Positions 1 to 16,100 of a DNA stretch of 16,100 nucleotides are shown here, one piece after another. Source of the DNA: an uncultured archaeon (GTDB lineage: Archaea > Iainarchaeota > Iainarchaeia > Iainarchaeales > CSSED10-239). The stretch covers positions 1-16,100 of the forward strand of contig CAZPGO010000018.1 in the NCBI GenBank assembly GCA_964586355.1, in the 5' to 3' direction. Numbering within the stretch: position 1 is the first letter of the stretch; each line of letters opens with the position of its first letter. The translations under genes and the position numbers were made by a program. The notes beneath the pieces were generated by a model, which was not told the origin of the DNA, made no database searches, and saw nothing but the letters and a program-made list of their open reading frames with translations.

Positions 1-480
1 TTCAACAACAGGCTTTTCTGTTTTTGGAATTGCTTCTTGAACATTTTCTTGCTCTTGAACCTCTTTTTGTTCTAACGCTTCTTTTTTATTTAATATCCCC
101 ATGCCAGGAATAATTAAATTATCTCCAGAAAAAGTTGAATAGATTGGCATTTCTTGACCCTCAATAGCAATAGTTATTTTATATAACCCATCCTCTATTG
201 TTGTGTCAGTAACAGAAACATCAGAAAGAGCAAATGTCTCTTTTAAAAAAGTAATAGTATCATTTACTTTTGCTTGATCTATTTTTAAATTTGTTATAAT
301 TGTCTCAGATTCTGTATCTAAAACATTAGTATTACAATCATCAGCATTTAGTTGAGTTACTAAAATCACACCTAACACTAAAACTGCCAATACTAAAAAA
401 CAACTAACAATCTGCCAAAGATATGGCTTTAAATTTAATTTTTGTGCCTTTTTTTCTGACACTGTTTTTTTTTTAGACAT
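1..480 (-). CDS. Hypothetical membrane-anchored protein, N-terminal part only (ORF runs off the left edge)
   Basis: I translated the minus strand from the ATG at 480..478: MSKKKTVSEKKAQKLNLKPYLWQIVSCFLVLAVLVLGVILVTQLNADDC... The frame stays open for all 160 codons to position 1. A basic N-terminus followed by one hydrophobic helix suggests a signal anchor. It is absent from the supplied ORF track because no stop lies in the window. I recognise no family. Confidence 0.5.
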   Translation of the reverse strand, partial: MSKKKTVSEKKAQKLNLKPYLWQIVSCFLVLAVLVLGVILVTQLNADDCNTNVLDTESETIITNLKIDQAKVNDTITFLKETFALSDVSVTDTTIEDGLYKITIAIEGQEMPIYSTFSGDNLIIPGMGILNKKEALEQKEVQEQENVQEAIPKTEKPVVE

Positions 481-607
481 ATTATATTTACCTCTTTAGT
501 TTATTAATAAAAATTAAATATTATAATATATTTATAGATATAAACCTTTTAAAAACTAATTTATATGTATATTATATATAGAAAAAAATAAAAAGAGAAA
601 AAAAACT

Positions 608-1879
608 ATGGAAAAATATAAAACACAAGGCTATGTCTTTGAAATAAGAAATTTTGGAAATTTAATGTTTTTTATAGTTAGAGATCAATATAAAAAAGAA
701 CAAATAACTTTTTTTAAAAAAGAAAATCCAGATCTGTTCAATATAGCAAAAGAAATAACAAAAGAATCAGTAATAATAGTAACAGGAGAAAAAAAAGAAT
801 CAGATCAAGCAATAAATGGATATGAAATAATACCAGAAACACTAGAAATAATATCACTTGCAGAAGCACCAGTACCATTAGATATTTCAGGAAAAATAGA
901 AAGTAATTTTGATTCTAGACTAAACTATAGATATATAGATCTAAGAACAGAAGAAAATCTAGCAATATTTAAAGTAAGATCTAAAATTGTTAGAAAAACT
1001 ACAGACTTTTTTGATAATAATGATTTTATTAATATCAATACTCCAAAAATGGTATCAAACGGAGTAGAAAGCGGATCAGAACTTTTTGAAATAAAATACT
1101 TTGAAAAAAAAGCATACCTTTCACAAAGTCCACAAGTATATAAGCAAATGATGATTGTTTCTGGATTTAATAAAGTATATGAAATAGGAGAAGTATTTAG
1201 AGCAGAAAAAAGTCACACCACAAGACATTTAACAGAATTTACTGGAATAGATCTAGAAGTTGGATATATTGATAGTTATGAAGATCTAATGGACCTTCTA
1301 GATAAATATTTTGTAGAACTATTTACCTACATAAAAGAAAACTGTAAAAAAGAACTAGAAATACTAAAAGTAGAACTAAAAATTCCAGAAAAAATACCAA
1401 GAATAACAATGAAAGAAGCAAAAGACCTTTTAAGAGAAAAAGGAAAAGATTTACCCCTAAATGAAGATCTAGATAATGAAGCAGAAAAAATGATTGGAGA
1501 AATTGTTAAAGAAAAATATAATTCTGACTTTGTTTTTGTAACAGAATACCCTTTTTCAAAAAGACCATTTTATCATATGTGTAAAAAAGAAATAGAAAAT
1601 GAAAAAATTACAGAAAGCTTTGATCTAATCTATAACGGTTGTGAAATAGCAACAGGCTCTCAAAGAGAACATAGAGTAAGCATCTTAAAAGAACAAATTA
1701 TTGAAAAAGGATTATCCCTTAAAGACATGGACTACTATATTAAAATGTTAAGCTATGGAGTACCAGCACATGGTGGAATAGGATTAGGACTTGATAGAAT
1801 AACACAATTGTTATTAAACTTACAAAATGTAAAAGAAGCAGTATTACTTCCAAGAGATCCAGAAAGATTAACACCTTAA
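608..1879 (+). CDS. aspS: Aspartyl-tRNA synthetase, short archaeal/eukaryal type (class IIb)
   Basis: The 423 aa protein has an N-terminal OB-fold-like region, class II motif 2 (FRAEKSHTTRHLTEFTGIDLE) and motif 3 (GIGLGLDRI). The QSPQ(V)YKQ segment is typical of Asp/Asn/Lys class IIb enzymes. Its length fits the archaeal type rather than the roughly 590 aa bacterial type. Confidence 0.9.
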   Translation: MEKYKTQGYVFEIRNFGNLMFFIVRDQYKKEQITFFKKENPDLFNIAKEITKESVIIVTGEKKESDQAINGYEIIPETLEIISLAEAPVPLDISGKIESNFDSRLNYRYIDLRTEENLAIFKVRSKIVRKTTDFFDNNDFININTPKMVSNGVESGSELFEIKYFEKKAYLSQSPQVYKQMMIVSGFNKVYEIGEVFRAEKSHTTRHLTEFTGIDLEVGYIDSYEDLMDLLDKYFVELFTYIKENCKKELEILKVELKIPEKIPRITMKEAKDLLREKGKDLPLNEDLDNEAEKMIGEIVKEKYNSDFVFVTEYPFSKRPFYHMCKKEIENEKITESFDLIYNGCEIATGSQREHRVSILKEQIIEKGLSLKDMDYYIKMLSYGVPAHGGIGLGLDRITQLLLNLQNVKEAVLLPRDPERLTP

Positions 1880-2449
1880 TCTTTTATATTCTTTTTTTAA
1901 TAGAGAAAAAATATAGTCATCAACAAACTTACCCTTAGACACATAACTTTCTCTTAATCTTCCTTCTTTTTTAAAACCTAAAGAGAATAAATGTTTTATT
2001 ATTTTTTTATTGTTTGTGTCACAATGAGTTTCAATTCTATTTAATTTTAGTTTATTAAAAATAATTTCAAAAATTTTCATTTTTGCCTCAAACACAAAAC
2101 CATTAGAAACAAATTCAGGAGATAGCCAAGAAAAAGTTGAACAAGTTTTATTTTTTAGATCTATTTGATTTATTCCAATACATCCAATAGGCGCTTTATT
2201 TTCTTTTAACAATATAACATAAAACATTCCATTTTTGAATCTCTTAGTTCTCTTAATATATTTTTCAACATCAGTCATTGTTGGCTTTTCAATAGAACCA
2301 ATAATTGTTGTGTATTTTGTGATAATTTCACTTTTAGAACAATTATAAAAAAAATCCTTATATTTTAAAGAAAAAGGAATCAATAATAATCTTTTAGTTT
2401 CTAAACTTTGTTTTTTAAGATTCAATATATTAATATTTGATTTTATCAT
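1868..2449 (-). CDS. GNAT family N-acetyltransferase (RimJ/RimL-like)
   Basis: The 193 aa protein starts with ETKRLLLIPFS, typical of the Acetyltransf_3/RimJ-like subgroup, and ends with a LGFKKEGRLRE block typical of that family. Its 3' end overlaps the convergent aspS by 12 nt. Confidence 0.7.
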   Translation of the reverse strand: MIKSNINILNLKKQSLETKRLLLIPFSLKYKDFFYNCSKSEIITKYTTIIGSIEKPTMTDVEKYIKRTKRFKNGMFYVILLKENKAPIGCIGINQIDLKNKTCSTFSWLSPEFVSNGFVFEAKMKIFEIIFNKLKLNRIETHCDTNNKKIIKHLFSLGFKKEGRLRESYVSKGKFVDDYIFSLLKKEYKRLRC

Positions 2450-2470
2450 AAATACTCTTAATTTATATAT

Positions 2471-3571
2471 TTAAAACAAACCAAAAAATATGTTTTTTAA
2501 AAAATCAAAAACAAAAACTTCTGCAATTGTCCCTATTAGTAAAAAAATCACAGCAAATATTAAAAGAGTTATACAATATTTAAAAATATAAAAAAACCTA
2601 TCACTATCAATCTTTTCCTTTCTAAGACCAGTTGCAAGAAGAGATCCAGACATTGTTGAAAAGAAATAAGCAATGGCCTCAATTAAGGTGTGCAGACCCA
2701 CACTTAAAAATAACGGTAGTAATATATAGATCAAACCAGTACCATAAGCAGCACTATAAAATAAAGAATATTGTGTAAAAGAAACAGCCCAGTACATAGC
2801 ATTCCAAACAATTAAAAGAGCAGCACCTAAGGGAAACACAAGCGCTACTATAAAACAAACTATGGTAACAGAAGCATTATTAATTAATATATCTTTAAAA
2901 ATAGGCCATTTATTAACACCCTCAAAACCAATCTCTCTGCTTGGAAGTAAAGTCTCACTCCACCCTTGATTATTAAATAAACTTGCCGAATATTCTGCTG
3001 GTATAAAAGCAATCAAAGAAGTAACTACAAGCATAACACCAATAAAAAAGAAAAAATGAATAGCCAATAACTTTTTATTCTCTTCATAAAAATCTTCTAA
3101 AGAAAACTTTTCATTATCCTTTATTCTAAAATTAACTAAAGTAACTCCATTTTTCTCAACTTTTCTAGTCCTTCCCACAAGTAATGAATTCAAATTTGTT
3201 TCATTAATAATAAAAGGAGCAATAAACAAAGTAGCAAAAAAAACAGCAAAAACACCAGGGTTTTCAGGAAATAATAATAAAGAAAATATAAAACTAACCA
3301 TAGTACCAATAATAGCATAATAAATAGACTTACCACCAGCATTTAAAAAACTTGCAAAAAATTTAGGAATATTATGTAAAAAATTTAAAACTATAAAAAA
3401 AAAATCACTTACTGTTTTTGTTTTTGGTTTTTTTTCAATCTTTTTTATTTTTTGATGCTTTTGATCATTTATAGATATCTGAGTCATTTTGCCATATTTG
3501 TTTTTTCTTGGCACATATGGTTCATCATCATTTGTATTTAACCTATGTATTTTAATTTGATCATCAGCCAT
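2471..3571 (-). CDS. Multi-pass membrane protein, possibly SpoIIM/DUF95 family
   Basis: The 366 aa protein has a basic soluble N-terminus followed by about 6 or more hydrophobic helices. The segment GLHTLIEAIAYFFS resembles the HG-x-x-E-hydrophobic block of SpoIIM-like proteins. The family assignment is tentative. Confidence 0.45.
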   Translation of the reverse strand: MADDQIKIHRLNTNDDEPYVPRKNKYGKMTQISINDQKHQKIKKIEKKPKTKTVSDFFFIVLNFLHNIPKFFASFLNAGGKSIYYAIIGTMVSFIFSLLLFPENPGVFAVFFATLFIAPFIINETNLNSLLVGRTRKVEKNGVTLVNFRIKDNEKFSLEDFYEENKKLLAIHFFFFIGVMLVVTSLIAFIPAEYSASLFNNQGWSETLLPSREIGFEGVNKWPIFKDILINNASVTIVCFIVALVFPLGAALLIVWNAMYWAVSFTQYSLFYSAAYGTGLIYILLPLFLSVGLHTLIEAIAYFFSTMSGSLLATGLRKEKIDSDRFFYIFKYCITLLIFAVIFLLIGTIAEVFVFDFLKNIFFGLF

Positions 3572-3634
3572 ATAATTGACCCTTTTAAATATGTTTATAT
3601 AATATTAAAATAAGGAAAAAGAATTTATAAATCA

Positions 3635-4852
3635 TTACCTTTTAGAATTTTGATAAATTCTATAAGTTTCTTCCAAAGTTAAAAATTCAGAAAGCTTTTC
3701 TAAAAAATCTTTTGAAAAAAAAGAACAATTAATAAACTCTGTTATTTTTATATAAGATAAATCAGAAAGTTCAAACCACAGATTATTTTCCTTAATTAAC
3801 TTATCTAAAAGTTCTCTTTTATTAGTATCTTTTGAAGGCAATTTATAATTTTTATAACACTTTACTAACAAAGAAGAATCAGAACCAAAAATCTTTTCTA
3901 AATTATTTTGTTTAGAATAATTAATTATAGCTTCTTTAAGTTTTTCTATTTTAGGATCAATATTTTCCAAAACCTTTTTCTTTTCATCTGTTAATCTCTT
4001 ATACTCTTCAACAAGCCTTACACCAGGCTCATTTAAAAACTCATTTTCTTTGATTGTTTTTAGTTTTTGTTTATGAGCAGTCATTGGACAAATACCCTTA
4101 AACTCACACCAATCACAAAGAGCAGAAGATTTTGCTGGAAAATCTTCTCTTTGTATTGCAGATTCTATTTTTTTTATAGTAGATACTATATCTTTTTCTA
4201 AACATTCCAATTGATCCTTAGTTCTAGAAGATCTCATCTCCAAATTAGCACTTAAAAAATGCCAAACAAGATCTATTTTTTTCACATTAGGAAACATTTT
4301 TTCAATAGCTATTTGGTAAAGAGCTAACTGTTTATCAGAATCTAGCTCTATTTGGTTTTTTGGATTTTTATTTGTTTTATAATCATGAATCTCTATATGA
4401 TCTTCTGAGAGTAAAGTTAACCTATCAATATAGCCAACTAAATTATAAAGAATTTCGGAATCTGCATCATAAAACCTTATAGGAATTTTCATTTCTAGAC
4501 CAATTGTTTTTCCTTGATCAAAAGGTTTATATCTGTTGTAATATTCAGTTAAGTATTGCTTACCCATTTCCTTATAATTCTTTTGAGAATAATCTGATCT
4601 TACAATCTCTATTTTGTTCTCATCATACTCATTATTCCAGCACTCAAGATAATACTCAAGAATTTGATCTAAAGAATTTTGTTTTAAAAACTTAAGATCT
4701 GTATATAATTTTTCTAAGGCTAAATGAACCATTGAGCCCATAAATGCCTCAATAGAGTTTTTCTTTTCAATATCTGGTTTTTCTATATAATTATAGTAAA
4801 ACTTTTTTGGACAGGTCTTAAAGGTTTCTAATCTTGAATGAGAATAAATCAT
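3635..4852 (-). CDS. PD-(D/E)XK nuclease, Cas4/RecB/AddB-like, with a 4-Cys Fe-S cluster signature and a long C-terminal extension
   Basis: The N-terminus YSHSRLETFKTCPKKFYY is the typical family start and includes the first Cys (C14). The nuclease core is IDRL (D143), D157-Y-K159 and QLALY. The C-terminal cluster is C246-x2-C249-x5-C255 (CDWCEFKGIC). About 150 further residues follow with no recognisable family. Confidence 0.75.
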   Translation of the reverse strand: MIYSHSRLETFKTCPKKFYYNYIEKPDIEKKNSIEAFMGSMVHLALEKLYTDLKFLKQNSLDQILEYYLECWNNEYDENKIEIVRSDYSQKNYKEMGKQYLTEYYNRYKPFDQGKTIGLEMKIPIRFYDADSEILYNLVGYIDRLTLLSEDHIEIHDYKTNKNPKNQIELDSDKQLALYQIAIEKMFPNVKKIDLVWHFLSANLEMRSSRTKDQLECLEKDIVSTIKKIESAIQREDFPAKSSALCDWCEFKGICPMTAHKQKLKTIKENEFLNEPGVRLVEEYKRLTDEKKKVLENIDPKIEKLKEAIINYSKQNNLEKIFGSDSSLLVKCYKNYKLPSKDTNKRELLDKLIKENNLWFELSDLSYIKITEFINCSFFSKDFLEKLSEFLTLEETYRIYQNSKR

Positions 4853-4949
4853 AAATAATCATTTTTTAATAATATATATTAAAGAGAGATAGATTATAAA
4901 AAAGTAACTAGTAAATAAATTTATAACAATATAAGTAAAGAACATATAT

Positions 4950-5381
4950 ATGGAATACAAAATACAAAAAAACAACCTTAAAAAAATAAAAACAGAATTT
5001 TTAGAATTTTTTCCAAATGTTTTAAAAGATAAAGATCAGAAAAAATTAATAAAAGAATATCAATATATTGCATATGCTAAAAAAAACAAAATTGTGTGCT
5101 GTGTTTTATTTAAAGAATATTTAGATTTTCCTTATATCTGGCAACTTGGTAGAATATCTACGACTAAAAAATATTTGGGAAAAGGTATTGCAAGTAACCT
5201 TCTAAAAGAGATCTCTAATTTTATTACTTTAAAAAAAGGTAAAAAAATATTAGTCTATGTTTCTGAAGAAAACAAAATCGCACAAAAATTTTACATAAAA
5301 AACAAATTTACAAAAGAAGCAAAAATAGAAAAAATGAAACTTGGAATAAAACCATTATTTATTTTCACTAAAGAATTATAA
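4950..5381 (+). CDS. Small GNAT-like acetyltransferase
   Basis: The 143 aa protein contains LGKGIASNLLKE, which matches the acetyl-CoA binding Q/R-x-x-G-x-G/A motif, followed by a AQKFYIKNKF block (the family's FY-x-K-x-GF-like motif). Confidence 0.55.
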   Translation: MEYKIQKNNLKKIKTEFLEFFPNVLKDKDQKKLIKEYQYIAYAKKNKIVCCVLFKEYLDFPYIWQLGRISTTKKYLGKGIASNLLKEISNFITLKKGKKILVYVSEENKIAQKFYIKNKFTKEAKIEKMKLGIKPLFIFTKEL

Positions 5382-5406
5382 ATTTATTTTAAAAAAAACA
5401 TTCATC

Positions 5407-5575
5407 TCCTAGGCTTTCCTTTAAAGAAAAATTGTTTTGGGATTAAACTTTTATGAAAAAGTTTATTTCTCGAGGCTTTCTTTCTATTTCGTTTTTGATT
5501 AAACTTTTATGAAAAAGTTTATACTAAGCGAAACCATTTTTGTTCTTTCCCGAGGCTTTCTTTTTAAGAAAGGCT
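5407..5575 (+). repeat. Imperfect tandem repeat in an intergenic region (about 2.5 units)
   Basis: The exact 26-nt sequence gattaaacttttatgaaaaagtttat occurs at 5441..5466 and 5497..5522 (period 56). The box (c)gaggctttc(c/t)tt occurs three times, at about 5411, 5473 and 5553. Each 26-mer contains the inverted repeat aaactttt/aaaagttt. Confidence 0.7.
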
Positions 5576-5662
5576 CCAGTGGACAAGACCCCCCTTACAA
5601 AAATAACCCCTCTTTTAAAGATCATAAATATATATTTAAATATTTTTTTAAAAAGAGAAAAA

Positions 5663-6334
5663 ATGAAACTAAAAGAATATTGTCCAGATAATAGACCACT
5701 TGAAAGATTAATTTATTATGGACCAGAAACACTTTCCACCTCTGAACTACTAGCAATAATCATAAAAACAGGAACAAAAGAAAATAATGTTTTATCCCTA
5801 GCAAATATAATACTAAGTAAGTTTAATTTAGAAAAATTATCTCAAGTAACCATAAACGAATTAGAAGAAATAAAAGGTATTGGAAAAACCAAAGCAGCAC
5901 AGATAAAAGCACTTTTTGAAATATCTAAAAGAATTACTTGTTACAGATCTAATCTTTCCACAAAAGTTTTTAGCCCCAGAGATGTTTATAATTATTTAAA
6001 TAGTGAATATCTTAATTACCCTAAAGAAAAATTAATAGTAACCTGTTTAAATTTAAAAAACGAGATAATTTCTAAAAAAATTATATCTATAGGCACAGAC
6101 GATCAAACACTCTTTTCAACAAAAGAGATTATTAATTTTGCAATAAGAGAGTGTGCTAATGGGATAATAATATCTCACAACCACCCATCAGGAGTAACAA
6201 TACCATCTACATATGATAAAATAGCAACTGACAAACTAAAAAAAGCATGTGACCTTATAGATCTTCAATTAATAGATCATATGATATTTGCTAAAGAAGG
6301 ATATTATAGTTTTAAAGAAAATAAAGAACTATAA
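5663..6334 (+). CDS. radC: RadC-like JAB-domain protein
   Basis: From the ATG at 5663 the protein reads MKLKEYCPDNRPLERLIYYGPETLSTSELLAIIIKTG, the canonical RadC N-terminus. It has a helix-hairpin-helix segment (EEIKGIGKTKAAQIKA) and a JAB/MPN metal motif (HNHPSG). The ORF track's start at 5540 is a TTG with a low-complexity leader, so I prefer 5663. Confidence 0.85.
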   Translation: MKLKEYCPDNRPLERLIYYGPETLSTSELLAIIIKTGTKENNVLSLANIILSKFNLEKLSQVTINELEEIKGIGKTKAAQIKALFEISKRITCYRSNLSTKVFSPRDVYNYLNSEYLNYPKEKLIVTCLNLKNEIISKKIISIGTDDQTLFSTKEIINFAIRECANGIIISHNHPSGVTIPSTYDKIATDKLKKACDLIDLQLIDHMIFAKEGYYSFKENKEL

Positions 6335-7006
6335 TACAAAAAAAGTAGAAAAAGATAATACTACTAAAAAAATAATAGTAATAAAAGCACTTAGAAATGT
6401 AACCTGCTTAAAAGAAAGATACTTTGTTTTTGTAAGCTTTGATAAAAGAGAAGCAATATAAAATCCAAGAATCAAAAAAGCATAAAGTCCTGAAACAGTT
6501 ACAAAGCTTATAAGAGAGTATTCTACAAACTCTCTTATAATAATTAAGCAAACCACAAAGAAAAGTATAATTATACAAGTAGTTAAGAAAGTTAAAAAAT
6601 AAGATAAATTGTTTGCCTTCTTAGCAAAAGGATCATAAACTATATACCACAACAAGATCAAAGAGAATAAAAAGAAATTACTATAACTTGCTGTTTTTTC
6701 CACAAACATTAAAATTAAAAAAAATATAGCTGATAATATAGCAAAAAAGCTAGAAATATTTTTCACAAACTTTTTTTCTAAAAATGATTTTTTTGGTATT
6801 ATTATTTGTGGTGTTATTTTTTTAATCATTTTTTTTAGTTTAATTGGTCTATGCATAAAAGGATCTTTTATCTTTTTATTAACAGATCTTTTAAAAGCCT
6901 CTTTTTTTGTTGCTGTTTTCTTTAAAGATTTTTTTGATGGAGATCTTGTATTAACATCTTTTTTATTTCTAATTTTTTTTTCTTTTTTCAAAGTTGTTTT
7001 CACCAT
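6329..7006 (-). CDS. Hypothetical membrane protein with a lysine-rich N-terminal tail
   Basis: The 225 aa protein has about 75 strongly basic residues (KKEKKIRNKK...KKTATKKEAFKR) followed by 4-5 hydrophobic helices. I recognise no family. It overlaps the convergent radC 3' end by 6 nt. Confidence 0.45.
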   Translation of the reverse strand: MVKTTLKKEKKIRNKKDVNTRSPSKKSLKKTATKKEAFKRSVNKKIKDPFMHRPIKLKKMIKKITPQIIIPKKSFLEKKFVKNISSFFAILSAIFFLILMFVEKTASYSNFFLFSLILLWYIVYDPFAKKANNLSYFLTFLTTCIIILFFVVCLIIIREFVEYSLISFVTVSGLYAFLILGFYIASLLSKLTKTKYLSFKQVTFLSAFITIIFLVVLSFSTFFVL

Positions 7007-7047
7007 TAAACTAATATGTATATTTAATTAAAAATATTTATAAATCA

Positions 7048-8154
7048 TTAGATTTTATAGTTTTTAAGAAAATCAGCCTTAAACTTATTAAAAGTACCAT
7101 TTTCTATATGCTTTCTAGAATCTTCCATTAATCTATGAAGAAATCTTACATTATGTTCTGATAAAAGAATCTTTGCAGCTGCTTCATTTAATCTATATAA
7201 GTGATGCAAGTAAGCTATTGTGTGGTGTTTACAAGCATAACAATCACAATCCTCTTCTATTGGCTTAAATATGTGTGCATTATAGCTCTTACCTATCTTT
7301 AAAAAACCCTTTCTAGTAAATATAACACCATGTCTTGCCATCTTAGTTGGATAGATAGAATCAAAACAATCTACTCCTTTTTCTATTGAAATGATCATAT
7401 CTTGAGGTGAACCAACACCCATCAAATACTTTATTTTGTTTTTATCTAAATGTTCTAAAGAATAATCAATAGCTTTATACATATTATTCTTACTCTCACC
7501 AATAGCAAGACCACCAATAGCCAAGCCATCAAAACCCATATTGTTAATAGCAAGAGCACATTCTTTTCTTAGATCTTTATAAACACCACCTTGAACAATT
7601 CCAAAAACTTTTTGCTTTTTGTTTTTATGAGAATCTAAACATCTTTTTGCCCAATCAATAGTTCTTTTTGTAGCATCTTCAAACTCTTTTTTTGAGTGAT
7701 CTGGTCCTAAAACATGGTCTAGAACCATAGCAACATCTGAACCTATAATATTTTGATTATCCATTAATTTTTCTGGAGAAATAAAGTGTTCTGTTCCACA
7801 AAAAGGAGATCTAAATCTTACTCCTTTATCATTTAAGGATACTAAAAACTCCGGATCCAATAATTGAAAACCACCACTATCAGTAAAAATTGGTTTTTGC
7901 CAATTGATAAAGTTATGATAGCCTTTTGCTCTTTTTATGGTCTCAAGACCTGGTTTAAGATATAATAAATAGGCATTGGAAATAAAGCACTGAGTATTAA
8001 GATCTTCTAAAGATCTAAAAGTTAAAAATTTGCCAGCACCTTTAGTAACAACTGGCATATAAAAAGGAGTTTTTATTTTTCCGTGACTTGTTTTAAAGAT
8101 CCCAGATCTTGCCTGTTTTGATTCATTTGTAATTTTAAACATAATCTTTTCCAT
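7048..8154 (-). CDS. tgt: tRNA-guanine transglycosylase, catalytic domain only, bacterial/eukaryal (queuine-type) sequence flavour
   Basis: The 368 aa protein contains TPFYMPVVTKG, FTDSGGFQ, GGLAIGES, YLMGVGSPQDM...GVDCFDSIYPTKMARHG and the zinc site CDCYAC...AYLHHL. These blocks match Tgt/QTRT1-type enzymes rather than archaeosine ArcTGT, which has VDSGSFQ and LFGAGHP and carries C-terminal C2/PUA domains. Confidence 0.85.
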   Translation of the reverse strand: MEKIMFKITNESKQARSGIFKTSHGKIKTPFYMPVVTKGAGKFLTFRSLEDLNTQCFISNAYLLYLKPGLETIKRAKGYHNFINWQKPIFTDSGGFQLLDPEFLVSLNDKGVRFRSPFCGTEHFISPEKLMDNQNIIGSDVAMVLDHVLGPDHSKKEFEDATKRTIDWAKRCLDSHKNKKQKVFGIVQGGVYKDLRKECALAINNMGFDGLAIGGLAIGESKNNMYKAIDYSLEHLDKNKIKYLMGVGSPQDMIISIEKGVDCFDSIYPTKMARHGVIFTRKGFLKIGKSYNAHIFKPIEEDCDCYACKHHTIAYLHHLYRLNEAAAKILLSEHNVRFLHRLMEDSRKHIENGTFNKFKADFLKNYKI

Positions 8155-9332
8155 TAAATTTTATTTCTATCTTCTAAATTCTTTAAAACAATTAACTTCA
8201 TTAACTTTGTAAATTCAAAATCATTTCTTCTTTCAGAAAGTTTTGTTTGTCTCATATAAACATCAAAATAACCTGCAGGGATATTAACTAGCGGAAAACC
8301 AAACTTTACTAGAATTACAGAAAAGATAGCTCTTGAAGTTCTGCTATTTCCATCAATAAAAGGATGTATTCTTTGAAATTCATTATGCAAGTATGCTGCT
8401 TGTTCTATTATTTTACTTGGTTTTTCTTTTTTTGACATTACTTCTAATAATGTTTTATTAAACTTATCTAAAGACAAAGACAATTCTTTCCAATCTGTTG
8501 TTTTAAAATTAGGATTTCCTTTTATGATTACATTTTGTTCTCTAATTTTACCTACGCCGTAATCTAATGAGGCCATTGCAATCTTATGAAAAGCTAATAT
8601 ATTTTCTAAATTAATATCTTTAGTTAAAAGAAAATTTAAAGCAGTTTTGTAATTTTCAGTTTGTTGAATATCCTTATATAAAGGAACATTAGGAGTTATA
8701 TTTTCTCTTAATAACTTTTCTGTTTGCGGTAAAGTTAAAGTAATTCCTTCTAAAGATAAACTTGTATATACAAAATTAATGTGATCAGGTAAAGAAATCT
8801 TTTGTTTTTTTTTATATCTTGAATATTCTTTTTCTATCTTTGTATCAATGTCTAAATCATCATAATCTAATTTTGTTTTAGTATTTATATTTAAGAAAAA
8901 CTTAATTAATAAATCAGTAAAATTAGAAGGAATTATTCTTGCTTTTAATGGCCTTTTTGATTCTATAAATACCATTCCTGCTTTTGATAAATAATCGTTA
9001 TATTTTTTAATAGTTTTACTGTTAAACAAAGTAATATCTAAATATTTTTTAGAATAACCAGATGAAAGATATTTTGCTATATTTTTAGAAACAATTACAT
9101 TATAGTCTAAACCATTTTTAAAACAAAAATAAACTAATGAGAAAAGCTCTTGTGATTTTTGTTTATTTATTGAATAATGGTTGTTATCATTTATAACTAA
9201 GCTTTCTTCTTGTAATTTATTTAGATTATTATAAATTGATAAATAAGTAGCAGACGGAAGTTCTTCTCTTATCTCTTTTATTGTTTTTTTTGATAAAGCA
9301 ATTATTAAAAAAACATCTAGTTTTGTTGGCAT
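8154..9332 (-). CDS. Fic/DOC family protein with an N-terminal winged-helix-like domain
   Basis: The Fic active-site motif HPFIDGNSRTSRA matches HxFx(D/E)GN(G/K)RxxR, with Ser in place of Gly. An upstream S-x-x-x-E-G element (SLSLEG) matches the class II auto-inhibitory helix motif. The N-terminal roughly 60 aa (KKTIKEIREELPSATYLSIYNNLNKLQEESLV) looks like a wHTH. Its stop overlaps the tgt start (TAATG). Confidence 0.85.
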   Translation of the reverse strand: MPTKLDVFLIIALSKKTIKEIREELPSATYLSIYNNLNKLQEESLVINDNNHYSINKQKSQELFSLVYFCFKNGLDYNVIVSKNIAKYLSSGYSKKYLDITLFNSKTIKKYNDYLSKAGMVFIESKRPLKARIIPSNFTDLLIKFFLNINTKTKLDYDDLDIDTKIEKEYSRYKKKQKISLPDHINFVYTSLSLEGITLTLPQTEKLLRENITPNVPLYKDIQQTENYKTALNFLLTKDINLENILAFHKIAMASLDYGVGKIREQNVIIKGNPNFKTTDWKELSLSLDKFNKTLLEVMSKKEKPSKIIEQAAYLHNEFQRIHPFIDGNSRTSRAIFSVILVKFGFPLVNIPAGYFDVYMRQTKLSERRNDFEFTKLMKLIVLKNLEDRNKI

Positions 9333-9422
9333 ATAATAGATATAGGATAGGAATTGTTTATAAATTATTACTATTTGGTAATAAAAGTATAGTTTTTATA
9401 TATATTTAGTACTAAATAGCAC

Positions 9423-10262
9423 TTAAATTATAAAAATATTATAAATCAAAATAGAAACAACACCTAGAAGTATATAGATTCCAAACCTTGGAAGATAATC
9501 ATAGATGGGAATTGATTTATATCCTAATTTCTTAATCTTCTCAATATCTTCTATTTCTAGAACTGCTCTTTTTTCTAGACCTGTTTCTTTTAATAAATCT
9601 TTATTACAAAACTCAATAGCTAAAACGTCTCCTTCTTCAAGTTTTGAAATTGGTTTTCTTCTTAAATAAATAAACTCTTTAACTTCATCTTCTAGAACCA
9701 TAACAATACAACCAAAAAACATTGGTGGGATTGTTAGGTATAGGTATTCAGGTAATCCTTCTTTAGCTACTGCATAGAAACACAATGCTAAGAAAAGAAC
9801 AAAGAAAAGGAGTGATTGAATTATTTTTCCTTTCTTTTTTTCTAATAATTCTTTTGTTATTTTTATTTTCCCATATAGTTTAATTATATAAGTTACTGAA
9901 ACAAACAACACTGACAAAAGAGAAGAAGCAATAATTGCCCATAAGATAAATAGTTGTCCTCCTAGATACGGTAAGATCATATGTATTCCAAGAAACAACT
10001 TAATATCCCCTCCACCAATCTTTCCATAATAGTAGGCGATGTAGCCAAAGACATAGATTGCTAGAGCTATTAAGAGAATTGACAATACATCCAGCCAATA
10101 GAAAGTAAAAAGATTAATAATTAATCCAATCACTATCAATGGAAGACTTATCCAATCAAATATATATCCTGTCTTATTATCATAATATGCCGCTAAACCA
10201 ACTGCAAGCAATAATGCAATAACTCTAATAATAAAAATTGTATCAAACATCATAGCACTCAC
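9423..10262 (-). CDS. A24-family aspartic peptidase (archaeal prepilin/preflagellin peptidase, PibD/FlaK/EppA-like)
   Basis: The 279 aa polytopic membrane protein has a first Asp region (AAYYDNKTGYIFDW) after TM1 and the second catalytic motif GGGDIKL (GxGD). A soluble insert of about 60-70 aa sits before the last TM helix, as in FlaK-type enzymes. Confidence 0.75.
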   Translation of the reverse strand: MSAMMFDTIFIIRVIALLLAVGLAAYYDNKTGYIFDWISLPLIVIGLIINLFTFYWLDVLSILLIALAIYVFGYIAYYYGKIGGGDIKLFLGIHMILPYLGGQLFILWAIIASSLLSVLFVSVTYIIKLYGKIKITKELLEKKKGKIIQSLLFFVLFLALCFYAVAKEGLPEYLYLTIPPMFFGCIVMVLEDEVKEFIYLRRKPISKLEEGDVLAIEFCNKDLLKETGLEKRAVLEIEDIEKIKKLGYKSIPIYDYLPRFGIYILLGVVSILIYNIFII

Positions 10263-10317
10263 AAATAATTAACCACAAACAAATTTAAAAAGATGTTTGT
10301 TTTTTATAAATCAAAAT

Positions 10318-11820
10318 TTAAGATAATTGATATATTTTATTTATTTTTCTAAGATAATAATTGGCATTTTTAATTTGCTCAGTTATAAAAATTCTTTTCC
10401 CAGTAAGTAATATTTTATTAATCATGAAGATAGATTTAAACAAATTAACAAAAATATAATTTCGGGTTTTATTTAAAGAAAAACCAAACCATTTATTTAA
10501 AAGAAAAGCATCAGCCCCTAGAACTCTAAAATATCTACCAACATCTAATAAAACAATTATATTTTCTTGATTGTTCTTAAAAAATAGACTCTGGTTTTGA
10601 AAATCAGTAATATTGTTTGAATATTTATCTGTTATTTTATTATTTTCAAAAATAAAAAAATTAAGTAAGAAAGGATTATCCTGCTTTAGCTTTATAATTA
10701 ACTTTTCACTTTTAGTGTATTTAAGATAACCTAAATAACTATTTATTGATCTTATAAACGCAGACGTAAATTTAAAATCAATTACCTGAATGTTATTTAC
10801 AAAATAATGACTTTTCTTCTTAAATTTATTTACTTTTCTAAAAATGTTATTCACCACTCTGTTCCTTGGTAAAAGATAGCTTGGTTTAATTATGTAACCT
10901 ACAAAATTTATTCCTGATGTTATTGGTTTTAGAATAGTTATTGGTTTTAATTTAAGATCTAGTTTCTCTTTTATAAACTCCTCAATCTTTTTTTTCAAAA
11001 GTAAAAGTTCTTCTTTTGATTTTGAAAGTATTATAAAATCATCAACATATCTTACATAGTGTTTAATTTTCAGTTCATGTTTAATGTATTGATCTAATTT
11101 ATTAAGATAAACGTTTGCAAAAAATTGACTTGTTAAATTGCCTATTGGTAGCCCTTTATTCTCATTTACATTAAAAAGAGTTTTATGTTCTGGAACACCT
11201 GCTTTTTTCCAAGTTAATCCTTTTTGAAAATAGTTGTTTGTTGGATTATGAAAGATTATAGTTTTTGTAAGCCAAAGCCAATTTTTATCTTTTATTTTTT
11301 TACTTAACATGTTAAATAATATATTTTTATCAATACTCATAAAAAAATTATGAATATCTAGTTGTAAAAAATACGCTTTTTCTTTTGAGTTTTTTGTAAT
11401 TTGTCTAGTGAAAGTTTGTGCTCTTTTTACTGCTTTTAAAGTTCCTTTATCTTTTCTACAAGCATAACTATCATAAATAAATATTTTTTCATAAGTGGGA
11501 TTTAAATAATTATAAAGTAGATGATGAATAACTCTATCTTTAAAATCAGCAGCAAAAACCTCTCTTGGTTTTGGATCAGTTATGGAAAAACAAACAGAGC
11601 GAGCTGGTATATATGTTTTATTATTTAAACAAACTACCAACTCTTGTAAATTACTTTCCAGATTGACTTCAAATTTTAAAGCATTAATTGTATTTCTTTT
11701 ATTTTTTCTACAATCTTTATATGCTTTATAAAGCTCCTCAAAAGTAAACTCATGTTCACGGACACAACGCACTTGTTTATCATTAGTCTTATTGTTGTTG
11801 TTGATGTTTCCATTGTTCAT
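10318..11820 (-). CDS. DGR-type reverse transcriptase with a C-terminal MutS-domain-I-like extension
   Basis: RT motifs present are PREVFAADFKDRVIHH, FLQLDIHNFFMSID, LPIGNLTSQFFANVYL (the [ILV]GxxxSQ signature of DGR RTs, aa 225-232), YVRYVDDFIIL (YxDD, aa 258-261) and INFVGYII. Residues about 405-482 resemble MutS domain I. The first roughly 23 codons lie inside the TR, so the true start is uncertain. Confidence 0.9.
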   Translation of the reverse strand: MNNGNINNNNKTNDKQVRCVREHEFTFEELYKAYKDCRKNKRNTINALKFEVNLESNLQELVVCLNNKTYIPARSVCFSITDPKPREVFAADFKDRVIHHLLYNYLNPTYEKIFIYDSYACRKDKGTLKAVKRAQTFTRQITKNSKEKAYFLQLDIHNFFMSIDKNILFNMLSKKIKDKNWLWLTKTIIFHNPTNNYFQKGLTWKKAGVPEHKTLFNVNENKGLPIGNLTSQFFANVYLNKLDQYIKHELKIKHYVRYVDDFIILSKSKEELLLLKKKIEEFIKEKLDLKLKPITILKPITSGINFVGYIIKPSYLLPRNRVVNNIFRKVNKFKKKSHYFVNNIQVIDFKFTSAFIRSINSYLGYLKYTKSEKLIIKLKQDNPFLLNFFIFENNKITDKYSNNITDFQNQSLFFKNNQENIIVLLDVGRYFRVLGADAFLLNKWFGFSLNKTRNYIFVNLFKSIFMINKILLTGKRIFITEQIKNANYYLRKINKIYQLS

Positions 11821-11856
11821 ATTGATGTTGTAGGCATTACCTGCCCCATACTCCGT
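11753..11856 (-). repeat. DGR template repeat (TR)
   Basis: The 104 nt align without gaps to 12535..12638 (offset +782). On the coding strand the TR is adenine-rich (about 43 A by my count). In the VR frame it reads T E Y G A G N A Y N I N M N N G N I N N N N K T N D K Q V R C V R E, with 11 AAY codons. Confidence 0.92.
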
Positions 11857-11990
11857 CGTGTTCTTTTGTGAAAGATCTTTTATTAAAAAATTTCATCTTT
11901 TATTACAAAAGTAGAAATTAATTAAATTTACTTTACTACCATCTAGGTGTCTTTCATCACCATGAATAACCGCTCTTGTAAAACTGCTTT

Positions 11991-12377
11991 TTATTTCACA
12001 TTTACAATTCCGGGCGTCTCTGTTTGTTCTCGCTTTTGCGAGCATAATAGCCAATTGTTGGCTTGAGTGGTAAGATTAGTTATTAATTTTGAAACATACC
12101 CGTGTGAATTTTTATTAGGAAAACCATTTATCTCTTGACATAATCTTACAACTAATTTTAATTCTTCAATTAGAATTATCAATTCTTGAATATCTGCAAT
12201 TTTTTTATTAGATACATTTGCTCTTATTACTTGCATTGCTATTTGTCTGGATTTGTTTTTTAGATCAGTTCCTATTGTAAACTTATTACCTTTATCAAAA
12301 TTTTTAACAATTTTTTCAAAATACACAGCCAAATCAAAAGAGGACTTATAAATTGCGAGGTTTTCATAATTAACCAT
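11991..12377 (-). CDS. avd: Avd-like accessory variability determinant (four-helix-bundle protein)
   Basis: The 128 aa protein sits between the target gene and the TR, as avd does in BPP-1. The N-terminal pattern YKSSFDLAVYFEKIVKNFDKGNKFTIGTDLKNKSRQIAMQVIRAN fits the four-helix-bundle (23S rRNA IVS-protein-like) family that includes Avd. Confidence 0.72.
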   Translation of the reverse strand: MVNYENLAIYKSSFDLAVYFEKIVKNFDKGNKFTIGTDLKNKSRQIAMQVIRANVSNKKIADIQELIILIEELKLVVRLCQEINGFPNKNSHGYVSKLITNLTTQANNWLLCSQKREQTETPGIVNVK

Positions 12378-12429
12378 TCTTAATCACACCACAGTTACCT
12401 TTTGCATTTTTCAAAAAAATTGCAACAAA

Positions 12430-12521
12430 AGTCACACCCCGCTGGGATGTGACTTTACAGACTCCCAAAACAAGACAACCGCTGGTTGTCTTGTTGTCTT
12501 TGACAAGCTTTGCTTGTCAAA
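12430..12521 (-). other. Three consecutive stem-loops immediately 3' of the VR/target stop codon
   Basis: Hairpin 1 (12430..12454): agtcaca-c-ccc / gct / ggg-a-tgtgact, 10 bp with one mismatch. Hairpin 2 (12469..12495): aacaagacaacc / gct / ggttgtcttgtt, 12 bp perfect. Hairpin 3 (12499..12521): tttgacaagc / ttt / gcttgtcaaa, 10 bp perfect. Hairpins 1 and 2 share the apex ccgctgg. Confidence 0.8.
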
Positions 12522-12530
12522 AACCATTGC

Positions 12531-13382
12531 TTACTGGTCACGGACACAACGCACTCGTCCACCATTGGTCTTATCGGTGCTCTTGATGGCCCCAGGCTTC
12601 ATATCGATGCTGTAGGCACTACCTGCCCCAGACTCCGTGCTTGACCAATAATCGTCACTTACTAACGAGACAAAGTTACTGTTTGTCGCTAAAATTGCTG
12701 CATTCATACAAGCATTAGATTTAGTTTGCGCAGTACATGCCTCCCAAATAATCATTAACTGACTAGCAGATGGAAGATACCAATCTGTGTAACCATTTGA
12801 ATCTAAATTATCACAATAATCCATTGCTTGTTGCCAATTCATAGTAGTTGTGTTTTGATCTGGCTGAATGTATAGCTTGCTATTCCCAAACATCACATAT
12901 GGCAAATCAACAATCGGCGCTGTGTAGTTGTTGGTTATGTTTTTTATACCTATATATTGATTGCTTGTTGTCTGTAAAATGATTGTGACTTTGGTGTTAG
13001 TAGTTAACCCTAACTTAGAAAAATCTGTTAAGGAGATAACATTTGTTCCTTGCTTTAAGGTGTAAGGGGATGAAAGATTGGTGTCTGAACTTTCTCCAGC
13101 ATCGGAAATTACCTTATATTTACTTATTACTAATTCTCCAAAATTACTTTGAGGAGAATAACTGAATTGAAGAACTCCGTCTTGTAAGGCTTTTGGATAA
13201 ATAAAAGCTTCTGCATCGGATTGAGTAAGTTCAGCAACTGTTGTTTTATTTAAGGCATCAGTTGTAAACATCTTTCCCCAATTTAAGACAATAGTCACTA
13301 AAATGACTGCAACAACGATTAACAGAATTGCTGCAATCAATGGAGAAACAGATTTTTTTCTAAAGTTTAATTTTGATTTCAT
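12531..13382 (-). CDS. DGR target protein: class III signal peptide (archaeal type IV pilin N-terminus) plus a DUF1566/C-type-lectin-fold-like variable C-terminal domain
   Basis: The N-terminus RKKSVSPLIAAILLIVVAVILVTIVLNW matches the archaeal pilin N-terminal pattern (R/K-x-x-SP-hydrophobic helix). The C-terminal half, MNWQQAMDYCDNLDSNGYTDWYLPSASQLMIIWE...DYWSST, resembles DUF1566 (Lcl C-terminal-like) domains known as DGR targets. The VR covers the final 34 codons. A GAGGT Shine-Dalgarno-like box lies about 10 nt upstream of the ATG. Confidence 0.85.
   Translation of the reverse strand: MKSKLNFRKKSVSPLIAAILLIVVAVILVTIVLNWGKMFTTDALNKTTVAELTQSDAEAFIYPKALQDGVLQFSYSPQSNFGELVISKYKVISDAGESSDTNLSSPYTLKQGTNVISLTDFSKLGLTTNTKVTIILQTTSNQYIGIKNITNNYTAPIVDLPYVMFGNSKLYIQPDQNTTTMNWQQAMDYCDNLDSNGYTDWYLPSASQLMIIWEACTAQTKSNACMNAAILATNSNFVSLVSDDYWSSTESGAGSAYSIDMKPGAIKSTDKTNGGRVRCVRDQ
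12535..12638 (-). repeat. DGR variable repeat (VR) at the 3' end of the target gene
   Basis: 84 of 104 positions are identical to the TR. Of the 20 differences, 17 fall where the TR coding strand has A. The 3' (coding-direction) 17 nt gtgcgttgtgtccgtga are identical in both and GC-rich, which is IMH-like. The VR encodes TESGAGSAYSIDMKPGAIKSTDKTNGGRVRCVRD, the last residues of the target. Confidence 0.92.
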
Positions 13383-13477
13383 TTTTTATTGACCTCTATT
13401 CTTTTTTTTCTTTTTTTTCTTTTATTGCCTTTTCTCTCTTTACTTATTAATAAAATAATAAAATAAATAGAAGAAAG

Positions 13478-13495
13478 ATATATATATATATATAT
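13478..13495. repeat. (AT)9 dinucleotide microsatellite
   Basis: The run atatatatatatatatat lies in the intergenic region between the srp54 stop and the DGR target gene start, about 100 nt upstream of the target ATG. Confidence 0.8.
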
Positions 13496-13558
13496 TGGTT
13501 TTTCAAGTGATTATTAAAAAAAAAGAGAATTAAAAAAAAAAAGATAGTTTGTAAAAAA

Positions 13559-14986
13559 TCACCTAAACTTTAACTTCTGCTTCTTCATTCCTTTCATGTT
13601 TGCAAACTGACTCATGTCCATTTTAGAAAGATCTAAACTATTTGGATCAAGTTCACCATTTTGACCTTGGAATTGCTTTGCCATTCCTTCCATTTTCTTA
13701 GTATCCATGCCTTTAAACATTTTCTTCATTTTCTTAATATGCGAAGATAGTTCTTTTACTTCTTCTAAACTTGTTCCAGAACCCTTTGAGATTCTGTCCA
13801 TTCTTGAACGAGTAAGAAAGTCAGGACCATTTTTAAGTTCTTCTTTTGTAAAAGATTCTAAAATTGCTTTATATTTATCCATCTTTTTTTGACCAACATT
13901 CATTTGATCATTCGAAATCTTATTTCCAACACCTAAAAAACCTAAAACCTTTGAAAAAGGACCAAGTTTTTTTGAAAATTCTAACTGTTGTTTAAATACT
14001 CCAAATGTAACATTTCCTTTCAAAAGTTCTTCTGGATTAATATCTTTTATTTTTTCTAGTTCTTCTTCTTGAGTTACTTCTGAAATCTTCTCCATTAAGC
14101 TTTCAAGATCTCCAAACCCAAGAACTCTTGAAAGATATCTATTGGAGTCAAAGATTTCAAAATCATCTGCTTTTTCTCCAGTTCCAATAAAATAAACAGG
14201 AGATTTAGTAATATAACAGGCAGTTAGCGCACCACCACCTTTAGCAGACCCATCAAGCTTTGTAATAATAACACCGTTAACACCAATAGCAGTATTAAAA
14301 GCAGTTGCTTGATCTTTAACAGCTTGACCAATATCTGCAGAGATTACTAAGAATGAAAATTTAGGAGTAAACACATCATTTATTTCCTTAATCTCTGTTA
14401 CTAGCTCAGAATCTAAGGCACTTCTTCCTGCTGAATCAACAATAATTAAGTTACATCCGTTTTTCTTATGAACCTCAAGTCCTTCTTTAGTAACCTTTCT
14501 TGCAGATTTTTCATTAGTGTTTCCATAAAAATCAACATCAACCATTTCAGACAATTGTTTTAATTGTTCATAAGCTGCTGGTCTATATGTGTCTGCACAA
14601 ATAACACCAACCTTTAATCCTCTCTTCTTATAGAACTTAGCAAGTTTTGCTGCAGTTGTTGTCTTTCCTGAACCAAACAAACCACAAAGAAGAATTGTTT
14701 CTGGGTTTTCAGGAAGTAGAGTTTTTACTTCTCCACCCATATATTTTAGAAGAGTTTCATAACATAATCTAACAATATGTTCTTTTCTTGTTATTCCCGA
14801 AGGTATTTCAACAAAGGCTTTTTCTTCAATTTCTTTTGAGATATTTAGAACTAGTTGTATATTTACATCTGAGGAGATTAAAGCTCTTTGAATCTCCTTA
14901 ATTACTTCTTTTATTAGATCTTTGTCTACATGCATAGAATGTTTTACTTTATCTAATGCATCTCTTAGTTTATCTCCAAAGCCCAT
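13559..14986 (-). CDS. srp54: Signal recognition particle protein SRP54
   Basis: The 475 aa protein has an N domain, the G-domain motifs GLFGSGKTTTAAKLA (P-loop), DTYRPAA, DSAGR and TKLDG, and a Met-rich C-terminal M domain (MKKMFKGMDTKKMEGMAKQF...MDMSQFANMKGM). Confidence 0.93.
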   Translation of the reverse strand: MGFGDKLRDALDKVKHSMHVDKDLIKEVIKEIQRALISSDVNIQLVLNISKEIEEKAFVEIPSGITRKEHIVRLCYETLLKYMGGEVKTLLPENPETILLCGLFGSGKTTTAAKLAKFYKKRGLKVGVICADTYRPAAYEQLKQLSEMVDVDFYGNTNEKSARKVTKEGLEVHKKNGCNLIIVDSAGRSALDSELVTEIKEINDVFTPKFSFLVISADIGQAVKDQATAFNTAIGVNGVIITKLDGSAKGGGALTACYITKSPVYFIGTGEKADDFEIFDSNRYLSRVLGFGDLESLMEKISEVTQEEELEKIKDINPEELLKGNVTFGVFKQQLEFSKKLGPFSKVLGFLGVGNKISNDQMNVGQKKMDKYKAILESFTKEELKNGPDFLTRSRMDRISKGSGTSLEEVKELSSHIKKMKKMFKGMDTKKMEGMAKQFQGQNGELDPNSLDLSKMDMSQFANMKGMKKQKLKFR

Positions 14987-15144
14987 ATTTGATCAAATAT
15001 ATATTTTAGTATATATATTTTAAATAAGAAATAAATATAAAAGGGTATTTTCTGTTTAAAAAAAGCTTATAAAAAAGAAAAATAAATTTTTATCTTATTT
15101 CTGTTTTTTATTAATAGTTTAAAAAAAAGTTCAATAAATTAAAA

Positions 15145-15426
15145 CTATTTTAAAAAAAGACCTTTAATAAAAGATCTATTATTCTTAAAAACCACAAAAG
15201 ATTTTGATATTTTATTATTTAAAATTAAGCCTATAGTTCCAGAAGTTTTATCAGAACTATTTATTTCATTAAAAACATCTGCTTGATTTAAATCTTCTTC
15301 AATCACTATTCTATTTCTAGATTTTGTTGAATTTTGTATTAAAAATATTGAAACTAAAACAGCCCCAAGAATAACTATTCCTAACAAAATAATTATTTCT
15401 ATTGATATTTGTCCTTTTTTTACCAT
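15145..15426 (-). CDS. Small class III signal peptide (type IV pilin-like) protein
   Basis: The 93 aa protein starts MVKKGQISIEIIILLGIVILGAVLV. This is the KGQ-x-S-x-E motif followed by a hydrophobic helix, as in EppA/PibD-processed archaeal pilins (DUF361-like). Confidence 0.65.
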   Translation of the reverse strand: MVKKGQISIEIIILLGIVILGAVLVSIFLIQNSTKSRNRIVIEEDLNQADVFNEINSSDKTSGTIGLILNNKISKSFVVFKNNRSFIKGLFLK

Positions 15427-15449
15427 CCATAATCACAATTAAATTTTTA

Positions 15450-16100
15450 TTATTCTTTAACTTCAATATAAAGAGGTTCTAAATATCTTTTAGTTGAAAA
15501 AGGATCCTCAATATAATAAACAAACTTATAATTTCCTGGAGAATTACATATTACAGAATTTTCAAAACTATAAAAATCCTTAACTTCACTGGTACTACCT
15601 AATTCCTCATAAAACCCAGAACCACTTGAAGTACCTTGATCAGAATAACACTCTTCTGTGGATTCATAATAGTTAGGACTAGTCTCCTTTTGAATACTTA
15701 AATTTTTAATCCCATAAGAAGAATTTTCGAGAATAGTTTCATAAGAATAAATAAAAATTGTAAACTCTTCTCCTGGTGATCTTACTAAACCTGAAGAATA
15801 TGCAAAAGCATCACTTATATAAATGTTAACTGGTGAACTCCAAGAAACAACACCATCTTTTTTACCAGAATATCTTATTTGATATTCTCCTTTAGCTCTA
15901 CAACTAATTTCTGGAAGTATTAAATTATATTCAGATATCATAGGATCTAAGTTAATTCCAAAACTACCAATAGAGACAAGAATTAAAATTTCTCCAAAAC
16001 AATCATTAGTTAGCACAAACGAAGCACCTTGTTTTTTTTTAATTTCTATTTCAGTAATTTCTGTTCCTTCTTTGTAATTTGAGGTTAGATTAAGATCAAA
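15450..16100 (-). CDS. Hypothetical secreted/surface protein, C-terminal part (ORF open to the right edge)
   Basis: The ORF track starts it at a GTG (16016). However, the same frame translates without a stop through 16017..16100 (FDLNLTSNYKEGTEITEIEIKKKQGASF-VLTND...), so the gene most likely begins outside the window. It is Ser/Tyr/Glu-rich and I recognise no family. Confidence 0.5.
   Translation of the reverse strand, partial: FDLNLTSNYKEGTEITEIEIKKKQGASFVLTNDCFGEILILVSIGSFGINLDPMISEYNLILPEISCRAKGEYQIRYSGKKDGVVSWSSPVNIYISDAFAYSSGLVRSPGEEFTIFIYSYETILENSSYGIKNLSIQKETSPNYYESTEECYSDQGTSSGSGFYEELGSTSEVKDFYSFENSVICNSPGNYKFVYYIEDPFSTKRYLEPLYIEVKE

Follow-up and report, generated by a model that had tools for sequence, protein, structure and literature searches.

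The window, i.e. the whole 16,100-nucleotide stretch of DNA that was analysed, carries what we consider, with a probability of about 0.93, to be a complete and intact chromosomal DGR of a DPANN archaeon (Table 1). Its anatomy can be read directly from the DNA: every part of the cassette lies on the minus strand, where the target gene comes first and is followed by avd, the structured spacer, the TR and the RT, and all three ORFs (target, avd-like and RT) are intact. An earlier, sequence-only reading of the window had called the locus a DGR, and each DGR-defining feature that was open to test was found in it, with Avd as a probable assignment. The system is a well-supported case of a known kind of element and not a new kind, and it departs from the textbook cassette in three respects: the RT gene has its conserved start within the TR, a MutS-domain-I-like module forms the C-terminal part of the RT, and downstream of the VR there are three covarying hairpins whose loops are 3 nt long. 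The first two of these traits have both been reported previously in DGR surveys. Six related loci have the same cassette with adenine-specific TR/VR pairs. The host is archaeal, because S19e, L31e, eIF-6, prefoldin and Rpr2 are encoded on the same contig; the genomes nearest to this contig are archaeal too. The adjacency of the Peptidase_A24 gene to the cassette is not kept in related cassettes.

Table 1. Features of the DGR locus and of neighbouring genes, with positions in the window.
Feature	Position	Strand	Description
Peptidase_A24 (prepilin peptidase family) gene	9423..10262	-	directly downstream of RT; Pfam E=8.6e-10
RT ORF, 500 aa	10318..11820	-	RVT_1 E=7e-21; LPIGNLTSQ and YVDD
MutS-domain-I-like module	10321..10638	-	RT residues ~395-500; Pfam MutS_I E=0.001 (window protein alone, below cut-off)
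TR	11753..11856	-	104 nt; same reading frame as RT
Conserved structured element, avd-TR spacer	11870..11955	-	RNAalifold, 8 related cassettes
avd-like accessory gene, 128 aa	11991..12377	-	between target gene and TR
Hairpin H3	12428..12456	-	13-bp stem, loop AGC, then T-rich run
Hairpin H2	12469..12495	-	12-bp stem; conserved apex CC-AGC-GG
Hairpin H1	12496..12524	-	begins 10 nt past VR; ~10-bp core stem in 13-nt arms; 3-nt loop AAA
Target gene, 283 aa	12531..13382	-	class-III N-terminal signal and helix, beta-sandwich, C-terminal Lcl_C/DUF1566 domain bearing VR
VR	12535..12638	-	target gene's last 34 codons; gap-free 104-nt match to TR
IMH-like segment, 17 nt	12538..12554	-	GTGCGTTGTGTCCGTGA; same in VR and TR; A-free up to last base
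Small pilin-like ORF, 93 aa	15145..15426	-	class III signal peptide (MVKKGQISIEIIILLG); Pfam Class_IIIsignal E=2e-4, slightly below cut-off

As the sequence-only reading had claimed, the TR and VR align without gaps at a constant offset of 782 nt, with 84 of 104 positions identical. This pair, at 81% identity, is the sole long repeat within the window, in a genome that is very AT-rich and has many weak low-complexity repeats. The differences had been said to fall almost only on template adenines, and 17 of the 20 do fall at TR adenines; read on the minus strand from TR to VR they comprise 11 A>G, 6 A>C, 2 C>G and 1 T>C. The hypergeometric p-value for this concentration in the window allele is 2.7e-6, and this and the other hypergeometric p-values given here allow for the 41% A content of the TR (A = 43/104), which agrees with the composition noted earlier. 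So do the 11 AAY codons of the TR, at which the VR reads S, S, D, K, P, A, K, S, T, D and N. One of the three non-adenine mismatches is a private SNP of the TR: the T>C difference arises from a C>T change at 11785 in the window's TR, where all other contigs' TRs and every VR have C. The change is synonymous and the VR copy is still without it. The high GC content around the VR had been attributed to A-to-N replacement, and this held in part (VR 57% GC versus 39% for the TR); replacement is not the sole source, because the GC-rich stretch at 12400-12700 also includes three GC-rich hairpins past the stop codon.

It had been set beforehand that population data should reveal a VR polymorphic only at TR adenines and a constant TR, and natural samples come out in favour of a DGR, with allele diversity taken from assembled contigs and not from reads. 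Four VR alleles are present among public contigs of several metagenomes whose flanks are 99.9-100% identical to the window. Over these four alleles, 79 of 85 VR substitutions fall at TR adenines and 6 of 85 at other TR positions, with per-allele hypergeometric p-values from 2.7e-6 to 5e-11. The TR copies in other contigs (n=5) are mutually identical, the window differing from them by its single private SNP. The VR alleles differ at 20-27 of 104 positions whereas the ~2-3 kb of flanking DNA has 0-1 differences, which makes the variation much younger than any divergence of the strains. Breaks in the public contigs likewise fall at the VR and at the TR. The suggestion that the cassette was recently active thus gains support at the population level from these assemblies, because the VR is polymorphic and the TR constant across near-identical contigs. 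The single TR AAG codon that is able to mutate to a stop is unchanged in all alleles and its Lys is conserved across the family, a pattern that would be consistent with selection on a functional protein. Sites 12652, 12653 and 12661, which lie 14-23 nt upstream of any TR homology, are variable too; the standard DGR mechanism gives no account of them.

The 3' end of the repeat had been described as an invariant, IMH-like segment, and the 17-mer listed in Table 1 is indeed identical in VR and TR and unchanged in every VR allele; it occurs in exactly 2 copies in the window versus 0.00 expected by chance. Just past it, at position 102, the TR has A (GAA) and all VRs and relatives have C or T (GAC/GAT), and the TR/VR homology stops 2 nt beyond this position. 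A shared GC-rich segment followed by divergence in this way is what would be expected of an IMH/IMH* pair. Shortly downstream of the VR lies a predicted inverted repeat, as in other DGRs, in a form unlike the canonical single stem with a GRNA tetraloop (PMC3240598). The three hairpins that make it up have a folding z of -6.75. H1 is kept in relatives despite differing sequence; in H2, 3 pairs are changed on both sides across 7 related cassettes (0-2 in slid controls) and the AGC loop is invariant; H3 has compensatory differences in the related loci L009, L046, L094, L048 and L050.

The sequence-only reading had named an RT with an IGNLTSQ signature and an Avd-like gene in the canonical order, and both are in place. 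An [I/L]GxxxSQ motif and a YxDD box point to an RT of the DGR lineage, and its closest solved relative is the BPP-1 bRT (8ub7, E=8e-43), compared with 1.5e-12 for a group II intron RT. An RT falling within retron or group II intron clades would have spoken against a DGR; by search scores the RT sides with the Bordetella phage DGR RT, and the models for group II intron, retron and Drt3a types score far below their cut-offs. The RT starts at an ATG within the TR (TR codon 13) and its first 21-22 residues are TR-encoded. No alternative in-frame start was found for it, as the GTG in IMH* is GTT or GTA in relatives and the ATG is conserved. Among the best 120 RT homologues, 51 have an N-terminal Lcl_C match on the called protein, which is the translated TR, and 63 carry a Pfam MutS_I annotation.

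A profile from 32 homologous RT C-termini matches Taq MutS domain I at residues 16-116 (E=2.5e-11) and also matches E. coli MutS, MSH6 and MSH3, which argues for homology to MutS domain I over the whole domain. The mismatch-recognition motif of that domain, Phe-x-Glu (GxFYE), is absent from the window's module, which has VGRYFR in its place. The archaeal subclade that includes the window has VGRYFR or VGKYYR (Phe to Tyr, Glu to Arg), whereas bacterial relatives keep VGRFYEF. In the close relative L009 the RT is shortened to 412 aa and is without the C-terminal domain.

The Avd-like protein matches Pfam bAvd-like (E=8.3e-9, 36.3 bits with a cut-off of 40) and NCBIfam DivGenRetAVD (E=1.7e-9, below its cut-off), both over nearly the full length of its 128 aa. 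Its single-sequence AF2 model is a four-helix bundle with a TM of 0.82 to BPP-1 Avd (4dwl_E) and weak Foldseek E-values, and sequence and profile searches of the PDB gave no Avd match. The gene is kept at the same position in relatives, and this position and conservation favour its identity as Avd. In the spacer between avd and TR, the conserved element has 25 pairs, with 97.5% of cells paired and 7 pairs changed on both sides (0-1 in slid controls), and is a candidate for the upstream part of the DGR RNA.

On the model of the Bordetella phage system, we infer an RNA intermediate and a priming mechanism in which a transcript running from the spacer through the TR into the 5' part of the RT gene would be bound by RT and Avd, and reverse transcription of the TR would put random nucleotides opposite template adenines. 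The cDNA would then replace the last 34 codons of the target gene and leave the TR unchanged, the replacement presumably being steered by the shared A-poor 3' segment (IMH) and by the hairpins just downstream of the VR.

The VR ends one codon ahead of the target stop, i.e. at the 3' end of a gene with a predicted C-type lectin fold, as is typical of DGRs. The target protein matches Pfam Lcl_C (E=2.5e-16) and, below the cut-off, Pilin_N (E=0.008), and its AF2 model (pLDDT 80) has a helix at 14-43, where pLDDT is low (42-72), a beta-sandwich at 61-152 and an alpha/beta domain at 162-283. In Foldseek the model finds the Lcl C-terminal domain 8q4e (E=1.3e-6) and also snake-venom C-type lectins, as well as the archaeal type IV pilins 8fk7 (E=1.4e-4), 6nav and 6w8u. 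The N-terminus, RKKS/VSPLIAAILLIVVAVILVTIV, aligns with the Pyrobaculum pilin 8fk7, and the family consensus there is KKA-I-x-P-L-I-A. Basic residues, a small cleavage-site residue and a hydrophobic helix follow one another as in a class-III signal, and the model suggests a pilin fold with the N-terminal helix packed on the beta-sandwich. The target therefore looks like an archaeal type IV pilin fused to a variable lectin domain; no description of such a fusion with a DGR-variable lectin domain was found in the literature. On the basis of its type IV pilin-like N-terminal signal, helix and beta-sandwich, the diversified protein is most likely a variable adhesin exposed on the surface of the cell or on a pilus. 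The 11 AAY codons would leave about a dozen Lcl_C surface positions free to take many amino acids without stop codons.

We weighed three other explanations of the locus. The cassette could be a relic that no longer works, with VR alleles that are old standing variation inherited by strains, and the private point mutation in the window's TR and the truncated 412-aa RT of L009, its C-terminal domain missing, would fit such decay. We nevertheless regard this as unlikely, since none of the three ORFs is disrupted, the TR mutation leaves the encoded amino acid unchanged and is so far uncopied into the VR, and 20-27 differences in 104 VR positions stand against 0-1 in ~2-3 kb of flanks.

Less probable still is antigenic variation of a pilin without any part for the RT, in which the A-rich copy would be a silent cassette moved by gene conversion or recombination. 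Pilin genes of some bacteria do vary through gene conversion, and here a pilin-like target has one donor-like copy close by. However, conversion would make the VR donor-like, yet 79/85 differences are at donor adenines; there is a single donor copy within the window, and a DGR-type RT and an Avd-like gene are on hand at the locus. We give equally little credence to the repeat being a chance match or a duplicated fragment whose adenine bias is a by-product of base composition. The AT-richness of the genome and its many weak low-complexity repeats might have allowed this, but the repeat, with its 81% identity, is the sole long one, relatives have the same architecture, and the p-values already account for the TR's 41% A. 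Together with those allele p-values, the 17-mer end, expected 0.00 times, effectively refutes it.

A wider joint reading can be put forward, which we hold tentatively and think more likely wrong than right: that it belongs to a distinct DGR lineage spread over DPANN and several bacterial phyla, marked by three traits, recruited in this archaeon to a pilin-lectin protein and leaving a footprint of junction repair. The traits would be that the TR doubles as RT N-terminal coding sequence, that the RNA elements required for priming lie partly in a structured spacer upstream of the TR and partly within the RT coding region, and that the RT's own MutS-I-like module handles the mismatched cDNA:VR heteroduplex. 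Recruitment here would serve to vary the lectin domain of a type IV pilin fusion and so to provide an episymbiotic cell with a programmable pilus adhesin, and the variable sites 14-23 nt outside TR homology would be an error-prone repair footprint at the 5' integration junction.

Like the BPP-1 DGR (mtd-avd-TR-brt), the window's DGR has the order target, avd, TR and RT, adenine-specific mismatches, a VR that encodes the C-terminal end of a protein with a C-type-lectin fold, a shared IMH-like segment at the 3' end and an inverted repeat after the VR, and its RT is clearly homologous to bRT. In BPP-1 a ~140-nt spacer between TR and brt primes cDNA synthesis and binds Avd (Handa et al., PMC6182149; bioRxiv 10.1101/2023.10.23.563531), whereas the window is without a TR-RT spacer, its RT starting inside the TR, and has a conserved structured non-coding RNA upstream of the TR. 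The single 8-bp hairpin of BPP-1 with its GRNA tetraloop (Guo et al., PMC3240598) is replaced by three hairpins of ~10-13 bp with 3-nt loops, the RT has the extra MutS-I-like domain, and the host is an archaeal chromosome instead of a phage.

The DPANN host, compact cassette and trinucleotide-loop hairpins are shared with the DGRs reported from Nanoarchaeota and other DPANN (Paul et al. 2015, PMC4372165; Roux et al. 2021, PMC8144416). The nanoarchaeal DGRs described there have TGGGGT/TGGAAT IMH motifs, also seen in our more distant relatives L012-L038, and GRA loops, whereas the window has GTGCGTTGTGT... as its IMH and AGC loops. Nanoarchaeal targets were reported to be without recognisable transmembrane or conserved domains (PMC8144416), and those of L012-L038 have no pilin-like N-terminus, in contrast to the class-III signal, pilin core and Lcl_C domain of the window's target.

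The C-terminal extension of the RT is related to MutS domain I, as in the only three DGR RTs for which Wu et al. 2018 (PMC5758913) noted a C-terminal MutS_I motif of weak similarity, alongside an MSL accessory family; here the annotation extends to 63 of the best 120 homologues, the extension profile reaches E=2.5e-11, and the Phe-x-Glu motif, retained by bacterial members, is lost from the archaeal subclade. The VR type, DUF1566/Lcl_C, is category d of that survey, exemplified by the Legionella DGR. Overlap of the TR with the 5' end of the RT ORF recalls the 'group 3' DGRs of DiGReF, whose TR and annotated RT ORF overlap (Schillinger et al. 2012, PMC3521204); the overlap seen here, in addition, keeps the frame of the VR codons and is conserved throughout a large clade. 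Functionally, a parallel can be drawn with Bacteroides DGRs, which diversify Type V pilus adhesins (bioRxiv 10.1101/2024.11.15.621889): the pilus is a bacterial type V one there and would be an archaeal type IV-like one here, and RT lineage and host domain are unrelated, but in both a DGR varies an adhesive component that is, in the window's case putatively, associated with a pilus.

The sequence-only reading was right: the locus carries a complete DGR, and comparison of contigs at the population level provides evidence that it was recently active; all of its parts lie on the minus strand.

Features of the DGR cassette and its neighbours (window positions)
Feature	Position	Strand	Details
93-aa ORF	15145-15426	minus	start MVKKGQISIEIIILLG; class III signal peptide, Pfam E=2e-4
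Target gene	13382-12531	minus	283 aa; Lcl_C/DUF1566 domain E=2.5e-16
Variable region (VR)	12638-12535	minus	final 34 codons of target gene
Hairpin H1	12524-12496	minus	3-nt loop
Hairpin H2	12495-12469	minus	3-nt loop
Hairpin H3	12456-12428	minus	3-nt loop
avd-like gene	12377-11991	minus	Pfam bAvd-like E=8e-9; NCBIfam Avd E=1.7e-9
avd-TR spacer	between avd-like gene and TR	minus	134 nt
Template repeat (TR)	11856-11753	minus	11 AAY codons
RT ORF	11820-10318	minus	500 aa
Peptidase_A24 gene	9423-10262	minus	prepilin peptidase family; directly downstream of RT

The repeat geometry on which that reading was based was reproduced throughout. No gap interrupts the alignment of TR and VR, which are 782 nt apart throughout and agree at 84 of 104 positions; 17 of the 20 differences lie on TR adenines, of which there are 43 (hypergeometric p=2.7e-6). 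From TR to VR the differences comprise 11 A>G, 6 A>C, 2 C>G and 1 T>C, and the VR residues at the AAY codons of the TR are those listed earlier. The pair is the sole long repeat in the window, and the 17-mer GTGCGTTGTGTCCGTGA, the shared 3' segment of both copies (IMH in the VR, IMH* in the TR), occurs there exactly twice against 0.00 expected. Upstream of 11856/12638, ungapped comparison and small shifts gave no convincing alignment between TR and VR. RNAalifold predicted a small hairpin (UUGUGUC-CGUG-AACAUGA) in which 11761-11767 pairs with 11750-11756, i.e. the 3' half of IMH* pairs with the first bases past the TR; it offers no both-sides covariation to judge by. In the VR copy it would be disrupted by the A/C difference that is fixed at position 102 of the repeats.

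Public contigs with the cassette were retrieved through proteins identical to the RT, to Avd or to the SRP54 encoded nearby, and come from at least nine samples. The source metagenomes include JGI 3300001335, 3300001533, 3300077317, 3300077522 and 3300077562-64 as well as SRR2986055 and SRR1179181. Apart from the VR, the identity of these contigs to the window is 99.9-100% across 1.7-3.4 kb. Within the VR there are four alleles, those of the window (also present in L001, L006/L040, L007 and L042), L002, L008 and L043, which differ pairwise at 20-27 of the 104 positions. When the consensus TR was used as the reference, 79 of 85 VR substitutions fell on adenines (per-allele p 2.7e-6 to 5e-11) and six did not; 31 of the 43 TR-adenine positions are polymorphic among the alleles, against 6 of the 61 other positions. 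The TR is identical in all contigs other than the window, which carries a private synonymous C>T at 11785 where all other TRs and all VR alleles have C; the T>C mismatch counted earlier is therefore due to a change in the window's own TR. The predicted combination of a VR that is polymorphic at TR adenines and a TR that stays constant was thus seen across assembled contigs, and argues, at the level of sequence comparison, for a DGR that has been active recently by comparison with the divergence of the strains. Several contigs terminate at the VR or TR, as would be expected for a hypervariable repeat in assemblies. A cluster look-up found no additional VR alleles, and an exact scan of one metagenome contig collection with the VR 3' flank gave 0 matches, the source samples apparently lying outside that collection. 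Compared with the window, the short contig L008 (MLSed_10098771), with the fourth-type allele, also shows a 62-nt deletion in the target gene, a 37-nt deletion near the RT start and a rearranged end; it may be a degraded copy or result from chimeric assembly. With four VR alleles in contigs that are clonal elsewhere, the public data amount to a natural experiment, and the system could be followed in time-series data.

Variation also occurs just outside the repeat. Positions 12652, 12653 and 12661 differ among otherwise identical contigs, changing codon GAT to GTT or AAT and codon GTA to GGA. They precede the TR-homologous region by 14-23 nt on its 5' side, at a point for which the TR supplies no template; in the other ~720 nt of the target gene the compared contigs show no SNPs. 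Error-prone repair at the 5' integration junction is one candidate explanation, a second, longer donor elsewhere in the genome is another, and assembly chimeras are a third; two of the contigs terminate exactly at 12653.

The RT has the motifs LPIGNLTSQ, which includes the IGNLTSQ signature noted earlier, and YVDD. Among proteins of solved structure it is closest to the Bordetella phage DGR RT (8ub7, E=8e-43); RTs of the group II intron and retron types come next, one of each, both at about 1e-12. PADLOC returned only generic RT matches in the window. The RT starts inside the TR, its ATG at 11820 being TR codon 13 in the VR reading frame and the only in-frame start past the upstream stop. A GTG start within IMH* was rejected, as relatives read GTT or GTA there and the ATG in the TR is conserved. 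The conserved N-terminal helix FTFEELYKAY begins five residues past the TR-encoded VRCVR, and 51 of the top 120 RT homologues have an N-terminal Lcl_C match, i.e. the translated TR. Cassettes whose TR overlaps the RT ORF are already catalogued as DiGReF group 3 (PMC3521204).

At its other end the RT carries a C-terminal extension of ~110 aa. A profile built from 32 extensions of this type matches MutS domain I (Taq MutS, E=2.5e-11; also E. coli MutS, MSH6 and MSH3), and Pfam annotates MutS_I on 63 of the top 120 RT homologues. Bacterial members retain the GxFYE motif, which reads VGRYFR in the window's archaeal subclade. Wu et al. (PMC5758913) described three RTs with such an extension and a separate MutS-like accessory family. 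In the related locus L009 (4953-6191) and the related protein P0004 (73-74% identity), the RT has 412 aa and lacks the MutS-I-like domain; because the TR/VR pair of L009 is still adenine-specific, the domain may be dispensable.

Both family matches of the Avd-like protein cover nearly its full length, with scores under the curated cut-offs. Its single-sequence AF2 model is a four-helix bundle with a TM-score of 0.82 to Avd of Bordetella phage BPP-1 (4dwl_E); searches of the PDB with the sequence and with a seven-member profile gave no match. The spacer between this gene and the TR is conserved across eight cassettes and has a nested fold spanning 11955-11870 (minus strand), with 25 pairs, 97.5% of cells paired and both-sides changes in seven pairs versus 0-1 in slid controls; helix A of this fold pairs 11955-11950 with 11875-11870. 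Rfam and tRNA scans of the window gave no matches. The Bordetella system needs RNA on both sides of the TR, and this RNA wraps the RT-Avd complex (bioRxiv 10.1101/2023.10.23.563531). The spacer structure may correspond to the upstream portion of the DGR RNA; the downstream part would here have to fall within the RT coding sequence.

Downstream of the VR are three successive hairpins, whose region, folded as DNA, has z=-6.75. Six related cassettes retain all three hairpins and show compensatory changes in them; in H2 both-sides changes occur in three pairs versus 0-2 in slid controls, and the apex CC-AGC-GG is invariant. The prototype has one hairpin after the VR, whereas there are three here; the canonical form is a GC-rich stem of 7-10 bp with a GRNA tetraloop, 4-34 bp from the VR (PMC3240598), and trinucleotide hairpin loops have been reported in nanoarchaeal DGRs (PMC4372165). 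A degenerate IMH pattern retrieved 67 loci, mostly chance matches, with only ~10 from related cassettes.

Among prokaryotes, no natural system other than the DGR is known to hypermutate proteins in a targeted way. These elements are particularly frequent in the tiny symbiotic DPANN archaea, where their targets are mostly of unknown function. The present target is readable. An archaeal class III (pilin-type) signal, RKKS|VSPLIAAILLIVVAVILV, forms its N-terminus and aligns to the Pyrobaculum type IV pilin 8fk7. In its AF2 model (29 homologues, pLDDT 80) a helix at the N-terminus is followed by a beta-sandwich and, at the C-terminus, an alpha/beta domain. Foldseek matched the model to the Legionella Lcl C-terminal domain (E=1.3e-6), to C-type lectins and the Ig-plus-lectin adhesin InvE, and to three archaeal type IV pilins, 8fk7 (E=1.4e-4), 6nav and 6w8u. 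There are ~37 full-length homologues, some of which are called 'flagellin-like protein' by JGI. The adjacency of the Peptidase_A24 gene to the DGR is not kept in related cassettes; its protein has ~160 additional C-terminal residues without a family match. The product of the 93-aa ORF, which is separated from the target by two genes' distance upstream, resembles a small archaeal pilin in its sequence. Because the target reads as a pilin-type surface protein that ends in a variable lectin domain, and lies near a gene of the prepilin peptidase family, a concrete hypothesis can be put to the test: hypermutation in DPANN archaea would vary attachment to host cells or surfaces.

Larger targets were called in the related cassettes L050 (552-1748, 398 aa) and L048 (74-1705, 543 aa); that of L050 has a pilin-like N-terminus and an Lcl_C end as in the window's target, and the middle region appears modular. 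More distant DPANN DGR targets are without the pilin-type N-terminus, which agrees with the statement that archaeal DGR targets usually have no transmembrane or conserved domain (PMC8144416). Full-text literature searches found no paper linking DGRs and archaeal pilins; an earlier account of pilin-type DPANN targets is possible.

Gene content indicates that the host is a DPANN-type archaeon. On a contig identical over the shared region, genes for S19e, L31e, eIF-6, prefoldin and Rpr2 lie just upstream. Among RT-bearing genomes the nearest belong to unclassified archaea, and next come Pacearchaeota, Woesearchaeota and Nanoarchaeota; a close relative's cassette adjoins proteasome and FttA genes. 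The window also has bacterial-type genes at 5540-8154, a queuine-type Tgt (above the TIGR00430 cut-off) and RadC, with a Fic-domain gene adjoining (8154-9332). These would suit a CPR bacterium as host, which was rejected because S19e, L31e, eIF-6 and prefoldin are on the same contig; the three genes may have been horizontally acquired by the archaeon.

The element is thus a DGR of a known kind, and its unusual cassette features are mostly catalogued in surveys already. Its notable traits, a pilin-lectin target, three hairpins that are conserved and a structured spacer ahead of the TR, do not set it apart as a new kind; the hairpins and spacer, together with the RT-fused MutS-like domain, provide handles on retrohoming beyond the Bordetella phage model.

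Follow-up and report, generated by a model that had tools for sequence, protein, structure and literature searches.

Why should a DGR reverse transcriptase (RT) carry, behind its thumb, a tail that resembles the mismatch-binding domain of MutS? The question is raised by a 16,100-nt stretch of DNA from an uncultured archaeon (hereafter the window), in which the initial annotation had noticed such a tail by eye. In mutagenic retrohoming, the main step still to be solved is the replacement of the variable repeat (VR) by DGR cDNA and the escape of the resulting, heavily mismatched heteroduplex from repair, and a mismatch-binding domain that the DGR itself carries, as the separate protein Msl or as part of the RT, is the obvious natural candidate for the mismatch-repair problem. 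We asked what the tail is, how widely it is kept and what it may do.

The DGR cassette and its reverse transcriptase

The RT is encoded by a continuous open reading frame of 500 aa at 10318..11820, on the reverse strand (-) like all the other features given below. The template repeat (TR), which belongs to repeat family D1, was located by TR/VR alignment at 11753..11856 (-) and overlaps the RT frame over its first 23 codons. Its VR counterpart (12535..12638, -) lies at the 3' terminus of the target gene, which spans 12531..13382 (-). The target protein of 283 aa consists of a pilin-like N-terminus, with a weak Pfam match to Pilin_N (E 0.008), and a C-terminal, C-type-lectin-like Lcl_C domain (E 2.5e-16) that carries the VR. 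The two repeats are identical at their 3' ends, and 17 of their 22 mismatches fall at TR adenines. An Avd-like accessory gene of 128 aa at 11991..12377 (-) matches Pfam bAvd at E 8.3e-9, which is under the gathering cut-off, and it is also present, in synteny, in the relatives L001, L002 and L034. With its Lcl_C target, Avd, TR/VR pair and bRT-like RT, this element is a complete DGR and, as far as its sequence tells, an apparently active one of the archaeal (DPANN) type.

The fingers and palm of the RT (residues 88-293; 10942..11559, -) are matched by Pfam RVT_1 at E 7e-21 and contain the YVDD and IGNLTSQ motifs, which read RYVDDF and LPIGNLTSQ in the translation. The IGNLTSQ motif is a hallmark of DGR RTs. 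A thumb-like helical region follows at residues ~296-388 (10657..10935, -), as delimited by the secondary structure of the full-length model and by alignment with the RTs of group II introns and with bRT, and is succeeded by a short connector (residues 389-404; 10609..10656, -) with a beta-hairpin whose strands were modeled at residues 389-392 and 395-398. The AF2 model of the full-length RT (pLDDT 91.4, pTM 0.83) finds its best PDB match in the Bordetella DGR bRT, 8ub7_A, with a target-normalised TM-score of 0.89 at 30% identity. Across the connector (residues 380-410) the pLDDT stays at 92-95, and no disorder is predicted. No stop codon separates the thumb from the tail. The tail was also considered as a frameshifted or separate frame, which was rejected, as the reading frame is continuous both here and in more than 100 homologues. 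RVT_1 and MutS_I are the sole Pfam domains of the RT, and the frame ends with the latter.

The tail is a homologue of MutS domain I

Behind the connector, residues 405-500 (10321..10608, -) have the mismatch-binding-domain fold of MutS domain I according to Pfam PF01624, profile comparison with the PDB, AF2 and Foldseek. The resemblance had been placed at 10375-10608, which corresponds exactly to residues 405-482, and the peptide quoted from it is present there; only the proposed end of the domain was too early. The last beta-hairpin (residues 476-499) is part of MutS_I, and the domain extends to the stop codon, with residue 500 at 10321.

The PF01624 search that the initial annotation had proposed gave 23.3 bits (E 8e-5, residues 407-488) for RT residues 374-500 alone (127 aa), above the gathering cut-off of 20.6 bits, while the whole protein, at 19.7 bits (E 1e-3), fell just below it. 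When 48 homologous C-termini were used as a profile against the PDB, the matches were to domain I of MutS, MSH6 and MSH3 only, with Taq MutS residues 13-114 at the top (E 1.4e-11) and the next unrelated match at E 0.6. A profile made from the clade of the study RT alone likewise returned only MutS-family chains, with MSH3 at E 2e-4. Structure prediction and comparison, also suggested at the outset, led to the same family: residues 397-500 were modeled by AF2 with a pLDDT of 94.3 and a pTM of 0.86, and the best 50 Foldseek matches of this model in the PDB were all MutS, MSH2, MSH3 or MSH6 chains, with query-normalised TM-scores of 0.58-0.78 and E down to 6e-5. The viral matches to the RT-fused domain were MutS7 and small phage proteins named 'MutS domain I'.

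The G+C content of the window is only ~24%, which enriches its proteins in K, N and I, and the whole-protein Pfam score lies just under the cut-off. Both points could be taken to mean that the resemblance arose by chance or from the composition of an AT-rich genome and that the fold of the tail is unrelated. We regard this as scarcely credible, given that the isolated domain passes the Pfam cut-off, that the family profile and the clade-only profile return nothing but the MutS family, that the best 50 Foldseek matches all belong to it, and that bacterial homologues of normal G+C content have the literal MutS motif QVGxFYEFY. Chance similarity was thus rejected on the two profiles and on Foldseek. 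These results show that MutS domain I has a true homologue in the last ~96 residues of the study RT. The other canonical parts of MutS, namely the connector, the lever/clamp and the ABC ATPase (MutS_II to MutS_V), have no Pfam match in the RT frame, and the study RT is not a MutS protein.

Distribution of the fused domain and its mismatch motif

Previously, three related RTs were reported to have a weak MutS_I motif in a C-terminal extension (Wu et al., 2018; PMC5758913). In our survey, the fusion was found in 105 of the 120 nearest RTs and, the study RT included, at the same position after the thumb in 106 of the 121 aligned, down to ~45% RT-core identity. A precomputed PF01624 match exists for 63 of these 120 RTs, and the fusion was checked at the DNA level in the relatives L001 and L004. 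Moreover, 480 representative clusters match the profile of the RT-fused domain at E<=1e-10. Matches of 100-330 aa among them were considered as standalone Msl genes and rejected, several being C-terminal fragments of RTs; the cluster matches are accordingly not usable for counting standalone against fused forms. A tblastn search of 50,697 phage records with the domain consensus yielded no match. Contrary in scale to the three RTs known since 2018, the fusion is shown to be common, and its homology to MutS domain I is firm.

Most close RT relatives keep the tail, so that its absence from relatives, which the initial annotation had named as a refutation, holds in part, for one lineage: the tail is missing from the close relative P0004/L003, and it was not seen in ~20 other, ~40%-identical DPANN DGR RTs. 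In an NJ distance tree, which is not a maximum-likelihood tree, P0004/L003 is nested inside the fused clade with 99% bootstrap, and its MutS_I is cleanly lost. P0022, P0023 and P0090 have probably lost theirs as well. In P0004/L003, 16 of the 18 TR/VR differences are still at adenines. Given that this adenine bias is kept in an RT that lacks MutS_I, the domain is accessory and not essential.

The five residues G428-R-Y430-F-R432 (10525..10539, -) occupy the position of G-x-Phe-x-Glu in MutS, as read from the translation and its alignment to Taq and E. coli MutS. In the HMM alignments Y430 pairs with F36 and R432 with E38 of E. coli MutS, which confirms the initial observation that GDFYE reads GRYFR here. 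The change also marks a clade. The study RT thus has Y430-F431-R432 in place of Phe-x-Glu, the aromatic being kept and Glu being replaced by Arg. The motif is Tyr/Phe-x-Arg in 14 of the 15 members of this DPANN-archaeal clade and Phe-x-Glu in most other fusions, with Glu at position 432 in 79 of 91. Within the clade, position 429 is variable, P0013-P0015 have K, W or M at position 430, and N/D-I/L-x has replaced the conserved GFP motif in all or nearly all members. On the other hand, F407, Q410, F414, V427, A438, Q482 and R491 are invariant in the clade and R432 is found in >90% of its members, while Q410, G428 and R491 are nearly invariant across the fused domains of the 106 RTs. The domain is strongly basic, with a net charge of +9 in the study RT and a mean of +12 in the others. 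It should be noted that Phe-x-Glu is a functional motif and not a requirement for membership in the fold, as MSH3 and MSH2 are also without it.

Loss of the motif raises the alternative that the domain of this clade is what is left of a once functional ancestral fusion, either decaying or purely structural. It would then have no role with nucleic acids, and its retention would serve no more than the folding or stability of the RT or contacts with proteins, e.g., Avd. The substitution of Glu and of the GFP motif throughout or nearly throughout the clade and the loss of the intercalating aromatic in three members are consistent with such decay, as are the faster evolution of the domain, which is 21-62% identical to that of the study RT compared to 53-78% for the RT core, and its loss, which is outright in one nested lineage and probable in P0022/P0023/P0090. 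Its dN/dS against a 95%-identical relative is 0.47, compared to 0.24 for the RT, although with only 9 substitutions in the domain this value is uninformative. The domain nevertheless keeps a constant length and is free of stops down to ~51% RT-core identity, retains the seven invariant residues and R432, is predicted to fold with a pLDDT of 94 and maintains its net charge of +9. The Arg itself is conserved (14 of the 15 members), which argues for selection of a new state and against drift. We therefore consider a mere remnant unlikely. Given the replacement of Glu by Arg and of GFP by N/D-I/L-x, binding in the clade may be less specific for single mispairs and more electrostatic, or directed at loops and bubbles as in MSH3, rather than a classical reading of mispairs; mismatch specificity in particular is doubtful, because the Glu is missing and residue 430 is replaced in a few members.

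Possible roles and comparison with known systems

The impact of host mismatch repair on retrohoming is documented for Bacteroides, in which deletion of mutS raised retrohoming 5-10 fold in an all-or-nothing manner (bioRxiv 10.1101/2024.11.15.621889); in engineered E. coli DGR systems, a dominant-negative MutL was added or mutS was deleted. We propose, tentatively, that the most likely role of the RT-fused MutS_I is to bind the mismatch-rich heteroduplex of cDNA and target without licensing repair. Recognition or protection of the cDNA:VR heteroduplex, as suggested by the initial annotation, is thus considered plausible. MutS_I would serve as a non-catalytic nucleic-acid-binding module on the RT, and, as the connector, clamp and ATPase domains are all missing, it would neither signal to MutL nor license repair. 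Attached to the RT, it would remain with the adenine-mutagenised cDNA and bind the distorted, mismatch-rich duplex that is formed when this cDNA pairs with the VR. The bound domain might then stabilise the heteroduplex, hide it from the mismatch surveillance of the host, or both, and this protection would last until resolution of the heteroduplex has let the new sequence prevail.

The retention of MutS_I in 106 of the 121 RTs, Phe-x-Glu in 79 of the 91 fusions outside the clade and the basic charge were counted for this role. Counted against it were the DPANN DGR RTs without MutS_I, i.e., P0004/L003 and the ~20 others, and the rigid connector (pLDDT 92-95), which fits the exit of the RT's own duplex at least equally. 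MutS grips DNA mostly with its clamp domains, so that domain I on its own may be a weak binder. The DGR literature searched contained neither a binding nor a genetic test of Msl or of an RT-fused MutS_I.

In a second explanation, MutS_I would work at the polymerase. Docked on the thumb, where the 'D' domain of group II intron RTs sits, it would grip the RNA:cDNA duplex or the primer/target DNA; the emerging template RNA:cDNA duplex is itself mispaired at each misread adenine, and the benefit of the domain would lie in extension past mismatches, in processivity or in priming and would not depend on mismatch repair by the host. The pTM of 0.83 and the lack of a low-confidence linker between thumb and MutS_I are consistent with this explanation, as is the position of the domain, at the place where RTs of the GsI-IIC type have extra C-terminal DNA-binding sequence. 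The matched structures of the latter type are 415-425 residues long, compared to 328 for bRT. The very basic charge of the domain points in the same direction, and the missing Glu of the clade speaks against classical reading of DNA mispairs. MutS domain I, however, reads B-form DNA through the minor groove and not A-like RNA:DNA hybrids. Moreover, P0004/L003 keeps the adenine-specific TR/VR pattern without the domain, so that A-mutagenic cDNA synthesis is independent of it, and the module occurs as a separate small protein in locus L023 and in published cassettes (Wu et al., 2018; PMC5758913), so that the module can do without rigid docking on the thumb. A function at the polymerase is thus possible but rather improbable.

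For the DPANN clade, the heteroduplex role could also take a special form, in which the fused MutS_I has been re-specialised into a new heteroduplex handler in the step of cDNA integration. This suggestion, which we think quite unlikely, draws on the change of Glu to Arg and of GFP to N/D-I/L-x, MSH3-like behaviour and the rigid docking on the thumb. A domain so re-specialised would recognise the bubbles of clustered mismatches in cDNA:VR, or a mispaired RNA:cDNA hybrid, and would, for example, hold the heteroduplex through replication or shield it from an endonuclease of the NucS/EndoMS type in hosts that are without MutS/MutL. If true, it would offer a direct handle on the installation of DGR cDNA into the genome. 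Whatever its role, the module is a defined unit of ~100 residues that can be added to or removed from reconstituted DGRs, and the Phe-x-Glu majority and the clade with conserved Arg are two natural alleles to compare. For annotation, DGR RT plus Msl domain is the label that RTs of ~500 aa with a MutS_I tail should receive.

The initial annotation had also mentioned a MutS-like module of DGR surveys, and such a module is indeed described: MSL accessory genes occur in avd-containing DGR cassettes of architecture D (Wu et al., 2018, NAR 46:11; PMC5758913) and encode standalone proteins of 112-283 aa with near-neutral pI (Wu et al., 2018; PMC5758913). Msl-bearing DGRs include those of Bacteroides (Bfr, Bth and Bun) and Legionella (PMC5758913; bioRxiv 10.1101/2024.11.15.621889). 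We found no MutS_I match within the 4 kb examined of the Legionella drancourtii locus L033 and no MutS_I frame in the DNA examined of the Duncaniella locus L028. At locus L023, a standalone MutS_I frame adjoins avd and an RT of 373 aa, and it is matched by the HMM of the RT domain at E 4e-9 and by Pfam MutS_I at E 2.4e-10. By this sequence comparison, the RT-fused MutS_I is shown to be the same module as Msl in fused form, with the link made via L023 and the published Legionella and Bacteroides MSL set compared by description. The study RT thus shares with the MSL proteins the homology to MutS domain I and a cassette with avd, whereas the MSL proteins are separate and small and its own module is covalently fused within a 500-aa RT, strongly basic and predicted to be rigidly docked. 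With the RT extensions reported in 2018 it shares a MutS_I-like C-terminal extension after the thumb and avd in the cassette. Those extensions, however, were described for three RTs on 'weak sequence identity', without structural or conservation analysis, while here the homology is firm and the RT comes from a clade of archaea in which the Glu of the motif is replaced by Arg.

Orphan MutS_I domains are also known from giant mobile-element proteins, in which anti-restriction modules, ArdC-N or DarA_C, are their tandem partners (Iyer et al., 2017; PMC5512222). These polyvalent proteins and the study RT have in common that a mobile or selfish element uses MutS domain I as an orphan, with DNA binding predicted for both. 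The polyvalent proteins, however, contain tandem MutS_I arrays, are giant proteins with ArdC-N, DarA_C or DUF285 and are delivered with the incoming DNA, whereas here one MutS_I copy is joined to a reverse transcriptase. Among solved structures, the RT body of the Bordetella phage BPP-1 bRT (8ub7) comes closest, and bRT has the same type of Avd partner and the same adenine-specific TR-to-VR logic. In contrast to the study RT, bRT is 328 aa long, stops after the thumb and is without a MutS_I domain.

Compared to domain I of MutS and MSH6 (PF01624; E. coli 1e3m, Taq 1ewq), the fused domain has the same fold and is colinear over ~100 residues. The G-x-Phe-x-Glu of MutS/MSH6 is kept in most RT fusions, while the study RT has Tyr-Phe-Arg in place of Phe-Tyr-Glu and is missing domains II-V and with them the clamp, the ATPase and signalling to MutL. 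The best structural match is MSH3 of human MutSbeta (3thw/8r7e), with a query-normalised TM-score of 0.77, and MSH3 is also the best match of the clade-only profile. Rather than single mispairs, MSH3 binds loops and ds/ss junctions (PMC11912836). It, too, has Arg at the position of the Glu, reading GYKYR compared to GRYFR or GKYYR in the clade. However, MSH3 conserves a Tyr-Lys pair which is not conserved in the clade, and it works inside a full MutS heterodimer. The Arg common to MSH3 and the archaeal RTs may be convergent.

A MutS domain I at the C-terminus of the reverse transcriptase

The 500-aa reverse transcriptase (RT) encoded on the minus strand at 10318..11820 (RVT_1, E 7e-21) carries a C-terminal extension that the initial annotation had placed at 10375-10608 and likened to MutS domain I (MutS_I). 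This interval corresponds exactly to RT residues 405-482 and contains the quoted peptide. The domain does not, however, end at residue 482 but continues to the stop codon, so that the feature is 10321-10608; the counterpart of its last hairpin (residues 476-499) in MutS is the stretch around ...ERKVVRIVTPG. Homology to MutS domain I was borne out by Pfam, a family profile, a clade profile and the predicted structure, four lines of evidence that are only partly independent of one another. The C-terminal 127 residues matched Pfam MutS_I with 23.3 bits (E 8e-5), above the gathering cut-off of 20.6, and the whole RT protein scored 19.7 bits against the same cut-off. A family profile of 48 homologous RT C-termini, searched against all PDB sequences, recovered 26 distinct sequences, all of them MutS, MSH6 or MSH3, with no other match below E 0.6; Taq MutS residues 13-114 ranked first (E 1.4e-11), and E. 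coli MutS residues 13-115 had E 7e-9. Given that a profile of 13 sequences from the window's own DPANN-archaeal clade matched only MutS-family chains in PDB, the match is not borrowed from more canonical bacterial sequences. AlphaFold2 modeled residues 397-500 with pLDDT 94.3 and pTM 0.86, and the best 50 Foldseek matches in PDB were all MutS, MSH2, MSH3 or MSH6 (query-normalised TM-score 0.58-0.78); matches in the viral library were MutS7 proteins of giant viruses and small phage proteins annotated as "MutS domain I" or "DNA mismatch repair protein." It is thus practically certain that the RT C-terminus is a MutS domain I. Chance similarity to MutS was refuted, as the family profile, clade profile and Foldseek all pointed to the MutS family.

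According to Pfam, the RT carries MutS domain I without MutS domains II-V. The domain is basic (net charge +9), and in the full-length model (pLDDT 91.4, pTM 0.83) pLDDT stays at 92-95 across residues 380-410, with no disordered linker predicted between thumb and MutS_I. The closest RT body is that of the Bordetella phage BPP-1 diversity-generating retroelement (DGR; bRT, 8ub7), which itself lacks a MutS_I domain. By analogy with the position of the D domain in group II intron RTs, MutS_I could instead serve the polymerase, with the mispaired RNA:cDNA duplex or the primer as its site of action, although we consider such a role rather unlikely.

The DGR cassette and its neighborhood

The element is a bona fide DGR. 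Its compact, same-strand cassette consists of a target gene with a C-terminal, C-type-lectin-like Lcl_C domain (12531..13382; E 2.5e-16), an Avd-like accessory gene (11991..12377; bAvd, E 8e-9), the template repeat (TR, 11753-11856), which overlaps the RT start, and the RT. Alignment of the TR with the variable repeat (VR, 12535-12638, same strand) revealed 22 differences in the homologous core, 17 of them at TR adenines, and identical 3' ends. Over 11752-11820 the TR and the 5' end of the RT gene overlap in frame, so the TR encodes RT residues 1-23 (MNNGNINNNNKTNDKQVRCVREH), which have their counterpart at the C-terminus of the target protein; in the full-length model residues 1-19 have pLDDT <50, a prediction of disorder. 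In many homologues the RT ORF as called reaches across the TR to a start further upstream, hence the precomputed Lcl_C (PF07603) matches on RT proteins of 540-600 aa.

The flanking genes, encoding SRP54, tRNA-guanine transglycosylase, a class II aaRS and a prepilin peptidase, are cellular, and the same cassette, with an RT at 75% identity, occurs on a 440-kb contig that also encodes archaeal histone, L37ae, Pcc1 and prefoldin. The named RT relatives come from MAGs of Woesearchaeota, Pacearchaeota and Nanoarchaeota, all of which makes a DPANN archaeon the most probable host. The G+C content of the window is ~24%. It reaches 0.30-0.36 over 11500-14500 (TR, avd, target, SRP54), compared to ~0.24 elsewhere, and the TR/VR segment is clearly higher in G+C than the DNA around it. 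The N-terminus of the target protein, ahead of the Lcl_C/VR domain, resembles archaeal type IV pilins (RKKSVSPLIAAILLIVVAVIL; Pilin_N, E 0.008, a weak match). Given also the type IV prepilin peptidase gene directly downstream of the RT (Peptidase_A24, 9423-10262) and a 93-aa ORF with a pilin-like start (15145-15426), the diversified protein may be a pilus-displayed adhesin. The neighborhood also encodes a 405-aa PD-(D/E)XK nuclease (3635-4852; PDDEXK_1, E 2e-35) and, at 8154-9332, a Fic-domain protein whose N-terminal region is winged-helix-like; neither could be linked to the DGR.

Distribution, loss and standalone forms

C-terminal extensions were previously found on ~20% of DGR RTs, those of three RTs bearing a weak MutS_I motif, and MSL accessory genes were defined in 16 DGRs (Wu et al., 2018, PMC5758913); Msl is also encoded by Bacteroides DGRs (bioRxiv 10.1101/2024.11.15.621889). 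Our literature search found no functional test of either RT-fused MutS_I or Msl. As a kind, the fusion is therefore known, if barely described, and the window offers a fresh example from a variant clade. Among the 120 best RT homologues, which include bacterial MAGs (Thermodesulfovibrionales, Omnitrophica, KSB1, Proteobacteria and Magnetomoraceae), 105 have a block of ~80 residues at the same place, and by our own count 63 have a precomputed PF01624 match. Searched against 1.84 billion representatives, the domain profile found 480 clusters at E<=1e-10 and 8971 at E<=1e-3, true MutS proteins among the latter; standalone-versus-fused counts in this library are confounded by gene fragments.

MutS_I is not a general DPANN feature: it is absent from ~20 complete DPANN DGR RTs (336-424 aa, ~40% identity), which form a separate clade (bootstrap 100% in a neighbor-joining distance tree of the RT core). 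It has also been cleanly lost in a relative (P0004/L003) that lies inside the window's inner clade (99% bootstrap), where the RT ends at the equivalent of residue ~408 and is followed by a 189-bp spacer in which tblastn detected no MutS_I remnant. Since its TR/VR differences remain adenine-biased (16 of 18), the domain is accessory, not essential. The domain-less relative (L002:1631-3058/L003), whose RT is 74% identical, retains target, avd and TR and provides a natural deletion control for domain function.

The bacterial locus L023 (MAG "uncultured Clostridium sp.") has at 444-2345, in this order, a MutS_I ORF standing alone (Pfam, E 2.4e-10; RT-domain HMM, E 4e-9), avd (E 4e-19) and a 373-aa RT that lacks the C-terminal extension; the motif of the standalone protein reads GKFYT, with Thr in place of Glu. 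The domain fused to the RT and the product of the separately encoded Msl gene are thus one and the same module. No target gene was found within the 5 kb examined. A PD-(D/E)XK transposase-like gene lies downstream.

Related domains also occur in other proteins of the library. Four giant proteins (P0124, P0141, P0191 and P0241; 1060-2323 aa) contain 2-4 tandem MutS_I domains that outscore true MutS proteins against the RT-domain profile; three of them also carry DarA_C, ArdC-N or DUF285, and all four fit the description of "polyvalent proteins" from conjugative elements and phages (Iyer et al., 2017, PMC5512222). P0233 (544 aa) offers a further example, besides the RT, of MutS domain I joined to a polymerase, its N-terminal MutS_I being fused with a Prim-Pol primase/polymerase. 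In P0134 (114 aa), an Avd-like N-terminus (MAQYEHLAIYKKAMDL; window Avd, NYENLAIYKSSFDL) leads directly into MutS_I, which may reflect a deletion that fused avd with the RT tail, or else an error of assembly.

The Phe-X-Glu motif and the proposed role

Translation confirmed that GDFYE of MutS reads GRYFR in the window RT. In HMM alignments, Y430 corresponds to E. coli F36 (Taq F39) and R432 to E. coli E38 (Taq E41). The consensus across 106 RT-fused domains, QVG(R/C/K)(F/Y)(Y/F)E(F)Y, reproduces the MutS motif literally, and the Glu position is E in 79, Q in nine and K in two of the 91 sequences outside the window's clade. In contrast, the 15 clade members (window, P0001-3 and P0005-15), grouped in 74 of 100 replicates of a neighbor-joining distance tree of the RT core, have R in 14 cases and S in one. 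Twelve of them have Y or F at position 430; the three that diverge most have K, W or M. The GFP motif, well kept outside the clade (G 88/91, F 85/91, P 75/91), is N/D-I/L-x in all 15, and position 482 is Q, compared to mostly E in other RT fusions. The conserved Arg and these other substitutions suggest a shift away from single-mispair reading; that the domain is only a structural relic in this clade seems unlikely to us.

Host MutS cuts Bacteroides DGR retrohoming 5-10 fold in an all-or-nothing manner (bioRxiv 10.1101/2024.11.15.621889), and disabling mismatch repair raised DGR mutagenesis in published engineered E. coli systems. We tentatively propose, as a possibility falling somewhat short of even, that MutS_I binds the distorted, mismatch-dense cDNA:VR heteroduplex and, being unable to license repair, would stabilise this duplex or conceal it from surveillance until its resolution in favor of the new sequence. 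In the window's clade, binding might be more electrostatic, or aimed at bubbles and junctions. The structural interpretation is supported and the heteroduplex role plausible; the finding is of value because it provides a defined, naturally occurring means of approaching a step of DGRs that is still unsolved, that of integration and repair evasion.

At a mispair, MutS and MSH6 intercalate through Phe-X-Glu, while MSH3 engages the ds/ss junction of loops through a Tyr-Lys pair (PMC11912836; PMC12231599). The clade-only profile matched human MSH3 best (E 2e-4, compared to 0.34 for Taq MutS), and MSH3 also came first when the predicted structure of the window domain was ranked by Foldseek. MSH3 likewise has Arg at the Glu position (ECGYKYRFF, aligned with clade dVgkyyrvl). 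Its Tyr-Lys pair is not, however, conserved in the window's clade, and the parallel is thus limited to the Arg, which may be convergent.

Follow-up and report, generated by a model that had tools for sequence, protein, structure and literature searches.

How an RT is translated, and how its reverse transcription is primed, when no non-coding sequence separates the RT frame from the TR is the question raised by the DGR described here. To our knowledge, the BPP-1 DGR is the only one with a solved reverse-transcription mechanism, and this mechanism needs a 140-nt non-coding spacer. The spacer lies 3' of the TR and comprises the priming adenosine, an Avd-binding stem-loop, the thumb ring and a bRT-binding stem-loop; furthermore, similar stem-loops 'just downstream of TR' have been predicted in 207 of 278 DGRs (10.1101/2023.10.23.563531). 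A non-coding spacer of the BPP-1 type (~140 nt) is absent from the window, by which the whole stretch of 16,100 nt that was analysed is meant. An earlier note on this DNA had proposed that the RT instead begins within the TR and is read there in the same frame as the VR.

The cassette and its repeats

A complete DGR cassette occupies the minus strand of the window from about 13382 to 10318, in the order target gene with VR, bAvd, TR and RT. Its features are as follows:

12531..13382, minus strand: DGR target gene, open reading frame of 283 aa with a pilin-like N-terminus and an Lcl_C/DUF1566 C-terminal domain
12535..12638, minus strand: VR, the last 34 target codons, from repeat finding and peptide alignment
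12496..12524, minus strand: hairpin 1 downstream of the VR, of the DGR target-recognition type, with compensatory changes in relatives
12469..12495, minus strand: hairpin 2 downstream of the VR, with a conserved AGC loop and followed by a T-run
11991..12377, minus strand: bAvd-like accessory gene, 128 aa, from a PF22296 profile match
11883..11925, minus strand: AU-rich hairpin between avd and the TR, 16 pairs, covarying, holding the out-of-frame ATG 11896..11894
11753..11856, minus strand: TR, from repeat finding
11753..11820, minus strand: TR/RT overlap, RT residues 1-22 and part of codon 23 (MNNGNINNNNKTNDKQVRCVRE), in the VR frame
11818..11820, minus strand: ATG, likeliest RT start codon, from the list of open reading frames and conserved in 12 of 13 close loci
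11770..11772, minus strand: in-frame GTG (Val17 of the VRCV segment), alternative start, also inside the TR
10318..11820, minus strand: DGR RT open reading frame, 500 aa, with the YVDD and IGNLTSQ motifs
10357..10602, minus strand: MutS domain I-like C-terminal domain of the RT, aa 407-488, PF01624

The only long direct repeat pairs the minus-strand TR (11856..11753) with the minus-strand VR (12638..12535) and extends over 104 nt with 81% identity. Seventeen of the 20 mismatches fall at TR adenines (11 A>G and 6 A>C) and three elsewhere; given that 43 of the 104 TR positions are A, the chance of at least 17 of 20 mismatches falling at A is 7.8e-5. One of the non-A mismatches goes back to a change in the window TR, since the TR of a close relative (L144) still equals the window VR at that position. 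At its 3' end the repeat carries an 18-nt identical block, AGTGCGTTGTGTCCGTGA, resembling an IMH-like invariant segment. Two hairpins with compensatory changes are found downstream of the VR only, and none after the TR. In hairpin 1 the stem GACAAGC/GCTTGTC is replaced in relatives by AACGAGC/GCTCGTT, and in hairpin 2 CAAGACAACC/GGTTGTCTTG is replaced by CAAGATGTCC/GGACATCTTG. Hairpin 2 with its T-run probably doubles as the terminator of the target gene.

The RT has the IGNLTSQ and YVDD motifs of the DGR clade and matches RVT_1 at 7e-21. Between the window and L144, whose RTs are 95% identical, the TRs are nearly identical while the VRs differ at many sites of TR adenines, a pattern that points indirectly to an apparently active DGR lineage. 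The target matches the Lcl_C profile over aa 177-281 (2.5e-16), and its N-terminus gives a weak match to archaeal Pilin_N (0.008). The match of the bAvd-like protein to PF22296 (8.3e-09, 36.3 bits) lies under the curated cut-off of 40 bits, and the gene is called at the same syntenic position in all close relatives. According to profile matches, the cassette is neighboured by genes for SRP54, a class III signal peptide protein and a prepilin-peptidase-like protein. The cassettes of relatives adjoin proteasome, aCPSF1-like and archaeal helicase genes. The G+C content of the window is 26%. Taken together, these features indicate a DPANN-type archaeon as the host.

The start of the RT frame

Upstream of the RT the frame is closed by TGA 11895..11893, and between this stop and ATG 11820..11818 there is no ATG, GTG or TTG, which bears out the claim that the only ATG opening the RT frame is internal to the TR. 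The TR ends within codon 23, so that residues 1-22 are TR-encoded. In the window, the 40 nt that separate the TR end from the Cys37 codon contain no ATG, GTG or TTG, and no non-coding sequence intervenes. Position 11856 opens a codon of the RT frame, as 12638 does in the target frame; the TR is thus read in the frame of the VR, and the peptides align as NAYNINMNNGNINNNNKTNDKQVRCVREHEF (TR) and SAYSIDMKPGAIKSTDKTNGGRVRCVRDQ followed by the stop (VR). Open reading frame, repeat and alignment agree here with the overlap at 11753..11820 and the correspondence of the two peptides, including the Met, as they had been described. The same-frame relation alone would occur in one of three cases by chance, and the TR, being copied from coding sequence, is necessarily open when read in the VR frame. 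ATG 11820..11818 is preceded neither by a TATA-like box at -25 to -30 nor by a well-spaced GGTG-type SD. In the window, most genes are preceded by a TATA-like box at a distance of 25-30 nt, suggesting leaderless mRNAs for them, and avd and the target have an SD of the GGTG/GAGGT type.

The recognisable part of the RT was said to begin at aa 27, and this is where the first helix (residues 27-40) is placed in an AlphaFold model built with a 32-sequence alignment. The model has a mean pLDDT of 90, with values below 50 for residues 1-20. Among the 32 homologues, alignment columns are nearly invariant from Y34 and invariant from C37. Among solved structures, the BPP-1 bRT (8ub7_A) matches best, both by sequence (8.3e-43) and by fold (TMt 0.87, 31% identity). 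At the other end of the protein, PF01624 matches aa 407-488 weakly (E 0.001, 19.7 bits against a cut-off of 20.6 bits); the same family is precomputed on many homologues, and the segment is confidently folded in the AlphaFold model. Since 30 homologues begin no more than 10 residues before the equivalent of Phe25, and since the model gives a pLDDT below 50 for residues 1-20, the leader is dispensable for the fold. Most simply, the TR-encoded leader would be a tolerated disordered tail.

The closest relatives comprise 13 loci with RTs 47-95% identical, taken from NCBI, Logan, ENA and JGI assemblies of different samples. The TR/RT junction is identical in all 13, and the stretch from the TR to the first conserved RT helix is free of start codons in every one. 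Twelve loci retain the ATG of N-M-N-N-G; L151 has CTA instead, with an RT frame that extends to an ATG further upstream. The conservation of this ATG is not independent evidence for a start, because the DUF1566 target, too, depends on the TR for a Met or another hydrophobic residue; the VR of L144 has CTG in place of this ATG. A start of the RT inside the TR is nevertheless supported by these loci and by the more distant relatives with short junctions described below, and the ATG is most likely the codon used, in preference to the GTG.

Junctions, frames and RNA structure among relatives

In the wider family, 79 loci with a TR/VR pair located upstream of the RT were grouped according to how far the Cys37 codon lies from the TR end, and the VR frame was assigned by counting AAY codons:

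Junction of at most 70 nt (window 40 nt), 47 loci: frame open into the TR in 43; no ATG after the TR in 40; no start codon at all after the TR in 31; frames 0/1/2 in 25/15/7
Junction of 76-134 nt, 32 loci: frame open into the TR in 20; no ATG after the TR in 2; frames 0/1/2 in 6/8/18

An ATG of its own after the TR is accordingly present in 30 of the 32 loci with longer junctions. Further loci have junctions of 152-316 nt, near the length of the BPP-1 spacer. The opposing case considered by the earlier note, in which a separate spacer with a conserved downstream start had been removed here by sequencing or assembly error, is excluded by the junction common to the 13 close loci and by the frame that continues into the TR in 43 of 47 short-junction loci.

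In the window the TR is read in the frame of the VR, which is not a general property of the family. A universal same-frame rule was rejected, as all three frames occur in both classes. Frame 0 is in excess over one third in the short-junction class (nominal p = 0.004, uncorrected for phylogeny), and this excess stems from a few clades: in a neighbour-joining tree, frame 0 is fixed in the archaeal clade of the window (11/11) and in two bacterial clades, and adjacent clades have frame 1 or 2. Nearest neighbours agree in frame in 64% of cases in the short-junction class compared to 43%, a difference in the direction expected from translation through the TR that is not significant (Fisher p = 0.095). 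The occurrence of all three frames means that the leader sequence is probably not selected. Judged from these sequences, what is conserved is the tight junction together with a frame open to a start in or before the TR, and not the same frame in general; within the clade of the window, the same-frame relation is inherited.

The origin of this relation can be approached through the TR codon aligned with the target stop, which is a sense codon in several frame-0 relatives (TGA>TGT in L012, L016, L020 and L032; TGA>TGG in L001 and L007; TAG>TGG in L004). The homology of TR and VR extends in frame-0 relatives as far as the final codons of the target. This makes plausible the suggestion of the earlier note that a copy of the target 3' end was fused onto the RT, and the same frame probably reflects such an old fusion. 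In the window itself the homology ends 4 nt before the stop position (GAC CAG TAA versus GAA CAT GAG). Three further loci (L002, L035 and L042) have a stop right after the TR-VR homology and an RT start just past it; this stop is not the image of a target stop, as the VR is internal to the target there. In loci L044 and L058, where no TR/VR pair was found, a TR-like peptide ends in a stop and a start comes next.

The 120 best protein homologues span many bacterial phyla and the DPANN archaea, and about half of them have a precomputed Lcl_C Pfam match at the RT N-terminus. For annotation, this Lcl_C/DUF1566 match represents nothing but translated TR. The called N-termini resemble translated TRs, such as MQSNNYWSSTTNANN...NMNNGNVNNNNK...YVWPVR, and a TR-like N-terminus is found in 79 of the 119 top homologues according to database gene calls.

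At the RNA level, a priming-site analogue was to be sought by structure prediction, and no covariation-supported structure emerged in the 5' coding region of the RT. RNA of the BPP-1 type, which comprises the avd 3' end, the TR and the spacer, has an Avd-binding stem-loop immediately 3' of the TR and a duplex that joins the sequences flanking the TR. RNAalifold applied to a gap-free, codon-anchored alignment of 46 short-junction loci returned no consensus structure, and the top stacked-pair scores in this alignment fell between invariant codons. In ten close relatives, the changes in the helices predicted 3' of the TR are all one-sided. A scan of the window against Rfam gave no family at threshold. 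Synonymous diversity is marginally lower in codons 25-75 than in the rest of the RT (0.23 versus 0.30, p = 0.06). The sole covarying element is the hairpin upstream of the TR, in the interval between avd and TR (11925..11883). Across the ten relatives, 96.8% of its cells are paired, compared to at most 69% when the partner strand is slid, and five pairs have changed on both sides, compared to 0-1 with the partner slid.

From the geometry of the locus, the lack of a non-coding spacer implies that the functions performed by the BPP-1 spacer would sit in RT coding sequence. The RNA 3' of the TR, with its presumed roles in Avd/RT recruitment and priming, would thus overlap the 5' coding sequence of the RT.

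Competing readings and known systems

The reading that best accommodates these observations, to which we assign a probability of roughly 0.7, is that of an apparently active, spacer-less DGR whose RT is translated from the TR-internal ATG 11820..11818 in a same-frame arrangement inherited within its clade. The TR 3' end abuts the first conserved RT helix, some 12-20 codons before Cys37 in this RT lineage, with no start belonging to the RT itself. Translation from 11820..11818 would add a disordered leader of about 22 residues, an unmutated image of the target C-terminus, and the rest would be an ordinary DGR RT that ends in a MutS-I-like domain. In that case the RT mRNA would share sequence with the template RNA, or a single molecule would serve as both. 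A more far-reaching version, possible but on the doubtful side, holds that template RNA and RT mRNA are the same throughout the lineage (DPANN, CPR, Desulfobacterota, Nitrospirota and others), that the Avd/RT-binding and priming elements lie in the first ~50 RT codons, and that translation from within the TR competes with or licenses reverse transcription. If true, such DGRs would possess a built-in switch favouring action in cis, which is absent from the spacer-containing BPP-1 model.

Two other start codons have to be weighed against ATG 11820..11818. The in-frame GTG 11772..11770 (Val17), raised by the earlier note, also lies in the TR and would leave a tail of 10 residues before the first helix. 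The corresponding tail of the BPP-1 bRT measures about 14 residues, so that this length would be normal. GTG is, moreover, a legitimate start in archaea, with which two open reading frames of the window were called, and its presence in 9 of the 13 close loci means that it could serve in the window element. However, the remaining four loci have GTT (L146), GTC (L081), GTA (L148) and GTT (L151), leaving them with only the ATG or an upstream ATG; the codon thus occurs in four synonymous forms, like an ordinary four-fold Val codon, and no SD-like motif precedes it. A GTG start is therefore disfavoured and unlikely. A start at ATG 11896..11894, with the RT frame reached by a frameshift or obscured by a 1-nt sequencing error, would have the whole TR translated, as in locus P0002/L146, where this ATG is in frame (MNFLKKRSSTKERTEYG...); the window has a similar MKFFNKRSFTKEH in the +1 frame. 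This was rejected as the true start and is very improbable: the independent assemblies L144 and L145 share the out-of-frame position of the window, the equivalent ATG lies in a third frame in L147, L150 and L082, a stop follows it in L081, and ATA takes its place in L083, L148 and L149, so neither its frame nor its presence is conserved. Such conservation as it has is explained by its location in the covarying hairpin 11925..11883, in which its G pairs with C. On this comparative evidence, ATG 11896..11894 consists of structural nucleotides and is no start.

The remaining rivals concern the meaning of the overlap and its soundness. Translation of the leader, or of the TR, could be functional in that ribosome transit gates reverse transcription or ties the RT to its own RNA in cis. 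The over-representation of frame 0 among the short-junction loci (25/47) would agree with this, as would the change of the target stop to a sense codon in several clades and a synonymous diversity that is lowest, at 0.14, in the TR-encoded codons 1-24. On the other hand, low synonymous diversity in TR codons is expected from their role as template, the frame-0 excess comes from few clades, all three frames occur, and the peptide is not conserved across the family; many homologues have no leader at all, and the leader of the window is predicted to be disordered. A selected function of this kind is distinctly improbable. Still less credible, to the point of being negligible, is that the locus represents an artefact or a decayed element, with a spacer lost by misassembly or a dead DGR whose RT is not expressed. 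The three non-A mismatches between TR and VR could be taken in this sense, but one of them is the TR change mentioned above, and near-identical elements differ in their VRs at A sites. In addition, the junction is identical in the NCBI, Logan, ENA and JGI assemblies, and the RT frame is intact, with catalytic motifs and a mean pLDDT of 90.

The BPP-1 DGR (mtd-avd-TR-Sp-brt) resembles the window cassette in gene order, in adenine-specific mismatches, in providing the closest solved RT and in the hairpin after the VR. In contrast to its 140-nt spacer, the conserved RT helix of the window begins ~12 nt past the TR, with the likely start inside the TR, and the window RT has an extra MutS-I-like C-terminal domain. 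The overlap as such is not new. The DiGReF database catalogued overlaps of TR and RT ORF as "group 3", whose TR extends into the 5' end of the RT ORF, exactly the layout of the window (11753..11820), and the arrangement was judged irrelevant to the mechanism (Schillinger et al. 2012, PMC3521204). However, group 3 rests on annotations only, and frame, start codons and the missing spacer go unmentioned (PMC3521204). In a later survey the TR is described as intergenic 'in most cases' (Roux et al. 2021, PMC8144416). No statement on an in-frame TR-RT fusion, a TR-internal start or a clade-wide lack of the spacer was found in PMC8144416, PMC5758913, PMC4372165, PMC6642488, PMC8867640 or PMC10907252. 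As a layout, the overlap has been known since 2012, and the comparison of loci indicates that the arrangement in the window is real and clade-wide and no peculiarity of the window.

A link between DGRs and MutS has likewise been reported before, in the form of three RTs with weak MutS_I C-terminal extensions and of MSL accessory genes (Wu et al. 2018, PMC5758913). The window shares with the DUF1566/CLec2-type DGRs with MutS-like components (Legionella-type) a VR in a DUF1566-type domain and the MutS link itself (PMC5758913). It differs from them in that the MutS_I-like domain is fused to the RT, a fusion common in hundreds of homologues, and in having no separate MSL gene.

The main interest of the locus lies in its consequence for the priming of reverse transcription in spacer-less DGRs, and the significance of the same frame was overstated by the earlier note. 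Most of the RT lineage of the window is spacer-less, so that either the RNA functions are overlaid on coding sequence or priming is different. For the reconstitution or engineering of compact DGRs of the archaeal/CPR type, the minimal template RNA would have to extend into RT coding sequence, and separating the start codon of the RT from the TR would require redesign. The DGRs described from Nanoarchaeota, DPANN and CPR (Paul et al. 2015, PMC4372165), in which no mention of a TR/RT overlap, a pilin-like target or MutS was found, resemble that of the window in their small-genome archaeal host, compact cassette and archaeal neighbourhood. The source names of the RT homologues include one Woesearchaeota and one Diapherotrites.

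N-terminal and C-terminal extensions of the RT

Around half of the called RT proteins among the database homologues of the window RT (P0018-P0119) carry a Pfam Lcl_C/DUF1566 match at their N-terminus. This match is no more than the translated TR, and such domain calls on RTs constitute a systematic annotation pitfall. A different sequence precedes the RT in the CPR loci L011, L015, L024, L043, L056 and L065, where a (GA)n tract lies directly upstream of the RT start. The tract encodes RERERER... in the RT frame, and the several Patescibacteria DGRs bearing it are ones in which no TR was found upstream.

At the opposite end of the window RT lies an additional domain:

10357..10602, minus strand, MutS domain I-like C-terminal domain of the RT (aa 407-488)

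Its Pfam score is slightly below the cut-off, and the structure model predicts a confident fold for it. A substantial proportion of the 120 best RT homologues has a precomputed PF01624 hit. Only three RTs with such a MutS_I C-terminal domain were known to Wu et al. 2018 (PMC5758913).

Initiation signals and the mini-ORF within the TR

Most genes in the window (e.g. those at 2449, 3571, 5381 and 9332) have a TATA-like box 25-30 nt upstream of the ATG and no SD, an arrangement which suggests leaderless mRNAs. SDs resembling GGTG/GAGGT are present in a few genes, being avd, the target, 15145..15426 and 15450..16016.

Within the TR, a mini-ORF (MGQVMPTTSI*, 11817..11849, minus strand) is encoded in the +1 frame, its stop overlapping the RT start codon as ATGA. 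Such a stop/start overlap is the classic layout of termination-reinitiation coupling. As the mini-ORF derives from the conserved codons AAT-GCN and AAT-ATG-AAC, it may be a mere by-product of these.

Conserved hairpins and the 3' end of the repeats

Hairpins with compensatory changes lie between avd and the TR and after the target stop:

11883..11925, minus strand, conserved AU-rich hairpin between avd and the TR
12469..12524, minus strand, two tandem hairpins immediately 3' of the target stop

In the former, compensatory changes preserve five pairs. It could act as a stop for cDNA synthesis or in protein binding, or could overlap with the TATA-like TTTTTTAATAAAAG about 30 nt upstream of the TR 5' end. 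Both post-target hairpins are preserved in this manner among relatives; the AGC loop of the second is invariant and is accompanied by a T-run. These features fit DGR target-recognition and terminator elements.

At the 3'-most TR position before the homology ends, TR-A is opposed by VR-C at the same site in many independent loci (L012, L016, L020, L021, L032 and the window clade), the TR and VR contexts being GGAAAGTG versus GGACAGTG and GTGAAC versus GTGACC. This has the look of a fixed difference of the IMH/IMH* type, not of random mutagenesis at adenines.

The target and its surroundings

The diversified DUF1566 target (12531..13382, minus strand) has an N-terminus of the archaeal pilin type, and the window DGR may diversify a pilus-displayed adhesin. 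Nearby are a prepilin-peptidase-like gene (9423..10262) and a gene for a class III signal peptide protein (15145..15426, minus strand).

Follow-up and report, generated by a model that had tools for sequence, protein, structure and literature searches.

A putative modular type IV pilin with a DGR-diversified C-type-lectin head in an uncultured archaeon

Introduction

DGRs have been described as common in DPANN archaea and CPR bacteria. The window analyzed here, i.e. the whole stretch of 16,100 nucleotides forming positions 1 to 16,100 of the forward strand of contig CAZPGO010000018.1 (all coordinates refer to it), carries an apparently complete DGR, composed of a target gene, an Avd-like gene, a TR and a reverse transcriptase (RT) gene. 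This locus raises the question of the structure on which the diversified protein is displayed, and of whether an A24 peptidase gene adjoining the RT gene is a component of the cassette. A sequence-only reading of this DNA had proposed that the target is a pilin-like protein and had implied that its processing peptidase belongs with the RT. We consider it probable that the product of gene 12531-13382 is an archaeal modular type IV pilin, whose DGR-diversified C-type-lectin (CLec) head is borne on a pilus, and that the A24 gene is a housekeeping neighbour.

Organization of the DGR cassette

The distinguished elements of the cassette are as follows.

12531..13382, minus strand: DGR target gene, an ORF whose 283-aa product resembles a type IV pilin of modular build (leader, alpha-1 helix, beta-sandwich and CLec head)
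12536..12638, minus strand: VR, a 103-nt repeat of the TR, residues 249-282/283 (34 codons)
12428..12524, minus strand: three consecutive GC-rich hairpins directly downstream of the VR (DNA fold -38 kcal/mol, z = -8.07)
11991..12377, minus strand: Avd-like accessory protein, 128 aa (bAvd 36.3 bits, cutoff 40; DivGenRetAVD 37.9 bits, cutoff 80, E = 1.7e-9)
11754..11856, minus strand: TR, AAY-rich, overlapping the 5′ end of the RT ORF
10318..11820, minus strand: DGR reverse transcriptase, 500 aa (RVT_1 75.3 bits; IGNLTSQ at residue 226, YVDD at residue 258)
10357-10602, minus strand: MutS_I-like C-terminal extension of the RT, residues ~407-488 (MutS_I 19.7 bits, cutoff 20.6)

The motifs [I/L]GxxxSQ and YxDD mark DGR-type RTs. 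The MutS_I domain scores 37.5 and 36.1 bits in the RT orthologues of loci L001 and L098, respectively, and an Avd-like gene is kept between the target and RT genes in all related cassettes. In size and position, too, this gene fits an Avd.

The TR and VR differ at 20 of 103 nt, and 17 of these mismatches fall at TR adenines (17/42) and three at other bases (3/61; Fisher p = 9.5e-6). The single T>C mismatch is attributed to TR polymorphism, since the TR copy of L009 has ACC where the TR of the window has ACT; at the two remaining non-adenine mismatches the allele of L095 matches the TR. L095, an otherwise identical contig from another sample, differs from the window at 27 of 1012 nt, with 26 differences located in the 103-nt VR (23 at TR-adenine positions) and nt 731 as the only difference in the 744 nt of the ORF beyond the VR. 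Across the family, AAY codons have an entropy of ~3 bits, against ~0.7 bits for codons that lack adenine. The adenine-specific mismatch pattern points to adenine-mutagenic reverse transcription from the TR to the VR. One and the same VR is found in six of the seven contigs of the window strain; at the level of assembled consensus sequences, diversification thus does not look rampant.

The triple hairpin is conserved 3′ of every related VR, including that of one orphan target, and shows three compensatory pairs. The DGR of the Bordetella phage has a hairpin/cruciform 3′ of its VR, and by analogy we regard the triple hairpin as a candidate cis-acting target-recognition element. Rfam and tRNA scans of the window gave no matches. 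A bacterial promoter/terminator scan was discarded as uninformative for an archaeon.

Pilin character of the N-terminal module

Translation of the minus-strand ORF 12531-13382 reproduced the N-terminus quoted in the sequence-only reading, and four parts could be distinguished in the protein, an architecture common to ~37 full-length homologues (the arrow marks the predicted cleavage site).

13350..13382, minus strand: predicted class III leader, residues 1-11 (MKSKLNFRKKS), predicted cleavage S11↓V12
13254..13349, minus strand: hydrophobic alpha-1 helix (pilin core helix), residues 12-43 (AF2 helix 14-43)
12930..13232, minus strand: beta-sandwich globular pilin domain, residues ~51-151 (AF2 strands, pLDDT 80-90)
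12534..12908, minus strand: Lcl_C/DUF1566 CLec-fold head, residues 159-283

The linker between the pilin module and the head is short (~residues 152-160). The AF2 model of the full-length target has a mediocre pLDDT of 64, and the orientation of its domains is unreliable.

The leader (RKK-S↓V-SPLIAAILLIVVAVILVTIVLNW) shows the features of a class III signal: it is short and basic, with K at position -2, a small residue at -1, a hydrophobic residue at +1 and a hydrophobic helix directly after. The importance of positions -2, -1 and +1 has been noted (PMC3387779). The residue at -1 is atypical, being Ser in the target and Ala or Gly in 24 of 25 aligned relatives; leaders of the type [KR]S↓VSP recur in a short pilin encoded inside a pilin gene cluster and in relatives with FGE-type heads. 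In the profile alignment, the mature chains of the solved pilins 8rey_M (VSPIIAT...), 5kyh (Iho670) and 3j1r begin at the predicted +1 residue, V12.

The alpha-1 helix is the most conserved segment of the family (entropy of 0.74 bits). When the family profile was compared with the PDB, residues 6-50 matched the type IV pilus (T4P) pilin of P. calidifontis, 8FK7 (E = 9.9e-6), and further matches included 8rey_M, Natrinema PilA2 (8gi2), 9myg, Iho670 (5kyh) and an H. volcanii pilin (8fj5). The top Foldseek matches of the full-length model were the archaeal T4P pilins 8fk7, 6nav, 6w8u, 6w8x and 8tib (probability 1.00, ~147 columns), with modest TM scores of 0.43-0.45 on target length. In both sequence profile and predicted fold, residues 1-155 correspond to entire type IV pilins of archaea. 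The proposal that the target is pilin-like, and neither a Sec/lipoprotein substrate nor a phage fibre, is supported. The assignment of the N-terminus is based on the above matches, the curated models having remained below threshold: Pilin_N (PF07790) scored 17.5 bits (cutoff 25.2) and TIGR02537 16.3 bits (cutoff 20).

Pilin_N reached E < 0.01 in nine of 25 family members. The short pilins P0040 and P0044, which share the N-terminus of the target, and three of the four tandem pilins of locus L017 also gave no Pilin_N match, so the curated models appear insensitive to this clade and their sub-threshold scores were not counted against a pilin. A FlaFind-style regular expression found no match in the target or in any of the 25 family members. 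The expression fails because of the Pro at +3, and we judge the pattern used too narrow, since solved archaeal pilins start with VSP... or LEP... at the same positions.

The modular pilin family

Residues 2-61 of the target (leader included) are 56% identical to the one short pilin of L017 that was compared. Short pilins (153-162 aa) whose N-termini are closely related to that of the target occur at two loci: in L017, on a contig unlinked to the genome of the window, their genes stand in tandem after a T2SSF platform gene, and they also occur in L091. The same pilin module (44% identical) occurs in a 547-aa GLUG-repeat protein. A phmmer search with the module against 1.84 billion representatives returned 196 clusters, 46 of them at E <= 1e-10, in which it is nearly always N-terminal within proteins of 62 to 1271 aa. 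Among 90 relatives the heads included GLUG (18), ConA-like lectin (12), Lcl_C (7), FGE-sulfatase (6), M26_N (6) and RCC1 (5) domains. Judged from these matches, the module stands at the head of a large family of modular pilins in archaea.

The gene of one FGE-sulfatase-headed relative (P0046) lies within a pilin cluster. The contigs encoding FGE-sulfatase-headed pilins are either too short or lack an RT gene and a repeat, so these proteins are candidate DGR targets at most. A 154-aa protein (P0092) was rejected as a stand-alone pilin: it is a truncated target on a contig of 2x coverage, with Avd and RT genes downstream.

It is conceivable, though we would put it at somewhat less than an even chance, that DPANN-type archaea use a common modular-pilin chassis with many grafted heads, that DGRs were recruited to it at least twice (for DUF1566-type and FGE-sulfatase-type CLec heads), and that the conserved triple hairpin marks genes, remote ones among them, for retrohoming. 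If so, type IV pili would be the fibres on which a hypervariable binding repertoire, comparable to that of antibodies, is displayed.

The C-type-lectin head

The sequence-only reading had also placed a DUF1566/CLec head with a hypervariable surface at the extreme C-terminus, and both the domain and its position held. Pfam Lcl_C (formerly DUF1566) matches residues 177-281 with 60.5 bits (cutoff 34.9), and in the profile comparison with the PDB the head gave a match at E = 7e-6. The AF2 model of the head (pLDDT 94.6, pTM 0.87) has a CLec fold; its top Foldseek match is the C-terminal domain of Legionella Lcl (8q4e; TM 0.72, E = 1.6e-7), after which come snaclecs, LLT1, LOX-1, NKG2A and invasin.

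The VR takes in the final four strands predicted for the head. In Lcl, GAG is bound by lysines K369, K380, K385 and K391 (PMC11162425). These residues align without gaps to target residues 251, 262, 267 and 273, and all four are adenine-codon hypervariable positions. This alignment places the VR on the surface with which Lcl binds its ligand and, together with the i/i+2 periodicity on the predicted strands, suggests that the VR residues cluster on one face.

The adjoining peptidase gene and the insertion site

The cassette is bordered by the following genes.

9423..10262, minus strand: A24 prepilin/preflagellin-type aspartyl peptidase (Peptidase_A24 39.4 bits, cutoff 26.5)
13559..14986, minus strand: SRP54 (Pfam SRP54, SRP_SPB and SRP54_N), the upstream boundary of the cassette

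The presence of an A24 gene on the same strand, directly after the RT gene, was correctly noted in the sequence-only reading: the Pfam match is above cutoff, and D28 and G83-G-G-D86 (GGGD86), which hold the two catalytic Asp residues as judged by motif, are invariant in the 61%-identical orthologue of L005. Comparison of the protein, and of a three-sequence profile, with the PDB gave no sequence-level match to a solved structure such as FlaK or PilD. The distance from the RT stop codon to the A24 start is 55 nt (GTG) or 67 nt (ATG, JGI call), and the same RT-A24 arrangement is found in L009. Moreover, a related cassette (L007) also follows SRP54 and may also precede an A24 gene, its contig ending before that point. 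Such proximity would suit a dedicated DGR accessory, co-inherited and co-transcribed with the RT, that processes the diversified pilin. However, SRP54, A24 and TGT genes stand in direct succession in the relative L005, at a DGR-free site, and A24-RT/TR linkage is not conserved across related cassettes. Three other lineages of the cassette occupy different positions and have no adjoining peptidase gene; at two other chromosomal sites (L001; L003, L004 and L098) the flanks are free of A24, and the next genes are DUF4349 or, alternatively, FKBP26_IF and proteasome genes. Between the RT and A24 genes of the window, a TATA-like, AT-rich stretch (TTTATAAA) would also allow a separate promoter. A role as dedicated accessory therefore seems very unlikely. 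Because the L005 site lacks a DGR and the cassettes at the other sites lack an adjoining A24 gene, the cassette appears to have been inserted between two housekeeping neighbours, and the RT-A24 adjacency is most readily understood as a side effect of this insertion between SRP54 and A24. The implication that the peptidase belongs with the RT is thus not supported by the comparison, although the A24 protein is probably the processing enzyme of the target.

The cassette site differs between lineages and DUF1566 domains are common on IMG/VR contigs, as might be expected if the target were the receptor-binding protein of a virus or provirus with its own DGR, like Mtd of the Bordetella phage. This we regard as extremely improbable: viral genes are absent from the flanks, which in the window are cellular (SRP54, TGT, AspRS and RadC), and the neighbours across the cassette loci are SRP54, A24, TGT, AspRS, exosome, histone and proteasome genes. 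The best 80 matches of an IMG/VR scan covered the DUF1566 part only, and none contained the pilin module.

Proposed display of the variable head

The architecture of the target, its homology to pilins, the CLec fold, the adenine-specific VR/TR divergence and the natural VR alleles are observations; from them we infer the following scheme, in which removal of the leader, entry into a filament, the place occupied there and the nature of the ligand are hypothetical. The basic leader MKSKLNFRKKS would be removed by a class III signal peptidase, for which the adjoining A24 protein is the obvious candidate. The alpha-1 helix and beta-sandwich would then form a complete pilin module, able to enter a type IV pilus and carrying the DUF1566/Lcl_C head on a short linker. 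Since the head is bulky, the protein would most likely be a minor, tip-exposed or sparsely incorporated subunit. The chromosomal DGR (Avd, TR and RT) would write the AAY-rich TR into the last 34 codons in an adenine-mutagenic manner, randomizing ~19 residues whose positions correspond, in the alignment, to the ligand-binding surface of Lcl. A hypervariable surface for binding is probably displayed on a pilus in this way, and the outcome would be a population with pili bearing different binding heads.

Two other fates of the protein were considered. Its N-terminus might be an uncleaved signal-anchor, or be cleaved without polymerization, making the target a membrane-tethered or bindosome-like surface lectin. 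The Ser at -1, the low Pilin_N and TIGR02537 scores, and the absence of a pilus assembly ATPase or platform gene from the window would fit this, and the sugar-binding proteins of the Sulfolobus bindosome show that class III leaders occur on non-pilus proteins (PMC3387779). Nevertheless, the homology of the target extends past the helix across the whole beta-sandwich of filament-forming pilins, and related leaders or proteins (the [KR]S↓VSP short pilin and P0046) are encoded in pilin clusters; we find a tethered lectin rather unlikely. Alternatively, a major, body-forming pilin would coat the whole filament with hypervariable lectin heads. Thanks to its linker the head might be able to stand out from the filament surface, and Raynaud et al. 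leave room for incorporation into the body if the linker is flexible (PMC8179133), but head-less short pilins with the same alpha-1 helix, encoded in tandem in related pilus loci, are better candidates for the major pilin. In addition, the bulky heads of bacterial modular pilins clash sterically in the filament body and were modelled at the tip (PMC8179133), which makes a body-forming target quite unlikely. A minor or tip-exposed modular pilin remains the reading that we prefer.

Comparison with known systems

Variable proteins of Bacteroides DGRs include type V pilins, either tip or hybrid (bioRxiv 10.1101/2024.11.15.621889). These resemble the archaeal target in having a DGR-diversified C-terminal CLec head on a pilus subunit, and their systems are likewise cell-encoded, with Avd and a DGR-associated MutS-like function. 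However, the type V pili of Bacteroidota are polymers formed by strand exchange and processed as lipoproteins, whereas the archaeal scaffold would be a type IV pilin, in which a class III leader precedes the alpha-1 helix; also, Bacteroides has a separate Msl gene, while here the MutS_I-like part is fused to the RT. LdtA of Legionella pneumophila and the category 'd' (DUF1566/CLec2) targets of Wu et al. similarly carry the VR in a C-terminal DUF1566-type CLec domain of a surface-exposed protein (PMC5758913), but LdtA is a lipoprotein on the outer membrane, and here a pilin module would serve as anchor and display device. Legionella Lcl shares the DUF1566 CLec-like fold in its C-terminal domain (8Q4E; PMC11162425), with GAG-binding lysines that align to DGR-variable positions; Lcl, however, is a trimeric adhesin on a collagen stalk, and its head is conserved. 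AvpA of Nanoarchaeota also belongs to an archaeal DGR and has a CLec fold, and neither Paul 2015 nor Handa 2016 mentions a pilin, signal peptide or membrane segment for the archaeal variable protein.

Among pilins, PilB (vWA) and PilC (ConA-like lectin) of S. sanguinis show the same arrangement of a small pilin module and a C-terminal adhesion module joined by a short linker, with predicted display at the tip (PMC8179133). ConA-like lectin and M26 peptidase-related heads are shared in kind by the archaeal family and the bacterial modular pilins. The latter carry an N-methylation motif (IPR012902) and are not hypermutated, and archaea lay outside their survey (PMC8179133). The solved archaeal pilins 8FK7 (P. 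calidifontis), 6NAV (S. islandicus), 6W8U (P. arsenaticum), 8FJ5 and 5KYH also consist of a leader, alpha-1 helix and beta-sandwich, but have 130-300 aa and lack an appended lectin head or DGR.

The sequence-only reading knew of no characterized archaeal pilin-scaffold DGR target, in agreement with our finding that none is described in Wu 2018, Paul 2015, Handa 2016, Roux 2021, Makarova 2016 or the 2026 archaeal TFF survey; Paul et al. 2017 (Nat Microbiol), the main survey of DGRs in DPANN and CPR, lies outside this scope and may mention such a protein. The use of an archaeal type IV modular pilin as a DGR scaffold would, judged by these papers, be new and parallels the known type V pilin targets of Bacteroides, so a DGR-randomized CLec head on a pilus subunit would have arisen on unrelated pilus types. 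With it, the bacterial concept of the 'modular pilin' comes to include archaea, and it links DGR diversification to a structure thought to be used for attachment by many small archaea. A complete type IV pilin as a recurrent archaeal DGR target also offers a concrete, testable display route (class III signal, A24 cleavage and pilus incorporation), and the tempting view of the peptidase adjoining the RT as a cassette gene is corrected to that of a neighbour by insertion.

Other genes of the window

Two further genes with class III-like leaders are located upstream of SRP54.

15145..15426, minus strand: 93-aa protein with a class III-like leader (MVKKGQ↓ISIE...; Class_IIIsignal 21.6 bits, cutoff 23.7, E = 2e-4)
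15450..16100, minus strand: 3′ part of a 571-aa protein, whose N-terminus (MINKKAQVSIEVTIILAILVIGAV...) lies beyond the window; the whole gene is present in L008

The former had been proposed as a second pilin-like gene; its match to Class_IIIsignal stays below threshold, and its class III-like leader is of a different type from that of the target. The 571-aa protein encoded just upstream has a similar leader (MINKKAQVSIEV...), weakly matched by Class_IIIsignal (E = 0.027). Relatives of the SRP54 protein are labelled Ca. ainarchaeum, Diapherotrites and Micrarchaeota, all of which are DPANN lineages.

Organization of the locus

All of the genes discussed are located on the minus strand.

Genes of the locus, from first to ninth in transcription order
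15450 to window end (-), 571-aa protein, 3′ part
15145-15426 (-), 93-aa protein
13559-14986 (-), SRP54
12531-13382 (-), target ORF, 283 aa
11991-12377 (-), Avd-like protein, 128 aa
10318-11820 (-), reverse transcriptase (RT), 500 aa
9423-10262 (-), A24 peptidase
8154-9332 (-), Fic protein
7048-8154 (-), archaeal tRNA-guanine transglycosylase (TGT)

The G+C content is ~25% across the window and ~35% over the target and Avd genes. The nearest named relatives of SRP54 are those of Ca. ainarchaeum (64% identity), Ca. Diapherotrites and Micrarchaeota, which, judging by sequence similarity, makes the source organism a DPANN-type archaeon. The 176-nt spacer between SRP54 and the target contains an (AT)9 microsatellite (13478-13495, minus strand) upstream of the target start, as well as long poly-T and poly-A runs. 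This tract could be a promoter/TATA region or be prone to slippage.

The diversity-generating retroelement

The locus carries a complete diversity-generating retroelement (DGR), with adenine-specific divergence and natural alleles of the variable region (VR); it is real and was active in the past. A direct repeat of 103 nt links the template repeat (TR, 11754-11856) with the VR (12536-12638; codons 249-282 of the 283-codon target). Seventeen of the 20 TR/VR mismatches occur at TR adenines (17/42 adenines versus 3/61 other bases; Fisher p = 9.5e-6). Of the remaining three, the T>C change reflects polymorphism of the TR: contig L009, identical in all other respects, carries ACC there. The two C>G changes are not present in another natural allele. 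The RT matches RVT_1 (75 bits) and contains the motifs IGNLTSQ and YVDD. The Avd-like protein, whose matches to bAvd and DivGenRetAVD are both under the cutoffs, has the same position in all related cassettes (target-Avd-TR-RT blocks).

The locus of this strain was found on seven contigs from different samples, with identical VRs in six. An alternative VR allele of 12531-13382 is present in contig L095 (JGI 3300077564; protein P0077). Over 1012 compared positions, L095 and the window show 27 differences, of which 26 are within the VR and 23 at TR-adenine positions. Outside the VR, the ORF and the next 160 nt match completely but for ORF nt 731 (D244V), placed 14 nt upstream of recognisable TR homology. 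Among 25 homologues, entropy reaches ~3 bits at codons that are AAY in the TR, and the interleaved scaffold residues (Y257, M261, G264, K271 and VRCVRD) are almost invariant.

The 5′ end of the RT ORF (start at 11820) lies within the TR, and TR sequence accordingly makes up the initial ~22 codons of the RT as annotated (MNNGNINNNNKTND...RCVRE). Two related contigs, L001 and L003, show this overlap too, and the real RT start may be an in-frame GTG near the TR 3′ end. A C-terminal extension resembling MutS domain I (10357-10602, minus strand; 19.7 bits) scores slightly below the cutoff, and in two orthologues it reaches 37.5 and 36.1 bits (L001:11507-13084 and L098:1786-3300); the RTs of L003 and L004 are shorter and lack it. 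Three RTs with a MutS-like extension and a separate MutS-like accessory gene were noted by Wu et al. 2018 (PMC5758913).

Three successive GC-rich hairpins directly follow the VR (12428-12524, minus strand; z = -8.07), and in two of them CC/GG closes an AGC loop. The hairpins are conserved behind all related VRs, even that of an orphan target lacking a neighbouring RT, and three base pairs have undergone compensatory changes among relatives.

Triple hairpins in related contigs
L001:10880-11021
L003:10862-11005
L004:10859-11005
L005:10943-11100
L007:9071-9210

This structure may be a target-recognition element for retrohoming; the DGR of the Bordetella phage has a single hairpin, whereas the element described here is larger and composed of three.

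A second pilin-DUF1566 gene (L005:10001-10945, protein P0029) lies on another contig of the MAG that contains L004 (GCA_035387745.1), and neither Avd nor RT adjoins it. The VR of this gene corresponds to the L004 TR, both having GTGCGTTGTGTTCGTGA at the 3′ end, and the triple hairpin is present as well. From these matches, P0029 is likely to be a remote target diversified in trans.

A type IV pilin module with a C-type-lectin head

The target combines a pilin module with a C-type-lectin (CLec) head. Its N-terminus (MKSKLNFRKK-S/V-SPLIAAILLIVVAVILVTIVLNW; slashes mark predicted cleavage sites) comprises a basic leader with Lys at -2 and a small residue at -1, followed by ~22 hydrophobic residues. 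The sequence-only reading had proposed a pilin-like N-terminus and neither a lipoprotein signal nor a phage fibre. No Cys occurs within the first 189 residues, and therefore there is no lipobox. The curated profiles remained under threshold (Pilin_N, 17.5 bits versus a cutoff of 25.2; TIGR02537, 16.3 versus 20), but a family profile compared with PDB sequences matched the Pyrobaculum calidifontis type IV pilin 8FK7 (E = 9.9e-6; aligned segment KG/LEPIVAAVLLIVVAVI) and, more weakly, 8rey_M, Natrinema PilA2 8gi2, 9myg, Iho670 5kyh, 3j1r and the Haloferax pilin 8fj5. Since the mature deposited chains 8rey_M (VSPIIAT...), 5kyh and 3j1r start at the profile position of V12, cleavage is predicted between S11 and V12. 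Ser at -1 is unusual in the aligned family (Ala or Gly in 24/25), and recurs in a 147-aa pilin encoded within a pilin gene cluster (KQKS/VSP) and in four larger relatives ([KR]S/VSP).

In the full-length AF2 model (mean pLDDT 64), residues 14-43 form a helix and residues 51-151 a beta-sandwich that is predicted with confidence. The top Foldseek matches were archaeal type IV pilins (8fk7, 6nav, 6w8u, 6w8x and 8tib; prob 1.00), with alignments of ~147 columns that span the entire pilin. On profile and model evidence, the N-terminal 155 residues are a pilin, in agreement with the initial proposal. Some homologues carry the automatic JGI label "flagellin-like protein", so the N-terminal signal is detectable by routine annotation.

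The DUF1566 assignment first proposed for the C-terminus was confirmed by an Lcl_C (formerly DUF1566) match of 60.5 bits (cutoff 34.9). Residues 159-283, modelled with 64 sequences (pLDDT 94.6, pTM 0.87), are predicted to adopt the DUF1566 C-type-lectin fold. The best structural match was the C-terminal domain of the Legionella adhesin Lcl (8Q4E; TM 0.72, E = 1.6e-7), called CLec-like by its authors (PMC11162425), followed by snake-venom CLec proteins, LLT1, LOX-1, NKG2A, invasin InvE and Bdellovibrio Bd2740.

The HMMER family profile aligned with 8Q4E without gaps, and chain numbers were converted to Lcl numbering by adding 236, as checked at W315, D316, D319, R342, F343, E344 and E368, named in PMC11162425. 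Lcl residues K369, K380, K385 and K391, which bind glycosaminoglycans according to mutagenesis (PMC11162425), align to target residues 251, 262, 267 and 273. All four are TR-adenine codons (TAT, AAC, AAC and AAT), and their columns rank with the most variable of the family (2.4-3.3 bits). Along the predicted strands, variable residues (258, 260, 262 and 265, 267, 269) alternate with conserved ones (257, 259, 261 and 264, 266), a pattern that would fit one exposed sheet face. The VR is thus predicted from the alignment to occupy the binding surface of the head.

A family of archaeal modular pilins

Short pilins (153-162 aa) with a closely related N-terminus are encoded in tandem after a T2SSF (PilC/TadC-type) gene in contig L017; the one compared shares 56% identity with the target over residues 2-61. 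Similar pilins are present in L091.

Related DPANN pilus loci
L091:167-1600 and 3124-4530
L017:34-2620 and 4123-5562

Both loci comprise a T2SSF fragment, 3-4 tandem short pilins and divergently transcribed small proteins, likely to be minor pilins, whose leaders are of the KKG[FQ] type; tRNA-intron-endonuclease, DUF357 and TP_methylase genes are interspersed. The L091 cluster ends with a modular pilin carrying an FGE-sulfatase head.

An exhaustive phmmer search with residues 1-158 against 1.84 billion representatives yielded 196 clusters (46 at E <= 1e-10), in which the module is almost always N-terminal and proteins are 62-1271 aa long. Pfam heads among 90 relatives include GLUG (18), ConA-like lectin (12), Lcl_C (7), FGE-sulfatase (6), M26_N (6), CHB_HEX_C_1/Fn3_assoc (6) and RCC1 propellers (5), as well as PKD, Kelch (propeller) and HINT (PT-HINT) domains. 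In a 547-aa protein from another MAG, the module is present in full (residues 7-147, 44% identity, E = 7e-30) and GLUG repeats follow it. By sequence, these proteins (P0213-P0355) apparently form a large undescribed family, which corresponds in archaea to the "modular pilins" that Raynaud et al. described in bacteria and whose heads include ConA-like lectin and M26 modules (PMC8179133).

DGR VRs are known in FGE-sulfatase and C-type lectin categories, DUF1566 being category d/CLec2 (PMC5758913); Lcl_C and FGE-sulfatase, both VR-bearing CLec-type domains of known DGRs, are thus also heads in the pilin family. The FGE-sulfatase-headed pilins, one encoded within a pilin cluster, terminate in GFRCVVVP[EQ]; they lie on short contigs and would be candidate DGR targets.

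DGRs in DPANN archaea, DUF1566 and CLec targets and MutS_I-like RT extensions (PMC5758913) were already known, as were CLec folds in archaeal variable proteins (PMC5006420). Full-text searches and the surveys covered (Wu 2018, Paul 2015, Handa 2016, Roux 2021, Makarova 2016 and a 2026 survey of archaeal TFF) yielded no account of a DGR built on an archaeal type IV pilin, nor of modular pilins as an archaeal family. The known pilus subunits among DGR targets belong to Bacteroides type V pili (bioRxiv 10.1101/2024.11.15.621889), in contrast to the archaeal type IV pilin found here, and a G-type (bacterial T2SS) pilin domain is mentioned in passing among VR-bearing domains (PMC11661182).

The A24 peptidase and the insertion site

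The A24 peptidase ORF scores above the Pfam cutoff, and D28 and GGGD86 are both conserved in an orthologue; a class III peptidase is present in the genome. The gene follows the RT stop by 55 nt (GTG start), as first noticed, or by 67 nt (ATG start), and co-transcription is possible. A dedicated peptidase-DGR module, which this adjacency might suggest, is contradicted by synteny. In L005 the gene order is prefoldin, FtsY, small ORF, SRP54, A24 and TGT, with an SRP54-A24 gap of 8 nt and no DGR at this site. The window has the same backbone with a 3.3-kb target-Avd-TR-RT block between SRP54 and A24. Related cassettes elsewhere lie either between DUF1015 and DUF4349 (L001) or between an AAA_14/DUF4143 gene and FKBP26_IF/proteasome genes (L003 and L004; in L098 a proteasome gene follows downstream), and no A24 gene is close to any of them. 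On gene order, the adjacency is therefore most readily understood as a by-product of insertion next to a housekeeping secretion/processing gene pair. Judged by synteny, A24 is not part of the DGR, and it is probably the processing enzyme of the target.

The Fic/DOC gene (56 bits; long N-terminal region) intervenes between A24 and TGT, which are adjacent in L005, where a Fic gene is found elsewhere, adjoining AbiEii. By this comparison it is a second insertion into the SRP54-A24-TGT backbone. In L007 a target directly follows SRP54, and the contig ends before any RT or A24. In its segment 6638-10885 this target is succeeded by a truncated Avd, then by 141 aa that duplicate the C-terminal (SRP_SPB) region of SRP54, and finally by a second target. 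Either sequence at the cassette boundary was duplicated, or strain variation in the VR led to a chimeric assembly.

Proposed role of the target

The precursor would be inserted in the membrane and cut by A24 between S11 and V12, after which its alpha-1 helix would enter a type IV pilus built mainly of short pilins. A role as an uncleaved anchor or a non-filament (bindosome-like) protein is disfavoured, because homology spans the entire pilin and relatives are located in pilin clusters. The existence of head-less paralogues makes a major pilin less likely, and by analogy with S. sanguinis PilB (PMC8179133) the bulky head would most likely restrict the protein to the tip or to sparse incorporation. 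The genomic context rules out a viral receptor-binding protein, as does the lack of a pilin module in the best 80 IMG/VR matches. For such a pilus-borne target, mutagenic retrohoming would alter ~19 head residues and give rise to lineages with different binding specificity; host cell surface glycans are a plausible ligand.
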